Below are positions 1 to 64,000 of a stretch of DNA of 64,000 bases, in pieces. Source of the stretch: a virus. Its lineage: Duplodnaviria > Caudoviricetes. The notes below the pieces were generated by a model that saw only the letters and a program-made list of their open reading frames with translations, had not been told where the DNA came from and searched no databases. Position 1 is the stretch's first letter; every line of letters begins with the position of its first letter. The translations under genes were made by a program, and so were the position numbers. The DNA lies in IMG/VR virus record IMGVR_UViG_3300005546_000003, positions 1 through 64,000 of that record, one strand, 5' to 3'.

Positions 1-229
1 AGACCATGAGCTTTTTGTTCACGGTATCATAATGCACAGCATAACCCCCAGCTGCCGAGTTGCCCCCAAGCTTCACCGCTCCATTGATCTGGCTCCAACC
101 CAGCGCCGATGCGGGGAGCGAGTAGCCCCCCGTCGGATAGCTGGTGTCCAGAACAATGTCTTCGGCCCGTACTCGGGTTTTGCCCCAAATATCTTCGGAG
201 TCAGGGACTACTGTTCTAGTAATTGCCAT
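1..229 (-). CDS. Virion structural protein, partial (runs off the window start)
   Basis: ATG at 229 behind an AGGAGG RBS; open frame MAITRTVVPDSEDIWGKTRVRAEDIVLDTSYPTGGYSL...GYAVHYDTVNKKLMV to base 1; directly downstream of the capsid and decoration genes. Not in the supplied ORF track. Confidence 0.7.
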   Translation of the reverse strand, partial: MAITRTVVPDSEDIWGKTRVRAEDIVLDTSYPTGGYSLPASALGWSQINGAVKLGGNSAAGGYAVHYDTVNKKLMV

Positions 230-239
230 TTAGTCCTCC

Positions 240-830
240 TTAGACCTTGGTTAAGTCTCTCAGGTTAAAGAGCTTCAAGGCTCCGTTAGCCGGAGCTTCC
301 GCAAACGTCCCCAGCACAGACTTAACCTGAAGGTTAGTCGTGGTGGTGCCGTCGGCCAGAGTATCCACAGCACCTACAGTGTCAGAGACGTAAACGCCAA
401 TGGTACCATCGGTTGTGGTTGTAACGCTAGCTTTGCACAAGACCGTAGCAAGGCCTGCTACTTGAATCCAGCCATACTGGCCCTTACTGACTGCCCCAAG
501 GGCAATACCAGCGGGTCGAGCCAAGCCAGCCGTAGTTGGATCTGGATTGACAGTAAATAGCACTTCTTTAGCAGCAGTTGCGTATTCTACAACCTGGCCC
601 CGAGCGTTTGCGTTGCTAGAGCCCGATTGAAACAATACATACTGATACTTGCCTGCGTGGAGGTTAGCACTCATCTTTTGAGCTTCGACTTCGCTTAGCT
701 CAATGATTTGCCCAACCTGACCAGGGGCCCGGCCAGCGCTGTCGCTCTGACTATAGCCCCCTGCGTTAGCGTCGTTAACAGTTGCGAGATTGCCCGTAGA
801 TACACGGGCGATTGGATTAGTGTATGCCAT
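240..830 (-). CDS. Capsid decoration/cement protein (putative)
   Basis: 196 aa, Gly/Ala/Thr-rich, GIALGAVSKGQYGWIQVAG motif typical of head decoration proteins; follows the MCP with an AGGAGG RBS. Confidence 0.6.
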   Translation of the reverse strand: MAYTNPIARVSTGNLATVNDANAGGYSQSDSAGRAPGQVGQIIELSEVEAQKMSANLHAGKYQYVLFQSGSSNANARGQVVEYATAAKEVLFTVNPDPTTAGLARPAGIALGAVSKGQYGWIQVAGLATVLCKASVTTTTDGTIGVYVSDTVGAVDTLADGTTTTNLQVKSVLGTFAEAPANGALKLFNLRDLTKV

Positions 831-839
831 AGTTCCTCC

Positions 840-1970
840 TTAGCTTCCAATCCCCAGGATTTGCTTGTTGAGCCGGGGCTCGAAGCACTGGAGGTTAAGC
901 GCAGCAAGGATCTGACCAGCTACCCTAGTTCCGTCAATCTGGGGCTTGAAGCCCGTGAAACCGAAACCAAAGCGAGGTGAGTCAGAGATTCTAACCGCCC
1001 AAGTGGAAGTGTTGAACCAGTTAAAGACTTCACCAACCGTACAAACAGTAGAGGTCGGCATATTGCTATTCGCCCCAACTGTGGCCGGAGAAGTAAAAGT
1101 GCTGGTCAGGAAGCTACCAGTGCTGCGGCTTTTGCCATACTTGAGCGATGGGAAGAGGTCGTCCTTGAGGATCATAGCATTATTGAATCTAAAGCCATGA
1201 ACGCCAAAAATCGGGTCCTTTTCCTGCGCAAAGCGCTGTTGCGGCTGCATTCGTTCCTTGATCAGTGAGATAACATGCTTGTTACCTACACCAAGATCCG
1301 GTTCCTTGCGGCCAATAGCTACACTCTGATAAGTCTCTTCTAGGACCTTAAAGGTAATAGCTCCGGTTGAGCCATCACTATTTCCGGCCCAATAGGGCTC
1401 GGAGTTCAGCGCTCCACCGATAACAGCATTCCTGGGCGCGGTGCCGTAGCTGGTAAAGTAATTGCCATCCCAACCTGCGGTAAGGCCATCATTCATAGCC
1501 TCAATCCAACCGTTGATATGGCCGGACCGATCATCTGCTACGCCAGTCACGATGCCCGAACCGTGGCGCTGCATTGCGAGCGCGACGATCTCAGTCATAG
1601 TATGCATAGCATTACGAAGATCAGTGTCGATAAGTGAGAAAACCGCTTCTGGGCCTTTGTTCTCAACTTCAATATCTTCGAGGTATTCAGTTACGTTTAC
1701 TTCGTAGTATTTCGGTTGGAACGTGGTTCCAGCTAGGGTCTGTGGTTTTGTAAGGTTGAATCCTGGCCCGCCCTTTTTGTACATTCCACCCAGAAGTGGA
1801 GCATAAAGAAAGGTTGACTGCATCTCACTACCACCCGTGAAAGGTACTAGTGCTTTAGCTCGTAAATAAGCCAGCAGTGGCGTGTCCAAAAAGAAAAGGT
1901 CTTTTATCACACGCGGGTAGATTTCCTTTTTTGTGGTGAGGTTTAGCTCATCATAAATAGGATCTGCCAT
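840..1970 (-). CDS. Major capsid protein
   Basis: 376 aa, placed after scaffold and before decoration gene; N-terminal DLFFLDTPLLAYLR...GG and P-domain-like PDLGVGN...FRFNNAMILKD segments resemble podovirus HK97-fold capsids. Confidence 0.8.
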   Translation of the reverse strand: MADPIYDELNLTTKKEIYPRVIKDLFFLDTPLLAYLRAKALVPFTGGSEMQSTFLYAPLLGGMYKKGGPGFNLTKPQTLAGTTFQPKYYEVNVTEYLEDIEVENKGPEAVFSLIDTDLRNAMHTMTEIVALAMQRHGSGIVTGVADDRSGHINGWIEAMNDGLTAGWDGNYFTSYGTAPRNAVIGGALNSEPYWAGNSDGSTGAITFKVLEETYQSVAIGRKEPDLGVGNKHVISLIKERMQPQQRFAQEKDPIFGVHGFRFNNAMILKDDLFPSLKYGKSRSTGSFLTSTFTSPATVGANSNMPTSTVCTVGEVFNWFNTSTWAVRISDSPRFGFGFTGFKPQIDGTRVAGQILAALNLQCFEPRLNKQILGIGS

Positions 1971-2030
1971 TCGATAAGTTTCTTAGCCTTTAGCTAAGCC
2001 TCCAAATTTTCAAAGGTTAGCCCCATCAGG

Positions 2031-2948
2031 TTAAATATCTTCGTGACTCAAGCTATTCCAATGCGCTACCGCAGCTCGGACACTATCATTCTGCGCCTGA
2101 GCGCTGGACATGAAGTTATCTTTGCTGGCGTTTTCCGCGCCGGGAATCTCGGTCACTGATCTGTCTGCTAGCAAGGGAGAGCGCTGGGAGCTAGGACGGG
2201 GAATACTAGCTTCAGGATTCTGGGTGCGCCAATTCGTAAGTTCCTCTTCGACGCGCCGTTTAATCTCGGCTTCTCTTGCTTGGGACTCTAGCTCGGCTCT
2301 ACGGTCAGCTACTTTGAACTCTTCCTCATAAACATCGCGGACAGAACGCTGTTCCTTAATGGCGCGTTCAACTACTTGGCGCATTCCCTTAGGGCTCTTG
2401 CCAAATAGTTCTTGGTGTTCCGCAACTATGTCGTTGATTTCGGCTGGGAGTAGAGTATACATGGCACCCATCTCATCAGCACGTTCTTGAGTTAAAAATT
2501 TCTGACCAAGGGCTTCTAGGTCAAAAGCGGGCTTAGCAGGCTCGCTTGGAGTCCCTGGAGGTGTAGTGAATGGAGCCACACTGGCTCCGAGGTCGTTTTC
2601 ATCTAGGCCAAAGCTCTTGGCGACTTGCACGATTCGAGCTTGCTCGGCTCGCGCTTGGGCTAGTTCGTTTTGGATTTGACTCACGGATTTCTCGGTATTG
2701 GCTCTCCAGCTTGCTAGTTCGCGCTCATAGGTTTGGACTTTGGCGAGTTCGCCATCGTACCGATCTTTGAGCTCATTCATAGTTTTGCTGTAGCTTTGCT
2801 GACGCAAGACACTGGAGCCAACGAATTCACTAACTTCAGCTTTAGTTATAACACCTTCAAGAACCTTCCACTCTTCATCAGAGATGGCTCCGGTTTTCTT
2901 TAGGTCTTCTAGCCAGGCAGCTGAGGCCTCTGTAGTTGATTTACTCAT
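2031..2948 (-). CDS. Capsid scaffolding protein
   Basis: 305 aa, acidic and coiled-coil rich, immediately upstream of the MCP. Confidence 0.65.
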   Translation of the reverse strand: MSKSTTEASAAWLEDLKKTGAISDEEWKVLEGVITKAEVSEFVGSSVLRQQSYSKTMNELKDRYDGELAKVQTYERELASWRANTEKSVSQIQNELAQARAEQARIVQVAKSFGLDENDLGASVAPFTTPPGTPSEPAKPAFDLEALGQKFLTQERADEMGAMYTLLPAEINDIVAEHQELFGKSPKGMRQVVERAIKEQRSVRDVYEEEFKVADRRAELESQAREAEIKRRVEEELTNWRTQNPEASIPRPSSQRSPLLADRSVTEIPGAENASKDNFMSSAQAQNDSVRAAVAHWNSLSHEDI

Positions 2949-3044
2949 TTTTACCTTTCTGGACGAATGCCAGATTCCGGTGGGGCTAATTTGGAGAATT
3001 AGCTAATTGTCACAGTTCCCCAGGGCTTGGAGAGTGATCAGCTC

Positions 3045-3362
3045 TTATCCGACTAAGTTTGGTGCGGAGCCCGGTTCTGTGGTTGATTGACTGATGATCG
3101 CTTTGGTCATGCCGTTGATAAGGCTTTGAACTGATACTTCAAAGTCTTCGGCACATTGAGGATATTGCTGTGCAAGCGAGGTTATCCTCATAGTAAGGTC
3201 TCTAATCTCAGCCATGAAAGCCGAACTTTCCTGCTCAGGGCTTGGCCCTGCCTGGGTAGGTTGAGCGGTTGATTGCCCTAGAAGGGAAGGCGAAGGAGCT
3301 GCGGGAGCTTCTGGTGCCATTGGAGCTTGGGCGACTCCTAAGGACGGCGAGGGGATTGGCAA
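3045..3362 (-). CDS. Pro/Ala-rich hypothetical protein (head assembly region)
   Basis: 105-aa ORF between portal region and scaffold; start codon uncertain (TTG at 3362 or an internal ATG). Confidence 0.55.
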   Translation of the reverse strand: MPIPSPSLGVAQAPMAPEAPAAPSPSLLGQSTAQPTQAGPSPEQESSAFMAEIRDLTMRITSLAQQYPQCAEDFEVSVQSLINGMTKAIISQSTTEPGSAPNLVG

Positions 3363-3569
3363 GGTCTTATAGCTCGGCTTTCATCGTTGAGATATTTGGT
3401 AATGCTTCCCAGAGGGTCTACTGGGCGAATTCTCTAGAAGGGTTCCTACTAGAGCAGCACCAGTGCTATTTAACCTGTACTATAGCCTAAAGGTGTGGGG
3501 CTGGCATTTGCTCGGCTAGCCCCAAACGAGTTGCAGAGAGGACAGGCCCACGAGGGGCTCTGCATAGTG

Positions 3570-3598
3570 AATGTATCATAAAAGAACAGAGTTGTCAA
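3570..3598 (-). promoter_or_regulatory. Sigma70-like promoter upstream of the scaffold/capsid operon
   Basis: Minus strand TTGACA-17 nt-TACATT with TG extension. Confidence 0.6.
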
Positions 3599-3888
3599 GT
3601 GTCAATGTATGACTTTCGGACTAATTCCTCAGTGAGGTTCTCTGTGCTCCTAATTACCTGCATAAGATCCTCGGAAACTGAGCGTATTGGTCCAGACATG
3701 AATGAGGCTGGGCAGCTCTTAATCTTAGCATCATAAAGGCGCTTACATATGCAGCTGGGGCAGAGAAGACCCCCTAAGTTCTTAGTTGGAGAAATGCGAC
3801 GCCATATATAAGAGGGTACAATTAAGTCTGGGAACCCATGTTTATCCCCATATGGGCGGGCACAATCATGGCATTTGGCCTTGCTCAT
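3595..3888 (-). CDS. Hypothetical protein with CxxC pairs
   Basis: 97 aa, CHDC and CPSC motifs; starts 3 nt downstream of the portal stop. Confidence 0.6.
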   Translation of the reverse strand: MSKAKCHDCARPYGDKHGFPDLIVPSYIWRRISPTKNLGGLLCPSCICKRLYDAKIKSCPASFMSGPIRSVSEDLMQVIRSTENLTEELVRKSYIDT

Positions 3889-3890
3889 AA

Positions 3891-5999
3891 CTAATTCGGT
3901 CCTCCTGCTCCTGATTCACTGATGGTCTGGCGTGGGATGCCGTTTTCGTCCTTTTTATCAAGCATTTGTGGGGGTTCCTGACCTGAGCTTGGGCGACCCT
4001 CTTGGCCAGCGGCTTGACCTATAGCCCCTAGAGCCCCCAGCACCTGCCCTTCTGGGCTATTTGCTAGCATCATTTGCTGGGCCTGCATCTGGATTGCCAT
4101 TTGGATCTCGGCCATGATTTTCTGCCAGGCCTCCCAGCGCTCCACTACTGTGTTAGCGCCGTCGGGTGGTTTGCCGAAGTTCGGAATGTCGAAGACCTCA
4201 GCTAAGGTCCAGGGATCAATAGGGACACCAGACTTTTGGAGCTGGAGGTACAGTAGCTTCCGAGTCATTTGAGTAATCTGGTGCAAGCTATTTGGGACAA
4301 CGTGGAACACAAAGTTATTCTGGTGCCAGTTGGCTCGAAGGTGCTGGGGGCTGGAGCTTGGGAACCGCTCGTCTTCCCAAGGGAAATGAGAAGGAATCAT
4401 ACTAGCAGGCTCGAAGTCGAAGTCCTCTTCGGTCAAGCCGTCTGGGCCTAAAACTTGAACCTTCCTAGCTGCTGTGTAGTATTGGAAAACCATGCTCTTG
4501 AACATCTCTCCCACGTCGCGTAGGGAGCGTTCCATGTTGCGGCTCATGTCATAAACCAGCGGTCCTGCTAGTTCCATGAGCTTTTCGATGCTATCGCTAG
4601 CTGGGGTTTGGCGGGCTTTGGCTAGAGAGGTCAGGTCCTGAACGCCAACTAGATAATCAGCCCTATCTTCTAGGGTTTGCATTACTTCGGGAATCCAATT
4701 CGGCACATCAAACTGCGAAGGGTCGAAAACTGGTTTAACTGGATCGGTTACCCCAGCGGTTGAGTCTACTTCAATCTTAGCCCCTGCTTGCCGGGGGTCA
4801 AATCTATCTATCATTGGCTTCCCAACAACAGAGCGGTCATACTGCACGGGCGGTCGAAGCCTCACGTTAGCACTATCCACAACTGCCCTATACAAGCTAT
4901 TAACGCTATCCATGATTGGAATCGAGTCTCGAACTAGGCTGTAGCCCAAGAATTCCCAAGGCCAGTCGTCTACTCGAAATTGCACTATTGGCACCTTGCC
5001 GTGCCAAAACGGGTTAGGGCCGTCCTTTATGATATGGCTCCGAGTGCAGGTAATTAACCGGAGCCTCGGGTACATCAGCGCCTCCTCTGGCGTTGTTACG
5101 TGAATCTTTGGAGTTCCATCAGCATTCAGCGCTCCAGTTGGAGTTTGCTTACCCACGTAAGGAACAGTGTAGCTCCAGTTAGTCCCAGCGTCACCCATTA
5201 GGATATCGGCTCCCGAATGATTAACACTGGTGTCCCGGATGTAAATGTTGAATATATCTATGGTTGGATAATTATCCGTGCTAGTGCTCTGGCTGGTTGC
5301 ATAATTTAGCACCGGACTGCCCCACTTCTGTACCTTTTCCTTAGCTTTAGCGAACCAGCTCGGAGCATCTCTATCCGGACTTAGCCAATGGCTATGCAAT
5401 GGATACATTGCAACTGCTTGACCTAATGGTACTTCAGTTCTGATGATAACAGCTTGAGCGCGTTGCAGATCATTGTCTGCGCCAATACCCACCGGCAGCA
5501 CGTCTTTAGGTCCATGAGCCTTAAGCGCAACGTCTCCACGCCCTGCGAACCAAAGGTCTCTTTCCCATGCAATGGACAAATAACCTGTACCAAGTACAGT
5601 GGCATACTGGAGGGCTTCTCTAATCGAACGATCCACGAATTGGTTGTGGAACCAGGCAAGCATGAGTTTATTGAGGATTTCAACGTGTCGGTCATAGAGG
5701 GGGTTGTCGGACTTGTAGCCCCACATGGGGCGGATGTTGGAGAGGGTGCCGACTACTTCGCGCATCTGGCGCTTGATTCGGTTGATGTGGAGCTGGGAGA
5801 GCTTAGCGGGGCGGCGTTGGGTAGCACCAGCTATGGTAGCAATGGCAGTGTCGATATCTTCAAAGGCTCGGGTCGAGCGAATTAGAGCTTCGCCCTGGGA
5901 GATAGAACGAGTCACCCAGGCTAGTTTGTCTTTTTCGTCTGCGGTTATTGGGGGAGCTTTGTAGAACTCGGGAGAATTTGGGGTGAGGTTGGAGAGCAT
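3891..5999 (-). CDS. Portal protein
   Basis: 702 aa, position between terminase and scaffold; portal-like segments (REALQYATVLGTGYLSI, YSLVRDSIPIMDSVNSL, Gln-rich C-terminal barrel). Confidence 0.8.
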   Translation of the reverse strand: MLSNLTPNSPEFYKAPPITADEKDKLAWVTRSISQGEALIRSTRAFEDIDTAIATIAGATQRRPAKLSQLHINRIKRQMREVVGTLSNIRPMWGYKSDNPLYDRHVEILNKLMLAWFHNQFVDRSIREALQYATVLGTGYLSIAWERDLWFAGRGDVALKAHGPKDVLPVGIGADNDLQRAQAVIIRTEVPLGQAVAMYPLHSHWLSPDRDAPSWFAKAKEKVQKWGSPVLNYATSQSTSTDNYPTIDIFNIYIRDTSVNHSGADILMGDAGTNWSYTVPYVGKQTPTGALNADGTPKIHVTTPEEALMYPRLRLITCTRSHIIKDGPNPFWHGKVPIVQFRVDDWPWEFLGYSLVRDSIPIMDSVNSLYRAVVDSANVRLRPPVQYDRSVVGKPMIDRFDPRQAGAKIEVDSTAGVTDPVKPVFDPSQFDVPNWIPEVMQTLEDRADYLVGVQDLTSLAKARQTPASDSIEKLMELAGPLVYDMSRNMERSLRDVGEMFKSMVFQYYTAARKVQVLGPDGLTEEDFDFEPASMIPSHFPWEDERFPSSSPQHLRANWHQNNFVFHVVPNSLHQITQMTRKLLYLQLQKSGVPIDPWTLAEVFDIPNFGKPPDGANTVVERWEAWQKIMAEIQMAIQMQAQQMMLANSPEGQVLGALGAIGQAAGQEGRPSSGQEPPQMLDKKDENGIPRQTISESGAGGPN

Positions 6000-6007
6000 A
6001 AATAAAG

Positions 6008-6472
6008 TTACTCAAGGATTTCGATTCTAAATCCGGGATCAGAAGTGTAGTATTTGGAACCTTCCTCTCGGTCGGCGCGCTCTATGGCAGCTTGGGCTAG
6101 GTCCCGACCTAGGGGGCTCATGTGGCGCATGGCTACTCGGAGCTCTTCGCGTTGTTCCTTGTGAACATGGGCATAAGCTGCTTGCATAGCAGAGAGGTGT
6201 TTTTCCATCTTGATGCGCTCTAGGGAGTTCATTTGCTTGCCGAATCGCCTAGCTTCGTGGGGGGTCATTTCGACTTTCTCGAAGCCGAGCTTGGCTAGGC
6301 GCTTGGGGAGCTTTTCGTCTGCTCGGCCTGGGAACTGGACATTGCCGGAGCCATCTTTATAAACCACAATTGGTTTATCGGTGAAGCTAGAGGTCATTGT
6401 GGTGCTGCCATGGGGACAGAAGGGCCAGTCGCCGATTTGGAGCTCTTGGGCGCAGTTATCGCACTTCATCAA
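6008..6472 (-). CDS. Hypothetical protein with N-terminal zinc ribbon
   Basis: 154 aa, CDNC...WPFCPH N-terminus; immediately upstream of the portal. Confidence 0.6.
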   Translation of the reverse strand: MMKCDNCAQELQIGDWPFCPHGSTTMTSSFTDKPIVVYKDGSGNVQFPGRADEKLPKRLAKLGFEKVEMTPHEARRFGKQMNSLERIKMEKHLSAMQAAYAHVHKEQREELRVAMRHMSPLGRDLAQAAIERADREEGSKYYTSDPGFRIEILE

Positions 6473-6584
6473 TATAGTATCCCATCCTTATTGGGGGCAG
6501 CCAGTTGAAGAACCATTGGCCGCTGAGGAATTTGATTATAAACTGAACGGCTCCATCTTCGCGGATATAAGCTTTAACTCTCAT
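6456..6584 (-). CDS. Small hypothetical protein (42 aa)
   Basis: MRVKAYIREDGAVQFIIKFLSGQWFFNWLPPIRMGYYIDEVR; overlaps both neighbours and fills the gap; below the ORF-track cut-off. Confidence 0.4.
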   Translation of the reverse strand: MRVKAYIREDGAVQFIIKFLSGQWFFNWLPPIRMGYYIDEVR

Positions 6585-6747
6585 AAGTAAAAACAGTCTT
6601 TGTAAACCCCCCACCTTCAAAATATGGAGCCTTTTTCATTTTCTCCCACTTCTCTATAGACTCAGTGTGGAACTTAATAAGCTCTAGAAGCTGCTCTGGC
6701 GTTAACGAACTGAGAGACTCATCACTATAAATATCACAGTCACACAT
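6574..6747 (-). CDS. Small hypothetical protein (57 aa)
   Basis: MCDCDIYSDESLSSLTPEQLLELIKFH...TYES; fills the gap downstream of TerL. Confidence 0.45.
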   Translation of the reverse strand: MCDCDIYSDESLSSLTPEQLLELIKFHTESIEKWEKMKKAPYFEGGGFTKTVFTYES

Positions 6748-6818
6748 TTACGGTGCCCCCTTCTCCAATTCCATCCAGAATCTTCGGGTTCTTTTGTCCA
6801 TGTTTTATAGCTCATCGT

Positions 6819-8969
6819 TTAGCAAAACTCCTCAAACTCTCCCCGCTCAACCCAGTAGTCCTCGGGGGCCTTCTCAGCTCCAGCAGCTATGTGCCAGCTG
6901 GGTTTCCAGACTGGGTGAATCTGGCTCTCGGCGTCAGCTTGAACTCTAGCTTGCCATGCTGGGGTTGCGCTGCGATACTGTTCAGCTCTATGAAGGTCAA
7001 ATAGGACAATTCCTAGGCTCATTAGTCTGTCGTCGTGGGCTCCTTCAGCAGCCTCTAGCCTTTCTTTCTTTTCATTTCTGATGAAATTCCCCATTTCATC
7101 AACAAACCACGGGCTGTTAACCTGTAACCACCCATCCACTAGGGCTTTGCGCAAAAAGTCAAGCATCGGCCCCCGGCTAGCTTCGGTGGTTTTCCACCCG
7201 AATAGTGGGGTTGTCTTGTTGGTCAAAACCATTCCTCTAGTGTATTGCTTTTGCTGAAGGCTGAAATTATGCCAGCCTCGCTTCCAGAGCTCGTTCTGGG
7301 TAGCTTCACCATTGGCCGCCATTTCTACCACTATTTTAGCTTGCTTAGTTTCTCCACCTCCGCTTGGGATGGTGGAGAACAATGTAGACAGCGCGAGGAC
7401 AAACGGCCAGATTTCAAAAGCTCCGCTCTGATCTGATGCAAACTCTGCGCACTGCTCGGCATCTGAGTAAGGAGTAGCCTTTCGCAGGACTTGCACCACG
7501 GTTCTGTCTTGGCCGACCCCGAAGGCAGTGTCAACTCCAACTCCATAGTCGTTGAATTTTTCTGGCATTGCATATAGAAATATCTTCCCCAGAGGGTCCA
7601 TATCACTTAATCCAGTCCACTTTAGCGGAACCAGTTGAAATCTCCCCTTAGCTCCAACCCTAGTAGCGTCGATAGTAAGCGGTTTGAATGAGGATTTTCG
7701 GTCTATCTCACGCTCGCTCGGCTGGAGGCGGAGGGGAATTTCACCCTCTGCACCAACCAATCCTAGCACAACTAGCGGGGGATTGCAAGCGTTTCGTTTT
7801 TCAGCCAGGAACTCGGCCCCGAAGATGCTCATTCGCTTGTGCTGGAAGGCCTCTAGGTCATCGGCTGGCATCTCCTGGTACCATTTGTTTAGCTCCCCGT
7901 TGGCTGCATATTCTTGCCGATTGACCTCATAGAACCACTTTTGCTCAACTGGCATCTGCCAGCCAGCTGGGAAGTATTTACTCAAAATCGGGTTAGCAGC
8001 TACATACTCCTCGGCCCTGCTGGCATGGTCTTCTACCTGATCGCTTGGCTTGTAATCACGCGGAACCTTGTGAGCCTTGAGCCAAGTTGTGTTGGGGTAT
8101 AGATCTGTCCCGACATACCACGGTAGAAATACTGGCCGCAGCCTTGACATACCTTTGGAGTAGTTAGCCTTGGCATATTCCCATTTCTTGTGCCACCAGT
8201 TGTCTCGACCGTTAGCTGTGGATTCAAGGGCAAGTAATACGAAGGGATCATCATGCATAGCTCGCAATAGTGAGGCATCGACGAGCTCTTCGGGCTGCTC
8301 AAAGTCGGCGAGCTCAGAGAGGTGAGCAACCGTAGGTGTGGTACCACGGGCGATACCAGTGGTCTGGTTGCCCCATTGAATACTAACTGCGGAGTCAAGT
8401 TCTCCATATTCTATTAGTTCTCCTGCTTTATATTTGGTGCGCTGGGGGAGCAGCCACCAAGGTTGGTTTGACCAACAGAATAGCATCATGTCGGCCATTT
8501 TGCGAGACTTATCTGGGTCGGAGCTAGCCACGATGGCGTTAACGTGGGAGTGAAATTGAACTCTATGGCCGGTTATGAGCTCAAACAAAGTGCTCATACC
8601 GAGCTGGCGGGCCTTGAGTAGCTGAAGCATCAAGGCAATGCCTAGCTCTTGCATTTCGCCCATGATGTCTAGGATGATGTTTTGGGCTATATTGGGGATA
8701 AATTTGACCTTGCGATTGCCTTTATCCCTAATGTAGGCATAATTTCTAGCCCAATAGCGAAAGTCAAGCGTACAGAGTAGCCTTTCGGTTTCTATCCACT
8801 GTAGCTCATCTTGAGCTAGCTGACGGGTTGGTTGGCCATTTTCACCTAGAAGCTCATTGAAGTGCTTGACATAGGCTTCGATTTGTGCTCCGGTGCTCTC
8901 GGCTAGGGCTCTGCCCAGCTCACGCTCGGCGAGCTTTTTGTGGTGGGAGATGACTTTGGGCGAGTACAA
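6819..8969 (-). CDS. terL: Terminase large subunit
   Basis: LKARQLGMST Walker A context, AHLSELAD Walker B, LESTANG coupling motif, C-terminal RNase H-like nuclease (GVGVDTA, HDDRLMS). Confidence 0.92.
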   Translation of the reverse strand: MYSPKVISHHKKLAERELGRALAESTGAQIEAYVKHFNELLGENGQPTRQLAQDELQWIETERLLCTLDFRYWARNYAYIRDKGNRKVKFIPNIAQNIILDIMGEMQELGIALMLQLLKARQLGMSTLFELITGHRVQFHSHVNAIVASSDPDKSRKMADMMLFCWSNQPWWLLPQRTKYKAGELIEYGELDSAVSIQWGNQTTGIARGTTPTVAHLSELADFEQPEELVDASLLRAMHDDPFVLLALESTANGRDNWWHKKWEYAKANYSKGMSRLRPVFLPWYVGTDLYPNTTWLKAHKVPRDYKPSDQVEDHASRAEEYVAANPILSKYFPAGWQMPVEQKWFYEVNRQEYAANGELNKWYQEMPADDLEAFQHKRMSIFGAEFLAEKRNACNPPLVVLGLVGAEGEIPLRLQPSEREIDRKSSFKPLTIDATRVGAKGRFQLVPLKWTGLSDMDPLGKIFLYAMPEKFNDYGVGVDTAFGVGQDRTVVQVLRKATPYSDAEQCAEFASDQSGAFEIWPFVLALSTLFSTIPSGGGETKQAKIVVEMAANGEATQNELWKRGWHNFSLQQKQYTRGMVLTNKTTPLFGWKTTEASRGPMLDFLRKALVDGWLQVNSPWFVDEMGNFIRNEKKERLEAAEGAHDDRLMSLGIVLFDLHRAEQYRSATPAWQARVQADAESQIHPVWKPSWHIAAGAEKAPEDYWVERGEFEEFC

Positions 8970-8972
8970 AGT

Positions 8973-9224
8973 TTAGTTATGGGTGCAGCTCAAGGTTGGG
9001 TTCCCTGTAGTTGTCGAGCCGAGGGGAACTTCGCTGACGGTTGAACTACTCCAAACATTTGGATACGTTCCGCTCCAGCCATACCGAATGGGCCTGCGCC
9101 CGAACTCTCTGTAACAGTCCGTACAGTACACTGTGTCACAAACCGAACAATACTTCAAGTTCGCATGTAAGCAATGCGCGTGTGGGTGTCTATGAATCAA
9201 TTTCTTCTTCCTTTTCTTGATCAT
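8973..9224 (-). CDS. Small Cys/His-rich hypothetical protein
   Basis: 83 aa, HCLH...CSVC..VYCTDC; AGGAGG RBS in the end of the upstream gene. Confidence 0.5.
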   Translation of the reverse strand: MIKKRKKKLIHRHPHAHCLHANLKYCSVCDTVYCTDCYREFGRRPIRYGWSGTYPNVWSSSTVSEVPLGSTTTGNPTLSCTHN

Positions 9225-9831
9225 CTTTGTTTTCTGCTACGCTAAATTCCGCATCGGTGTAATCTTCTCCAGCCTCGGGCAAGGCCCGGATCATCTCGCT
9301 TATCCTACCAGTTGAGCCCTCAACAGGAGGCAATCCTGCTGCCATTTGGGCATTTATGGTCTGCTGACTAACAGTTACCAGCGGCCCACTTTCTAGGACT
9401 TTGCTGGCCTTTAGCACCAGCTCTCTGTCCTTAAAGCCTTCCTTTTCAAGCCCAAAACTAGCAGCAGCTTCTATCATATCTTTAGCCTTCATAGCTGCCG
9501 TGAGCTGCGCTACGTCAAAATTATGTCTATAAGCCACCGAACTAACCCGGCCAAAGAACTCTGCTGGATGTAGGCCAACTGCTAGAGCTAAAGTTTCGAG
9601 CAACCCCACTTCTAGCCTCTGGGCCGGACTCATTTCATCATAAGCATCCACCAAGCGCCTGAGCTGGTCATCTCGGTGAGAGCCCAGCCTAGCCATAGCC
9701 ACCGCAGCTTCTCGACCTCCTACGCCCCTAAAGGCATAATCTAGCGTTCCAGCTACCTCTAGTCGCTTGAGGGCTCGGTCTCTTTTACGCCCCTGGCTTG
9801 CAAGCGCATCTGCTCTTGTTCTTGTTCCCAT
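9190..9831 (-). CDS. Possible terminase small subunit
   Basis: 213 aa, helical, acidic C-terminus, close upstream of TerL; assignment by position only. Confidence 0.4.
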   Translation of the reverse strand: MGTRTRADALASQGRKRDRALKRLEVAGTLDYAFRGVGGREAAVAMARLGSHRDDQLRRLVDAYDEMSPAQRLEVGLLETLALAVGLHPAEFFGRVSSVAYRHNFDVAQLTAAMKAKDMIEAAASFGLEKEGFKDRELVLKASKVLESGPLVTVSQQTINAQMAAGLPPVEGSTGRISEMIRALPEAGEDYTDAEFSVAENKDDQEKEEEIDS

Positions 9832-9980
9832 AGGAGTTCGTCGTCTATGTAGCTAATGTGGTCTGCGCCCCAGAGCTTTTCCGGCGGATTCGGCACAACT
9901 GGGGGTGGAAGGGTGCGCTCTAGTACGGCTACGAGAGCTTCTAGGACTTCGGCTAGACGTTGGGTTTCTGGACTTACCAT
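9759..9980 (-). CDS. Hypothetical protein
   Basis: 73-aa ORF in an operon-like run. Confidence 0.5.
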   Translation of the reverse strand: MVSPETQRLAEVLEALVAVLERTLPPPVVPNPPEKLWGADHISYIDDELLWEQEQEQMRLQARGVKETEPSSD

Positions 9981-10336
9981 GAGTTTATATTAAAGACCCT
10001 TGATGGGGAATCACGCCAGTTATCACCAATACCTAACTGTATTAGCTCTGTTTGAACTGGATAATCTTGATGCTTCACCCCAGTTCGACCATAAAACTTA
10101 TCTATTTTAGCCCTCAATTCTGGAGTTTGCACCACAAATGAATACTTATCCCCAACCTGAACCCTGTAATTATTGTCGATTGGCCGAGAGTTTGGGTCAA
10201 TCTCTGGTGCTACTCCAACCTTGAAAGGACTGGGAATAATTGAGGTCTGCCACGCTAGGGCTAGCCCGAGTGCTGCTGAGCCTAGCCATTTCCCAAAGGT
10301 TCGTCTATTCAAATTTGTTGACTCTGATTGGCTCAC
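9974..10336 (-). CDS. Hypothetical protein with twin-arginine (Tat)-like signal peptide
   Basis: N-terminal LNRRTFGKWLGSAALGLALA. Confidence 0.55.
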   Translation of the reverse strand: MSQSESTNLNRRTFGKWLGSAALGLALAWQTSIIPSPFKVGVAPEIDPNSRPIDNNYRVQVGDKYSFVVQTPELRAKIDKFYGRTGVKHQDYPVQTELIQLGIGDNWRDSPSRVFNINSW

Positions 10337-10752
10337 TCAGTTCCAGCCCTTCTAGTATAGCAGCGCACTGTATGAAATTCATCATATCCACCACAATATC
10401 CACACGAAACTCCGTATAGAGGTTGTTTACGTCCCAGTTCATAGTAATTTCGGATGTGTTCTGCTGGCTTAAAGGGCTCGAAATTAGCCCTGAACAGTCC
10501 CATTGAAGCTGCAGCGTACATCTCTAGAAGCTCTTCTGGGGTTCGGCGAGACTTGAAGTCCCTGCAAGCAGCTTCAACTGCAGTTTCATCTGAAAGATGC
10601 TGGTCATTTAATGGACCCCCAAGAAATGCCAAATTTGACGGCCAGTGGGGTTTAAGATAAGCTTGTGGGGGCTTACCATACAGCTTAATTGCAACTTTTA
10701 CTAGTTTATCAGCAATTCTAGCTTTCAAATTTATTAGCTTTAACTGGCTCAC
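10333..10752 (-). CDS. Hypothetical protein
   Basis: 139 aa, C-terminal CGYC...H...C; 4-nt overlap with the downstream gene. Confidence 0.55.
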   Translation of the reverse strand: MSQLKLINLKARIADKLVKVAIKLYGKPPQAYLKPHWPSNLAFLGGPLNDQHLSDETAVEAACRDFKSRRTPEELLEMYAAASMGLFRANFEPFKPAEHIRNYYELGRKQPLYGVSCGYCGGYDEFHTVRCYTRRAGTE

Positions 10753-11227
10753 CGTCGTCTCCTAAGGTTGGCTCAAGCGCAGCAGCAGGTTCAATTCCTC
10801 TAGCTCTAGCTCCCTTGCCAACGGTTATTCTAGCTACCGGCCCCCTCTTTCTCTCCCCATCTACCAATTGCCCACTATCGCTCCGCTGCGTTTCCAATAC
10901 CGGCAGCTCATGCTCAATTCTCATAGCATCGGGCGCGGTGGCTTGGGTTTCGCCTAGCTTTCGGCTGACTCGAATGCTTTGTTTGACTGGGGTGGTTTTG
11001 GGGTCAGGATCATCCCCTAATAGTCTCTCTAGCTTAATCTTAGCCTCATTATCCATAGGATAAGAGCTAATTGTGAGCTCTAGGTCAAAACTAGCGGTTG
11101 GAAAGGTCAAATGCGCTTGAAGCAGCTGGTTGTTATCTAGCTGGGCTTTGAAATCGTCTAGGATGATCTTCTTAAGTTCGGCCCCGTCAAGAGGATAGAA
11201 CAATTTTGTAGTTGCAATACTTGTCAT
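10718..11227 (-). CDS. Hypothetical protein
   Basis: 169-aa ORF in an operon-like run. Confidence 0.6.
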   Translation of the reverse strand: MTSIATTKLFYPLDGAELKKIILDDFKAQLDNNQLLQAHLTFPTASFDLELTISSYPMDNEAKIKLERLLGDDPDPKTTPVKQSIRVSRKLGETQATAPDAMRIEHELPVLETQRSDSGQLVDGERKRGPVARITVGKGARARGIEPAAALEPTLGDDGEPVKANKFES

Positions 11228-11231
11228 AATC

Positions 11232-11477
11232 TTACCAATTTGGTTCCTCTGGGTGGACTGGACTAGCTAGCTCAACTGCCATTCGGGCTTTCATCTCGTC
11301 TAGAATCTCTTGACCTCGCTTGGTATAGCTCTCTAGCGCGAGTACTAGCACTCCAGTTTCAACATGGGCTACCTTTAGCCAACATCCTTTAAGTGGAATG
11401 GATTCGCCTACCCTAAATTCCCCTATAACTCGGGCCCCTTGGCTGGTATATTCTGGTCTTTTAGCTCGCTTGGTCAT
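11232..11477 (-). CDS. Hypothetical protein
   Basis: 81-aa ORF coupled to its neighbours. Confidence 0.55.
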   Translation of the reverse strand: MTKRAKRPEYTSQGARVIGEFRVGESIPLKGCWLKVAHVETGVLVLALESYTKRGQEILDEMKARMAVELASPVHPEEPNW

Positions 11478-11799
11478 AATAGAACTGCTCCCGCGCTACA
11501 GGGTCTCTCAAATTGGCCTCATAGAGCTTGAGCAAGCCTTCCAGCCTGTCTCCAGTTGGTAAACTGCCCTCACGGGCCAACCAACCGTAAACAGACCTAC
11601 CTGAGCACCCTAACTGGCGGGCAAAAATCTCTGGACTCAGCCCTAAGCTCTCGTAAACTACCTTCACAAAATCCAAACACCAAGCTCGACGCTCTTTATT
11701 TAGATATTGAGGGTCAAAAATAGCCTTGATTTGCCTAGTTTCGGGCCAATTAGCTAGCTTGGGCAGGCTCTGGGCTGGATTTGGGGGTCTCTTGGGCAT
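11461..11799 (-). CDS. Helix-turn-helix DNA-binding protein (XRE-like)
   Basis: LGLSPEIFARQLGCSGRSVYGWLAREGSLP fits the HTH pattern. Confidence 0.6.
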   Translation of the reverse strand: MPKRPPNPAQSLPKLANWPETRQIKAIFDPQYLNKERRAWCLDFVKVVYESLGLSPEIFARQLGCSGRSVYGWLAREGSLPTGDRLEGLLKLYEANLRDPVAREQFYYDQAS

Positions 11800-12238
11800 C
11801 TTTTGGTCTAAAAATCACTATCATACTAGGAAATGGAGCTGAACTAGGAGCACCTACGAACTTTAGTCTGCCTCGAATGAACCTGATTTCCCCATATGGG
11901 AGACAAAAATCATGGAACCACTTGGTATCAGTGCGAGCCGGGAGGAGACAAACTGTTGGGGCTCCGTTTTGGCTCTCATTGTAAGCTTTTTCTACCCATT
12001 TGCCAATTTCTCTCCCATATGGGGGGTTGAGCCAAACATACGAATCCTCTGGCATCAGCCCCCAAGCCTTCTCTAGTGCCCCCTCGCTGTAGTAATTGGC
12101 AAGCTTGTGGTTCTGCTCATTTGCAGCAGCATCTAGCTCAAAGTGAAACTCCCTGTCGAGCTCATCCCAGAGCTCCTGTGGAGTCTCCCAATCATCTCGA
12201 TTGGAGCTGAACATGGCTTTTTGGGTTGCTGGGGTCAT
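11750..12238 (-). CDS. dam: Phage DNA N6-adenine methyltransferase (phage Dam family)
   Basis: FSSNRDDWETP, FELDAAA, VWLNPPYG (NPPY catalytic motif), LLPARTDTKWFH, IRGRLKF, APFPS. Confidence 0.9.
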   Translation of the reverse strand: MTPATQKAMFSSNRDDWETPQELWDELDREFHFELDAAANEQNHKLANYYSEGALEKAWGLMPEDSYVWLNPPYGREIGKWVEKAYNESQNGAPTVCLLPARTDTKWFHDFCLPYGEIRFIRGRLKFVGAPSSAPFPSMIVIFRPKDAQETPKSSPEPAQAS

Positions 12239-12249
12239 GATATAAAAGT

Positions 12250-12343
12250 TTGTCTAAGGAACCAGCAAACTGAGGCATTTTACCTATACCCCCGAAGGGG
12301 CTTCGAGTCGAACGAAGTATCTCAGTTCTTCACCATTAGACAA
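12250..12343 (-). ncRNA. Y-RNA-like element (remote copy) with minimal permuted tRNA domain
   Basis: Minus strand: TTGTCTAA-TGGTGAAG-AACTGAG-ATACTTC-[CTTCG TTCGACT CGAAG T-arm, sharing CTTC with the motif; CCCC TTCG GGGG; TAT; AGGT AAAAT GCCT]-CTCAGTT-TGCTGGTTCC-TTAGACAA; same scaffold as the elements upstream of Ro60. Confidence 0.75.
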
Positions 12344-12417
12344 GAGGTCAAGTCAGCAGAAGCTAGTAGCCCTTTGGAACGCTTTCTGCTCGTTACCGGC
12401 TGCACGACTCTATAAAT

Positions 12418-12624
12418 TTAAGCAAATCCAGCCAAAAACTTAATCAAAACCAGCACCGCGATTACAATAACAACCGCGATGGCATATTTCTGAAACGGCT
12501 CTGGCGCAAAGGTGATAATGAGCCAATAAAGCAGCGAAAGCACTATTAGAAATATTAGTACTGGGATTATCAGCGAGGTCAAGCCAGCCATGCTGGAGCC
12601 TGCTAGAAGGGTTAAGAGTAACAT
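12418..12624 (-). CDS. Small membrane protein
   Basis: 68 aa with two hydrophobic segments. Confidence 0.6.
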   Translation of the reverse strand: MLLLTLLAGSSMAGLTSLIIPVLIFLIVLSLLYWLIITFAPEPFQKYAIAVVIVIAVLVLIKFLAGFA

Positions 12625-12630
12625 TTTGGG

Positions 12631-12792
12631 TTATTTTCCTCGTTTGTGTTTATTGGCCTCAATAGCCCTTAGTTGAGCCTCGGCTTTTTCTTTGCTTTGG
12701 GGCTTTTTGCTAAAGGTCTTGTTGGAGTTCTCTTTCTTGACCTTGTAGCCCCCTGGAACTTTTACTACGGTTGCAGTTGAAGTATGATTCAT
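12631..12792 (-). CDS. Small basic protein (53 aa)
   Basis: MNHTSTATVVKVPGGYKVKKENSNKTFSKKPQSKEKAEAQLRAIEANKHKRGK; GAGGAG RBS; downstream of a strong promoter. Confidence 0.65.
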   Translation of the reverse strand: MNHTSTATVVKVPGGYKVKKENSNKTFSKKPQSKEKAEAQLRAIEANKHKRGK

Positions 12793-12828
12793 TTCTCTCC
12801 TCTACAGGCGATTGCCAGTCAAGGATGG

Positions 12829-12857
12829 ACTATATCACCTTTTTTTCGCAATGTCAA
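12829..12857 (-). promoter_or_regulatory. Sigma70-like promoter
   Basis: Minus strand TTGACA-17 nt-TATAGT. Confidence 0.7.
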
Positions 12858-12872
12858 CTGCAAAGATGAGCT

Positions 12873-13841
12873 TTAGTCCCCTACTCGCTGTGCAATAAGT
12901 TTACAATACTCTGGATTGAGCTCTATTAAGATGGAGTTTCGTTCTAGTTGCTTAGCTACCACCCCAACCGTCCCAGAACCTGCAAAAGGGTCTAATACAG
13001 AATCCCCTTGATTGCTTCCAGCTAGAATGCAGGGCGCTACTAAATTCTCAGGAAATGTGGCAAAATGAGCCCCCTTGTATGGTTTGGTTGGAATTGTCCA
13101 AACAGTTCTAGCATTTCTACCCCGCTCCTCAAATCCACCCACTACTAATCTGTCCTTATTGTCCCCCCGGGCTTTGACGCTATGATATGGTAAATTGGCC
13201 TTATAAGGAGCTTTCTGCTCATATACACGGCCAGCCCGTAAACGCTGCCGGTATCGTGCATCGCTAGATGGAGAATATGGCTCAAATTGTTGATTAAATA
13301 GGTACTTTGGGCTTTTTGTTAGCAAAAACACGTATTCATGAGCCATTGTAAACCGATCTCTTACTGAACTTGGCATCACATTAGGTTTGTGCCAAATAAT
13401 GTCATTCCGCAGGTACCATCCATCAGCTTGCAGAGCTAGGGCTACCCGCCAGGGAATGCCAACTAAGTCTTTTGGTTTCAGCGTGTTGTGATGTGGAATC
13501 CTGATGGCTTGTCGGTTAACCCCAAAATTAGCTCCTTTATTGGTATTTTGCTTCTGACTCAATTCATAAGTGCCGCCAGAACCTTTTCTGGAGCCAAAGT
13601 AGCTATCCCCAAGATTTAGCCACACAGTGCCAGAATCAGTAAGTTTCTCACCAATAGCCGCAAACAGCTCTACCAAACGCTCAACATATACTTCTGGTGT
13701 TTCCTCGTGCCCAATCTGACCGTTCACGCCATAATCCCGCAGTCCCCAATATGGAGGGCTGGTTATACAGCACTGAACCGATAAGTTGGGAATTTTGGAG
13801 ACTTCTGCTATTGCATCCCCGCAAATAATAGTGGTTGTCAT
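12873..13841 (-). CDS. Site-specific DNA methyltransferase (N4-cytosine/N6-adenine, beta class)
   Basis: CCITSPPYWGLRDY catalytic motif (SPPY), IIWHKPN, HEYVFLLTK, HFATFP, VLDPFAGSGT SAM-binding motif. True start likely ATG at 13841 (MTTTIICGD) because a promoter lies between it and the 13886 start in the track. Confidence 0.9.
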   Translation of the reverse strand: MTTTIICGDAIAEVSKIPNLSVQCCITSPPYWGLRDYGVNGQIGHEETPEVYVERLVELFAAIGEKLTDSGTVWLNLGDSYFGSRKGSGGTYELSQKQNTNKGANFGVNRQAIRIPHHNTLKPKDLVGIPWRVALALQADGWYLRNDIIWHKPNVMPSSVRDRFTMAHEYVFLLTKSPKYLFNQQFEPYSPSSDARYRQRLRAGRVYEQKAPYKANLPYHSVKARGDNKDRLVVGGFEERGRNARTVWTIPTKPYKGAHFATFPENLVAPCILAGSNQGDSVLDPFAGSGTVGVVAKQLERNSILIELNPEYCKLIAQRVGD

Positions 13842-13850
13842 TTGATGGTC

Positions 13851-13880
13851 ACAATACCACGAACCCCTTATTTTTGTCAA
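13851..13880 (-). promoter_or_regulatory. Sigma70-like promoter for the methyltransferase
   Basis: Minus strand TTGACA-18 nt-TATTGT with TG extension; 9 nt upstream of the ATG. Confidence 0.6.
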
Positions 13881-13899
13881 ATTCACAAAAAAAAATATC

Positions 13900-14345
13900 C
13901 CCCAAGTCCGGTAACTTTACCACACCCCCGTGTGCGCCCCCGCGACAACTAGAGCTACTATGAGACTATGAGCGCCCAGGCAGGTGAGCCCCCGAGAGCT
14001 AAGGCCTTTAGATGGAGTAGTTAAGTCTAGTGTCGGGGGCTCAGCCCCACTCCCCCAAACCTACGTGGATGGGTGTATGGTGTATTACACCTATGTACTG
14101 ATTCAGTACAGTCTGTATCTCAATCTCAGTCTCTCTATTTGTGCGACTACTCATATACCTAATGTAAAGCTTTAACTATTTATCAACAACTTATGGAATA
14201 CAATATAGAGTATACTATATTTAAGTATATACAAGATGTAGAAAGGTGTTACTAAAAGTGACACTTCGAGGGGTGTATTACTGTCTCAAAAGCATACATG
14301 CACCGAGGTTAGGTGTAGTGGAGTTGTGTTGGGGAAACAGGTCTT
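13900..14345. other. Non-coding divergence region (candidate origin or packaging/terminus region)
   Basis: Transcription switches direction here; 11-bp inverted repeat 13985-13995/14033-14043, palindromes 14079-14091 and 14094-14110, AT-rich core about 14160-14250, repeated GGTGTA boxes. Confidence 0.5.
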
Positions 14346-14361
14346 GGGTGGTCAATTTGAC

Positions 14362-14390
14362 TTGACTTTGGGTGTATTCTAGTGTATACT
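14362..14390 (+). promoter_or_regulatory. Sigma70-like promoter
   Basis: TTGACT-17 nt-TATACT with TG extension; ATG follows after 7 nt. Confidence 0.7.
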
Positions 14391-14397
14391 GCAATAC

Positions 14398-14829
14398 ATG
14401 AAAGACAAACTCACCAAGAGACTTTACGATAAGAACCTCTACAGAACAAGCTGGAAGCGTAGATTCACGATAATGCTAGAGAGAGCACAGAATAGGTCTA
14501 AGAAGCGCAATCACCCACAGGTTACTCTTACCATAAGAGACCTTTTAGAGCTACTTAAAGCTCAGGATAACAAAGACTTCTACACTGGTAGAGAGTTAGA
14601 TTTAACTCAAGTAGGCAACGAACAAGCTGTATCGCTAGATAGGTTGGATTCTACTAAGCCTTACGAGAAAGGGAATGTGGTCTTAACTACTTGGGGCATC
14701 AATAAGGCCAAGCAACGATTGAGTGTTGAGGAATTTGTTGAACAATGCAAAGAGGTTATTGAACACAAGAGACCTGACCTTAGTTCGTTGCTAATTGTTG
14801 AAAGGGAAACTACTTGGGCTTTTGATTAG
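14398..14829 (+). CDS. HNH-family endonuclease
   Basis: SLDRLDSTKPYEKGNVVLTTWGINKAK, typical of phage HNH-like nucleases. Confidence 0.75.
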   Translation: MKDKLTKRLYDKNLYRTSWKRRFTIMLERAQNRSKKRNHPQVTLTIRDLLELLKAQDNKDFYTGRELDLTQVGNEQAVSLDRLDSTKPYEKGNVVLTTWGINKAKQRLSVEEFVEQCKEVIEHKRPDLSSLLIVERETTWAFD

Positions 14830-14904
14830 CTCTCATGCCCGCAGGTGCGGAAAGGATTTTGTGGCACGCCGTTTGCGTCCAGCGGCACTAAGCGGCCTGG
14901 AATC

Positions 14905-15040
14905 AGCGGTTTGCGGATTTTTGCCCGAAATTTTGGACTTTCTTGCGATTTTTGGTCCAAATTTTCGGATTTTGGCCGTCGATTTTCGCCACGCAATCGC
15001 CGTGCCAATGCGGTTTTTGTTGGCGTTTTTGCGATTTTTG
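14905..15040 (+). repeat. Helically phased T-tracts (intrinsically bent DNA)
   Basis: T3-T5 runs centred near 14911, 14920, 14932, 14940, 14951, 14963, 14971 and 14984, then 15016, 15028 and 15037; mean spacing about 10.4 nt in the first block. Confidence 0.6.
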
Positions 15041-15166
15041 GCGCTGTGGCACGGCCTTTGCCCTTGTTCGCCCCGCTTTTCGGCGCTAGCCCAAAACGGC
15101 CTTCGGGCCACAAGTTTGGGCAAGGGCGCTATATAAAGACCGTGCGGGTCTAAAACGCAAGGGAGA

Positions 15167-15613
15167 ATGATTATGGCAAATGAAAAGAGCACGCCCGCAG
15201 GAACAAATGCAGCGGGCAAGACCATTCGCAAGGTGCTGAGCGGGATTAACCTCGGCAGCGCGGCCGCGAGAGAGACCGTGCAGAGCGATGGAAGGCCGCA
15301 AGCGACAGGCTTGCTAGTCGAGGCAGGAGCAACATTTGAGGCCCCAAGCAAGGGCTTTCTGGTCTTCATGCCGGAATACGCGACCCAGAGCGAAGATCAG
15401 GCAGAGACAGGGAATTTCACGCTCGGAAGCTCAATCGGTTCCCGGCCTGTGCGGGCACTCGATGGCGGTCAGCCCGTGATGGTCAAGGATGGCGACGCAG
15501 ACACGCACAAGGTGCTATTCACGTGCAGCGTCTACGCCGCGAATATCGACGCGCTCAAGGCCAAAGCCGCCGCGAGAAAGGCGCTCAAGGCAGGGCAGGC
15601 GAAAGCCGCCTAA
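15167..15613 (+). CDS. Early hypothetical protein
   Basis: 148 aa, GGGAG RBS, GC3-rich codons, Ala/Lys-rich C-terminus. Confidence 0.65.
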   Translation: MIMANEKSTPAGTNAAGKTIRKVLSGINLGSAAARETVQSDGRPQATGLLVEAGATFEAPSKGFLVFMPEYATQSEDQAETGNFTLGSSIGSRPVRALDGGQPVMVKDGDADTHKVLFTCSVYAANIDALKAKAAARKALKAGQAKAA

Positions 15614-15801
15614 TCGCATGGGCGGTTAGATTCACACGCATCATGCGCCTGCACTCTCACGGGTGTGGGCGCATAGGTGTGCCTAACGGGCGGGCGGGTA
15701 GCGCGTCAGGTATGCGCCTAGGTGTGTGCGGGTGTGAGCTGGCTTTAGACTCTTAGCATAGCAATTTTAGTGGTGGAGCTTAGCAAAAAGGAGCCCATAT
15801 A

Positions 15802-16023
15802 GTGCCATTGAGCCAACAAGAGTGGTTGGAAAGCCAATGCCCCCGATGTGAGGGATGTAATGAATATGTAACTCAAGGTTGCATCATCCAGCGCATGTTT
15901 TATTGCACTAAATGCGCTGATGGGCTTAAGCAGCAAGCTAGTGAGAGTTATGCTAACCTACCACGCAATGAGCAAGGCAAGGTTATTGCGAGAAACCCTA
16001 AGGAGGAGACAACTCATGACTAA
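15802..16023 (+). CDS. Small zinc-finger hypothetical protein
   Basis: 73 aa, CPRCEGC...YCTKC; AGGAG RBS. Confidence 0.55.
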   Translation: MPLSQQEWLESQCPRCEGCNEYVTQGCIIQRMFYCTKCADGLKQQASESYANLPRNEQGKVIARNPKEETTHD

Positions 16024-16123
16024 ACGCTTAGGTTTTGAACTCGAATGGTATAGAAGGCCATTGCAGGTGTTTCTGTTTTTAGGCTTCGGGCCAAGTCCGA
16101 GCTGGATTCTCAAACTCTGGTAG
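16016..16123 (+). CDS. Small peptide (35 aa)
   Basis: AGGAGGAGACAACTC-ATG; MTKRLGFELEWYRRPLQVFLFLGFGPSPSWILKLW. Confidence 0.5.
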   Translation: MTKRLGFELEWYRRPLQVFLFLGFGPSPSWILKLW

Positions 16124-16135
16124 AGGAGACAATCC

Positions 16136-16264
16136 ATGACAACTCAACAGATTAACGAACTCATAGTCTGGTGGCGAATGGCTAATAATATTCGCGCTGG
16201 TCGTTTCTATGCGCATGTGGGCTGGAGATTAAGTCAGCCCCAGTATTGGACTTGCCCAAACTGA
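16136..16264 (+). CDS. Small peptide (42 aa)
   Basis: AGAGGAGACAATCC-ATG; MTTQQINELIVWWRMANNIRAGRFYAHVGWRLSQPQYWTCPN. Confidence 0.5.
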   Translation: MTTQQINELIVWWRMANNIRAGRFYAHVGWRLSQPQYWTCPN

Positions 16265-16277
16265 AGGAGACAACCTA

Positions 16278-16538
16278 GTGCCAAAACTCAATAATTGGTC
16301 AATAGGCCATCACCCAAGAGATGCTTATCTGCCCCCTGAGTGTAGGACTAGGCATTTGAGTGGAACTCTAGCTAGAAATTATAAGCGGTGGAAAGCTGGA
16401 GACAGCATAACAACGTCGCGCATAGTTTCTATTTCAAATGGCGTGGTTACTACAAGGTCAGGAAGTAAATATCGGCTAGGGAAGCCTAGTGCGGATTATT
16501 TGAAAGCTTTTCCAGAAGCAATAAAACTGCTGAAATGA
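16278..16538 (+). CDS. Hypothetical protein
   Basis: 86 aa, AAGGAG RBS; GDSITTSRIV...VTTRSGSKYRLG. Confidence 0.6.
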   Translation: MPKLNNWSIGHHPRDAYLPPECRTRHLSGTLARNYKRWKAGDSITTSRIVSISNGVVTTRSGSKYRLGKPSADYLKAFPEAIKLLK

Positions 16539-16551
16539 AAGGACTTCTATA

Positions 16552-17100
16552 GTGCCGAAAGAACCCCTCGATCTCGATACCCTAGACCCAATGAAGCTAG
16601 CCAGAGCTCTTGGGCGATGGACTAAGATCAGAGAAAGCCTAGATATGGCGCTACATTACAAAAGCGACATTCAGGCTAGCTGCCGGTTGCATGGCATGAG
16701 GTTGATGGAGTGCTATCATTGTTCTGGGAGCAGGGAGATAGCTAAGGAAATTGCAACCGTGGATAAGAAGCTCCGAGGGATTAGGTTCCTATTGCGCTTA
16801 TGTAAGGTTAGTGAGGAAACGGGGAATAACAGTGCAGCTAGCATAATGGACGAGATGGCTTTTGAAGCTAAGCTGGCTAAGATAATAGCTAAGGTCAATT
16901 CAACTCCAACAACCGAGCAGAGAAGCTATAGCGCAATGGATAGGGGGAATAAGAGGCCGATAGCTGCTAAGGTGCGAGCTGTTCATACGAGTAAGCGTGG
17001 GCAGGTGAACTATAACGAGCTTGGGGCTGGAAGGTATAATACGGTTATTAATTGGGGCCGGAAGTTCAATCCTGCGACTGGGGGTTATGAGAAGATATAA
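16552..17100 (+). CDS. Hypothetical protein
   Basis: 182-aa ORF with AAGGA RBS. Confidence 0.6.
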   Translation: MPKEPLDLDTLDPMKLARALGRWTKIRESLDMALHYKSDIQASCRLHGMRLMECYHCSGSREIAKEIATVDKKLRGIRFLLRLCKVSEETGNNSAASIMDEMAFEAKLAKIIAKVNSTPTTEQRSYSAMDRGNKRPIAAKVRAVHTSKRGQVNYNELGAGRYNTVINWGRKFNPATGGYEKI

Positions 17101-17369
17101 TGCCATGCTATGATGATAGAGACTCGCCATCAAATGTGCGGGCAGAATCTCAAGCACAAATTGACAAGCTAACCAGATTGCTCTGTGAGGCTTGCCTGAC
17201 CATTACCAACGTAGAGAATAAAGCAATTTGCAGCGTTGAGCTGCGAGAGTGGTGGGCCAATCATCAGAAAATCGACAAGAAGCGCAAGCAAGAGGAACGG
17301 CAAGCTAAGAGAGGCATAATAGTTATGGCTGAACTAACTAAAGCAGAAAGAGAGGCTCTAGGCTTGTAG
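17100..17369 (+). CDS. Hypothetical protein
   Basis: 89 aa; MPC N-terminus, LTRLLCEAC and LREWWANHQKID segments; TAATG coupling. Confidence 0.65.
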   Translation: MPCYDDRDSPSNVRAESQAQIDKLTRLLCEACLTITNVENKAICSVELREWWANHQKIDKKRKQEERQAKRGIIVMAELTKAEREALGL

Positions 17370-17383
17370 CTAGTTTTCTCTGT

Positions 17384-17473
17384 TCTCAAACCCCTAACTC
17401 TACAAGAGCTATGACAATTTAGTCAGGCAAGGCATAAGATGGAATCGCCTTGGCTCAGGGTAGGGGTTTGAGA
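17384..17473 (+). ncRNA. Candidate structured RNA (three-way junction on a 13-bp stem)
   Basis: TCTCAAACCCCTA/TAGGGGTTTGAGA closing stem, GAGC/GCTC, hairpins TGAC/GTCA and CAAGGC/GCCTTG; intergenic; strand not certain. Confidence 0.4.
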
Positions 17474-17781
17474 TGAGGGAAAAGCTAAGCTATAGCAGGG
17501 TTAGGGAAGGTTGGCTAATTGGGCAACTGGTAATCTTGCTTAGGGATTAAGCCAGAGAACAATCTTAGTCCTAGTGCAATGCTAGGGAGTGAGAATGAAG
17601 CTCAGCTTAATTGCTGGCCCTGGGTGGCTGCGGTAGGAGTGAGCGGGGGTTTTGAGTAGCAAATACAGACCAGCCCTAGCTCTAGGTTTGAGCTTGCACC
17701 TAATACAGCTGCCAGCCTAATCAAGCTCCTGCTGTTCGGGCTGCCTGGGGCTTGTATATTTGAGGGAGGAGCGGAGGAAAA

Positions 17782-25700: not shown

Positions 25701-25969
25701 TGGAGCTGATAGATGGTGAAAATAGAGTCCGGGTCAGTGCGTTGCATGATTTTTTCCTAGGGGGCCGGGATATAATGGAAGCCAGCTTCATGGGAATGAG
25801 GATTCATTTTCATGGGGTCACCATAATGCCAGAACAGACAGAGTGGCTAGTAGCTTGCATTAATGGTAGATGTACTTATCAGTATAGGGGCCAAAGTGAG
25901 CAAGAGAGACCAGAAGCGAGCGGGCAAGCTATTGAGGCAGGCTCAGGCGAGCTTAGAGCTGGCAGCTAA
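25661..25969 (+). CDS. Hypothetical protein (start probably at the internal ATG, MELIDG)
   Basis: ORF coupled to the upstream stop. Confidence 0.5.
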   Translation: MQGYFCLAGGEWVMELIDGENRVRVSALHDFFLGGRDIMEASFMGMRIHFHGVTIMPEQTEWLVACINGRCTYQYRGQSEQERPEASGQAIEAGSGELRAGS

Positions 25970-26086
25970 AGCGCTAAGGGGGGATATGAATCTGACGGCT
26001 CAACGGGCTGAAAAGGTAGCTCTAGCGTTGGTGGTGGTGCTTGAGCATCCGGTGGGGGAGCTGGAGAGATTGGTGGAGCTTAATAA

Positions 26087-26269
26087 ATGAAGCAAAAAGA
26101 ATTTGAAAAACTCCAAATTGGGGATCGGGTGACTAATATTGCTGCTCTTAATGGAGTTATAGTTACCCACAGACTGGAAGATTCTAGAGGTCATGTTACC
26201 TTCTTAGGCATCCTGCCGGTAAAGATTGATCGGGCAGCTGGGTGGGCGAAGATTAAGAGAAAGAAATGA
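26087..26269 (+). CDS. Hypothetical protein
   Basis: 60 aa, LQIGDRV SH3-like start; GGAG RBS. Confidence 0.55.
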   Translation: MKQKEFEKLQIGDRVTNIAALNGVIVTHRLEDSRGHVTFLGILPVKIDRAAGWAKIKRKK

Positions 26270-27252
26270 GCAACGAAAAAGCACAGCCAGTCCCAGCGGA
26301 GCCAAAGCGTCACGCATTCGCCAAGCCAACATCATCCGAGCCGCTTGGGTGCATTCAATGCGGACTCCCTGCGTCAGCAGAAGTACATTGGGCACCGTGG
26401 ATTTGTGGTGACTGCGGGAAGCCAAGAGCCATGACGATAACAGCGACCGCCGCCGACTTTTGCTGTCGCTACTGCTTTTCAACTAAAGGTATCGCTCCAG
26501 TACATCAGCCAGCAGGCGAGCTACTACCGCCCGTTCCCGAGAAGCCGCCGCCCGGCGGGAGAAACGGACACCAACACCAATGGGGATACGTTGACGTTGA
26601 TCCGCGCTTTGGGCATTCGTACTTTCGCTGTGCTGACTGCCTGTTAGCGGTGTTGCCGCCATCGTCTAAGCCAGCAGCCGAGCATGAGGGAGGGCCGCGA
26701 GAGGAAGTGGAACCATGTCCGTTTTGCATAACAAAAGGTAAGCCGTTCGCGTGGGAATCCCGCGATCCCAAAGCCAATAATCGCATCGTTTGGTGCATCG
26801 CCTGCGAAGTGTGCGCCTGTGAGGGGCCGGAAGCGGACACGGAAGGTCAAGCAGTTAAGCTATGGAATACCCGCGCCCGTCCTTCTCCAGCCGCCACCCT
26901 TTCACCTTCAGAAGCAGCACGGCGAGCGGCAGAGCGGATCGGCATGTTTACGATGGACGATCTCAGTAACGACGAGATCGCGTCCATTATCTCTGCGGAA
27001 CTAGATAAAGAGACCGAGCTTTACAACGAAGACGGCAGTTATACGCCCGTAGCGCAAAACATCTGGAATCATTCGGCTGACGTGGCGCGACGGGATGCGT
27101 TTGATGAAGCGATTGCGGCAGTACCACCGTTAATTCCCAAGTACGACGAGTTTGATAATTTTCACCCCAGCGGCAAGGACATTGATCCTCGATACGCGTC
27201 AGGATGGAACGCAGCTATTGCCGCTTTAGAAGCTGCAAAGGAGAGCAAGTGA
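26266..27252 (+). CDS. Multi-zinc-finger protein with Lar (restriction alleviation)-like domain
   Basis: PCPFC...CEVCACEGPEADTEGQAVKLWNTRA is the Lar pattern; additional CxxC fingers; composition differs from the rest of the genome. Confidence 0.65.
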   Translation: MSNEKAQPVPAEPKRHAFAKPTSSEPLGCIQCGLPASAEVHWAPWICGDCGKPRAMTITATAADFCCRYCFSTKGIAPVHQPAGELLPPVPEKPPPGGRNGHQHQWGYVDVDPRFGHSYFRCADCLLAVLPPSSKPAAEHEGGPREEVEPCPFCITKGKPFAWESRDPKANNRIVWCIACEVCACEGPEADTEGQAVKLWNTRARPSPAATLSPSEAARRAAERIGMFTMDDLSNDEIASIISAELDKETELYNEDGSYTPVAQNIWNHSADVARRDAFDEAIAAVPPLIPKYDEFDNFHPSGKDIDPRYASGWNAAIAALEAAKESK

Positions 27253-27461
27253 CACCAGAAGAACATAGAGACGCCGCCACTGATGCGATGAATCGCGGGC
27301 TTGGCAAAGTAGAAGTTGCAACCTATCACGCGACGATGGGCGTCTTAGAAGCCCTCTTGCAAATGGATACCTGCGGACACGGCACACGCGGATTCTGTAA
27401 GGACTGTTTTTGGCTTGAGTTTAGACAATGGCCGATTATGGTAAAGGAGCAAACCAAGTGA
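27204..27461 (+). CDS. Hypothetical protein (start likely GTG 27249)
   Basis: GGAG RBS and GTGA overlap with the upstream stop. Confidence 0.5.
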   Translation: MERSYCRFRSCKGEQVTPEEHRDAATDAMNRGLGKVEVATYHATMGVLEALLQMDTCGHGTRGFCKDCFWLEFRQWPIMVKEQTK

Positions 27462-27784
27462 GAGGCACCAATAAAAAAGCAACAGTTATTGACATAAAGC
27501 TTGAGTCTATTATTGTGGACTTTAGTGAGCAAGAGCAAGTTAAGGCTATCATGGATGGGGTAGTTAAGGAGCTTACTAAGGCTTTTGCTGCTAGGATAGA
27601 AGAGCTAACAGATAAGCCGACTCAGATTACAGGTCATGTAAAGTGCTACGAAGCGTTGCTGTGGGATGAGATACTGGATTTGACTGGTGGAGCTATGCGG
27701 GAGGTTGATAAGCCAGAGGAAAGTGCCGCTGAGGCTGAGCGCTGGCCTAATGTTATTGGGGGAGGGGATGAGACGGAGGAATAA
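27428..27784 (+). CDS. Hypothetical protein
   Basis: ORF in an operon-like run. Confidence 0.55.
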   Translation: MADYGKGANQVRGTNKKATVIDIKLESIIVDFSEQEQVKAIMDGVVKELTKAFAARIEELTDKPTQITGHVKCYEALLWDEILDLTGGAMREVDKPEESAAEAERWPNVIGGGDETEE

Positions 27785-27787
27785 AAA

Positions 27788-28003
27788 ATGGTTGCGATAA
27801 CTGGACAAGAAGCTAACTTACTACTCTACCTCTTCGATGCTACCTACAGAGTCGATAATCAAGGGAAGGTCGATAAACTGATGACCAACTTTAGTGTGGG
27901 CTTCCCCAGTGGGCATCCAGTCCAACGTCCTAGTCAGTTTGAACTACAAGCCCTGAGAGATAAGCTATTTAATGGACATGAGCATCCAGAGGAGGGAAGT
28001 TGA
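27788..28003 (+). CDS. Hypothetical protein
   Basis: 71 aa, GGAGG RBS. Confidence 0.55.
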   Translation: MVAITGQEANLLLYLFDATYRVDNQGKVDKLMTNFSVGFPSGHPVQRPSQFELQALRDKLFNGHEHPEEGS

Positions 28004-28788
28004 TCTATCTTTACAAACGCAATACCGGAATGGGCAGGCTGGCTAGGAAGTTGGGAATTAGTGTAGCAATTAGGTCTCAAACTGGAATGGCTGGGTTTGC
28101 AGCCGTTGGCCGAAGATACATTACTGATCCAGGCGTTAATTGGGGCTGCGGGAGCCAATTTGTTGACTTTATTGGGAATGGAAAGCTACTTAATGGCAAT
28201 CTTAACCTAGCTCTCAGCAAACGTCGGTCTTTTGAAGCCTTCGAGAAAGCTGGCCTGCCGTATCCACGATGGAGCAATAACTTCGCTGAGTTGCGCAAAC
28301 AAATAGGCCCAGACCGAGACATCCTACACCGAGTAGACGGCCAGCATGGGGGGAGCGGGATTGATATTATTCGGGCCGGAACTAACCCAGTCACCCTGAC
28401 GCCTCAAGAGCGCTCCTTTTTTGTCGAGCGCCTTAGCTATCAGCGAGAAGCTAGAGTTCACGTCTGGTGCGATGAGATTATCGCCACTCAAGTCAAGCTA
28501 TTGGAGCCGGGAAATGGGAATCCGATTCATAGCTTTGATGTTGGGAATGCCAGCTTTACGACTAAGCTGGAGGGCAGGCTTGAGCCAGCCCTAGCTACCA
28601 AAGCTGGAGAGCTTGCTAGGGCTGCTGTTAAGGCGCTGGGGTTGGACTTTGGAGCAGTTGACCTGATGCTAACCAAGCGCAGCAAGCTTTATGTACTGGA
28701 GGTCAACACAGCCCCCGGCATTCGGAGCAAGAGCATCGAAGATGCTTATAGTTATGGGCTAGGGAGATTGAAGAAGGAGAGAAAATGA
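28000..28788 (+). CDS. ATP-grasp ligase (RimK-like, phage type)
   Basis: KRRSFEAFEKAGLPYP, REARVHV, LGLDFGAVDLM, YVLEVNTAPGI. Confidence 0.88.
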   Translation: MIYLYKRNTGMGRLARKLGISVAIRSQTGMAGFAAVGRRYITDPGVNWGCGSQFVDFIGNGKLLNGNLNLALSKRRSFEAFEKAGLPYPRWSNNFAELRKQIGPDRDILHRVDGQHGGSGIDIIRAGTNPVTLTPQERSFFVERLSYQREARVHVWCDEIIATQVKLLEPGNGNPIHSFDVGNASFTTKLEGRLEPALATKAGELARAAVKALGLDFGAVDLMLTKRSKLYVLEVNTAPGIRSKSIEDAYSYGLGRLKKERK

Positions 28789-29042
28789 CCAAAATAAAGA
28801 TTTATGGGGACGATGAGCCTAAACCAGAAAAGATTATCAACTTGAGATTGCGTCGGCTGTTTGCAGGATCAGGCAGGTCAGTTGTGTCTCTTGATGTAGT
28901 CTCTGAGTCAGGCGAATTAATAAGCAGCATCTTGGAAGTGTCGGTAGATGGGGTTCGCTTGACTAGGTATGGAGCTGCTTCACGGAGTGGGCTTCCAATG
29001 GACCCCGCTAATCCGAATCAAGTTAAGTTAATTGCTAGTTAG
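28785..29042 (+). CDS. Hypothetical protein
   Basis: 85 aa, AGGAG RBS, ATGA overlap. Confidence 0.6.
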   Translation: MTKIKIYGDDEPKPEKIINLRLRRLFAGSGRSVVSLDVVSESGELISSILEVSVDGVRLTRYGAASRSGLPMDPANPNQVKLIAS

Positions 29043-29053
29043 GGAGTCAAGCT

Positions 29054-29989
29054 TTGCACGAACTAGAAGGTCCAAACTGTAAACTCTGCCACGGAGACCC
29101 TATGAAGTTCCTAGTACCGCTTCGGGCCTGGGAATCCAAGCTGGCCGGAGAAATGGAAAGTCTCCGCTTGGTAAGCTTGGAGCTCGAAGCCACCAGTTCT
29201 GGCACCAATGCTAAACCCTACCCTGACGCTAAGTGGGGCAGCAGCAGGATGCCCAGCTTGACTCCAGCTGTTTATGCTTGCTTCAAGAAATGGGGAGCTA
29301 CCATAGGGCGAGACCGAATTGGCCCAGCAGGGTTTGAAATCTGCACAGCTCCAGCTCAGGGCTTAAAGTTCATCCGGCAAATGAAGGATTGGGAAGAAGC
29401 ATTTGAAGCTGATAAGATTTATGTTACCAAGGAGCATGGAGCCCATGTTCACACCGATGCTAGGGACTTTTGCATGGCCGAGCTAAGGAACCTAATGATG
29501 CTGTTTCGTAGCATTCAGCCTGCGTTGTTTAGGATGGTTCCAAAAGCTAGAAGGCTGCCTTATAGCGAAGGTGGGCCTTGTGGGAGGATAAAGTATGAGC
29601 CAGAGCTGGTAGAGAAGCTTGTGGCAGCGGATACGCCAAAAAAGATAGCGAATTTCATGGCTGCGAGGTTTTTTGATAGCGGTTATACTTCCGTAAATCC
29701 TCTTGCCTACGACAGACATGTTGGGTGCAACATAGCCTTTAGCTTCCGAGCCCACCGGACAGTGGAGTGGAGGCTCCCTCCTGGCACGGTTAGCTCAACT
29801 GATATGATTGGCTGGGCCAGAATGTTTGCCAAGATAATGGATTATGCCAAGCAAATGGAACCGTCTGATGCCGAGGCTTTAGTGAAGCGCGGGTGGACTG
29901 GTAAGCGCTCTATAACCTGGCTCTGGGAAGTGCTGAATTCGGAGCGCTGCGTTGAGTTTATTGAACAAAAACTAAAGGAGAGTAAGTGA
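29054..29989 (+). CDS. Amidoligase family protein (copy 1)
   Basis: SLELE, GFEICT, HGAHVHTD, YTSVN, HRTVEWRLPPGT. Confidence 0.8.
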   Translation: MHELEGPNCKLCHGDPMKFLVPLRAWESKLAGEMESLRLVSLELEATSSGTNAKPYPDAKWGSSRMPSLTPAVYACFKKWGATIGRDRIGPAGFEICTAPAQGLKFIRQMKDWEEAFEADKIYVTKEHGAHVHTDARDFCMAELRNLMMLFRSIQPALFRMVPKARRLPYSEGGPCGRIKYEPELVEKLVAADTPKKIANFMAARFFDSGYTSVNPLAYDRHVGCNIAFSFRAHRTVEWRLPPGTVSSTDMIGWARMFAKIMDYAKQMEPSDAEALVKRGWTGKRSITWLWEVLNSERCVEFIEQKLKESK

Positions 29990-31728
29990 GTTTAGTTACT
30001 TATTTCGCTGCTGCGCGAAGACTTGGCACGGCGGTTTGGTGTGTATGCCCAGTTTGTATTCTTGCTAGAAGGGTTACTCCTAGGCCTCTTTTGCTATGCC
30101 CTAGGTGTGGGCGAAATCCAGCTGTCATTGATACTTTCTGCAACCATTGTAGCGAATGTTGTGAATGTTATGTATGCGAAGGCTGCAACGTTAGGGGTTT
30201 AGATCCTGATTTTGGCTGCATGGAGTGCTTTAGGTGTCCTTTTTGTGGCTGCATTTGTGACGGGAGCAATGGAGCTGCTAGAGAAGCTGGACTTGAAACC
30301 CCGCATCGACGCCGCCGGAGAGCTTTTTCTCCAACCAGAGCCAAACAGCTCAAAGCTGCCGCAGAAGGAGCTCAAGTGCGCCGGAGTCCAGCTAAGCTGG
30401 TAGATGATGAAGAAGGTTCAAGGATGGAAAATGACGCGGGAGTGACGTTTCATCTAGCAGGTCGGAAGGAATTCAAATGTAATCCACTGCAAAGGTTCTT
30501 GAGTGTGGAGATCGAAGTAGCTGAGCTGAGCGGCGAGTATCGGGGGATTAATGTACTGGGCTTGGATACCAAGACTCTGGAGATAAATGAAGTTGTCGAG
30601 CGCTGGCGCGGACAGCTGGTGAGGGACATTAGCTTACCAAGGGGTGGATTTGAAATAAACTCGGCTCCAGCAAATGGAGATAAATTCATCCAACAACTTG
30701 AGGAAATAACTCGGGTGCTGAGGAAGTTTGGAGCTAGTTGCGAAAATACTATGGACCCCGAAAAGCGAGTCCAGCCTTGTGGCCTGCATGTGCATGGGGA
30801 TGCTAGAGATTTTAGCTATTGGGACTTAAGAAGGTTCTTTATGCTTTATGCTTTTCTGGAGCCCACGTTGTATAAGATGCTCCCAGGGTGGAGACGGAAC
30901 TCTCATTACGCCCAGCGTTGTGGGGTTAAGCTCTTGAAGCTGGTGCTAGCAGGTAAGCCATTGAAGCCAAAGGATAGAAAGAAGCTCAAGCAAAGCGGGC
31001 CGGGGCAGGTTAAGGCTGGCTTAATAGCTGAAACCTACCAAGACCGCCTGCCAGCTATGCAGGACAAACGCTCCTGTCCACAAGAGGTGAGGTACCGGGC
31101 GCTGAATACTCATGCTTGGTTTTATCGGGGAACCTTGGAGTTCCGACATATGTATGGAACTGTGGAGCTAAGCGAGATGCTCGGCTGGGCTATGTTGGTT
31201 GGGAGTATACTTGACCTAGCTTATAGGATGCCTGAGGCCTGGATAGCTCAGTTGCCGAAGAGCGGGGAAAAGCCAGAGGAGTTGCTCAAAGCGCTGGCCT
31301 GTAATGACATGGTGGAAAAGTTTATTGATCAACAGCTGGGTAGGTTTGCTGGCGAGCTAGATGATGTACCAGAGAGCCCGATTCTGGGTCGGGTAGAGCG
31401 AAGTCGTAGGCGAACGATAGCTGATGTTCCACCGCAGCTTGTAGTTGATGCATCTAGGCTTTATGCGGGAACGATGGCTACTGGGGGTGAGATGAGCTGG
31501 TCTAGCATCCGAGCTTCGGACCTTCCATTACCACCAGATCCAGAAAGCTTGGCTCAAGCCGCCGAAAGACAAATAGCAAGTGAACTGCAAGCTCGGGCCC
31601 GAGAGATTTTAGATCAAGCCCAGCAAGCCCAGCAATCTCAAGCTCAAGCGTTGCAAGCTGAAATTGATAGCTTGCTTGATGATATGGAACCAGAATTTGA
31701 CCCAGAAGTCGAATTTCTTGATGATTAG
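29986..31728 (+). CDS. Amidoligase family protein (copy 2) with Cys-rich N-terminus
   Basis: SVEIE, RDISL..GGFEINS, CGLHVHGD, RYRALN, GTLEFRHMYGT; 18 Cys in about 75 N-terminal residues. Confidence 0.82.
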   Translation: MSLVTYFAAARRLGTAVWCVCPVCILARRVTPRPLLLCPRCGRNPAVIDTFCNHCSECCECYVCEGCNVRGLDPDFGCMECFRCPFCGCICDGSNGAAREAGLETPHRRRRRAFSPTRAKQLKAAAEGAQVRRSPAKLVDDEEGSRMENDAGVTFHLAGRKEFKCNPLQRFLSVEIEVAELSGEYRGINVLGLDTKTLEINEVVERWRGQLVRDISLPRGGFEINSAPANGDKFIQQLEEITRVLRKFGASCENTMDPEKRVQPCGLHVHGDARDFSYWDLRRFFMLYAFLEPTLYKMLPGWRRNSHYAQRCGVKLLKLVLAGKPLKPKDRKKLKQSGPGQVKAGLIAETYQDRLPAMQDKRSCPQEVRYRALNTHAWFYRGTLEFRHMYGTVELSEMLGWAMLVGSILDLAYRMPEAWIAQLPKSGEKPEELLKALACNDMVEKFIDQQLGRFAGELDDVPESPILGRVERSRRRTIADVPPQLVVDASRLYAGTMATGGEMSWSSIRASDLPLPPDPESLAQAAERQIASELQARAREILDQAQQAQQSQAQALQAEIDSLLDDMEPEFDPEVEFLDD

Positions 31729-31793
31729 GAGAAAGAAACAGACAAGACCTAGAGGCGCATGCCTTTGGGCATAGAGAAGGGAGCGGTACGGCG

Positions 31794-33335
31794 ATCTGCG
31801 GGATACTCGGTTGGCAAAGAGGCTCAAGTAGCAAACTAACTCATGAGCAACTAAAAATAGCGCTTACAGCTATGATCATCTACATGGACGTTAGAGGAGG
31901 AGACTCTTGGGGCGCGGTTGCTGATGGAGACATAGTAAAGGGGAAAGGTCTAGCTACCTTTGGGGCGGATATTGAGAAACTAGCTAGGGCCCAGACGCTG
32001 ATACTTCACACCCGCAAAGCTACTGTGGGGGCTGTAACTGCCGAGAACTCGCACCCGTTTGTGTTTGGAGACTTCACTGGGGTGCATAATGGCTCGGTTA
32101 GCAATTATCGAGCCCTAAATGCGAAGCTTCATCGAGATCTGGATGTGGATTCGATGCATATTTATGCTCATATGGCCGAGGGGAGAGACCTAGGGGAGCT
32201 TTCAGTGCGGGGGGCTATAGTTTATCTTGATGCCAAGGAGCCAGAGAAACTGTTTCTGGACAGACTTAGCTCTGGTTCGCTTTCTATTGTTGGCGTGGAG
32301 AGCTTGAAGGCTCAAACTGATGTCTTCTTTGCCAGCACCCCCAGCGCGGTTAATGCGGGGCTCACAATGGCAGCGGTGCCAAAATGGTTTCCTTATACTA
32401 CCAAAGACAACATTCGATATCATGCTGTTAACGGCAGGTTGTTTCATGATACACCAAATGTTGACCTGGGGTTCGGAAAAAACGTGCTGGATTTTCAATA
32501 TGGGGCCGTCAGCAAGACAGGATATTACTCCTCTACTGATAGAGATAGCCGGGCAGCTGGGTATACATCAAATTTTGTTACTCGAAACTTCATAGCTGAA
32601 GCTCGGCGCGCTGGATATTTGGAGGCTTATTACGGCAACGATAATTGCAGCGATTGCAGCATCACAGCCGCAGTGAGGGCCAAGGCCACTGGTTTTCTAT
32701 ATTGCACTTATTGTTGGCTCGCGTATGAGAAGCTGGGTTTTTTCGCCAAGAGTCAGCAGCAGAAGGGAGAACCGGAGGGGGACCCGCTCCCAGCTGGGGC
32801 TATTAGTGAAGATATTACCTGTGAGTGGAACTGCGATGATCAACCGGCGAGTTGGTTGGTAGGGTGGCAGAACTCTGGCTGGCTGGTTTGCACACAATGT
32901 AAGGGTTACGTGGACGCTCCGGGGACTATGAGCAATGGGTCTTGGGTGATGGAGTTGAGTGATTTTAATGTCACGGCAGATGTCAGGTCAACCAATAAGT
33001 GCTTCTGCGGCCTACATGCTGGAGTGGCGCATTACAGGTCAACCACTGAGGGCAAATTGCTGTGGTGTTGTCAGGCTTGTTTGAAGAATGAGATAATGGT
33101 AGACTTAGGCAACGAGCCGGAGCCAAAATCAAAGACCGATGCGGAGAAGCGGGAGAAAATGAGAGCTCATCTAGAGATCGTGCCGCCTCCTGTTGCGGAT
33201 GATCATAAACCGCTTGGGACTACTGGCAAGCTCTCTGCTCGGAAGGATGGAATAGTCCGGCACAATCGGGTCGGCGAAGCTGGTTGGGGAGAAATGATAA
33301 ATGATCTATTCAAACGCGGAGGGAGAGAACATTGA
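31794..33335 (+). CDS. Class II glutamine amidotransferase (Ntn hydrolase) with C-terminal zinc fingers
   Basis: In-frame CGILG at 31797, RGGDSWG, HTRKATVG, NSHPF, GVHNG, VDS; the codon before Cys is ATC, and the supplied ORF starts 25 codons after the Cys, at 31872. Confidence 0.82.
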   Translation: MCGILGWQRGSSSKLTHEQLKIALTAMIIYMDVRGGDSWGAVADGDIVKGKGLATFGADIEKLARAQTLILHTRKATVGAVTAENSHPFVFGDFTGVHNGSVSNYRALNAKLHRDLDVDSMHIYAHMAEGRDLGELSVRGAIVYLDAKEPEKLFLDRLSSGSLSIVGVESLKAQTDVFFASTPSAVNAGLTMAAVPKWFPYTTKDNIRYHAVNGRLFHDTPNVDLGFGKNVLDFQYGAVSKTGYYSSTDRDSRAAGYTSNFVTRNFIAEARRAGYLEAYYGNDNCSDCSITAAVRAKATGFLYCTYCWLAYEKLGFFAKSQQQKGEPEGDPLPAGAISEDITCEWNCDDQPASWLVGWQNSGWLVCTQCKGYVDAPGTMSNGSWVMELSDFNVTADVRSTNKCFCGLHAGVAHYRSTTEGKLLWCCQACLKNEIMVDLGNEPEPKSKTDAEKREKMRAHLEIVPPPVADDHKPLGTTGKLSARKDGIVRHNRVGEAGWGEMINDLFKRGGREH

Positions 33336-33541
33336 GTGATATTAGCGCGAGATTTGATTCCCCGATTGAGAATTCCTTGAATGGCCCAAAAGTTACCCTT
33401 CAAACGGCCCCTGACCGTGTTGCCATATTGTTTAATCGTGGTGATGTAGTAGGGCTCATTGAACAACTTGAAGCAGCCTTGAGTGAATGGAGAGTGTACG
33501 ACAAAAAGCGGCTGGAACATAAATATGAGACAATATTATGA
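33332..33541 (+). CDS. Hypothetical protein
   Basis: 69 aa, TTGA overlap, GGAGG RBS. Confidence 0.5.
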   Translation: MSDISARFDSPIENSLNGPKVTLQTAPDRVAILFNRGDVVGLIEQLEAALSEWRVYDKKRLEHKYETIL

Positions 33542-33768
33542 CAAGAATCTACGGGAGCCTAGCGAGCCACAAGGGACACGGAGTGGAGCTGGCTGGAGTT
33601 GGGAGTCAACTGGTGCTACAATGCTTGGAATGCGGAGTGGTGCTGATGGAGATTGAAACTAAACTGGTAGTGGTTGCTAGTCCGGCTTGCCGGAGGTGTG
33701 AGCTGGTGCCGATTGTGGAGAGCTGCGGAGAATGTGAAGGTGGGGATGAGCGAGCGGTTGGGGAATGA
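33538..33768 (+). CDS. Zinc-ribbon hypothetical protein
   Basis: HKGH..CLECG and CRRC..CGEC; ATGA overlap. Confidence 0.55.
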   Translation: MTRIYGSLASHKGHGVELAGVGSQLVLQCLECGVVLMEIETKLVVVASPACRRCELVPIVESCGECEGGDERAVGE

Positions 33769-34078
33769 GAAATTTACAATACTATTAGACATTGATTTAG
33801 ATACTTTGGGCCTTAATTTTGAGAATCAGGGGCATGTTGATGTTGCGGTTGACCTCAGCGACCCAGCTTTTGAAGAACAGGTCTTGAGCGCGGCTGGTAG
33901 GTTTCGGGCCCTGAAGCGCAAAACCCGAGCTGGAGCCCATGCTAGGCCGGTTATTTGTGGCGAGTGTGGGGAAAGGTTGCCTAGGACTGAGGACTTGGGG
34001 CCGCATAGGTTGGTTTGCGAAGGACAAAGCGGCGAAAAGCTGTTTACCCATACAGGATGGAAAGATGAGCGAAGGTAG
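33674..34078 (+). CDS. Hypothetical protein with zinc finger (start likely 33765)
   Basis: ICGECGERL...HRLVC; ATGA overlap at 33765. Confidence 0.5.
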   Translation: MLVRLAGGVSWCRLWRAAENVKVGMSERLGNEKFTILLDIDLDTLGLNFENQGHVDVAVDLSDPAFEEQVLSAAGRFRALKRKTRAGAHARPVICGECGERLPRTEDLGPHRLVCEGQSGEKLFTHTGWKDERR

Positions 34079-34117
34079 TGATAGACCTATTGCTCTTTTA
34101 GTCTTTGTTGTGCTACT

Positions 34118-35335
34118 ATGCGCAACATGGCACAGACCCTAGAGTTTCCAGCCCAGCGCATCCAGACAGTTAGTGAAATTGCAGCCCAAGCTAAGTGGGC
34201 CAAATTGACCCAGGAGTTCCGTAAATGGTTCCATGAGCCAGATATAGGGGCTTTTCAGATAGCCTTGGCGGTTGCAGTTACGCATTATTTCAAGAAAGAT
34301 CAACCCGTTTGGCTCATGATTTTAGGAGCGCCAGGATCTGGAAAAACAACCATGATTAACATGATTGATGCTCTGGATGAGGCGAGACAGATTGATGACC
34401 TTACACCTAAGACCTTGCTAAGTGGCTTCAACTCTGGCAACTCTTTGCTGCATCGAATCGGTACAGAAGATGACCGGAGTGCTATCTTACTTATGCCCGA
34501 TTTTAGTACAATCGTCAGCATGAGGGACGATAGCAAGCGGGAACTGGCGAGCCAGTTTAGGCGGGTCTTTGACGGCAAGATGAACAAAGAGGTTGGGGTA
34601 GGCCGGAGCTTGGAGTGGGAAGGCAAGATTACGATGATTGTGGCGGCTACTCCGGCTGCTGAGAGAGCTTGGAGCGTTATGCGGGACCTAGGCGAGAGAT
34701 TTATGCAAGTCCGGTGGCCTAGAGGGGATGGGATTGAGCAAGCTAGGGCTGCTACTACACAAATCGGTGAGGAACAAGCTATAATGGAGCGCCTGCGCCG
34801 GATGACTAGAGATTTTGTTGACCTAGATTCAATGGCCAAGCAGATAGCTAGGGGGGAGATTTGCAAGACTCTGCCAGATGTGGTGGAGAGCGGGATAGCT
34901 CCAATGGCTGATATGGTGGCTCATTTGAGGGGGCATGTTCATAGGGATAGGTGGGACAAGGAAATACTGGAGGTTCAGGAGCCAGAAGGGCCAACTCGAA
35001 TCATGAAAGCCATGAGCCAACTAGCGAGGGCTAGTGCGGCTATGTTTCGGAGGGCTAATGTTGAGCGGAGCGACTTGGCCTTGGCTAAAAGGCTAGGGCT
35101 CGATTCGATACCCCAAGCTAGAAGGAATATTCTCAGCCATTTGCTCAGAGAGGAAAAGGGTTGGGCAACTCTAGTGCGAGCTACTGGCCTGCCGCCGACT
35201 AGCATGACGAAGAGTTGTGAAGATATGGTAGCACTGGGGATACTCAAGGTTGAGGATAAGGTCGAAAAGACCTATAGCCTCAGCGAGAAATTTGCGGAGC
35301 TTGTTGCTAAAGCGGCTCCGGTTTTGAATAGCTAA
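34118..35335 (+). CDS. AAA+ ATPase, MCM-like (candidate replicative helicase) with C-terminal winged helix
   Basis: GAPGSGKT Walker A, ILLMPDF Walker B variant, IVAATP sensor, ERFMQVR arginine finger, GPTRI sensor-2 region, C-terminal wHTH. Confidence 0.7.
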   Translation: MRNMAQTLEFPAQRIQTVSEIAAQAKWAKLTQEFRKWFHEPDIGAFQIALAVAVTHYFKKDQPVWLMILGAPGSGKTTMINMIDALDEARQIDDLTPKTLLSGFNSGNSLLHRIGTEDDRSAILLMPDFSTIVSMRDDSKRELASQFRRVFDGKMNKEVGVGRSLEWEGKITMIVAATPAAERAWSVMRDLGERFMQVRWPRGDGIEQARAATTQIGEEQAIMERLRRMTRDFVDLDSMAKQIARGEICKTLPDVVESGIAPMADMVAHLRGHVHRDRWDKEILEVQEPEGPTRIMKAMSQLARASAAMFRRANVERSDLALAKRLGLDSIPQARRNILSHLLREEKGWATLVRATGLPPTSMTKSCEDMVALGILKVEDKVEKTYSLSEKFAELVAKAAPVLNS

Positions 35336-35347
35336 AGGAGAAAGATT

Positions 35348-35764
35348 ATGTCAAGTGGAAAGTGGGTTTTACTGGGCATGGCAGTAGTAGTGCTTGTCAT
35401 TGGCCTTTGGGTACTCAATCGAACGGTCTTTGTTGGTACCTCGCTAGTAGAGAAAGCTACCGACCCCGACAAGATCATCAGCAACTACGAAGAATTCCAG
35501 ACCATCTGGAACACTTGCCAGAAACTTGACGCAGACTTAAAAACTATCTGCGACACACCAGACGCCGACCCGATGTTCGCTCAGTTCAGTAAAAGCGCAA
35601 TGGTAGCCCAGAAGCGTCAGAAGATGACTCGCTGGGTCCAGGAATACAATGCCAAGAGCAAGATGGTTACGAGGCAATACTGGAAAGCTGCTAAGCTGCC
35701 CTATCAGCTAAGTGAGGAGGACTTTCCCAACTACAACTGCAACAACAAAGGAGATGGAAGATGA
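35348..35764 (+). CDS. Membrane-anchored hypothetical protein
   Basis: N-terminal TM segment; AAGGAG RBS. Confidence 0.65.
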   Translation: MSSGKWVLLGMAVVVLVIGLWVLNRTVFVGTSLVEKATDPDKIISNYEEFQTIWNTCQKLDADLKTICDTPDADPMFAQFSKSAMVAQKRQKMTRWVQEYNAKSKMVTRQYWKAAKLPYQLSEEDFPNYNCNNKGDGR

Positions 35765-36369
35765 CGAAGCGGAAAACTTTTCTAACCCTGATGGCTATTG
35801 GGGTTTTGCTGCTGTTTACGGCGGCTTGGGGTGTAGGCTGTGCTGCCAGCCCCGAAGGGAACAAAACAGCGAAACAAGAACAGATTGAGACCGAGAAAAA
35901 CCAAACTCATCTAAACCAGGTTCAGCCTCCGCCGAAGCTCGACTGGTCCCTTGAGCGCGACAATCTCATCAAGCGATTCAAGCTACAGAACGACCGCGCT
36001 TTGAGCTTCTATATGTACGTGTTCATTGAGGGCGTCGCGCAACCTGTTGGTTATTACCAGATCAACAAGGTTAGCTCAGTTGACAGTCAACTCACCAATC
36101 CATCGCAGCTAATTCAGGATTGCTCATACAATGTTCAAGGCTGTGTTGACGGCGTCGTCGAGAGCCCCGCTGAAGATGGCAGCTACGGTACCAACGGTAC
36201 TGGCGTGTTTGGCTTTACTCCAGAAGATGTCTACATTGAGCACAACATGCACTATTTGGTCAGTACCATTCCGCTGACCTTTGCTCAACCTGTGGTGCGG
36301 CTGGCGGTGGTGGACACGGATGAAGCTCGGAAGATGCTTGAGGCCAGCAAGGCTGTGATGAAGAAGTGA
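35761..36369 (+). CDS. Putative lipoprotein
   Basis: Basic N-terminus, hydrophobic core, lipobox-like WGVGC; ATGA overlap. Confidence 0.6.
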   Translation: MTKRKTFLTLMAIGVLLLFTAAWGVGCAASPEGNKTAKQEQIETEKNQTHLNQVQPPPKLDWSLERDNLIKRFKLQNDRALSFYMYVFIEGVAQPVGYYQINKVSSVDSQLTNPSQLIQDCSYNVQGCVDGVVESPAEDGSYGTNGTGVFGFTPEDVYIEHNMHYLVSTIPLTFAQPVVRLAVVDTDEARKMLEASKAVMKK

Positions 36370-36390
36370 ACCGGGGGTTCAAGGTTAAAC

Positions 36391-36420
36391 TTGACATTAG
36401 CCAAGACGCTATGGTAGTCT
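36391..36420 (+). promoter_or_regulatory. Sigma70-like promoter
   Basis: TTGACA-18 nt-TAGTCT with TG extension; ATG 6 nt downstream. Confidence 0.6.
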
Positions 36421-36426
36421 TGGCCT

Positions 36427-37605
36427 ATGCCTTTTTTAATTGACAGATCGAGATTGCAGCGATACTATGATTGTCCACGAGCATTTTTCTGGCAATACCT
36501 ATATGGAGGCCTTGGAGTCGCCCCAGCCCGCACTAGCATTCCCCTCGTTGTTGGAGGGGCAGTGCATAAGGGACTTGAGCGATTGCTCCTTGGAGACCCA
36601 GAGGATGTGGCGGCAAGTAGTGCTGTTGGTGAGTTTACGGATCGCTTGGGCTCAGGTCTCGCACTTGAGCCAAGAGAGAATGCTAGCCAAGTCTATGCCG
36701 AGCAAGCTAGCTTGGTGGAGGGATTAGTTAGGGTTTATGCTAGGCGGGGGTTGCCGAGGTTATTGGAGGAATATGAAGTTCTTGAGGTCGAACGAGAGGA
36801 CAACTTGGAGGTTGCACCAGGGGTCATTCTTATGGCTCGTGCTGATGGCTTGTTACGCAAGTGTAGCAATGGTCAGCTATTCGTTCTTAGCTTCAAGACT
36901 GCCAAGCATTATACTAATCAGCATTCTAGCGACGGAAGCCATGATGTTCAGGGATTATCGGAATCGGCTATTATTGAATCACGGTTAGGCCAAGAAGTAA
37001 CCGGAACCTTAATGGTTTACTTGGTGAAAGGAGACCGAAGTGAATATCCACCGGACAGCGGAACATATATCCAGTCAAGTCCTCTTGTTCACCCTTGGGT
37101 GCGCAGTAGTGCAGGGGGTTCTGTTGGGGTTGGCGATCTTGCTCATAGCTTCAAATGGCGAGACACCACTGGGGGTCATACCTTAGGCAAAGGGTGGTAT
37201 AGGGGAAACATTGAAGACTACATGCCCATATCAGAATGGATCACCTTACTGGATGAGAATAAAATCCAGCCTGAGGCGGGCGATATTCTTGAATCGCTCA
37301 TTGTCCAACCGCCACCGTACATGCGCAGACGTTCCGAGGCGCAGGATTGGCTTGAGCAAACGGCGGGGCTAGGGAATAGGATTAAGCTAGATGCTGAGGC
37401 CTTGAGCTCAGAGCTAGGATTCAGGGACAAAGGCCATGCACTTAATGTCTTGTTCCCCCAGAACCGTCGGAGCTGTGACTGGCCTAGCAAGTGCCCGTTC
37501 CAAGATATATGCTTTGGGCCAGCAGGGGAGCCGCTAGAGAGCGGATTGTATAAGGAGAGGGAGCCACATCATGAACGAGAAATCGAGCAGGCAAAACGAT
37601 CCTGA
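36427..37605 (+). CDS. PD-(D/E)xK nuclease, Cas4/RecB-like exonuclease
   Basis: SRLQRYYDCPRAFFWQY, GGAVHKGLE, ARADGLL, SFKT, CDWPSKCPFQDIC. Confidence 0.82.
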   Translation: MPFLIDRSRLQRYYDCPRAFFWQYLYGGLGVAPARTSIPLVVGGAVHKGLERLLLGDPEDVAASSAVGEFTDRLGSGLALEPRENASQVYAEQASLVEGLVRVYARRGLPRLLEEYEVLEVEREDNLEVAPGVILMARADGLLRKCSNGQLFVLSFKTAKHYTNQHSSDGSHDVQGLSESAIIESRLGQEVTGTLMVYLVKGDRSEYPPDSGTYIQSSPLVHPWVRSSAGGSVGVGDLAHSFKWRDTTGGHTLGKGWYRGNIEDYMPISEWITLLDENKIQPEAGDILESLIVQPPPYMRRRSEAQDWLEQTAGLGNRIKLDAEALSSELGFRDKGHALNVLFPQNRRSCDWPSKCPFQDICFGPAGEPLESGLYKEREPHHEREIEQAKRS

Positions 37606-37765
37606 GCTTCGTTGTATTGAGTGCGGCTGGACTGGCGATTTTTACGAAACAAAAGGTACTACCGAGTGCCCAATTTGTTGGAATGATTATTGTATAGTGA
37701 CCGCCAATGAGCAGCAAACGTCGTCTACGCCGAAAGAGTTGCGAGGGCAAACAAAGATACAGTAG
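37571..37765 (+). CDS. Small zinc-ribbon protein
   Basis: LRCIECGWTG...CPICW. Confidence 0.55.
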   Translation: MNEKSSRQNDPELRCIECGWTGDFYETKGTTECPICWNDYCIVTANEQQTSSTPKELRGQTKIQ

Positions 37766-37879
37766 CATGGTGGATGCTACCAAACGAGCTAAGGCTGCTG
37801 CTTTGCACACCAAGTCACGCATTGGGCCTTATAAGTGTAGATTTGGTCGTCATTATCATATAGGACATAAAGGAAACAA

Positions 37880-38743
37880 ATGTTAACAAATCAAGCAATA
37901 ACCAGCCTGAGCTACGGAGCTAGCGGCACTTACAAGACAACAGCAGTGGGCCATTTCGCCCGCTACATTCACGAGAAGACTAAGAAAAAGACTCGCCTAA
38001 TAGCTAGCGACACCAACGTGGAGCCGATTCAGGATTACATAGATAGTGGCCTAGTTGAGCCAATCTTTCTAACCGAAAATCCAGACCTCCTTGGCTTCGC
38101 TGTGCAGCTCTGCCGGGGCTATTGGCCTAAAGATGGCAAGCTAGTAGCTGGCTTTGGAATGGAGGAAGTTGGAGGCTATGCTATGGAAGGCTTGACTAGC
38201 CTTAGTCAGCTCCTAATGACCCACTTTGCCCAAAAGGGTCAGAAGATTCAAGAGGAAGTAGTTGGGATGTTTAGTGAAGCTGGGGTTAAGTTTGGGGCTA
38301 ATCCTAGGTCTCACTATGGCTTTGTGCAGGGGCAGATATACAACATATTGACTGACCTCCGGGCTCTCCCAGTTGAGCGGGTCTTCATAACAGCTCATGA
38401 AGGAAAGGGGCAGGATGATTTTAGCAAACAGCTTGTTTATGGCCCAGCTGCTGTTGGCACGGCAGCTACTGCGCGTATCCCACCTTATGTCGGGGATTTG
38501 TTCCACCATGATATTGTTGAGGTGGGTAGCGGCTCTGCAAAGTCCATTGAAGTTAGGGCCTTCCTCCAGCCCCACCCAGACCCGCAGACCAAGGTAATGT
38601 GGCCTGCTAAGACCCGGCTGAGGCCTAGCATAGTGAAGCAGGTTATGGAGAGATTTCCAGAAGGATACATCAGGCTCGGGTTGGATTCTGGAATTGACCA
38701 ATACTTCAGAGTGCAAGATGAGATAAGGGAGAAGAGCAAATGA
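37880..38743 (+). CDS. AAA ATPase, Sak4-like recombinase
   Basis: YGASGTYKT Walker A, EGLTSL, FITAHE, YGPAAVG; sits between the exonuclease and SSB-like gene. Confidence 0.75.
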   Translation: MLTNQAITSLSYGASGTYKTTAVGHFARYIHEKTKKKTRLIASDTNVEPIQDYIDSGLVEPIFLTENPDLLGFAVQLCRGYWPKDGKLVAGFGMEEVGGYAMEGLTSLSQLLMTHFAQKGQKIQEEVVGMFSEAGVKFGANPRSHYGFVQGQIYNILTDLRALPVERVFITAHEGKGQDDFSKQLVYGPAAVGTAATARIPPYVGDLFHHDIVEVGSGSAKSIEVRAFLQPHPDPQTKVMWPAKTRLRPSIVKQVMERFPEGYIRLGLDSGIDQYFRVQDEIREKSK

Positions 38744-38991
38744 GCGTAGCCAAGACCTTTACTAAGGAAGAGTTCGAGCAAATGGTAGATGAGCGGCTTC
38801 TGGCTGTAAAGGGTAGAATGGTTACTGACATTATAATGAGTGTGGACAAGATTCTGCTAGAGCAAATCCGAGATGACCTTAAAGCGGAGGTTGAGCGCAT
38901 GGTGGTAATGCACACCCAAACAAAAAGTCTATGCCCACATTGTAATGAGATTGTCTCGATTACGCTGACTCCTTTGAAAGGATCAAAATGA
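38740..38991 (+). CDS. Hypothetical protein
   Basis: 83 aa, CPHC; ATGA overlap. Confidence 0.55.
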   Translation: MSVAKTFTKEEFEQMVDERLLAVKGRMVTDIIMSVDKILLEQIRDDLKAEVERMVVMHTQTKSLCPHCNEIVSITLTPLKGSK

Positions 38992-39260
38992 GCGCAACAC
39001 ACATCATAACCCCAAGCGGTAGCATAGCTTGCGGGGCTAGAGTAGTTCGGGGCTTCATGGAAGCTGACCTCTATCGGAGGCTCCGAAATGCCGATAAGCT
39101 ACCAACCCAGATCAAAACCTCCGTGCACCATTCCTGCGGCCACAGAGAGCTGGGGGAATGCTACAAAATCATCAGCGGCAAAAAAGAACTTGCAAATTGC
39201 CCGCGCAGGAGCTATACTTCGACTCGAATATGTCAAGCTTGTATTAGGAGAATTCACTAA
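38988..39260 (+). CDS. Hypothetical protein
   Basis: 90 aa, Cys/His-rich; ATGA overlap. Confidence 0.5.
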   Translation: MSATHIITPSGSIACGARVVRGFMEADLYRRLRNADKLPTQIKTSVHHSCGHRELGECYKIISGKKELANCPRRSYTSTRICQACIRRIH

Positions 39261-39294
39261 AGCGGAATCTTTTTTAGCTAAGAGAGGATATTGA

Positions 39295-39903
39295 ATGAGT
39301 AATATGGGAACTAAATCAGCCGCAGATATTAATAATCTGCAACTAGCTGACGAGGGCTTTGACCCTACAGCTAACCAGTATGCGGCTCCGAGGCCGCCGA
39401 CTCCAGGGATCTACCTAGCCAGCTTGGACTTCCGTGAGGAAGACCCCGAAAAGCGGTTCCGAATTATGCCATATAACAGCGAGAAGTACCCAGCCAAGGC
39501 TGGTACGGCTTATCTCAAGACCGAGCTTCTGGGCACGATTACCGAGGTTGGTAATGAGTTTGAAGGTCGGAAGGTCAGGGATCGGTTCATGAGCACCGGC
39601 ATCTTCAATAAGCCAACCTCTGGTGTGGCTAGTCTGTTGCTCACGCTTGGTGAGACTCTCCAAGGTAACGAAGGCCATCAGGAGCTAGCTAATATGCTCA
39701 GCAATATCTTGGCCGGAGAGCCCACGGTGCGAATCCGCACTGACTGGGAGTGGCAGGGGAGCAAAGAGGGTGGCTACCAGACCATCAAGGGATACAAGAA
39801 CTTCCCTGAGGTTAATGGAACGGTTAACCACATCGTCGAGGACGAGACCACAGGCGAGAAGTTTGCAGCCTATGGGATCATTACGGGCTACTTGATTAAC
39901 TAA
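39295..39903 (+). CDS. Putative single-stranded DNA-binding protein
   Basis: PTPGIYLASL N-terminus and beta-rich body, located in the exonuclease-Sak4 recombination module; inferred from context. Confidence 0.55.
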   Translation: MSNMGTKSAADINNLQLADEGFDPTANQYAAPRPPTPGIYLASLDFREEDPEKRFRIMPYNSEKYPAKAGTAYLKTELLGTITEVGNEFEGRKVRDRFMSTGIFNKPTSGVASLLLTLGETLQGNEGHQELANMLSNILAGEPTVRIRTDWEWQGSKEGGYQTIKGYKNFPEVNGTVNHIVEDETTGEKFAAYGIITGYLIN

Positions 39904-39915
39904 TGGTAGCATTGT

Positions 39916-40040
39916 GCCCCCATCCTTCTACAACGGACAAGGCTTTGGCACGGAATCGGCGGTCGCTCTGCCGCAAGGCAACGATCTAGAGGGATAAACC
40001 CGTGGTGGGTAGCGAGTGGTTGACCAAGAAGGATGGGGGC
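39916..40040 (+). ncRNA. Multi-branch structured RNA, unclassified
   Basis: Perfect 14-bp closing stem GCCCCCATCCTTCT/AGAAGGATGGGGGC; internal CACGG/CCGTG, GGTCG/CGATC, TGCC-GCAA-GGCA. Confidence 0.55.
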
Positions 40041-40047
40041 TACCTTT

Positions 40048-40156
40048 CTAGCAGGGTCGGGCCTGCTAGTCTGAGCTAGCCGAGGGCTTAACGAGACTTG
40101 GCCTAGAGCTCAGCTTAGAACTGAGAGCCGGATAGCTTCGCAGCCAGTCCGGCTTT
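40048..40156 (+). ncRNA. Run of stable hairpins
   Basis: CTAGCAGG/CCTGCTAG, CTGAGCT/AGCTCAG, AGAGCCGGA/TCCGGCTTT. Confidence 0.4.
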
Positions 40157-40169
40157 TGGTCCTAAGAGC

Positions 40170-40264
40170 TAGAGAGTAAGCAGTAGTTCAATTGGTTAGA
40201 ACGCTAGCCACTGAAGGTTTGACCTACTAGCATATCCGGTTCAAGTCCGGCTGCTTACTCTCTA
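40170..40264 (+). ncRNA. tRNA-like element (non-decoding)
   Basis: 14-bp acceptor-like stem TAGAGAGTAAGCAG/CTGCTTACTCTCTA, TA, D arm GTTC-AATTGGTTA-GAAC, CTAG/CTAG stem with a 19-nt loop, T arm CCGG-TTCAAGT-CCGG; no CCA. Confidence 0.7.
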
Positions 40265-40273
40265 CCTAGAGCT

Positions 40274-40346
40274 CGCCCCATTCCGCCTCCTAAGGACAAG
40301 AGGGATCAGGGGAGTGGGGCGTCCGGCATGAGGCCTGATCCCTCTT
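40274..40346 (+). ncRNA. Pseudoknotted hairpin
   Basis: 13-bp stem 40298-40310/40334-40346; loop GGAGTGGGGCG can pair over 11 bp (one G-U) with upstream CGCCCCATTCC (40274-40284). Confidence 0.5.
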
Positions 40347-40350
40347 AGAA

Positions 40351-40455
40351 TAGAGAGCCAAGACTGGAATCCTGCTAATAACTGCTCAGTGGGAAGTAAG
40401 TCCGCAAGTGAGTAAGCAGCACCTGAGCGGACGAAACTCCTTTACTTGCTCTCTA
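40351..40455 (+). ncRNA. Structured RNA domain, unclassified
   Basis: TAGAGAGC/GCTCTCTA closing stem; CTGCTCAG/CTGAGCGG and the alternative GTCCGC/GCGGAC pairing. Confidence 0.4.
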
Positions 40456-40463
40456 TTTTAAGC

Positions 40464-40617
40464 TCGTGGCATCGAATAAGTAGTGACGCTATATAAAATG
40501 GTTCGCCAAGGGGCAATCCCACGCGGCAACGAAAGTTGCGGAATGGTGGAGCGATAGCGAATGGCGCTCTGGCCTTGGAGGAGCAGGGTGGAGAAGCGGG
40601 ACTCCCTGCTGCCACGA
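40464..40617 (+). ncRNA. Ornate multi-branch RNA domain, unclassified
   Basis: TCGTGGCA/TGCCACGA, CCAAGG/CCTTGG, GCAA and GAAA tetraloop hairpins, GAGCG/CGCTC, AGCAGGG/CCCTGCT, possible pseudoknot CGCTAT/ATAGCG. Confidence 0.55.
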
Positions 40618-40623
40618 CAAAGT

Positions 40624-40720
40624 TGAGGTTGAAGGTTCGATAGGTAAGTAACTGCCTATTGGGGGGAGTTCTGGATTCTCTTGCGAGAACTTCTTTTTTT
40701 TTTAGGTTCCTTCAACCTCA
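40624..40720 (+). ncRNA. Structured element enclosing a terminator-like hairpin and U tract
   Basis: 12-bp stem TGAGGTTGAAGG/CCTTCAACCTCA around GATAGGTA/TGCCTATT and GAGTTCT/AGAACTT followed by a T run. Confidence 0.45.
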
Positions 40721-40723
40721 TTA

Positions 40724-40854
40724 TGACCCCCTTACAGGACGACTGCACTATCTATGGAGCGGCTGGGGTAAGAGGTACCTCGGTCCAGCCACTACTCCTA
40801 GCTAGGTACGCCGCTCGGCACTAGCGCAGAGAGGGACAGGTCCTGAGGGGGTCG
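40724..40854 (+). ncRNA. Multi-branch RNA domain, unclassified
   Basis: TGACCCCCT/AGGGGGTCG, CAGGAC/GTCCTG, GAGCGGC/GCCGCTC. Confidence 0.45.
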
Positions 40855-40864
40855 TCAAAAGGTT

Positions 40865-41185
40865 ATGAGTGAAACTTTATATACAACTAATGAGCTGATC
40901 CAGGTTCTTGAGTCTTCTTACATGAGGGATGTAATTGGGGGAAGTCCTTATATGAGAGGATATTCGGCTGGCATGACTGATCTTGCTAGAACTCTGGCAT
41001 TCAGGCTCAAGAACAATACAATTCGTGGAGTAGAGATTCCAAAGGAGACTCACCACCACACCCTATGTTGCTCAGGCTGGCCAGAGGAGATGGATTGTGA
41101 AGGAGTCTCAGAGAACTGTTCTTGTTTGACTGGGAAGGCTTCAACCTCGGGGCTATGTGCTAGATGTAGATTGGAGAAACTATGA
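40865..41185 (+). CDS. Hypothetical protein
   Basis: 106 aa, YMRGYSAG motif, Cys-rich C-terminus. Confidence 0.55.
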   Translation: MSETLYTTNELIQVLESSYMRDVIGGSPYMRGYSAGMTDLARTLAFRLKNNTIRGVEIPKETHHHTLCCSGWPEEMDCEGVSENCSCLTGKASTSGLCARCRLEKL

Positions 41186-41445
41186 TAAAAGTAAGTCAAC
41201 TACCAGATAACCCAAAAACTGGGGTAATGCTCTTATGTCCAGCAGGGCTAGAGGAATATTCGGCCAACCCAGATGACTACTGGCATCTTCCTCCAGATTA
41301 CATAATTCGGTGCGAGCACCACGGTGTTGAGCTGATATTAGTCCACAAGCAGACAACATGGGAAACAATTTCGCCAGCGGAGGCAAATCATGTCGAAGAC
41401 CCTAAATCGCACACAAGTGCGGACCGAGATAGCAAGACTGATTGA
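41182..41445 (+). CDS. Hypothetical protein
   Basis: 87 aa, ATGA overlap, GGAG RBS. Confidence 0.6.
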   Translation: MIKVSQLPDNPKTGVMLLCPAGLEEYSANPDDYWHLPPDYIIRCEHHGVELILVHKQTTWETISPAEANHVEDPKSHTSADRDSKTD

Positions 41446-41791
41446 TGTTCAATCAGAACGGGCCCAAACCTGGGAAGAATATTGGGCTATTCGAGACGCG
41501 GGGAAGCTCTTTAGGGCTTTTCTATTTGAGCATGAGCTACCATTAACTAAAGGAGACCTGTATGTTTCAATCTTTATCAGCCCGCGAGCTCGAAAGCCTG
41601 CGGCGGCTAAACGGAAGGCTAAACGTTCGACCGGCTCGCTCAGACAGAGTGAGCTATCAGAGTTTCGAGAATTTCACGCTGGCTCTAGTAAGGAGGAGGC
41701 AAACCTTGAGGGTAGGTGTAAGCAAAAGAAATCCAATCGACCGAGAAGATCCAGCAGTGGGCAAGCAGGTGGCGCTGGTGAGGGCTTATAG
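41390..41791 (+). CDS. Hypothetical protein
   Basis: 133 aa, GGAGG RBS, basic low-complexity C-terminus. Confidence 0.55.
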   Translation: MSKTLNRTQVRTEIARLIDVQSERAQTWEEYWAIRDAGKLFRAFLFEHELPLTKGDLYVSIFISPRARKPAAAKRKAKRSTGSLRQSELSEFREFHAGSSKEEANLEGRCKQKKSNRPRRSSSGQAGGAGEGL

Positions 41792-41813
41792 GGTTAGGGG
41801 GACGAGGATTTAG

Positions 41814-42128
41814 ATGGCTGATGAATCCCCAAGTACACGTTTGCGCTCCCTAGATGAGGACCACTTCTACTTTGACGGAGTGTTGATCGACCTAGTAATG
41901 CTCCGCCATATGAGAGACCGACTCAATAAGGGAGTTCCAAAAGGCCAGTGGAGAGACGTTCATGGGCGCAACTCCGCAGTTTACATGCTTGAGGTCTATG
42001 CTGGTGGACTAGCAGGTACTAATCACTGTGGAGATCTGGTGACACCCGAAAAGGTGGCTAAATACTTAAAGGAGTGCCACGCATTCAATCTACCAACGGG
42101 CTGGGAGGAAGAGAAGCAGATTCTATAG
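41814..42128 (+). CDS. Hypothetical protein
   Basis: 104 aa, GAGGA RBS. Confidence 0.6.
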   Translation: MADESPSTRLRSLDEDHFYFDGVLIDLVMLRHMRDRLNKGVPKGQWRDVHGRNSAVYMLEVYAGGLAGTNHCGDLVTPEKVAKYLKECHAFNLPTGWEEEKQIL

Positions 42129-42150
42129 CCCTATCCGCAGGGCTATAGTC

Positions 42151-42242
42151 GGCCAGTCGGGCAGCGCTCCTTGGCTGGAGAGCTCCCAACATAGGTAGCC
42201 TTTTAGCCTAAACGCAAAGACTGCCCATCGCATAGGCTGGTC
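42151..42242 (+). ncRNA. Candidate multi-branch RNA
   Basis: GGCCAGTC/GGCTGGTC and GGGCAG/CTGCCC nested stems with two inner hairpins; preceded by a 10-bp hairpin (42123-42148) and followed by a terminator. Confidence 0.4.
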
Positions 42243-42246
42243 TAGA

Positions 42247-42281
42247 GGGGGAGTGAGCTTCGGCTTGCTCTCCCTTTTTTT
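42247..42281 (+). terminator. Intrinsic terminator
   Basis: GGGGGAGTGAGC-TTCG-GCTTGCTCTCCC followed by T7. Confidence 0.75.
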
Positions 42282-42358
42282 GTGACTAGAAGCTGAGCTC
42301 TCACCGCGAGGGCTTGGAGACAGAAACAAGCCAGGTTAACCTTAAGGAGAACTGAAAG

Positions 42359-42700
42359 ATGAAAAGACTTTACGTTTGGCTCGTGGTCAGCACCATGCTT
42401 ATGTTCAATGACCAGGAAACGGGTGGTGGCGCTACCAGCGTCAGTGAGCCAGTGGCGCTCGAAGGCGACGTTGAGGAAGTGGTCTCGGGCGGCGAGCCCG
42501 CAGCTCAGCCTTACGGCTTCGAGGACAAGCTCATTGATGCAATCAACGCCGCCGTGGGGGATACCAGTATCGAAGACCCCGGCCTCGTCGTCACGACCGC
42601 GTTCTGCGGCTGGCTCCGCGACAACAACGTAGACCCATCGGCATTCGCCTCCCTGCAAGGCGAAACCACGAGCGAGGCATCGGCTTCGGTCGCGGCCTAA
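42359..42700 (+). CDS. Acidic hypothetical protein, probably highly expressed
   Basis: 113 aa, AAGGAG RBS, strongly C/G-ending codons, many D/E. Confidence 0.65.
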   Translation: MKRLYVWLVVSTMLMFNDQETGGGATSVSEPVALEGDVEEVVSGGEPAAQPYGFEDKLIDAINAAVGDTSIEDPGLVVTTAFCGWLRDNNVDPSAFASLQGETTSEASASVAA

Positions 42701-42742
42701 GGAAGCAGGAAACTAGAGAGGGGAAAATCCACTCGACCGTGT

Positions 42743-42782
42743 GGGGCAGGGAGAATTCACACTCTTCCTGCCCCTTTAGTTT
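42743..42782 (+). terminator. Probable intrinsic terminator
   Basis: GGGGCAGGGAGA/TCTTCCTGCCCC followed by TTTAGTTT. Confidence 0.55.
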
Positions 42783-42796
42783 AAAGGAGATGTAGA

Positions 42797-43012
42797 ATGG
42801 CACGACTTGTGATAGAAAATCTTACGCTGGTTCAGGCTAAAGAGCTAGCCCATTGGTACGAGGGACAGGGCGAGCAAGATGCCAACATCTGGTTTGAATG
42901 TCAAGATCCTCCCTGTAGTGTACCTTACGTTGATGTCCACCGTAAACCTTGGATGCAGATTGATGATAACACCGTAACAATCTACTGCAACAGGGGAGAG
43001 GACAATAAGTGA
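42797..43012 (+). CDS. Hypothetical protein
   Basis: 71 aa, AAGGAG RBS; FAHWYEGQGEQD-like motif (LAHWYEGQGEQD). Confidence 0.65.
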   Translation: MARLVIENLTLVQAKELAHWYEGQGEQDANIWFECQDPPCSVPYVDVHRKPWMQIDDNTVTIYCNRGEDNK

Positions 43013-43263
43013 GAAAATACGCCAGCCCAGTCCAGCTAGCTGTCTTGAGGTATCTTGCTAGTGGGGGTAAGATAGCTAGGCAGGAGCCCGACTCGAATCC
43101 TAGAGCTTGGCAACCTGAGTTCTACAAGGAAGGCGACTATGAAGCGGTGCAGCGGCACACAGTTCAGTCTACCTTAGAGCGGGGTTGGACTGAAATGGAT
43201 GGGAACCAACTCGTGCTAACTATCGGAGGCGCTCTTTATCTCAAACATCGCAGAGCTCGTTAG
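43009..43263 (+). CDS. Hypothetical protein, possible winged helix
   Basis: 84 aa, GTGA overlap; TVQSTLERGW...LVLT..G. Confidence 0.55.
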   Translation: MRKYASPVQLAVLRYLASGGKIARQEPDSNPRAWQPEFYKEGDYEAVQRHTVQSTLERGWTEMDGNQLVLTIGGALYLKHRRAR

Positions 43264-43380
43264 CTCTTCTCAAGCAGCCAAACTAGGTCAAGCAGGGAGA
43301 CGCTGCTAGCCCTCTCCCGAACAGGTGGGTCTAGATGAGCTCACCAACCTGTACCTCGTTTGGCTGCTTCGGGAGAACTA
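43262..43380 (+). ncRNA. Candidate multi-branch RNA
   Basis: 12-bp stem AAGCAGCCAAAC/GTTTGGCTGCTT (43272-43283/43358-43369), extended by TTCTC/GAGAA; inner AGGT/ACCT, ACAGG/CCTGT, GCAG/CTGC. Confidence 0.5.
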
Positions 43381-43418
43381 CTTGAAGCGGAAACTATAAG
43401 CACATTAGAAGGACAAAA

Positions 43419-43661
43419 ATGAACAAGATAAAAATCGACTCTGGAATTCCTCTCGCCCCTATTGGGCGCAATGTGAGTTCCTTTTCCCATAAACTCCGCG
43501 AGACCCTTGCTAGTATGCGCAGGGGGCAGAGCTTCGCGCTGCCGACGGGCGCGAGTTCGGGTACGATTAGCCAGGTTTATCAGCAAGCGAAAGACCTTGA
43601 CCTCAAAGTCGCGGTGAGAAAAGTCGGGGTGAATAAGTTTCGGGTTTGGCGCACGAGCTAG
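43419..43661 (+). CDS. Small DNA-binding-like protein
   Basis: KIDSGIPL...MRRGQSF...FRVWR pattern common in phage small DNA-binding proteins; AAGGA RBS. Confidence 0.6.
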   Translation: MNKIKIDSGIPLAPIGRNVSSFSHKLRETLASMRRGQSFALPTGASSGTISQVYQQAKDLDLKVAVRKVGVNKFRVWRTS

Positions 43662-43808
43662 ACTCTTAGGCTTAGCGACACCTGCTAAGACAGTGTGCGC
43701 GCAGCGCGGCTGTCAACGAGTGGTTGAAACCTAGGGCTGGTGAGGTGAAGCCTACAATAGAGCGAAAGCTCTCCCAGCAGCTCCAAAAATGAAAGAGGAG
43801 GAAAGGGC

Positions 43809-43982
43809 ATGAAACGATTTGCAGATTGGTATTTTGATATGGGCGGGTGGGTCATTTTCACCATTCTTGGGGGTGTTGTCGGCCTAGGGCTTTCCTACAT
43901 CCGCAGGGGGTGGCTCTATGGGCTGTTGTTGATAATTGCTTGGATTACATTCATGAGCCTATTGATCATCTGGTACCGCTAA
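43809..43982 (+). CDS. Small membrane protein (57 aa)
   Basis: GAGGAGG RBS; MKRFADWYFDMGGWVIFTILGGVVGLGLSYIRRGWLYGLLLIIAWITFMSLLIIWYR. Confidence 0.6.
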   Translation: MKRFADWYFDMGGWVIFTILGGVVGLGLSYIRRGWLYGLLLIIAWITFMSLLIIWYR

Positions 43983-43983
43983 G

Positions 43984-44013
43984 TTGACTCTAAGCTGATC
44001 CTTGTGGTATCAT
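43984..44013 (+). promoter_or_regulatory. Sigma70-like promoter for the DNA polymerase gene
   Basis: TTGACT-18 nt-TATCAT with TG extension; ATG at 44021 follows after 7 nt. Confidence 0.6.
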
Positions 44014-46783
44014 GCTGCCCATGCAGCAGATACTTTCTCAGTTACCGATAATCAAGAATCGCCCCCGAGCTCACCCTAGCTCTTGCTCTGGCTGTCCGCT
44101 TGATAAGCTTGGGGTTGGCTTTGCAGAGCCAGAGGGCAAATGTACTCTCGGCGTCTTGATTGTAGGTGAAGCTCTAGGAGAAGCTGAGTCTAAAGACTCT
44201 CTTCCCTTTAGACCTTATGCTCAAGCAGGTTCAGTTCTTGATAGAATAATTAGAAAGGCAACTTTTAGCCGTGAACAGTTTGGATTCTTTAACCTCGTCA
44301 ATTGCAGGCCCCCAGACAACGCCCTCGACGGAGCCCCTTGGGAGCTCGGAGCGGTCAACCATTGCAGTCCAAATCTCCGTAGAGTTGTCGAGCATTTCCG
44401 CCCTAAGGTCATACTCGCGCTTGGTGGAGTCCCTCTTCGACACCTTACAGGCATGGCGGGCCGAAAGCGAGGGATCTCCCTGCTTCGAGGTTTCGCTCTC
44501 CAGGCAATTCAATATCGGGGAGACGACGGAAGACCACTAACTGTTATATCAAGTTATCATCCCAGCTTTATAGCTAGGGGAGCTAGTAAGTTAATTGGAG
44601 TCCTAATTAGGGATATCCAATTCGCAGTCCAGGTTGCTAGGGAGGGCATAGAGCGTGAAACGCCACATTACATTGAATTTCCCACGGCTAAGGATGCAAG
44701 TGAATTTATACATGAGCTGGAACAGGATATCTCAGCTCCTGTCGCTTACGATATCGAGACAGACTATTCGACCAGAGAGGCCGATGAAAGTGAGCTCCAA
44801 GGTAGAGGGGCTATTACGCAGATTCAGTTCTCCCTGCGGCCAGGAAGCGCCATCGTTTGCCCGTGGCAGGGAAGATGGATAGAATTTAGCAAAAAGGTTC
44901 TAGCTAGCCCGAACCCCAAATGGGGCTGGAACAGCGCAGGCTTTGACGATAGGATACTAAAGGCTAATGGCATTCAAATCTCAGGTCCTCGGCACGATCT
45001 CATGCGAGCATGGGGACATTCGCAACCTGACCTTCCCAAAGGGCTCCAGTATGCTACGAGTTTCTATGCCCCTACGTTGCCCCCTTGGAAGCACTTGGCT
45101 GACAGTCAAGCCGAGTTCTATGGGGGACTTGACGTTGATAGTGTTCAGAGGATCGGGCGAAAGATCTTTACTGACCTTTCAGCGGCTGGAATCAGGAGTG
45201 GCTATGACCGACACGTCGCAGGGCTCATTCCAGTTCTTGAACGAATGTGCGCTCGGGGGCTCCCAGTTGACCCAAAGCGTAGGGAGGCTTTTAGAGCGGA
45301 AGTTGAACTGGCGCGTAAAGCTGCTGGTGAAAGCATTCAAGAGCTTGTTCCAGAAGAGCTCAAGCAAAAGCACCCAGCTCAAGGATATAAAGTCAATCCC
45401 AAGCCCATCCGGCTCTGGCTCGCTGAGGCTGGCATCAAGTTCAAGCCAAAAGAAGACCGGCACTACAGCCCAGAGCTCATCGAAGCGGCCAAAGCTGAGG
45501 GTTATAGATGGGGGAGCTTCGAGGGCCAAGAACGGTTCTACCAAGAGCTCCCGTTCCTTGCGACCTCTACCCAACAGGTCTTGGCCTACATCAGGGCCAA
45601 GGGGCACAGGGTCCCGCTAGGGCTGAAGAGTCGAAAGGAGACTACTGAGAAGAAAGAGCTACTGAGACTGGCTCAGAGGACTGGAGATAACTTTTATCTC
45701 AAAGTAGTAGAGTATCGAGAGCTTCTAAAAGTAGTTTCTACTTATATCGACGGCTGGGACTTGGATAGTGAGGGGAGAGTTCATAGCACTATTCTTCCTG
45801 GCCCAGCAACAGGACAGCTAGCTAGTAGAGATCCTAATATACAGAATATCCCGAAAGCCGGAAAGTTAGCTAAGGCCTTTAGAAACATCATTGTCCCAAA
45901 GACTGGCCATGCTCTCGTAGCATTTGACTTTGTTGGATTCCACAGCTTAATGACTGGGTATCTTGCAAAAGACCCAGGCTTCATGCTATTATCAAGGCTG
46001 GGAATCCATGATTATCTCAGTGGGCACTTACTAAGGCTGCCAAAGGTGGATGAGTGGTTAGGCTGGTCAATCGAAGATCTAGCTGCCATTCTAGCAGAAA
46101 CAAAAGAGAAACACCCAGACACAAGGAGAAAAGCAAAGTCTGCCCTTCATGGATACAACTTCGGAATGAAGGCGCAACGACTGTATGATGAAAACATTGA
46201 AAACTTCAAATCCAAAAAAGAAGCCCAAGATATCCTTACGATGCTTGATAGCCTCTTCCCTAGAGAAGCGGCATGGAGGGAAGAGGTCAAAGAGCTCGCA
46301 GCGAGACAGACATATCTCTTGTCTCCACACGGTTATATTAGACGATTCTATGATGTCTACCACAATCGAGAAGTCAGCCGGAGCTACGAGCCCCAGCATG
46401 GAGACAGACTCTTTAGCAGAGGGGGGAAACTATACAAGCGCATAACTGGAGAAGAAGCAGAAGATGCTATAGCTTTTGGGCCTGCTAACTGTGCCTTTGG
46501 TGAGATCAAGGATAGAATGCTAGTTTGTGAGGAGCTGGATTATAATGCAAGATTTCGACTCATTAACCAGATCCATGACGAATTATTTTTTGAGCCTCCT
46601 GTTAAATTGGTGGATGAATGTTTGGCTTCTGTTGCGGAGGTTATGGAGAGTGCAAGTAAGGTATTGATTGATCCTGAGGTTGCCCCCAATGGATTGAAGG
46701 TAGGGGTTGAAGCCTCAGTTGGATATGATAGTTGGGCTCAAATGAAAACAGTTTACCAGACTGATGTAAGGAGCTTATTGTAA
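44012..46783 (+). CDS. polA: Family A DNA polymerase with N-terminal family-4 uracil-DNA glycosylase domain and 3'-5' exonuclease
   Basis: CSGCPL...VGEALG..E...PF...AG..L...NLVNCRPPDN...SYHPS (UDG4); YDIET, NSAGFD, YGGLD (Exo I-III); TGQLASRDPNIQNIP, motif A DFVGFH, motif B RRKAKSALHGYNFG, motif C QIHDEL. Start probably 44021. Confidence 0.93.
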   Translation: MLPMQQILSQLPIIKNRPRAHPSSCSGCPLDKLGVGFAEPEGKCTLGVLIVGEALGEAESKDSLPFRPYAQAGSVLDRIIRKATFSREQFGFFNLVNCRPPDNALDGAPWELGAVNHCSPNLRRVVEHFRPKVILALGGVPLRHLTGMAGRKRGISLLRGFALQAIQYRGDDGRPLTVISSYHPSFIARGASKLIGVLIRDIQFAVQVAREGIERETPHYIEFPTAKDASEFIHELEQDISAPVAYDIETDYSTREADESELQGRGAITQIQFSLRPGSAIVCPWQGRWIEFSKKVLASPNPKWGWNSAGFDDRILKANGIQISGPRHDLMRAWGHSQPDLPKGLQYATSFYAPTLPPWKHLADSQAEFYGGLDVDSVQRIGRKIFTDLSAAGIRSGYDRHVAGLIPVLERMCARGLPVDPKRREAFRAEVELARKAAGESIQELVPEELKQKHPAQGYKVNPKPIRLWLAEAGIKFKPKEDRHYSPELIEAAKAEGYRWGSFEGQERFYQELPFLATSTQQVLAYIRAKGHRVPLGLKSRKETTEKKELLRLAQRTGDNFYLKVVEYRELLKVVSTYIDGWDLDSEGRVHSTILPGPATGQLASRDPNIQNIPKAGKLAKAFRNIIVPKTGHALVAFDFVGFHSLMTGYLAKDPGFMLLSRLGIHDYLSGHLLRLPKVDEWLGWSIEDLAAILAETKEKHPDTRRKAKSALHGYNFGMKAQRLYDENIENFKSKKEAQDILTMLDSLFPREAAWREEVKELAARQTYLLSPHGYIRRFYDVYHNREVSRSYEPQHGDRLFSRGGKLYKRITGEEAEDAIAFGPANCAFGEIKDRMLVCEELDYNARFRLINQIHDELFFEPPVKLVDECLASVAEVMESASKVLIDPEVAPNGLKVGVEASVGYDSWAQMKTVYQTDVRSLL

Positions 46784-46787
46784 GGCC

Positions 46788-47300
46788 ATGCTAAAGAAAT
46801 CTGACATCTGCACCAACATAAACGAGCCAGAGGACAAAGATATCCTAACCCGACCGCTCTTCGCAGTCAACATGAGGCTTTTTAGGACCAGTCCCAAGTA
46901 TAAGGCTCTAGTCCTAGCAGCTTGTGACTACATAGCTGAATGCTGCCAGCATGAGCAGGATGGGAGGGAGAGCTATATTGGCTTCAGCGGAGCTAATGCT
47001 GGGGTGCCTTGGGATATTATAGCTGTCAAGCGGGCCAACGGAACTGGACCAATCGTGATGCTTAATACCGCTCTGGAGATGAGTCAGAGAGCTCCTATGA
47101 AATCTTACGAGTCTTGTGGCTCTATTCCTAATGGGCGCACGTTCATGGTAGACAGAGACCCTCAGGTTGTGGCGATTTACTACAACCGTGAGGGGCAGAG
47201 GAGTAGTTACGTCTCAGACGGTTTCAGCGAAAGCACCGTTATTCAACACGAAGTAGACCACAATGATGGAATATTATTGACAGATAGGGCAATCAAGTGA
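46788..47300 (+). CDS. def: Peptide deformylase-like protein
   Basis: YIGFSGANAG (motif 1 variant), ESCGSIP (EGCLS motif), QHEVDHNDGIL (HExxH). Confidence 0.8.
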   Translation: MLKKSDICTNINEPEDKDILTRPLFAVNMRLFRTSPKYKALVLAACDYIAECCQHEQDGRESYIGFSGANAGVPWDIIAVKRANGTGPIVMLNTALEMSQRAPMKSYESCGSIPNGRTFMVDRDPQVVAIYYNREGQRSSYVSDGFSESTVIQHEVDHNDGILLTDRAIK

Positions 47301-47431
47301 GACAACCAATAATCTACGGCTCCTACCAGCAGATTCTCGCTAGAGAGCGGAGGCTGGGGTTGAGGCTAAAAGAGTTCAGTTGGAGCTTAGGCTATTTGGT
47401 TATTGTGTTGCTTAGGAAGGCTAAGGTCTAG
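47297..47431 (+). CDS. Small hypothetical protein (44 aa)
   Basis: GTGA overlap; fills the gap exactly up to the next ATG. Confidence 0.4.
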   Translation: MRQPIIYGSYQQILARERRLGLRLKEFSWSLGYLVIVLLRKAKV

Positions 47432-47677
47432 ATGACTCGACCAACAGAATCTGAAATCCTAATCGAACGAGCCGAAGGCACCAAGTGTCCTAGGTGCTGG
47501 AACTACCACAAAGTCCGAAAGAACTTCATGGATATGTGTGATAGATGCCAGCTAGCTTGCCTAGAGGGAGCGGCTGACTGGGTAGCTAACGGCCAGCTCA
47601 CGCAAGAGGAAGCCGATCAGCTAGTAGCAGGAATAAAGGAGAGCGCAGAGCAATGGCGGAGCCAAACAATAAAGTAG
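47432..47677 (+). CDS. Stand-alone IleRS C-terminal-type zinc finger protein
   Basis: IERAEGTKCPRCWNY...MCDRC matches the IleRS/FPG zinc-finger pattern (AEGEKCxRCW...CxRC). Confidence 0.65.
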   Translation: MTRPTESEILIERAEGTKCPRCWNYHKVRKNFMDMCDRCQLACLEGAADWVANGQLTQEEADQLVAGIKESAEQWRSQTIK

Positions 47678-47850
47678 TCCTAGACTCCCTCCGGGGAGTC
47701 CGCAGGACTCTAGACCACAAATGCAAAGCCTGTGGCGGCGATCAGTATTGGTTCTGGTGGGAAACCAAGAAGCGAGAAGTTTACCAGTGCGCTAATGAAG
47801 ATTGCAATGTTTTGTTTATAGAGGAGCTAAGAGAGGAAATTGTGATATGA
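47653..47850 (+). CDS. Small zinc-ribbon protein
   Basis: KCKACGG...YQCANEDC. Confidence 0.55.
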   Translation: MAEPNNKVVLDSLRGVRRTLDHKCKACGGDQYWFWWETKKREVYQCANEDCNVLFIEELREEIVI

Positions 47851-47938
47851 ATTGGGAATTCGTTGGCTACGGAGCTGTTGGACTGGGGATTGTCTTGGGT
47901 CTTTATCTCTGGATATCACATTACGACAGGAACCAAGA

Positions 47939-48499
47939 CTAGAGAATCGAATCTGCAAGTCCAATTTTAACTGCTGCCTTTGGTGAGAGCCAAGTGTTGT
48001 AACCATACTTAGAGTTCATTTCTCTCACACTCAAGCCCATCTGGTCTGCTAGGATTTTATAGTATCTATCTCTAATTTGAACACAAGCCTTAGCAGTTCT
48101 AGCAGTATTCTCATCTAAATCTTCTCCTGTAGAACTATGACCGGGGTGAATCATAAACTCTGTATTGGCCCCAAGCACTCGCTCATCTCCTGCCTGAAGT
48201 ACAATAACCGCAGTGCTAACTATGGCTCCATAGCCAATGATCTTTACGGCTAATGGACAAGCTCGAATAAGGTCAAAAATTCCCAGCCCAGCTGTCTTGG
48301 AGCCTCCGAAGCTATTCAGGTAAATAGTAATTGGCTCCCCCGCAAACCCCAGCAAGTGCAGCCCTTTAGCTAATTGGTCAGCCATTTGCTGGTTGATTTC
48401 ACCAGCCAGGAAAATTGTAGAGCTCGGGACAAAAAGGTGGTCCCTAAACAGGCCCGCACTCATCGAATCCAGTTGTTCGGGTTGAATTATTACGGACAT
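47939..48499 (-). CDS. clpP: ClpP-like protease subunit
   Basis: IFLAGEI, IYLNSFGG, AIVSTA (Ser nucleophile), FMIHP (His), WLSPKAAVKIGLADSI. Confidence 0.8.
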   Translation of the reverse strand: MSVIIQPEQLDSMSAGLFRDHLFVPSSTIFLAGEINQQMADQLAKGLHLLGFAGEPITIYLNSFGGSKTAGLGIFDLIRACPLAVKIIGYGAIVSTAVIVLQAGDERVLGANTEFMIHPGHSSTGEDLDENTARTAKACVQIRDRYYKILADQMGLSVREMNSKYGYNTWLSPKAAVKIGLADSIL

Positions 48500-48821
48500 C
48501 TTTTAGCTCCTCATACAAGTAACCCATTACATTGAACATAATTGCACAGAGAGCTTCCTCTTTACTCTCTCTAGCTTCTTCGCTCCAGCCTCTATGGTGA
48601 AGCCACAGGTCATGAAAGTGTCGCCAGAGGCTTTTGATGTAGGCATCCTTTGGTATTCCTCGCTGCCAGTTATCTGAAGCTCTTGTGTTTCCATCTGCCT
48701 GAACTCGGTTCTTAGCCATGTACTCGCTGAAGCGCAGTAGAACTACAGGGCTAAAGAACCCCTCTGGGTCAAACTTTCCTTCGTCGGTATCTCTGGTTGC
48801 TCCGGTGCTGAATTGTCGCAT
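48444..48821 (-). CDS. dATP/dGTP diphosphohydrolase-like protein (DUF5664-type)
   Basis: RQFSTGATRD...GK.D, NWQRGIP, SLWRHF, LCAIMFN. Confidence 0.7.
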   Translation of the reverse strand: MRQFSTGATRDTDEGKFDPEGFFSPVVLLRFSEYMAKNRVQADGNTRASDNWQRGIPKDAYIKSLWRHFHDLWLHHRGWSEEARESKEEALCAIMFNVMGYLYEELKDVRNNSTRTTGFDECGPV

Positions 48822-49045
48822 TCTGTCCTTCCTGTTATCCAGTTAAAGATTCTTCGCAGAGTGTAGCTGCGAGCTATGCTAACTGCCGTAAACCAAGTTG
48901 TGAGGATAACCTGGGTCCCTAGTGTGACTTTAATTCCATAAGCTCCTAGAATGATAATGTTGGAGACGAGGCCTATGGTATAACCTACTGCTACATTGAC
49001 TAGGCTTTCAATAAAACTGCCCTTTCGAGTCTGTCCATAACTCAT
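48743..49045 (-). CDS. Small membrane protein (conserved phage family)
   Basis: QTRKGSFIESLVNVAVG...FTAVSIARSYTLRRIFN; the C-terminal part overlaps the next gene. Confidence 0.65.
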   Translation of the reverse strand: MSYGQTRKGSFIESLVNVAVGYTIGLVSNIIILGAYGIKVTLGTQVILTTWFTAVSIARSYTLRRIFNWITGRTECDNSAPEQPEIPTKESLTQRGSLAL

Positions 49046-49049
49046 AAAC

Positions 49050-49796
49050 TTAGCCTCCTTTAGTTATCGCTGCCGTGAAGTTTCTACCACAGCTTTGGCA
49101 GCTCATGATTTGCTTCCTAACTCCAGCGGCTGTTATTCGATACCCCCTACGTTGAACTTTGGAGCTGGCACATCCTGGGCAGTCTGCTTTAGATCCCCCA
49201 GCCATTACCGCTGCGTGGGTCTTAACTGGAGCATAAGCTTGGAGCTTGTGAAAGACATCCTCTACTAGCACAACGTCTCGTTTGCAGTAGGAGATCATCT
49301 TAGCTAAAGCTGCTTTGTTGTTCTCCAGCGTGACCTTCCGCCATAGCCCGCCATAATCTTCTATCTTCTCTTTGCCTCCAACTCCAAGAAACTGACCTAT
49401 ATAATCTAGACGATTAGAGTTAAACTTGAACCTGCCTCTGCTAATCTTCAGTGTATCAACCCCTTGAATTAACACAGACATAGGAATGCCATGAAAAGCA
49501 CATCTAGTTCTAAGCCATTTGAGATCGAACTTATCACTATTATGCCCGATAACTTCCGTTGCGGACTCTAGGATTTTGACAAATTCCTGGAGAAGTTGTT
49601 TGTCGTCCCCATTGTCCCATCTTAGGCAATAAACCCTACGTTCCCCTTCCCACTTATAGCAAGCACAAATTATAGCCCGTTCCTTAACGATGTTCTGATA
49701 TGGAATAGTTTGCTCCCAACCAGCACTCCAACAAAGAGCCACATTGGGGCTAACCTCTAGGTCAAAGAACAATCTGCGAATCTTTGGTTTACTCAT
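49050..49796 (-). CDS. RNase H-like 3'-5' exonuclease with C-terminal zinc ribbon
   Basis: LFFDLE, GHNSDKFD, VDTLK, SNRLDY, YCKRDV; CPGC...CQSC. Confidence 0.85.
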   Translation of the reverse strand: MSKPKIRRLFFDLEVSPNVALCWSAGWEQTIPYQNIVKERAIICACYKWEGERRVYCLRWDNGDDKQLLQEFVKILESATEVIGHNSDKFDLKWLRTRCAFHGIPMSVLIQGVDTLKISRGRFKFNSNRLDYIGQFLGVGGKEKIEDYGGLWRKVTLENNKAALAKMISYCKRDVVLVEDVFHKLQAYAPVKTHAAVMAGGSKADCPGCASSKVQRRGYRITAAGVRKQIMSCQSCGRNFTAAITKGG

Positions 49797-50105
49797 AAAG
49801 TCCTCTAAAGGCGCGAGGGCAGATTACCTTAGCTAAGGTTTTACCCGAGCTGCGCTCGGAACTGCCACGACTTTGCGCCATCATGGGGTGAGGGAAATTC
49901 CTCCCCGCTTAAACTACAGGCGTTCCGCTAACGGGGCTCACGTTTTGTCTCACTATCCAAGTCAACAGAGCGCCCATAAAGATATCTAGCTCAACAACCT
50001 GGGCAGTCGTTATCGGGGCACCAAATGATACCATTAACAAGATGCCGGTGTGGACTAGAAATGCGGTAGCCACAGGCTCGCCACGGATGCGGCTCCAGAT
50101 GAATT

Positions 50106-50555
50106 TTAGGATTTTAGAAATAATTCTCTCTCCCTAGCTCGACGCTTGATTAGTCCAGGAAGCGCCTTTGGTGGCTTGCCTGCAAAGATCCAGCGCCCGA
50201 ATTGCTCGGCAGCTCCGGCGTAGTCGCGGCGATTTAGTTTGCGAAGCAAGGTTGATTTGGCAAGGTTGCCTGAGCCGAGGTTAAATATAAAGGAAACAAG
50301 AGCCGCGAACTGGTTGTCCGAAATTGGTACACTCACCAGTTTCTCTACAGCTCGCTCAGCGCTAGCTAGATCATCCCGCAAGAGCTGCTCAGCTCTAGCT
50401 TGGGTGATTTTGTCTCCTATCTTGAGTTTGTCTTTTGCTAGAACCAGATGCCCGTAGCCCACAGTGGGAAGACCCACGGGATCGCGGTAAACCACGAGCC
50501 GTAGGCCTTCTGATTGCTGGATTAGCTCTAGTCCTGCTTGATTTATCTTACGCAC
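50106..50555 (-). CDS. Endolysin, GH24 lysozyme
   Basis: SEGLRL..YRDPVGLPTVGYGH catalytic E-D-T pattern, NQFAALVSF.FNLG, GLIKRRARERELF. Confidence 0.92.
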   Translation of the reverse strand: MRKINQAGLELIQQSEGLRLVVYRDPVGLPTVGYGHLVLAKDKLKIGDKITQARAEQLLRDDLASAERAVEKLVSVPISDNQFAALVSFIFNLGSGNLAKSTLLRKLNRRDYAGAAEQFGRWIFAGKPPKALPGLIKRRARERELFLKS

Positions 50556-50561
50556 AACGGG

Positions 50562-50590
50562 ATTCTACCTTGTTGGCTGGGATTTGTCAA
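50562..50590 (-). promoter_or_regulatory. Sigma70-like promoter for the endolysin
   Basis: Minus strand TTGACA-17 nt-TAGAAT; start codon 6 nt downstream. Confidence 0.7.
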
Positions 50591-50599
50591 GCCTTAGGG

Positions 50600-50806
50600 C
50601 TAGGCGCTTGGGGTATTGGCTACCACTGCATCGCTGAGCTTAGTGCTTTCAGCCTTGAGGGAATCTACTACTGCCTGGAGGGCAACAGGATCTACACCTG
50701 CTTGGGCAATGCGATCTGCAATGCCGTTAATGAGCACAATAGCACTCTCCTGGACCGTAACGCTTGCTTCTACAGCAGCTTTCAGGTCGTCGATTGACTG
50801 GGACAT
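50600..50806 (-). CDS. Small coiled-coil protein (lysis region)
   Basis: 68 aa, acidic and Ala-rich; AAGGA RBS. Confidence 0.65.
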   Translation of the reverse strand: MSQSIDDLKAAVEASVTVQESAIVLINGIADRIAQAGVDPVALQAVVDSLKAESTKLSDAVVANTPSA

Positions 50807-50809
50807 ATT

Positions 50810-51052
50810 TTAGTTTTCCTTTTCTTGGGGTTGGTTAGAGTCAACGGCGGCATCGAGGGCCTCCGTAGCTTGGTTGAGTTTGGCAACTTGAGCTTCGATT
50901 GCGTCTTTGTCTTGACCGGCTATGGCTTGGGCTATAATAGCCAGCCACTTGCCGGTACTATCGGCATGGCGGTTAACCGCGCCGATAAGGGCATTGAGCT
51001 TGAAATCGAGAGCTGCAAATTGCCGCTCACTGAATTTGGTGCATTCCCTCAT
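50810..51052 (-). CDS. Small coiled-coil protein (lysis region)
   Basis: 80 aa, coupled to its neighbours. Confidence 0.55.
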   Translation of the reverse strand: MRECTKFSERQFAALDFKLNALIGAVNRHADSTGKWLAIIAQAIAGQDKDAIEAQVAKLNQATEALDAAVDSNQPQEKEN

Positions 51053-51055
51053 GAG

Positions 51056-51268
51056 TTAGCACTGGAAATCAGGGTCATTGGGGAAGGCCGCACGGATTGA
51101 GTTAAATACTTTAACGCAAATCTTTCGGACCTTTTCTTTCTTAGCTGGGTTCTTAATGACTCCGAGCAGGATGCTCACGGCCATATTGATCAACATTTCT
51201 TCCATTGGTTTTTCCTTTCTTTGCAAAGAAGTAGCTAGAGTATACCCTAGCTGGAGGGAGTTTGTCAA
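51056..51268 (-). CDS. Small hypothetical protein (start likely MEEMLIN)
   Basis: AAGGA RBS before the internal ATG. Confidence 0.55.
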   Translation of the reverse strand: MTNSLQLGYTLATSLQRKEKPMEEMLINMAVSILLGVIKNPAKKEKVRKICVKVFNSIRAAFPNDPDFQC

Positions 51269-51271
51269 GAC

Positions 51272-51661
51272 TTATTGCTGCAATACGCCCCAGATAATTG
51301 CAGCCACACCGATGGCTCCAACAATGTAGCCCCACCAGTTGGCAAGGCTTTTGTTGCCGCCTTGTTGCGCTAGGACATAGGCTAGGATTGGGTCTATCTT
51401 GGTGTCTACCTTTTCTATAGCTGCCTTAAGGTCATCCTTAGTAGCATAATGTCCCCTCTCGCTATTGATTTGCTCGCGCAGCTCGTTGGCTTTTTCGTCC
51501 TTATAGGTCTGGATTTCCCGAGCCAACAACAGAGCGTTCCGGTCTGCTTCGTCTTTTATCTTGAGGGCTTTCTCACGCTCTTGGGCCACTTCACTATAGC
51601 GGCGGTCGCTCTCGCGGGCTAGAATTGCGAGCTCTCTGTGGGTTAAGTTTATGTCATACAT
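51272..51661 (-). CDS. Coiled-coil protein with C-terminal TM (holin/spanin-like candidate)
   Basis: 129 aa, C-terminal hydrophobic anchor, upstream of the endolysin. Confidence 0.55.
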   Translation of the reverse strand: MYDINLTHRELAILARESDRRYSEVAQEREKALKIKDEADRNALLLAREIQTYKDEKANELREQINSERGHYATKDDLKAAIEKVDTKIDPILAYVLAQQGGNKSLANWWGYIVGAIGVAAIIWGVLQQ

Positions 51662-52155
51662 TACTGAGGCTTCGATACGAGGAAGTTCCTTTCTATAGCT
51701 TGGAGGGTAGAGGTAGTAGCTTGGGAGGTAGCTTCCATTCCCTTGAGAGCTATCACTACTTCAGCTAGAGCTTGGGTTTGTTCAACGTGGTTTCTGGCTA
51801 AATGGCGGTCAGCCCGTTCGAATCTCTCCCTACCCTCTTTGACCCAGTCAGCTATAGTTTGAACTAGGGGTCTAAGGTCAGTAGCCGCACTTAGACGGCC
51901 TATTTCTTCTGACTTGGCTACGCTTTCATTCCGGAGCCTGTCTACTGTCTCGCGGCGCACTTTGAGCTCTTCGGCTTGAGCATTAACGGCTAGGGTGAGT
52001 TGAGCTATTTCATCTGCCTGCCCTTGCTTGCTGCGACGAGAAAAGAATTGCCAGCCATTAAGAATGGATAAAACTCCAAGTCCGAGCCATTGAATTACAG
52101 CGGCGGTTGGAGAGAGGAGGATAGTTGGGAGGTCAATTAGAAGTAGTGAAGTCAT
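51661..52155 (-). CDS. Membrane-anchored coiled-coil protein (holin-like candidate)
   Basis: 164 aa, N-terminal TM, coiled coil; TAATG coupling. Confidence 0.55.
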   Translation of the reverse strand: MTSLLLIDLPTILLSPTAAVIQWLGLGVLSILNGWQFFSRRSKQGQADEIAQLTLAVNAQAEELKVRRETVDRLRNESVAKSEEIGRLSAATDLRPLVQTIADWVKEGRERFERADRHLARNHVEQTQALAEVVIALKGMEATSQATTSTLQAIERNFLVSKPQ

Positions 52156-52161
52156 TTTAGT

Positions 52162-55100
52162 TTATGGGCTGGTTTGGGTGTAGGGTTTAAGGGCGGTTTT
52201 ATAACGACCTAGGAGGTCTTTTTGTTGGGCGGGTGGAAGCTCTAGGAGCTTGGGAAGGGTCTTGAGCATTACAGGTAGAGCCTCTTGACGCTCTTTGGTG
52301 TTGGCCTTTTTCCAGACTTTTAGGCGCTCTTCTGGGGTGTGGAGCTGCTCAAAGCGGCGCTGGAATTCTGGAGTCTGGGCATTAGTAAAGGTTTGCTCAA
52401 TGTCTTTGGGGGTTATCAGGCCAGATTCGCGGGCTTGGGTGGCTAGGGTTTGGGCCTTTTGAAAGTCATGCTTAGCGGCAGCTTGGCGAATCTTGAATAG
52501 AGCTTGGTATCGGTCAGACTGGGCTCTGGTCTTGGAGCCTTCCGGTCTGGTGGTTTGCTCGATATTATACATCTCTTCCTCAGCTGCTGTTTGATTGATA
52601 TCAGCTGGAGCTGGAGTCAGACCAAAGAAAGCAGGAATGCTCTTGGCAAAGCTAGAGCCACGTTCGCGTTCCTTGGCCACGTTCTGGATTCCATAGGGGA
52701 GGAATTGCTTGCCTGTGAATCTGGCGATGTCTTTTAGTTTCTGGCCTAGAGGATCATCTTCGTTGTAGATCTCGACACCAAAATAGTCTTGATTCTGGAG
52801 CATGTCGGCGGTATAGCCCAGCAACGGGTGGAGCTTATTGATTAAAGTCCGGCGAGACTTAGGGCCAACCCGCCAGAGATCCTGGTAGTGAACTATGTCT
52901 TTAATGTAGCTTGGTAGACTTACTCGTTCTGGATTGCCGCGTTCATCGGTTGCTCCAGTGCGAGGGAAGTAGGCATCCTTGAGTTCTTCTGGGCCTTTGC
53001 CATTGTAGAGATAATGGATTATAGAACCTAGCATAGCAGTCCAAATAGGTAGAGCTATTAGGTAGCTAGTGCGATAGCTCAAGCCTTTGCCTCGGAGAGT
53101 TTTAGTAAACACATCTGTAGCTCCCCCACCAAGCTCGCGGAAAGTTCCTAGGTTCCAGCCAACCGAACGAACTGTGGCATGGGCTATGTCTTTAGCAGCT
53201 CGGTGCCAGAATAGGTTATCATAGACCATTTGACCTAGGCGATTGTCAACGCTATCAACGACTTTGGAGAATAAAATCCTGGCACTCTCTTGGTCTATGT
53301 TGGGGTTCTTCTGGATTTCCATTCTATAGAGATCATAAGCCACCCCAAGCTTCATCCTCGGGACGGTATATCTCATAACTGGCTCTGAGGCTTTTTCAAT
53401 GGCTGCAAAGGGGGCTCGAATAGCTGCTCCAAGGACGTTGCCGTCTCGCCAAGCGGTCTTCATCTTGCGCACCATTTCGTTGGTATAGACTCGTTCTTGC
53501 TGGAACCTACCACCGCCCATTTGATGGGCAGCTACTGCTTCAGCATACTTGGTGTCCTGAGAGCCTGGAGTTCTGGCTTCCTGAAGCATCCTAGAGCCTC
53601 GGTAGAGGGTTTCAAGTGGAGCAGTGATAGGGTTGGATCGAGCTACTGAGCCTGCCCCTTCTAAAAATTGCCCCGAGGCCATTTGGTTGAGCGCTAGTGA
53701 GAGCTTGCTGGTGCTGGCATCAACAGTTACAAAGCCCAAGTGAAATGCGCTTAAGCCAAGTTGAACTTGGTTGAGAGTATTGGCTAGAAACATATAACCT
53801 CTAAAGCCAGTGTTGCCGCGAAGGCCAGGGCTAAGGTAGTTGTTTAGAACTCTAGCTGCTGGTTCTGGTAGGTAGTACTCGCCTCTGATTAGCTTGCCCC
53901 CTTGGGGTCTGCTATCTGGTCCACCAAAGACAGTGAACATAGAATCGTTAACCTTGGCGTAGCCGTCTGGAGCTTGATGGCCGGACTTGACGTATTTGCT
54001 CAGGCCTTTTTCTTTGAGCTCAGCAGCTATCTCAGCAGCTTTAAGGAACTTCAACATTTCATGATACTTTAGCACAAACATATCAGCTGGATTAGTGCTA
54101 ACTGGAACTAGCCCTGCATCAATGCCATCCTTAAAGGTTGCAAAAGTTCGTTGGCGCATAAACCCTTTGCGGCCAGCTAGGGGGCGAGTAGAGCTTTGCT
54201 TGCGCATAAGGTCTTGGTAGAGCTCGGTAGCCTTGGCTGGATCTTTCCATAAGTGACCAAAGTAGTTCTCTATTGCCTCCTTCAGCTTGCCGTGGCGCTG
54301 GATCATAGCTGTAGCTTCATCATTGAGCCTGCGCATAGTACGAGCTACTGGTTGGAGATGGTCTGGGAGTTGATCGATTTGGCCGAGCTCGATTTTGTCA
54401 ATCAGATCATAGCGCTCTGGAACTGAGAGGGTTTCAAGCAGCTTCCGTCCGTCTTCGACTGCATAGATAGCATGGTTGAGCCTGCGATCTTCGACTGCGC
54501 TGCGCTCGCGGACTATCATGGCAGCTCTGAGAGCACTGGGGCCTCGGGAGGCTGGCGCTAGATAACGCTGGAAGGTGTCTTTGGTATCGAGGAGGCCTCG
54601 GGCGATTTTCTTGGAAGCTCCGATGATATCATCGCTGATGAATTTCCCTAGGGCCATATCCCACAGGGCTCGCAGGTGAGGGCGGATTCCTGGTCCGTGC
54701 ATGATGGTCATGCGGGTGTTCCAGTCTTTGAAACTTTGAACACCTTTCATCAAGAGCTTGCCGGATTCAACTATGCCCTTGATGCCGAGACTAATTGGGT
54801 CAGCAGCATGGAGAATGCTGGAGTTGAACTGATCATAGGTGCCAAGGTTGCCGATGGCGGACTTGACCTGGGTTGGGTCTAGGGCTATGTAGCTGATAGA
54901 ACCTGGGTCCTCACTTGCGTTCTTGTAGCGAACTCCGTCGTATCCCATCTCCTGAAGCTTGGCTCGAACTACGCCCATAGCAGCGGCTTGCTGAGCCTTA
55001 GGTCCACCTTCAGTCTTTCGGTAAACGCTACGTATCTGCTGGATATCTGGCTCAGTAAAGACTCCTGCATCAGCCAATGCCTTAGCCACACCAAGGGGCG

Positions 55101-58100
55101 CTGCGAAGTTTCCTAGGTCTGGAAGGGTAACTGGGTTCTCGATCCTTACATAAGTTGGTAGGACGTTTAGAGGTTTCTTGGCTACCAGAGCTTCCTTTGG
55201 TCTACCAGGCCACTGCTCTAGAACTCCCGTTTGGCGCTCTGTGCTACTAGCTCTTCTCTCATAACCTTCTCCCCTGACAGCCACTGAGTCAATGCTTTCA
55301 GTGATTCTATCTACCGCCGCCTTAGAGGTACCAAAATGAATACCTAAGTCCCCATTGAGTTTGAAGGCCTCAAAGTCTTTAGTGGTGCCGTGGTAGAGCT
55401 CTTGGAACGATCCATCGCTGCGCTTAAAGATACTCTTAGGCCCCATAAACTCAGTGAGCCGTTCATGCTGCTCCCGCTCAGCTGGGTCCTCTAGGTTGAA
55501 CTTACGTTCTTGGAAGATAGAGGCGCTTGGCTTGCTGACCCGCTCTTCGCTGCCCGCAAGACCTTCTCGAAGTTCACTCCCTCTTGGCTCGCCATATCCT
55601 GGAGTGCCTTGAGTGCTGCTGGATTGTTTAAGTTGTGCATTATCAGCACCAGAAAGTCCAGTTCGTCGTCGCTCAAAGGCTCGGGTACGCTCGTTGCTGA
55701 TGCGCTTGTCGTAGGTGATGAGTTTTTCATAAAATGATTCTCCGCCTCGTTCTAGGAGGCCTATTAGATTTTCCCTGTGCTGCTTTAGGATGCTTCGAGA
55801 GAGCTGAAGGTTTTCTTTCAGAGCCAGCTCGAACATTCGGTCGGGTTTTGGTGCATGAGGGAGCTCGGTGTGGGTTAGTTCATGGATGGTGCTGGCGATC
55901 CAGTCCCGAGCTACGTACTTTGGCAGGGCGTCTTCTGCTAGAGTACCATTATTAAACAGACGAATAGCTTCCCGCACAGACGCGAATGGGTTAACAAAGC
56001 TTCCCTCGCCCGGGCTGTGAACTCCTTTATGCCAACCTAGAGTTATGCCGCCGAACTTGGTATCCTTGTAGAGACCCTGCATATATTCGTTGCCGCCCCA
56101 GCTGGCTTGGATTTTAGCCCTAGCATCCTCGAAGACTTGCCGCAAGTAGGTTACAGCAGAGCCTAGTTCAGGGTCAGAAGCTATCTCGGCTCGGAGCTCT
56201 GGCGGAGCGGCTTTGTCGGGATCGACAATATATAGAGGCTCTTCCTCAGAGCTAGAGCGTAGACGTTCGGCTCTATAGGTTAGCTGAGCTTCAGGTACAG
56301 TTGTGCCTTCTGGTGCGATCTCATCGAAGCCAATGGGCATGTTGGGGTCATATTGCTCAAGGGCGTCTCGGATTTCGTAGTCTTGCTGGGCTGAGAATTT
56401 CTTCTTTTGTAGCTCTGGCTTTATCTGCTCTGTTGCTGCTTTTGATTGATACCACTCAGGGTGCGCATCAAACATGGCCCGCCCCGTAGCCAAAGCCTTT
56501 TCTTTCCCCACGTAAGACTTCACTTGTCCGGGCGCACTGTATTCCATCGGCTTCCCGTTAATGTAAGGAGCAAACCTCCCATCTCCCATAGACTTGACCG
56601 TAACCTGTGCAGACTTCGTTTGCTCCACTACTTCACCAGAGACTTCAGGTCTAGCTGGCTGCTCTAGGGGTGAAGCAACGGGGGCTGCGCTGGATGGTTC
56701 TTTCCCTGCCTCAAAGCTAGGGTACTTGATCGTTTCATAAACCTTAGCTCGGTGTACTGCGGTTGCTCCGCGTACTAAGTCGGCGGCTTCTAGCCCGCGA
56801 CCGTCTTCGGTTTGAAGTACCGTGGCTGTTGGATACTTTTTCTGCAACTCTGCGGCAGTTCGTTTACTCCACTCGCTATAGGATTCACTTGGCGGTGTTG
56901 GATCTTCAGTCCACGTCTGACCTTGCTCTCGAATACGAATACTCTCTGGTGTCTCTGCTTCAACCTGTTTAGCAGCTGCTTCAGCTTCTGCTCTAGCTGC
57001 TGGTGAGGTTGGCTCCTTTGGAACTAGGGTCTCCCCACTAATACTCTGCACCCTAGCAGCTCGCTGAGCTCTAATCGCTTCAATCTTCTGCGCCCTGCTC
57101 TTAACCTCAGCCCCACTAAGCACATCGCTATCTTTTGGCCCACGCATAGGTGCAAGCTTGGATTCAAGGTAACTTGGAGGTAGGACTTCAATTTTGCCTC
57201 GCTGAATTGGAATCAAATCTCTAGCTGTTGCGGGGCGAACAGTTCCAGTCTTAGCATCTCTAACCTTAACTCTCTCCGGCCCCATAGTGCTAAGAGCTCC
57301 CATATTCAAGCCCCCAGCTAGAGCCTCTGGTAGTTCAGCTCCTTCAGCCAATCCCTGCCCAGTAGCTGCCGTACCCCAGATAAGAGCATTAGCTACTCGC
57401 CCAAGTGGGGCAGTCAAGCCCATACCAAAGTGATAAACCATACCCTCACCAAAGCCCCTAGCCATTCCCTTAGTACCTTCGCGTCCCCGTTGCATGGCCA
57501 TTTGGAGTGGTAAGTTAGCAGCGCCGAGAACTTCGCCTCCAGCCACAAGAGCTGGAAGCTGGACTCCAGTGCTACCAATACCTTCATTGAGGGCTAGGCC
57601 AAAGCGTTCAACAGCATTCCTTGGAGCTGGAGCTAGAGCTCTCATCTCCTCCTGTTTGCCTTTGAGCCAATCCTCGGCTTTATAAAAAGGCTGAGCCATA
57701 GCTGTAGTAGGTCTTGGGTTATCCCGACCTGTGGCTACATCATAAATGTCTTCAGCTACTAGGACTGGAATATTCCCATACCTTATACCACTACCAATCA
57801 TGCCCAGGAAGCCTCCAACCCCACCAACTACACCGCGAGTAACAGCGGCTGCTCCAGGATTAAAAGCCGAGCTAGCTGCTATAGACTCGCCAAGGGAGGG
57901 CCTAGCTGAAGAGGCGATGGAACTTACTTCTCCTTCAACTCTAGCGCCTGCCATGCGATTTTGTGTTGGAGCCTGGGGTTGCACAGGGGCCTGAGCTGCT
58001 GGCTGAGTTACTTGTCCCTTTGGCCGCTTGGTTCTAACTTGCTGCTCTAGCTGTTGAAGGAATCCCCCACCCCTAGGTTGCTGTTGAACCGGGGTTCCAC

Positions 58101-58533
58101 CTAGGATCTTCTGCACATAATCTTGAGTTTCTCTATATGGGGGAATGCCACCATACTTCTTCACCGCGCCCTCACCAGCATTATAACCCGCTAGGGCTAA
58201 ACTTAGATCTCCCTTAAACATCCCCAGCAAATCACTCATGTAGCGCTTCCAGCCCTGAATGGAGCTAACAGGATCATTAACATCTACCCCATAACGCGCC
58301 GCCGTTCCCGGCATAAACTGGGCGAACCCACGAGCTCCCTTAGGACTAACAGCATTGCTCTTGTAGCTAGACTCCTGCCCCAGCTGCCGAAGGGCAACAT
58401 CGTGTGGAATACCAATTTCATCCGCCGAGCTCCGGATAAGCGAATCCAGTTCTGGAGTCAAACCTCCAGCCCTGCTTCGAGTCCGCCGTCTTGGTGTGAT
58501 TTTACTTTCTAGCTCTTCGAGGAATCCTGGCAT
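52162..58533 (-). CDS. Giant internal virion/ejection polyvalent protein: lytic transglycosylase + HExxH metallopeptidase-like + ADP-ribosyltransferase-like domains
   Basis: QESSYKSNAVSPKGARGFAQFMPGTA...ALAGYNAG...ETQDYV (SLT); STIHELTH; LYHGT...GIHFG...YVRIENP...GYDGVRYKN...YIALDPTQVKS (ART-PolyVal pattern). Confidence 0.82.
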   Translation of the reverse strand: MPGFLEELESKITPRRRTRSRAGGLTPELDSLIRSSADEIGIPHDVALRQLGQESSYKSNAVSPKGARGFAQFMPGTAARYGVDVNDPVSSIQGWKRYMSDLLGMFKGDLSLALAGYNAGEGAVKKYGGIPPYRETQDYVQKILGGTPVQQQPRGGGFLQQLEQQVRTKRPKGQVTQPAAQAPVQPQAPTQNRMAGARVEGEVSSIASSARPSLGESIAASSAFNPGAAAVTRGVVGGVGGFLGMIGSGIRYGNIPVLVAEDIYDVATGRDNPRPTTAMAQPFYKAEDWLKGKQEEMRALAPAPRNAVERFGLALNEGIGSTGVQLPALVAGGEVLGAANLPLQMAMQRGREGTKGMARGFGEGMVYHFGMGLTAPLGRVANALIWGTAATGQGLAEGAELPEALAGGLNMGALSTMGPERVKVRDAKTGTVRPATARDLIPIQRGKIEVLPPSYLESKLAPMRGPKDSDVLSGAEVKSRAQKIEAIRAQRAARVQSISGETLVPKEPTSPAARAEAEAAAKQVEAETPESIRIREQGQTWTEDPTPPSESYSEWSKRTAAELQKKYPTATVLQTEDGRGLEAADLVRGATAVHRAKVYETIKYPSFEAGKEPSSAAPVASPLEQPARPEVSGEVVEQTKSAQVTVKSMGDGRFAPYINGKPMEYSAPGQVKSYVGKEKALATGRAMFDAHPEWYQSKAATEQIKPELQKKKFSAQQDYEIRDALEQYDPNMPIGFDEIAPEGTTVPEAQLTYRAERLRSSSEEEPLYIVDPDKAAPPELRAEIASDPELGSAVTYLRQVFEDARAKIQASWGGNEYMQGLYKDTKFGGITLGWHKGVHSPGEGSFVNPFASVREAIRLFNNGTLAEDALPKYVARDWIASTIHELTHTELPHAPKPDRMFELALKENLQLSRSILKQHRENLIGLLERGGESFYEKLITYDKRISNERTRAFERRRTGLSGADNAQLKQSSSTQGTPGYGEPRGSELREGLAGSEERVSKPSASIFQERKFNLEDPAEREQHERLTEFMGPKSIFKRSDGSFQELYHGTTKDFEAFKLNGDLGIHFGTSKAAVDRITESIDSVAVRGEGYERRASSTERQTGVLEQWPGRPKEALVAKKPLNVLPTYVRIENPVTLPDLGNFAAPLGVAKALADAGVFTEPDIQQIRSVYRKTEGGPKAQQAAAMGVVRAKLQEMGYDGVRYKNASEDPGSISYIALDPTQVKSAIGNLGTYDQFNSSILHAADPISLGIKGIVESGKLLMKGVQSFKDWNTRMTIMHGPGIRPHLRALWDMALGKFISDDIIGASKKIARGLLDTKDTFQRYLAPASRGPSALRAAMIVRERSAVEDRRLNHAIYAVEDGRKLLETLSVPERYDLIDKIELGQIDQLPDHLQPVARTMRRLNDEATAMIQRHGKLKEAIENYFGHLWKDPAKATELYQDLMRKQSSTRPLAGRKGFMRQRTFATFKDGIDAGLVPVSTNPADMFVLKYHEMLKFLKAAEIAAELKEKGLSKYVKSGHQAPDGYAKVNDSMFTVFGGPDSRPQGGKLIRGEYYLPEPAARVLNNYLSPGLRGNTGFRGYMFLANTLNQVQLGLSAFHLGFVTVDASTSKLSLALNQMASGQFLEGAGSVARSNPITAPLETLYRGSRMLQEARTPGSQDTKYAEAVAAHQMGGGRFQQERVYTNEMVRKMKTAWRDGNVLGAAIRAPFAAIEKASEPVMRYTVPRMKLGVAYDLYRMEIQKNPNIDQESARILFSKVVDSVDNRLGQMVYDNLFWHRAAKDIAHATVRSVGWNLGTFRELGGGATDVFTKTLRGKGLSYRTSYLIALPIWTAMLGSIIHYLYNGKGPEELKDAYFPRTGATDERGNPERVSLPSYIKDIVHYQDLWRVGPKSRRTLINKLHPLLGYTADMLQNQDYFGVEIYNEDDPLGQKLKDIARFTGKQFLPYGIQNVAKERERGSSFAKSIPAFFGLTPAPADINQTAAEEEMYNIEQTTRPEGSKTRAQSDRYQALFKIRQAAAKHDFQKAQTLATQARESGLITPKDIEQTFTNAQTPEFQRRFEQLHTPEERLKVWKKANTKERQEALPVMLKTLPKLLELPPAQQKDLLGRYKTALKPYTQTSP

Positions 58534-60109
58534 TTGGCTTAGCTACTTCCCCGCCTGGATTGGGCCACGGCGTGAGATCGTCTTGCAATACTATAATCTG
58601 TCCAGCTGCATAGGCGTTCTTCACAGCCGTCCAGACTTGATTAGCTGCGTCTGAGTTTTCTGCTCCAGCCCGCTTGGCAGTCTCTAGAACCTCTCTTAGC
58701 ATAATGGGCTCTTTGCCCTGCATAGCATAAGTAAAGAAGGTTCCTGACATAGCCTCTCTAAATTTATCTGCTTCCTTCTGGGCCATACGTATAGCGGAGC
58801 TCTTAATAGCTCCTGGATTAGCCTTTAATAGTTGGAGCTCGTGCATCATTTCTGGATCTAGAGCTTGAATAGTTCCACTCTGCTGCGCTAGGTTAAGCTC
58901 ACTTGTCAGTTGCTGTTCAATCTCCAGCGCCTTAGCTTTAACATACTCATCCCTCTGCTGCGGCCCGAAGACCATCATGCTCTTCATTTGAGCAGCTTTA
59001 GCAGCATCTTGCGGGTCAGTCTGTGAGCCCTCTCGATTGCGCTTGGCTATTTCACTTAGAGTATTTTGAATGTTGGCCTTCTGGCCCAGTCGTGCAGTCT
59101 GAAGAGCTTCAAGCTGATTCTTGGCGGCTTGTCTTTCGGGGAATGGGGCATTAGGGTCAGAGGCTTTTCTATAAAGATTAGCCTCAGTCTGGATCTCTTC
59201 CTCAGCTGGGCCAAGTTTGATTCCAGCTAGCTGATTGATCTCCATAGGATTTAATGGGGTTCCTCTAGCATCCCCGATGGCCTTTACTCTAGCCTGAAAC
59301 TCAGCTGAAATCATTGCCAACTGGCTCTGCTCTCTAGCTTGAGATTCAATCCCAAAGTTCTGCAACGCAGTCTTTTGACTCAAGGCACTTTCCAACTGAT
59401 GCATTCCCCATTGGCGCTCCAGTTCACTGTCCCTCAGCCTTTGCTGCCTAGCTTCTTGCATTTGCTGCTGACTCATCCCTAAGCTGCTCTTCATCATCGG
59501 AGCTCCATGCCGAAGCGATTGTTGGATGCCAGCTATCCGCTGGTCTAGTTCGTCTATTTGATTTCCGATTCCTCCGGTATATCTACTAGTAACCGGAGCT
59601 GGGCCCTCTATAGCTGGGCTCCCACCAGTTGGTGGTAAGATAGCTGGATGGTCCACCAGTGGATTCCGTGGCATTGGGGCCATTGCTCCAGCCATACCGC
59701 CAACTCGTTGATCCTGTGGTTGGCTTCTGCCTGGGGGCAGAGGGGCATTATTATCCACTGGAACCTGTTGCTGTAGTGCTGGTCCTTGAGGCATCGGCGG
59801 CACAACTGGTTGGCCCTGGATCTTAGGCGTAGCCACGCTGGGCGGTGCCTCTTCAGCCATATACTGACCGCTCTCTACCATTATATCTGGCACCAGAGCA
59901 GCTGCTAGTTCATCCGGCATGCCGAGGTTCTTTAAGCCCAATCTCTTAGCATGCCCAGGAAGGTTAGGATCATTTATCAGCGCACTAAGAGCTAGCTGTC
60001 GCTGAGACTGCTCCATAGCGTAGTCCTGCTCTCGCTTACGCGCATATCCTCGCTCCATTGTGCCGCCGAAGCCTTTAACTAGGCCTGCAAATAAGTTTCC
60101 TGCTCCCAT
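58502..60109 (-). CDS. Internal virion (ejection) protein, putative
   Basis: 535 aa, Gln/Pro/Ala-rich, N-terminal LFAGLVKGFGG, position in the ejection cluster. Confidence 0.6.
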   Translation of the reverse strand: MGAGNLFAGLVKGFGGTMERGYARKREQDYAMEQSQRQLALSALINDPNLPGHAKRLGLKNLGMPDELAAALVPDIMVESGQYMAEEAPPSVATPKIQGQPVVPPMPQGPALQQQVPVDNNAPLPPGRSQPQDQRVGGMAGAMAPMPRNPLVDHPAILPPTGGSPAIEGPAPVTSRYTGGIGNQIDELDQRIAGIQQSLRHGAPMMKSSLGMSQQQMQEARQQRLRDSELERQWGMHQLESALSQKTALQNFGIESQAREQSQLAMISAEFQARVKAIGDARGTPLNPMEINQLAGIKLGPAEEEIQTEANLYRKASDPNAPFPERQAAKNQLEALQTARLGQKANIQNTLSEIAKRNREGSQTDPQDAAKAAQMKSMMVFGPQQRDEYVKAKALEIEQQLTSELNLAQQSGTIQALDPEMMHELQLLKANPGAIKSSAIRMAQKEADKFREAMSGTFFTYAMQGKEPIMLREVLETAKRAGAENSDAANQVWTAVKNAYAAGQIIVLQDDLTPWPNPGGEVAKPNARIPRRARK

Positions 60110-60918
60110 TATGGCCCCGACTTTCCGGGAAGACTCAGAGGCTTAGAAGTCTTTCCTTTATTAAGTAGTCCGCCTGGAGATAGCAATATCCCCAGCAAGT
60201 TCCCAATGCCTTCGCCAAAGGCTCCAGACTTTTCAGCACTTTGCTGAGACTTAAACATCTCTAGTTGATTCTGCTGGCCTTGCTGACCTAATAGGGCTTG
60301 AAGAATGCCATTCATTCCCCCGGTAGCTCCAGTTTGCAAATTAACTCCGCTCCCCAGCAGTCCCTGCCCTATTCCTGCTAAGCTACTCGCAGCTCCACTT
60401 TGTGCCCCAAATCTCAATCGTGCTATTTGACTTCCTAGCTGGCTTTGCTGGTCGCCTAATAGTTGGGCCGTGTTTCCTCTAGGTGCAAACTTAGCAATAT
60501 TCTGCAGCTGCGCTTGGCTGCCAGTTCTAAGATCTGATATCGGCCCGGCTAGGGCCCTATTCAATCCCTCGCCGCCACCAAGTAGGTTCTTGAAGTAATC
60601 CCCAGCATTGGTCATGTAGCCAGCACCTTGACCTACTAGGGGTTTCCCTTGGTCTATCAGCCCTTGGCTCATAGTGCCCTGTTTGGCTATGGCATCTCTA
60701 AGAGCCTGATTAGTTGCTAGTTGGTCTGGGTTAGCACTAGAGCTAGAACCCGAACTAGAACTTCCACCCCTAGAATTCAGTAATCCTCCGGCAGCACCGG
60801 CTGCTGCGCCAATGCCACCTGCCAGCTTAGCACCGATACCTACCAGCGGTCCTATGCCAGGAATCAGGCTAGCAGCTATTGGCAGCCCTACCTTGAGGAC
60901 CTTTTTCATAAACGACAT
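60109..60918 (-). CDS. Internal virion (DNA pilot/ejection) protein, putative
   Basis: 269 aa, Gly/Ala/Ser/Gln-rich with amphipathic N-terminus, P22 gp7-like character. Confidence 0.65.
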   Translation of the reverse strand: MSFMKKVLKVGLPIAASLIPGIGPLVGIGAKLAGGIGAAAGAAGGLLNSRGGSSSSGSSSSANPDQLATNQALRDAIAKQGTMSQGLIDQGKPLVGQGAGYMTNAGDYFKNLLGGGEGLNRALAGPISDLRTGSQAQLQNIAKFAPRGNTAQLLGDQQSQLGSQIARLRFGAQSGAASSLAGIGQGLLGSGVNLQTGATGGMNGILQALLGQQGQQNQLEMFKSQQSAEKSGAFGEGIGNLLGILLSPGGLLNKGKTSKPLSLPGKSGP

Positions 60919-60919
60919 C

Positions 60920-61282
60920 CTAGTTTTTTCCTGCTACTTTCCTAAAAGCCCGCATAGGCACCTCTTCCATTCCACCGCGTTTGCAGAGTTTGGCTACCCT
61001 ATCATCGCTGGGGAATATGTAATATTCAACTCCCTGCATAACTGATTCAACGCCCCGCTGAAATTCCCTCCAATTTACTTTAGCTCTGTATTCTGGCTCC
61101 ACATACATTGGCTCAGCGTGAGGCACCAGCTGCACTACATGAAACCCGACCACCTTGCCTTCATCATTCAATGCGCCGTAAATAGCGCTTAGCTTGGGGT
61201 CAGGCAGCTCGCCGCCATTGACATCAAATATAGCTCTAAGACTCTCCACTTCCTGCGGCTCCAGCCATCTATAGGTAATCAT
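60920..61282 (-). CDS. GNAT-like acetyltransferase, putative
   Basis: 120 aa, beta-rich, EPMYVEPEYR...LCKRGGM; usual position just before ejection genes. Confidence 0.5.
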   Translation of the reverse strand: MITYRWLEPQEVESLRAIFDVNGGELPDPKLSAIYGALNDEGKVVGFHVVQLVPHAEPMYVEPEYRAKVNWREFQRGVESVMQGVEYYIFPSDDRVAKLCKRGGMEEVPMRAFRKVAGKN

Positions 61283-61758
61283 TATTTTGCAGCCCCCTTC
61301 ACTTTCTGAGACGCCCTCAGGTACTGGATTGCCTTCTGAAGAACGTCAATGTTGTCATCGGCCCTGCTCAAAAGATTGTTACACTTGTCGCAGAGTAACC
61401 CTCTTACTAACCCCGTACTATGGCAGTGGTCAATTCCAAGCCGCTTCTGCCGTGCATTTTGGGTTTCCTTCCGCCCACAGATGGCACATTTGCCTTGCTG
61501 GTTCGCCCACATAATCTGGTAGTCCTCTTCTGTAATGCCATATCGAGAATACATATGAGTGGCCCATCTCTTATGTGGATCAGCATGGAGGGCGTAGTAA
61601 GCCCGTTTCTTGGCCTTTAGCTCATCAAGATTTTCAAGCCTCCATTGACGGATGAACTTAGCTTGACAGGGCTTACAATAAGAGGCCCTGTGCGGGGCTT
61701 TACACAAGTGGAAGTCATCCAGAGGCTTCGTTTCTTTACAGATTTTGCATTGCTTCAT
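61282..61758 (-). CDS. Endonuclease VII-like homing endonuclease
   Basis: KQCKICKETKPLDDF, YGIT, QQGKCAIC, IDHCHSTGLVRGLLCDKCN. Confidence 0.9.
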   Translation of the reverse strand: MKQCKICKETKPLDDFHLCKAPHRASYCKPCQAKFIRQWRLENLDELKAKKRAYYALHADPHKRWATHMYSRYGITEEDYQIMWANQQGKCAICGRKETQNARQKRLGIDHCHSTGLVRGLLCDKCNNLLSRADDNIDVLQKAIQYLRASQKVKGAAK

Positions 61759-62099
61759 TTTGGGCCCCAGCCACTTCTAGTGGAATTTCCAGTCTCCTTA
61801 ACATACAACACTGTAGCCGCTCCGCCTTTTTGGTCTACATATAGATCTCCAACACTCCCCAAAACGCTTCCCTCTGGAGTTCCATTACCGGAGCTGATCT
61901 TAATTGGAGCGCTGAGACCTAGATTCAATCCTTGTTCTAACAAGCCCCCAGTTCTAGCTGCTGGAACCTCCTTCTGGGTTGCCCCTTTAAGCTCATCTAA
62001 GCTGCCCTTCAGAATCTCCACATAGTCAAACAACATCCTGATAGCCTTAGCTACCCGATCATCTGCCTTGCCCTGAACCTCTATCCGTGTCATTGCCAT
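61755..62099 (-). CDS. Virion-associated hypothetical protein
   Basis: GNGTPEGSVLGSVGDLY...LYVK...GW motif seen in tail-associated proteins. Confidence 0.6.
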   Translation of the reverse strand: MAMTRIEVQGKADDRVAKAIRMLFDYVEILKGSLDELKGATQKEVPAARTGGLLEQGLNLGLSAPIKISSGNGTPEGSVLGSVGDLYVDQKGGAATVLYVKETGNSTRSGWGPK

Positions 62100-62101
62100 A
62101 A

Positions 62102-64000
62102 TTAAATCTCCGCAGCTGTGCCTCCATGCTCTAGAGGTCTATCCACCCCAAACGGATGAAAGACCTGATAGTCTCCCTCGCTGCCCCAGACCTTGGCTCG
62201 AACTTCGCTATCGTCTGCATAGAGCCGGAAATTCGTAGTGCTAGTCAGTCGGAACTGAAAGCTCTTGCCCTTGAGTACAGGAAGCACCAAATAGGTCTTC
62301 CTGTGCAGGCCGCCGCTATTTGGGATTGTCATTGTAGTATCAGTTCCATCTACGCTAATCACGAAGGTGATATCGCTGGTGCTCCGGTGGGTAATGTAGC
62401 AATCTTTGAGATGGTAGAATCCTAGAGGATTCATCACATCCCGGCCAGGCTCAAGGACCATTCCGGGGGTAATGTAATTCTTAACTAGCTCAGCTTCTGG
62501 GACCCAGACCCAGTTGATTTTCCAGACCCGGATATTACCATTGGGCAAGAGCCGCATTTCATGAACAATCGGCAGCTGACCGCTAGCACTTGGGGTGAGG
62601 CTATAAGGCACGACCAACCGACCGTTATGGTTCGCCGTGAACGTCTCAAGTGTAGCACCATCTCCTTGAAGTGTCAAGGTGACATTTGAGCCCCCAGTAT
62701 CTGCTTCGAGCTCGAATCCCTGGAGCCATTTAGCTCTTGGGTCTCCGTCATCGCTGTAATCGGGTTGGAGAGCCAGAAACTCCGGCACCAACTCATAAAT
62801 CCAGTCCACCCCCTCTAGGTACCAAGGGGTCTCATCAGCACCAACCCCTGGTGTCCAAGGTCCGAGCCTTAGCAGTTTAGCAATAAACGGAGTCGCTAGG
62901 GCATAAGCAATCTTCCGCTGGCCATTATGGTTGACGGTAAATGTTTGAGCTACCACCCCACCATCATACTGGATCTGAATTGATTTATTATTATTATATG
63001 TGTCCGCGTCAATTATAAATCCAGTAACTCGTTTGTCCCCCGGAATCCCAGCATCAGTCCAATCTGTAAACCTGGCCTCGGTTTGCTCAGACTTGACCAG
63101 CCAACTTGGACTCCACTCATACAGAGCCATTGTAACTGCGTCAGTCCAGGTTAGTTCGAGCGCAATGGTTCTAGCCAGAACCCCAATGCCGCTATTCACA
63201 TCTATTATAGCCTGCTGTCTTCCAGCACCAGAAGCTCCACCAGATAGTGTGAATGTCTGATAGACTGTTGACAGGTTGTTATTTATATATATCTTAACTG
63301 TCAGTGTTCCAGCCGGAGTTGCCCCAAAGCCGCCCCGGTCAGCATCAATAACTATATCTCGAATTAACTTCTGACTCCTCGAATCGCCAAGGTCATAAAA
63401 TGGCGTCAACACCCTGTGGCTGCTGGTATCAGCACCAGTACCGTACTTATAAACTGTCCCGTTGCTAAGCCCAAAGAAGGAACCATATTGACCATCGCCC
63501 TCCTGCTGGTAATAGCAAACTATAGTCGGGCTGTAAACCTCCTGGAACCATGCTTCTCGCCTTAGGTCATAAACTAGTGTGTAATAAACTCCACTTGTTT
63601 TATAGATAAAATACAGAAAGTCATTAGATTGACTGAGCCTGAAAAACTTCGGTGCGGTTATATCTAATGCAATCAGGCCTTGGTATTCCAGCCCAACTAG
63701 GGTATTCGCTCCAGCATCATGCGGGAAGAAATTGTAAAGCCCAGCATCAGTCAGGCTCTTAACTGTACCAGTCCCATCGGTTGCATAAATTCCATCCTTA
63801 GAGACAAAGAAAATCTTTTCGCCAACCGCCACACACCAGCGACCAATGACCCCCTTGCTATTAGCTACCTCTTGAGCTACGAAATCACTAGTGCCATCAA
63901 AACTCCGGTTAATAACATACATCCGCTCGGAGGTAAAAACATAAGGCCTACCATCATATATACAGCCAGCAACTAGGGGCTCGGATGGAGAAGTAATCTC
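62102..64000 (-). CDS. Tail nozzle/stabilisation protein, partial (5' end beyond the window)
   Basis: The frame stays open from 63922 to 64000 (EITSPSEPLVAGCIYDGRPYVFTSER); beta-propeller-like segments and repeated C-terminal beta domains; position next to the ejection genes. Confidence 0.65.
   Translation of the reverse strand, partial: EITSPSEPLVAGCIYDGRPYVFTSERMYVINRSFDGTSDFVAQEVANSKGVIGRWCVAVGEKIFFVSKDGIYATDGTGTVKSLTDAGLYNFFPHDAGANTLVGLEYQGLIALDITAPKFFRLSQSNDFLYFIYKTSGVYYTLVYDLRREAWFQEVYSPTIVCYYQQEGDGQYGSFFGLSNGTVYKYGTGADTSSHRVLTPFYDLGDSRSQKLIRDIVIDADRGGFGATPAGTLTVKIYINNNLSTVYQTFTLSGGASGAGRQQAIIDVNSGIGVLARTIALELTWTDAVTMALYEWSPSWLVKSEQTEARFTDWTDAGIPGDKRVTGFIIDADTYNNNKSIQIQYDGGVVAQTFTVNHNGQRKIAYALATPFIAKLLRLGPWTPGVGADETPWYLEGVDWIYELVPEFLALQPDYSDDGDPRAKWLQGFELEADTGGSNVTLTLQGDGATLETFTANHNGRLVVPYSLTPSASGQLPIVHEMRLLPNGNIRVWKINWVWVPEAELVKNYITPGMVLEPGRDVMNPLGFYHLKDCYITHRSTSDITFVISVDGTDTTMTIPNSGGLHRKTYLVLPVLKGKSFQFRLTSTTNFRLYADDSEVRAKVWGSEGDYQVFHPFGVDRPLEHGGTAAEI

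What the first reader, a model, noticed from the sequence alone, without database searches (positions are those of the whole stretch)
12250..12343. Remote Y-RNA-like copy on the opposite strand, carrying a minimal tRNA elbow
Seen: about 7 kb from the array, in the oppositely transcribed arm just upstream of the Dam gene, an element has the same scaffold (TTGTCTAA/TTAGACAA, TGGTGAAG, AACTGAG/CTCAGTT, ATACTTC). Its domain is a perfect T arm (CTTCG-TTCGACT-CGAAG), a 4-bp UUCG-capped acceptor stub and a 4-bp D-like stub. Inference: it is expressed in a different temporal class from the array, so Ro60 RNP composition may change during infection. It also shows the scaffold is a dispersible module rather than a tandem-duplication relic.
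Basis: partly seen in the sequence, partly recalled or inferred. Interest (0 to 1): 0.75.

Follow-up and report, generated by a model that had tools for sequence, protein, structure and literature searches.

The report
Unlinked Ro60-partner RNA with T-arm
A 94-base element just upstream of this phage's Dam gene is a real fifth copy of the small-RNA family that otherwise sits beside the phage's Ro60 gene; it carries a tRNA T-arm, and it matters mainly as a rare copy encoded away from Ro60, on the opposite strand.

Summary
Window 12250-12343 (minus strand) has the full scaffold of the Ro60-adjacent RNAs: 8-bp outer stem, UGGUGAAG, 7-bp inner stem, AUACUUC, a 10-nt 3' loop ending GUUCC. A covariance model built only from 12 such elements next to Ro60 genes of other phages scores it 47.3 bits (E 3.6e-13), third best in the window. 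It gave no hit in about 130 kb of unrelated phage DNA.

The T arm (CUUCG-UUCGACU-CGAAG) is the only strict T-arm motif in the 64 kb. The UUCG-capped 4-bp hairpin is real. The "4-bp D-like stub" is not supported; a single-stranded GGUA may be the D-loop remnant instead.

The same T-arm subtype lies inside Ro60-adjacent arrays in at least three other phage lineages. Of 53 model hits in 21 Ro60 phages, 50 lie within 1.8 kb of Ro60 on its strand. This copy (7.9 kb away, opposite strand) is one of two credible exceptions.

It is not a Rfam YrlA member. I read it as a new variant of the known Ro60/Y-RNA kind. Expression, processing, Ro60 binding and timing are untested. This scan has noted similar phage Ro60 RNA arrays before on other DNA.

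The parts
12336..12343 (-). Outer stem, 5' strand (UUGUCUAA); pairs with 12250-12257
   Evidence: Sequence; RNAfold (which leaves the outermost U-A unpaired); R1 alignment
12328..12335 (-). 5' internal-loop motif UGGUGAAG, the presumed Ro60-contact motif. It resembles GNCGAAN0-1G with C->U.
   Evidence: Nearly invariant in 12 training elements from other phages. The motif is described in PMC4201824 and PMC12135203.
12321..12327 (-). Inner stem, 5' strand (AACUGAG); pairs with 12268-12274
   Evidence: Two compensatory changes relative to Y1 (AGCUGGG/CCUAGCU), read by eye from the match and the table.
12318..12320 (-). AUA, first part of the conserved WUACUUC scaffold word
12301..12317 (-). T arm: CUUCG-UUCGACU-CGAAG. 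Its 5' strand is the CUUC of the scaffold word.
   Evidence: Only strict T-arm motif in the window, 0.2 expected; present in MFE and centroid
12289..12300 (-). 4-bp hairpin CCCC-UUCG-GGGG directly abutting the T stem, in the position of the closed acceptor-like stem
   Evidence: Sister elements have a hairpin in the same place (ACCC-GCAA-GGGU in L155; CUCCA-N7-UGGAG in L004).
12275..12288 (-). 14-nt single-stranded linker UAUAGGUAAAAUGC with GG at 12283-12284; possible D-loop remnant
   Evidence: Unpaired in MFE and centroid. L155 has UCUGGUAGAA and L004 has ACUGGUCGUUA. The YrlA elbow uses two D-loop G (10.1101/312249). Suggestive only.
12268..12274 (-). Inner stem, 3' strand (CUCAGUU)
12258..12267 (-). 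10-nt 3' internal loop UGCUGGUUCC (family consensus CGNUUGUUCC)
   Evidence: L004 and L005 elements beside Ro60 have CGCUGGUUCC.
12250..12257 (-). Outer stem, 3' strand (UUAGACAA); ends 11 nt before the Dam AUG
12829..12857 (-). Sigma-70-like promoter match (TTGACA-17-TATAGT with TG), the likeliest start of the transcript that contains the element
   Evidence: Consensus match only; not evidence of function.
11750..12238 (-). Dam methyltransferase gene immediately downstream; no Shine-Dalgarno sequence visible in the 11-nt gap
   Evidence: PF05869, E 4e-28; homologues align from residue 1
19535..20258 (+). Ro60-adjacent array of four scaffold elements: Y1 19535-19601, Y2 19696-19852, Y3 19944-20054, Y4 20185-20258
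   Evidence: Y2 gives a weak Rfam YrlA hit (34 bits, gathering score 69).
20286..21647 (+). Phage Ro60 (TROVE + vWA) gene, the presumed protein partner
   Evidence: PF05731, E 3.3e-10; 20 relatives at 46-55% identity

Best explanation
The element is a fifth, intact gene of this phage's Ro60-partner (Y-RNA-like) small-RNA family. Two helices of variable sequence frame a conserved asymmetric internal loop, UGGUGAAG opposite UGCUGGUUCC. This loop corresponds to the GNCGAA-type Ro60-binding motif of bacterial and phage Y RNAs and is the presumed Ro60 docking site.

The apical 46 nt form a reduced tRNA-like head. It has a canonical T arm whose 5' strand is the scaffold's own CUUC, a stacked UUCG-capped hairpin in place of the closed acceptor stem, and a single-stranded GGUA that may stand in for the D loop.

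Most likely it is transcribed as part of the minus-strand operon that starts near 12830. It would then be cut out of that precursor, be bound by Ro60, and present its T-arm head to a tRNA-elbow-binding host or phage factor, as proposed for YrlA.

Shown: family membership by sequence and structure, the T arm, the location, and the recurrence of the subtype. Inferred: transcription, processing, Ro60 binding, the elbow contact and the effector.
For: 1. R1, trained on 12 elements beside Ro60 genes of other phages (stems 95.6% paired, 14 of 15 pairs with changes on both sides), scores the element 47.3 bits, E 3.6e-13. This is on a par with the array's Y1 and Y4 at 52.5 bits. R1 has no hit in about 130 kb of control phage loci.
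2. All 21 Ro60-encoding phage records have R1 hits, and 50 of 53 hits lie within 1.8 kb of Ro60 on its strand. The scaffold is therefore tightly tied to Ro60.
3. UGGYGWAG resembles the GNCGAAN0-1G motif proposed for Rsr recognition (PMC4201824) and the CGAA motif shown by mutagenesis to matter for phage phiLo Ro60 binding (PMC12135203).
4. All pairs in both stems are perfect. Relative to Y1 the inner stem has two compensatory changes within an 18/20-identical 5' scaffold (and my reading).
5. The T arm is unique in the window.
6. The same architecture (WUA, CUUCG-UUCRANU-CGRAG, hairpin, linker with GGU) occurs inside or beside Ro60 arrays in L155, L004/L005/L151 and L108. L155 has an identical MFE topology.
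7. The element is co-oriented with its flanking genes and downstream of a near-consensus promoter match. Y RNAs processed from a precursor are known in M. smegmatis (PMC4201824).
Against: - There are no expression, processing or binding data. The phage is an uncultured IMG/VR record.
- No orthologue of this locus was found in a close relative, so conservation of this particular copy cannot be shown.
- The covariation counts come from elements that my descriptor chose partly for having closing stems, so they overstate independence.
- In a 201-nt context the MFE is a different, non-significant fold.
- The motif has U where the published motif has C; C8U weakened phiLo Yrl2 binding about threefold.
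- The GG-to-T-loop contact rests on GGU recurring in three lineages, which is weak.
Confidence: 0.6

Rival explanations
1. A cis-acting Ro60-binding element in the operon mRNA. The scaffold stays in the transcript. Ro60 bound 11 nt upstream of the Dam AUG would control translation, stability or processing of dam and perhaps the downstream packaging genes.
For: The outer stem ends 11 nt before the Dam start, with no Shine-Dalgarno sequence in between. Dam homologues align from residue 1, which supports that start. No promoter or terminator match immediately flanks the element. In at least 8 other phages the last scaffold element ends 24-45 nt before the Ro60 start codon, so placement next to a start codon is a family habit.
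Against: The known family precedent is trans-acting RNAs cut from precursors (PMC4201824). The elaborate T-arm head has no obvious role in a purely cis element. Placement next to Ro60 starts is equally explained by co-transcription.
Confidence: 0.18
2. A recently displaced copy with no function of its own, that is, a duplication or recombination relic not yet decayed.
For: No orthologue in other genomes. The 5' scaffold is 18/20 identical to Y1. It is one of very few copies away from Ro60.
Against: All 15 stem pairs, both loop motifs, the T arm and the UUCG hairpin are intact. Its score equals that of array members. Its head differs completely from Y1 and matches a subtype kept in other phages' arrays, which this phage's array otherwise lacks. 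The differences from Y1 in the inner stem are compensatory.
Confidence: 0.1
3. A tRNA-fragment mimic that acts without Ro60, for example a T-arm decoy or substrate for a T-loop-binding enzyme or nuclease, with the scaffold serving only as a stable clamp.
For: Canonical T arm. T stem-loops alone are known substrates of T-loop-modifying enzymes (established knowledge). YrlA is a TruB substrate (10.1101/312249).
Against: The conserved internal-loop motifs are kept exactly, which a mere clamp would not require, and they co-occur with Ro60 in 21 of 21 records.
Confidence: 0.08
4. A chance inverted repeat, ordinary terminator or plus-strand feature.
For: The plus strand also folds (-25.7 kcal/mol, z -2.7), as any hairpin's complement does. 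A 90-aa plus-strand ORF (12143-12415) overlaps the element.
Against: R1 matches only the minus strand, at E 3.6e-13. There is no U tract after the stem and the scan finds no terminator-like site at the element. The plus-strand ORF is antisense to the Dam N-terminus and to the operon.
Confidence: 0.01

Closest known systems
YrlA, the bacterial and phage tRNA-like Y RNA (Rfam RF02553; Chen et al. 2014, PMC4201824; crystal structure preprint 10.1101/312249)
   Same: Terminal helix formed by the 5' and 3' ends. A GNCGAA-like motif on the 5' strand. An apical head built from tRNA parts in permuted order (T arm, then a closed acceptor-like hairpin). Encoded in a genome that has Ro60.
   Different: No RF02553 match even at E<=10. 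No D stem. The T stem is fused to the scaffold word CUUC instead of sitting in a multiloop. There are two framing helices around a large 8/10-nt internal loop plus the WUACUUC word. It lies 7.9 kb from Ro60 on the other strand, whereas the YrlA searches looked beside Ro60.
M. smegmatis YrlB and D. radiodurans Yrn1 (PMC4201824; 10.1101/312249)
   Same: Ro60-bound RNAs that carry a T stem-loop but not a full tRNA-like domain. They are processed from a precursor shared with other genes.
   Different: Those are encoded directly upstream of rsr.
Thermus phage phiLo Yrl1 and Yrl2 with phage Ro60 (PMC12135203)
   Same: Phage-encoded RNAs with a stem-bulge-stem layout and a (C/U)GAA motif in the bulge. 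Binding to a phage Ro60 was shown by gel shift and cryo-EM.
   Different: The phiLo RNAs lie upstream of Ro60 and have CGAA. No tRNA-like head is reported for them.
Animal Y RNAs
   Same: A small RNA with a terminal stem that carries the Ro60 site; several paralogues per genome; genes not linked to the Ro60 gene.
   Different: Pol III genes with a bulged-helix GGUCCGA site and no T arm. No homology was tested.
Scaffold elements inside or beside Ro60 arrays of other uncultured phages (L155:4958-5045, L004:9130-9224, L108:244-347)
   Same: The same scaffold and the same head: WUA, CUUCG-UUCRANU-CGRAG, a hairpin, and a GG-containing linker.
   Different: Those copies lie within 1 kb of Ro60 on its strand. 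L155 and L004 have a 12-nt 3' loop and UAGUGAAG.

Membership tests
   47.3 bits, E 3.6e-13, full-length match 1-72 on the minus strand. The model was trained without any sequence from this genome.
   7,945 nt away, opposite strand. 50 of 53 hits in 21 phages meet this feature.
Y RNA (Ro60-bound noncoding RNA, general) | 5' and 3' ends pair into a stem; size about 80-130 nt | tested here: met
   8-bp outer stem, 94 nt
Y RNA (Ro60-bound noncoding RNA, general) | Ro60-contact motif on the 5' strand (GNCGAAN0-1G or CGAA in bacteria and phages) | tested here: inconclusive
   GGUGAAG has U where the published motif has C. The U form is the majority in Ro60-adjacent elements of other phages.
Y RNA (Ro60-bound noncoding RNA, general) | Physically bound and stabilised by Ro60 | not testable with these tools
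   Needs a pull-down or gel shift.
YrlA (Rfam RF02553) | Scores at or above the family's gathering score (69 bits) | tested here: not met
   No RF02553 match at E<=10 on 12200-12400 or on 1-30000. Only Y2 reaches 34 bits.
YrlA (Rfam RF02553) | Head with T arm, closed acceptor-like stem and D arm | tested here: not met
   The T arm and a 4-bp capped hairpin are present. There is no D stem in MFE or centroid; only GGUA in a single-stranded linker.
tRNA | Cloverleaf recognised by ARAGORN or Rfam RF00005 | tested here: not met
   No ARAGORN gene in the window. The only RF00005 hit is at 40177-40258.

The most novel reading that the evidence does not exclude
The element is not, or not only, a free Y RNA. 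It would be a Ro60-responsive switch built into the operon mRNA. A Y-RNA scaffold 11 nt upstream of the Dam start would let Ro60 occupancy gate translation or processing of dam and the packaging genes that follow. That would be Ro60 acting as an mRNA regulator through a Y-RNA-like cis element, a mode not described for any Ro60. The habit of placing scaffold elements 24-45 nt before Ro60's own start codon in other phages would then point to autoregulation by the same means.
Probability: 0.15. Interest if true: 0.8.

Novelty: new variant of a known kind. Interest (0 to 1): 0.5.

Why it matters
- Bacterial and phage Y RNAs have been sought, and found, only beside the Ro60 gene. An intact copy 8 kb away on the other strand shows that such searches miss partners, and a second phage keeps scaffold-like elements inside its tRNA array.
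- The factor that binds the tRNA-like elbow of YrlA is still unknown. This 46-nt head keeps only a T arm, a stacked hairpin and a GG-containing strand, and it recurs in several phage lineages. It is therefore a natural minimal construct for asking what that factor needs.
- Other phages keep this T-arm subtype inside their arrays, while this phage's array lacks it and has it elsewhere. This suggests the subtypes are not interchangeable.
- If the copy is timed differently from the array, or acts in cis on the Dam/packaging operon, it would link Ro60 to the control of phage gene expression.

Tried and rejected
- Rfam at gathering and at E<=10: nothing at the element. No YrlA hit at gathering in 20 related array loci either.
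- ARAGORN: no tRNA in the window.
- Close relatives of the phage: none in the GenBank phage collection. Ro60 relatives in IMG/VR reach at most 55% identity.
- Dam-based search: nine loci at 43-62% identity, none with the scaffold by motif or by model. Conservation of this site could therefore not be tested.
- Pattern searches for orthologues in IMG/VR: only the L004/L005 lineage, one possible further family element (L169, 21-28 bits) and chance matches (for example L024, inside an ORF).
- The metagenome pattern was loose. Most of its 102 matches were unrelated repeats without stem closure. Only those with closure and a nearby Ro60 were used.
- A weak R1 hit at 36951-37010 (16.8 bits) lies antisense inside a 392-aa ORF and is treated as chance.
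- Flank homology between this locus and the array: none beyond the module.
- Folding in a 201-nt context did not favour the element's own fold, but that fold was itself not significant (z -0.2).
- No protein-RNA docking tool was available, so Ro60 binding was not modelled.

Full report
**What is there.** The window is the first 64 kb of a 73.6-kb uncultured virus record with direct terminal repeats. The sequence at 12250-12343, read on the minus strand, is UUGUCUAA-UGGUGAAG-AACUGAG-AUA-CUUCG/UUCGACU/CGAAG-CCCC/UUCG/GGGG-UAUAGGUAAAAUGC-CUCAGUU-UGCUGGUUCC-UUAGACAA. It fills most of the 179-nt gap between a 68-aa ORF (12418-12624) and the Dam gene (11750-12238; PF05869, E 4e-28), both on the minus strand. 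Ro60 (TROVE plus vWA) is at 20286-21647 on the plus strand. It is preceded by four elements with the same layout: Y1 19535-19601, Y2 19696-19852, Y3 19944-20054 and Y4 20185-20258.

**Is it more than chance?** A descriptor that asks only for TRGYGWAG flanked by two closable helices finds Y1, Y3, Y4 and this element and nothing else in the window. Dinucleotide shuffles give 0.14 hits per window. In addition, the element has the word AUACUUC right after the inner stem and a 10-nt 3' loop ending GUUCC, exactly as the array members do.

For an independent test I collected Ro60 relatives (46-55% identity) on 20 IMG/VR contigs. Motif anchoring found about 45 elements with this scaffold there, nearly all directly upstream of Ro60. 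I built covariance model R1 from 12 short elements of those other phages only. In that alignment the two helices are 95.6% paired, and 14 of 15 pairs change on both sides. One caution applies: my descriptor picked elements partly for having closing stems, so these counts overstate independence.

R1 scores the element 47.3 bits (E 3.6e-13) as a full-length match on the minus strand. That is third in the window, after Y4 and Y1 at 52.5 bits and ahead of Y3 at 32.9 bits. R1 has no hit at E<=0.01 in about 130 kb of Dam-homologue phage loci used as an unplanned control.

**The head.** CUUCG-UUCGACU-CGAAG is a 5-bp stem closed by G-C with a 7-nt UUCRANN loop. It is the only such motif on either strand of the 64 kb, against 0.2 expected per window. 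The CCCC-UUCG-GGGG hairpin abuts it without a spacer, in the position of the closed acceptor-like stem of YrlA. Both appear in the MFE and the centroid.

It would use the C that closes the inner stem, it is absent from both predicted structures, and it has no counterpart in the sister elements. What does recur is GGU or GGUA in the single-stranded linker after the hairpin. This element has UAUAGGUAAAAUGC, L155 has UCUGGUAGAA and L004 has ACUGGUCGUUA. In the YrlA crystal structure the elbow is made by the T loop and two D-loop guanines (10.1101/312249). A stemless D-loop remnant is therefore a fair hypothesis, but three lineages sharing a trinucleotide is weak evidence.

One nuance: the T stem's 5' strand is the CUUC of the scaffold word WUACUUC. 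The head is therefore fused to the scaffold and is not simply a truncated YrlA domain.

**Relatives of this subtype.** The same architecture lies inside or beside Ro60 arrays elsewhere.
- L004/L005/L151 (9130-9224) lies about 780 nt upstream of Ro60.
- L155 (4958-5045) lies about 200 nt upstream. Its head is nearly identical (AUACUUCGUUCGAAUCGAAG) and its MFE topology is identical.
- L108 (244-347) lies about 470 nt downstream.

Those arrays also hold short elements and, in L004/L005, full tRNA-like elements. This phage's array has the short, full tRNA-like and anticodon-like types but not the T-arm type, which sits at the Dam locus. This pattern suggests that the types are not redundant.

**How unusual is the location?** I ran R1 over the whole records of 21 Ro60 phages, about 1.2 Mb in total. 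Of the 53 hits at E<=0.01, 50 lie within 1.8 kb of Ro60 on its strand. There are three exceptions.
- This element, 7,945 nt from Ro60 on the opposite strand, at 47.3 bits.
- A 24-bit element in phage G007, 35.8 kb from Ro60 on the opposite strand. It lies inside an array of 28 tRNA genes and is followed by a second, diverged scaffold with a tRNA-like head that ARAGORN calls 'tRNA-???'.
- A 16.8-bit hit at 36951-37010, antisense inside a 392-aa ORF, which I treat as chance.

The flanks of the Dam-locus copy share nothing with the array. Only the module matches. The best match is an 18/20-identical 5' scaffold with Y1, and by my reading the two inner-stem differences are compensated on the other strand.

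**Expression.** The element has the same orientation as its neighbours. The best sigma-70-like promoter match in 8.5-21 kb (TTGACA-17-TATAGT with TG, 11 of 12) is at 12857-12829. It lies upstream of two small ORFs, the element and dam. No terminator-like site or promoter match immediately flanks the element. Downstream on the same strand come terminase (6819-8969), portal (3891-5999) and major head protein (840-1970).

The outer stem ends 11 nt before the Dam AUG, with no Shine-Dalgarno sequence between them. Dam homologues align from residue 1, which supports that start. In other phages the last array element ends 24-45 nt before the Ro60 start.

**Comparison with what is known.** Chen et al. 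2014 (PMC4201824) defined bacterial and phage YrlA RNAs next to Ro60. They have a GNCGAAN0-1G motif and a tRNA-like domain. The paper notes that M. smegmatis YrlB has a possible T arm, and that YrlA and YrlB there are processed from one precursor. For Thermus phage phiLo, two upstream Y-like RNAs with a CGAA motif in a bulge bind the phage Ro60, and single substitutions in that motif weaken binding three- to fourfold (PMC12135203).

The present motif, UGGUGAAG, has U where those have C. The U form is the majority in the 12 training elements. Rfam's YrlA model does not match this element at E<=10. It reaches gathering in none of 20 related array loci, and only Y2 gets 34 bits.

The element therefore works like a Y RNA and belongs to a scaffold family tied to Ro60, but it is not a YrlA member by Rfam's test. 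It also fails the 'adjacent to Ro60' criterion used to find Y RNAs in bacteria and phages. I rate it a new variant of a known kind.

Earlier AI notes of this scan describe similar phage Ro60 arrays with shared handles and tRNA-like cargo on other genomes, some inside tRNA clusters. These notes are leads, not support.

**Verdict.** Family membership by sequence and structure is close to certain. My best reading, at about 0.6, is a trans-acting Ro60 partner RNA cut from the operon transcript that shows a minimal T-arm head. A cis-acting Ro60-binding element controlling dam and the operon behind it is the main rival (about 0.18). An undecayed relic (about 0.1) and a Ro60-independent T-arm mimic (about 0.08) follow. 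Nothing about expression, binding or timing has been tested.

Noticed in passing
L064:2393-2625 (G007:C1:27892-28124, minus strand): An 88.6-kb Ro60 phage has two scaffold-like elements inside a 28-tRNA gene array, 35.8 kb from its Ro60 gene and on the other strand. One scores 24 bits with R1. The second has a tRNA-like head that ARAGORN calls 'tRNA-???'. Their 5' motif is diverged (UGCCGUUAG / GUGCCGUAG).
   Followed up: partly
L014-L021 and others; distances listed: In at least 8 phages the last scaffold element ends only 24-45 nt before the Ro60 start codon (30 nt in this window, Y4 to the GTG at 20286). This could mean that Ro60 regulates its own translation, or it could just reflect co-transcription.
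   Followed up: no
L074:2076-2158, L083:19-99: Some scaffold elements beside Ro60 carry a 5-bp hairpin with a 7-nt loop of anticodon-loop form (CU-GCU-AA, CU-CUU-AA) right after WUACUUCA. This is a different head type from the T-arm type.
   Followed up: no
window 36951-37010 (minus): A weak partial R1 match (16.8 bits, E 0.006) containing GGUUACUUC, antisense inside a 392-aa plus-strand ORF (36427-37605). Probably chance.
   Followed up: partly
window 12355-12392 (minus): A 9-bp stem with one bulge and a 17-nt loop (AGCAGAAAGC...GCUUCUGCU) sits between the upstream ORF's stop and the element, with no U tract after it. Its role is unknown; it could be a processing signal.
   Followed up: no
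window 40177-40258 (plus): The only Rfam tRNA hit in the window (39.9 bits) has a 19-nt stretch where the model has a 9-nt anticodon region, and ARAGORN does not call it.
   Followed up: no
window 12418-12792 (minus): Two small ORFs (68 and 53 aa, no Pfam match for the 68-aa one) lie between the strong promoter match and the element. By eye the 68-aa product looks strongly hydrophobic.
   Followed up: no
L067-L166, many loci from Ga0123341/Ga0123342: The loose metagenome pattern picked up a repeated unrelated sequence (TTGTGTAG-AGTTTCT-TTACTTCATTCAAATTCAAC...) on dozens of contigs from one sample pair. It looks like a dispersed repeat or an abundant element. It is not a scaffold member, because the stems do not close.
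   Followed up: no

Follow-up and report, generated by a model that had tools for sequence, protein, structure and literature searches.

A structured, ORF-poor island in a tailed-phage genome as a candidate array of noncoding RNA modules

Annotation usually fills phage genomes with protein genes from end to end. The gap at 39904–40864 of an uncultivated phage's record in IMG/VR (IMGVR_UViG_3300005546_000003) departs from this pattern and raises the question of what it encodes. The window is the 64,000-nt stretch that was analyzed, positions 1 to 64,000 of that record.

An ORF-poor, strongly folded gap

The island runs from the stop codon of a 202-aa gene (39295–39903, + strand) to the ATG of a 106-aa gene at 40865, which encodes an orphan protein. 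The 202-aa product belongs to a phage protein family of 320 clusters at 50% identity and had no match in Pfam or PHROG. Its AF2 model (pLDDT 81) gave the OB-fold ssDNA binders PrgE, RPA, and SSB as best, weak Foldseek matches (E 0.035, prob 0.96), and on this model the protein is probably an OB-fold, SSB-like protein. A Sak4-like annealase (37880–38743) is encoded upstream of the 202-aa gene. A PD-(D/E)XK nuclease is also encoded upstream of the island and a UDG-PolA polymerase downstream. The segment 42129–42796 was considered as a second island and rejected; its structured stretch is a 113-aa gene between hairpins.

The earlier note on this DNA had seen no convincing ORF between the flanking genes, and the ORF analysis bears this out. 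Only short ORFs are present, the longest being 48 aa on the + strand and 57 aa on the − strand, and three-frame translation revealed no tmRNA-like tag peptide at ORF ends in 39904–40864. Small proteins overlooked by ORF calling would have to come from + strand ORFs of 35 to 48 aa (40536–40643, 40659–40805, and 40681–40824) or from − strand ORFs of 30 to 57 aa. Every one of these cuts across predicted helices, and no ORF is common to the relatives described below. The last island domain, D10, differs among three phages by changes in paired columns and by indels of 2, 14, 4, and 1 nt, which are not multiples of three. The short ORFs, the out-of-frame indels, and the lack of a tag-like peptide indicate that the island is not coding, and missed small proteins are an extremely improbable explanation.

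The island + strand has a minimum free energy (MFE) of −399.5 kcal/mol compared to −353.9 ± 6.2 kcal/mol for dinucleotide shuffles (z = −7.4), and the coding sequence flanking the island has z values near 0. The − strand folds well too (z = −6.5), which is a counterpoint to reading the island as an RNA array. The GC content is 0.54, direct repeats are few and short, and there are no iterons and no AT-rich unwinding stretch. When base pairs may span at most 150 nt, the island folds into ten closed domains (D1–D10) separated by linkers of 0–8 nt. The closing stems are 14, 8, 7, ~14–19, 10, ~15–19, 5, 12, and 10+6 bp, in rough agreement with the 14, 14, 13, 8, 8, 12, and 9 bp listed by the earlier note, which had counted at least seven domains, fewer than the ten found. 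The unrestricted MFE structure contains a long-range helix spanning 39904–40614.

Ten domains and their reading strand

All ten domains are placed on the + strand, and unless another basis is given they are defined by the fold. D1 (39916–40040) is a 125-nt multi-branch domain with a 14-bp closing stem and a GCAA tetraloop at 39973–39976. It is followed by an 8-bp hairpin (D2, 40048–40069), a 43-nt stem-loop with an internal hairpin (D3, 40071–40113), and a long 51-nt hairpin (D4, 40115–40165) in which GAGAGCCGGA is paired with UCCGGCUUUU and the + strand stem contains G·U pairs. The 5' strand of D4 recurs at the start of D7 (40344–40462). D7 spans 119 nt, is closed by a stem of ~15–19 bp, and is defined by its fold and by direct repeats (D2, D3, D4). 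The D7 closing stem is paralogous to the D5 closing stem by direct repeats, and D4, D5, and D7 have a common outer stem of the UAGAGAG/CUCUCUA type. The motifs AGAGAGCY and TAGAGCT proved not to be island-specific.

D6 (40275–40346) is a candidate H-type pseudoknot detected by a complementarity check. Its two helices, 10 bp (40275–84 with 40311–20) and a perfect 13 bp (40298–310 with 40334–46), are topologically compatible, and D6 also has alternative nested folds. D8 (40466–40615) is a multi-branch domain of 150 nt. It has a GAAA tetraloop at 40531–40534 and a hairpin (~40583–40609) carrying a conserved 17-nt loop, GUGGAGAAGCGGGACUC, for which no complementary target was found in the window. 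The GNRA tetraloops seen in the letters by the earlier note are thus present in D1 and D8, and D6 is a candidate for its possible pseudoknots. In D9 (40624–40720), a perfect 12-bp stem encloses two hairpins. D10 (40723–40855) is a conserved 133-nt three-way junction whose 3' end lies 10 nt from the start codon that follows. GAGUAAGCAG is present twice in the island, and the D5 loop UGAAGGUUUGA is similar to the 5' strand of D9.

D5 (40166–40274) accounts for the tRNA-like element that had been noted in the middle of the island. Its core at 40177–40258 (+) matches the Rfam tRNA model RF00005 with 39.9 bits (cut-off 29, E 1e-6) and is the sole element of the 73.6-kb genome above that cut-off. 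The Rfam alignment shows that U8, A14, G18G19, A21, A15/U48, and the T-loop UUCAAGU are kept, and the arms follow the normal tRNA order (acceptor-D-anticodon-T-acceptor). The "anticodon loop" is 19 nt long between GCUAG and CUAGC, where a tRNA has 7 nt closed by a 5-bp stem. The T stem is reduced to 4 bp, and the acceptor helix extends into a leader-trailer pairing of ~19 bp. ARAGORN called no tRNA in D5. No particular tRNA ancestor could be assigned, and a D-arm pattern search of IMG/VR matched ordinary tRNAs only. D5 is most likely shaped like a tRNA and unable to decode, and the phage has no working tRNA gene.

Folding energies distinguish between the two strands of the island. The + strand fold was more stable than the − strand fold by 30–65 kcal/mol in all six loci tested. 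Interior G·U pairs on the + strand were 2–5 times as many as on the − strand (25 v 10, 25 v 5, 18 v 4, 17 v 8, 8 v 1, and 20 v 6), and A·C mismatches replace them in the − strand folds of most of the six loci. The G·U bias is partly due to the G-rich composition of the + strand.

The second hairpin of D9 (~40664–40690) is directly followed by U10 (40691–40700). The hairpin forms from GGAGUUCU...AGAACUUC, or from an inner UUCUC-UUGC-GAGAA, and by sequence it looks like an intrinsic terminator. A simple terminator scanner passed over this putative terminator because of its loop-size limit. The G·U pairs, the tRNA-like element, and the hairpin-U10 indicate that the island RNA reads on the + strand. 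The promoter search in the island found none, and with no recognizable promoter of its own the island is probably transcribed together with the upstream recombination genes.

The same neighborhood could point to a DNA-level element of replication or recombination, such as an origin, an R-loop region that supplies primer RNA, or a hot spot for recombination, with the hairpins acting in ssDNA. The neighboring nuclease, annealase, SSB-like protein, and polymerase fit this idea, as does significant folding of both strands (z = −7.4 and −6.5). However, G·U pairs favor one strand at every one of the six loci, iterons and an AT-rich unwinding stretch are missing, and the repeats are few and short at a GC content of 0.54. 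The tRNA-like fold and the tRNA genes at the matching site of a relative point to RNA genes instead. Large conserved loops on covarying stems, which are the usual RNA signature, are also found here. We regard a DNA-level element as quite unlikely.

Modules shared with related phages

Closer relatives, in which the SSB-like gene is 49–65% identical, have a structured gap of ~0.5–0.8 kb directly after that gene. More distant relatives (L035, L036, and L037) have a gap of 210–314 nt directly behind it. The fold z values of the matching gaps are −5.2, −11.4, −2.9, −5.5, −6.1, and −6.3. Relative L035 (71.7 kb) also has a matching 1-kb island in which tRNA-Gly, tRNA-Pro, and tRNA-Asn lie among similar closed domains. 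The link to tRNA genes raised by the earlier note therefore holds by synteny. Searches with the SSB-like protein and its alignment found no related loci in IMG/VR and genomes and only L007 in metagenomes.

D1 has a homolog in L035 (6997–7104), separated by 14 nt from the tRNA-Gly gene ahead of it. Both D1 sequences carry the blocks CGGACRAGGCU and GGGUAGCGAGYGGYUSACCA, the closing stem differs, and both sides are changed in 4 of its 7 aligned pairs. The D8 homolog (~1790–1925 of L009) has an identical loop and compensatory changes in its stem (GCAGG/CCUGC to GCCGG/CCGGC) and closing stem (GUGGC/GCCAC to GUAGC/GCUAC). D8 failed to align to L006.

D10 homologs in L007/L008 and L009 scored 121–131 bits with covariance model R1, which brings this module to three phages in all. 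In the alignment, 93% of cells are paired compared to 35–56% in slid controls, and five pairs are changed on both sides. The observed values were reached in 9–22 of 500 shuffles. CCUUCA, the D9 3' strand ahead of D10, is kept in L008 and L009 as part of different closing stems that covary. The genes downstream of D10 in the relatives show no visible kinship when their translations are compared by eye. D9/D10 would form a conserved terminal unit placed directly before whichever small gene follows. The islands of four relatives also contain another hairpin, whose 17–18-nt loop, UAAAUCCCCAGCGGUAAU, is near-identical and sits on four unrelated stems.

D1, D8, and D9/D10 are each common to a different subset of relatives, which makes the island a mosaic. 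The covariation statistics are weak because there are 2–3 sequences per module. No homolog of D2–D4, D5, D6, or D7 was detectable in any relative, and D2–D7 may have arisen recently or may be evolving without selection. Models R1 (D10) and R2 (D1) detected no additional copies in the relatives' loci searched, and a blastn search of 50,697 phage records with the island as query gave no match. Pattern searches with the 5' strand of D10 and with the loop of D8 gave one match each, on unrelated contigs of high GC content and in each case within a long ORF, and the relatives' loop motif gave 19 matches without consistent stems; all were taken as chance. The D10 3' strand pattern had no match.

This pattern of sharing bears on whether the island encodes a single large ornate RNA or a polycistronic array, the two options left by the earlier note. 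A single RNA of ~0.8–0.95 kb, whose domains fold into one particle in the manner of GOLLD or ROOL, would account for the tight packing with 0–8-nt linkers and for the unrestricted MFE helix across 39904–40614, and the repeats (GAGUAAGCAG twice, and UGAAGGUUUGA resembling the D9 5' strand) could allow long-range or alternative pairing. However, the long-range helix is not conserved, the relatives have single modules in common and not the overall architecture, a terminator-like hairpin-U10 lies within the island, real tRNA genes stand between the domains in L035, and Rfam gives tRNA only. A single ornate RNA is accordingly an unlikely reading. The modules shared one at a time, the internal hairpin-U10, and the lack of GOLLD or ROOL favor the other option, and with moderate confidence we read the island as a + strand array of independent ncRNA modules, transcribed together and then cleaved into individual RNAs.

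The analysis shows structure, strand bias, covarying conserved modules, and tRNA-gene synteny, and from these we infer transcription, processing, and function of the island RNAs along the following lines. The array would occupy an RNA-gene slot of this phage group, downstream of the genes for the Sak4-like annealase and the SSB-like protein. The hairpin-U10 in D9 would end most transcripts. The precursor may be cut into discrete, stable RNAs, the long closing stems resembling RNase III processing stalks. D5, as a tRNA mimic and not a decoder, could let the host tRNA-processing enzymes RNase P and RNase Z engage the precursor. A counterpoint to this processing model is that the paired leader and trailer of D5 would impede RNase P and not assist it. 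Our guess is that the island RNAs are protein-binding RNAs or decoys directed against host RNA-handling or defense enzymes.

On this reading, ~1.3% of the 74-kb genome would hold ten or more uncatalogued structured RNA modules in a place where a relative keeps tRNA genes. D1, D8, and D9/D10 represent at least three candidate new RNA families that are supported by covariation and have few members. The phage group would also be suited to asking how RNA cassettes pass between phages.

Known RNA systems and the Ro60 question

The earlier note had proposed a comparison with Rfam, and cmscan matched tRNA alone and no other family, introns and ribozymes included. For 39700–41000 at E ≤ 10, the output was tRNA and four weak matches far below gathering scores (E 0.26–5.7), and the relatives' gaps gave no Rfam match at E ≤ 0.1. 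By these covariance models, the island is not GOLLD (RF01998) or ROOL (RF03087). It resembles both in its kilobase scale, high degree of structure, phage association, and, as they often do, a link to tRNA genes. It differs from them in having no covariance-model match at E ≤ 10, exchangeable modules in place of a conserved whole architecture, and an internal putative terminator.

T4 species 1 (rnaC) and species 2 (rnaD) are small structured RNAs among phage tRNA genes, and their transcription and processing are shared with those genes. The D1-type module 14 nt after tRNA-Gly in L035 and the tRNA frame kept by D5 recall these RNAs. The likeness is one of description, and a location among tRNA genes is found through L035 synteny only. 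The island differs in belonging to a phage with no working tRNA gene and in being a denser array, with ten domains in <1 kb. The RNase III stalks of rRNA operons and the T7 early region are long leader-trailer helices, back to back, that loop out functional RNAs. The island domains are likewise closed by back-to-back long leader-trailer helices as predicted from the fold alone, and their stems of 12–19 bp are shorter than classic Escherichia coli sites.

The earlier note had also counted two TROVE proteins and suggested that some of the island RNAs are Ro cargo. One TROVE protein holds up: 20286–21647 encodes a TROVE+vWA Ro60 homolog and is the sole TROVE Pfam match, whereas the product of 24540–25700 shares only a 14-residue motif with it. 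A Y-RNA-like array of four elements, each marked by RGYGWAG, is located just upstream of the TROVE gene (19542–20200), and a YrlA-type T-AS-D arrangement adjoins that gene at ~19735–19800. Bacterial Y RNAs have tRNA-like domains, and GNCGAAN0-1G is the Ro60-binding motif near the Y RNA 5' end (Chen et al. 2014, PMC4201824). For one phage Ro60, in vitro binding to both Y-like RNAs of the phage and PNPase of the host has been described (PMC12135203).

These findings are the case for some island RNAs being Ro60 partners or clients, with D5, for example, as an unpermuted, long-stemmed Y-like RNA. A second form of the idea takes the domains as structured substrates or decoys for the Ro60-Y RNA-PNPase machine. 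In L035, moreover, the SSB-like gene directly follows the TROVE gene. The tRNA/ncRNA island of that phage shares the TROVE strand and begins 1.6 kb downstream. As in YrlA-type RNAs and the Yrl1/2 RNAs of Thermus phage phiLo (PMC12135203), the island has a tRNA-mimicking domain in a long stem and belongs to a Ro60-bearing phage.

The motif, domain-order, and distance checks did not support the Ro-cargo idea. GNCGAAN0-1G had no match in 39904–40864, RGYGWAG is absent from the island, there is no CGAA-bulge motif, and the four CGAA tetramers equal the chance expectation. D5 has the normal arm order and not the permuted YrlA order (V, T, acceptor-like stem-loop, D), and the T-AS-D arrangement is instead found next to TROVE, in the separate Y-like array. 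The island is on the same strand as the TROVE gene and 18.3 kb downstream of it, compared to the published Y RNA criterion of within ~4 kb on the same strand. Another TROVE phage, L042, has no comparable ORF-free gap and no D10-type module within 10 kb on either side of TROVE. The island is not a YrlA-type Y RNA, and the partner and decoy forms of the Ro60 idea, taken jointly, have a low probability.

The island might, still more doubtfully, hold a second class of Ro60 partner RNAs, namely long-stemmed scaffolds with varied heads, including an unpermuted tRNA mimic, that serve as decoys or adaptors to redirect host tRNA- or RNA-processing or defense nucleases during infection. If the RNAs were host-nuclease decoys or Ro60 partners, the locus would make that biology accessible to experiments. 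With the island and the Y-like array, this phage group is a natural system for studying the roles of phage tRNA mimics and structured RNAs. If the second-class reading were true, the phage would have two batteries of display RNAs, the Y-like array at 19.5 kb and the island at 39.9 kb.

Fold, tRNA-like element and strand of the island

The gap at 39904-40864 (+), between the 202-aa SSB-like gene and the next ATG at 40865, contains only short ORFs, in line with the earlier note, which had seen no convincing ORF there. The island folds to -399.5 kcal/mol compared to -353.9 kcal/mol for dinucleotide shuffles (z = -7.4), and sliding windows place the flanking coding sequence near z = 0. At least seven back-to-back domains with long closing stems had been described; a fold with pair spans limited to 150 nt shows ten closed domains (D1-D10, numbered 5' to 3') joined by linkers of 0-8 nt. 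Two GNRA tetraloops are present (GCAA, 39973-39976; GAAA, 40531-40534), as had been claimed, and the suspected pseudoknot has a good candidate in D6 (40275-40346), where a 10-bp helix and a perfect 13-bp helix form an H-type topology. The outer-stem sequences of D4 (40115-40165), D5 (40166-40274) and D7 (40344-40462) are alike within the window, which suggests that they arose by local duplication of one scaffold.

D5 is the tRNA-like element noticed earlier, and the Rfam tRNA model matches it at 40177-40258 (+) with 39.9 bits, above the cut-off of 29. It retains every elbow-forming nucleotide (U8, A14, G18G19, A21, A15/U48 and the T-loop UUCAAGU). The T stem has 4 bp, a 19-nt loop replaces the 7-nt anticodon loop, and the acceptor helix extends into a leader-trailer pairing of ~19 bp. 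ARAGORN made no tRNA call for D5. Because nothing else in the genome scores above the tRNA threshold and ARAGORN rejects D5, the phage has no working tRNA.

The minus strand of the island also folds well (z = -6.5), so stability alone cannot settle the strand. In the window and five related loci, the plus strand folds more stably than the minus strand by 30-65 kcal/mol and has two to five times as many interior G·U pairs. A·C mismatches occupy the equivalent places in the minus strand folds of most of the six loci. This G·U evidence is good yet inconclusive because base composition adds to the bias. D5 reads on the plus strand, and the D9 (40624-40720) hairpin is followed by U10 at 40691-40700 on the same strand. 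Fold stability, G·U bias and the directions of D5 and of the hairpin-U10 element are together good, although inconclusive, evidence that the plus strand is the transcribed sense of the island RNAs.

Gene neighbourhood and related phages

The virus record, whose first 64 kb make up the window, is 73.6 kb with direct terminal repeats and is rated complete, and the plus strand carries all genes from ~15.5 to 47.8 kb. The gene order around the island starts with a PD-(D/E)XK nuclease (36427-37605), followed by a Sak4-like ssDNA annealase (37880-38743) and, immediately before the island, the 202-aa protein (39295-39903). Several orphan small genes separate the island from a UDG-fused family A DNA polymerase (44012-46783); all lie on the plus strand. 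The 202-aa protein has no family in Pfam or PHROG. A profile search places it in a sizeable phage family of 320 clusters at 50% identity. Foldseek with its AlphaFold model (pLDDT 81) returned weak matches (best E = 0.035), mostly OB-fold ssDNA binders (PrgE, RPA and SSBs) with PrgE the best. The SSB-like label given earlier is therefore reasonable but unproven.

Around a 113-aa ORF (42359-42700) with a good Shine-Dalgarno site lie three strong hairpins: 42123-42148; 42244-42277, with 15 bp, a UUCG loop and a following UUU; and 42743-42775. A second RNA island at 42123-42782 was rejected because this ORF sits between the hairpins, which resemble terminators or insulators enclosing a single gene.

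At cluster level, the 202-aa protein has nine relatives (49-65% identity), and the profile adds further ones. An ORF-free stretch lies 3' of the SSB-like gene in every closer relative whose contig was obtained and extends beyond the gene (L006, 828 nt; L007/L008, ~530-690 nt; L009, 653 nt; L012, 566 nt; L011, at least 347 nt). These gaps are strongly structured (z = -5.2, -11.4, -2.9, -5.5 and -6.1). The distant relatives L036 and L037 have short gaps immediately after the gene (210 and 287 nt), and structure is weak at L036 6324-6733, one gene further on (z = -1.8), and at L037 5649-5935 (z = -2.1).

L035 is a 71.7-kb contig with a TROVE protein 64% identical to that of the window. There, tRNA-Cys is followed in order by Y-like scaffolds, TROVE, the SSB-like gene, a 196-aa gene and a 1-kb island (z = -6.3) in which tRNA-Gly, tRNA-Pro and tRNA-Asn are interspersed with stem-closed domains like those of the window. 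This mixture shows that phages of this group use the island position as a slot for RNA genes. The L035 elements from tRNA-Cys to the tRNA/ncRNA island lie within 4.5 kb on one strand (3192-7529), whereas in the window they are separated by an 18-kb block including an amidoligase/ATP-grasp/GATase cluster.

Shared modules and the array reading

Similarity between islands is patchy and runs module by module; with few relatives in public collections, each module is backed by two or three sequences, and the majority of window domains are without comparative support. D10 (40723-40855) has homologs in L007/L008 and L009, to which a model derived from the three phages gives 121-131 bits. The outer helix of 14 bp is kept in all three, with a single compensatory change (CAGGAC/GUCCUG to CAGGGC/GCCCUG), and one pair position in a small hairpin is C-G, A-U or G-C across the phages. 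Pairing holds in 93% of cells compared to 35-56% with slid partners, and five pairs are changed on both sides compared to 0-1 in the slid controls. Indels of 2, 14, 4 and 1 nt speak against a coding role. A gene-specific leader is disfavoured because the genes after D10 in the three phages have no similarity in translations compared by eye. In all three phages, a CCUUCA strand right ahead of D10 closes the stem before it, pairing with differing partner sequences, which indicates that D9 and D10 travel together. Among these three phages, the putative U10 terminator of D9 occurs in the window only.

D8 (40466-40615) matches L009. In both, a stem with a compensatory change carries the 17-nt loop GUGGAGAAGCGGGACUC, a AAGUGUGAC...CUAUAAA block is shared, and the closing stems compensate. 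D1 (39916-40040) has a homolog at L035 6997-7104 whose start lies 14 nt downstream of tRNA-Gly; it keeps two internal blocks, the closing stem is swapped for an unrelated one, and 4 of 7 aligned closing-stem pairs are changed on both sides. D2-D7, including D5, have no detectable counterpart in the relatives' islands. A hairpin absent from the window occurs in the islands of L008 (873-916), L009 (1665-1706), L036 (7496-7527) and L006 (4106-4150). Its loop of 17-18 nt, UAAAUCCCCAGCGGUAAU, is near-identical in the four while the stems are unrelated, which makes the hairpin a strong candidate for a new small RNA motif.

The earlier note had left open whether the island is one ornate RNA or an ncRNA array. 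An Rfam covariance search of the island and the relatives' gaps returned tRNA as the sole match, so the proposed check against Rfam finds no other Rfam family in the island. This result, the sharing of modules in a mosaic pattern, the presence of tRNA genes at the corresponding position in L035 and the putative terminator inside the island speak for an array of independent RNA modules rather than one large RNA that folds as a unit. The island and the sequence just ahead of it lack any promoter-like site, so the simplest assumption is that the array would be co-transcribed with the recombination genes that precede it. In shape, its long leader-trailer stems recall the processing stalks cut by RNase III and could be cleaved to release the RNAs, and D5 could recruit tRNA-processing enzymes. 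Protein-binding or decoy roles for the mature RNAs are a guess.

Y-like elements and Ro60

Two TROVE proteins had been claimed. One is a clear Ro60 homolog with TROVE and vWA domains (20286-21647); the other (24540-25700) lacks a Pfam TROVE match, and its similarity to Ro60 is confined to a 14-residue LxHxKPRDKE stretch (BLASTP, E = 0.015). A 789-nt gap (19497-20285) adjoins TROVE upstream and holds four elements (19535-20285) with RGYGWAG and YGNUUGUUCY motifs. One of them (~19735-19800) has the order T arm, stem-loop, D arm, which is the permuted YrlA order, and at 19773-19843 the Rfam tRNA model reaches no more than 19.3 bits. L035 has the same scaffold upstream of TROVE (3262-3572). Y RNAs sit within 4 kb of Ro60 (PMC4201824) and the Yrl RNAs of phage phiLo lie upstream of the Ro60 gene (PMC12135203); the placement of the array upstream of TROVE agrees with both.

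The island has neither motif, D5 has the normal tRNA order in contrast to the permuted order of YrlA, and the distance to TROVE is 18.3 kb rather than within 4 kb. By these tests, the ones available, the island does not qualify as a Y RNA. A functional link between the island RNAs and Ro60 is retained as an improbable reading because TROVE, the SSB-like gene and the RNA island are neighbours in L035 and because Ro60 is generally able to bind structured RNAs.

A 412-nt ORF-free gap at 17370-17781 folds with z = -4.0 on the plus strand compared to -1.4 on the minus strand. The much better plus strand fold and two long-stemmed domains of ~130 nt (17365-17494 and 17617-17751) suggest that the region may be a third structured-RNA locus of the phage.
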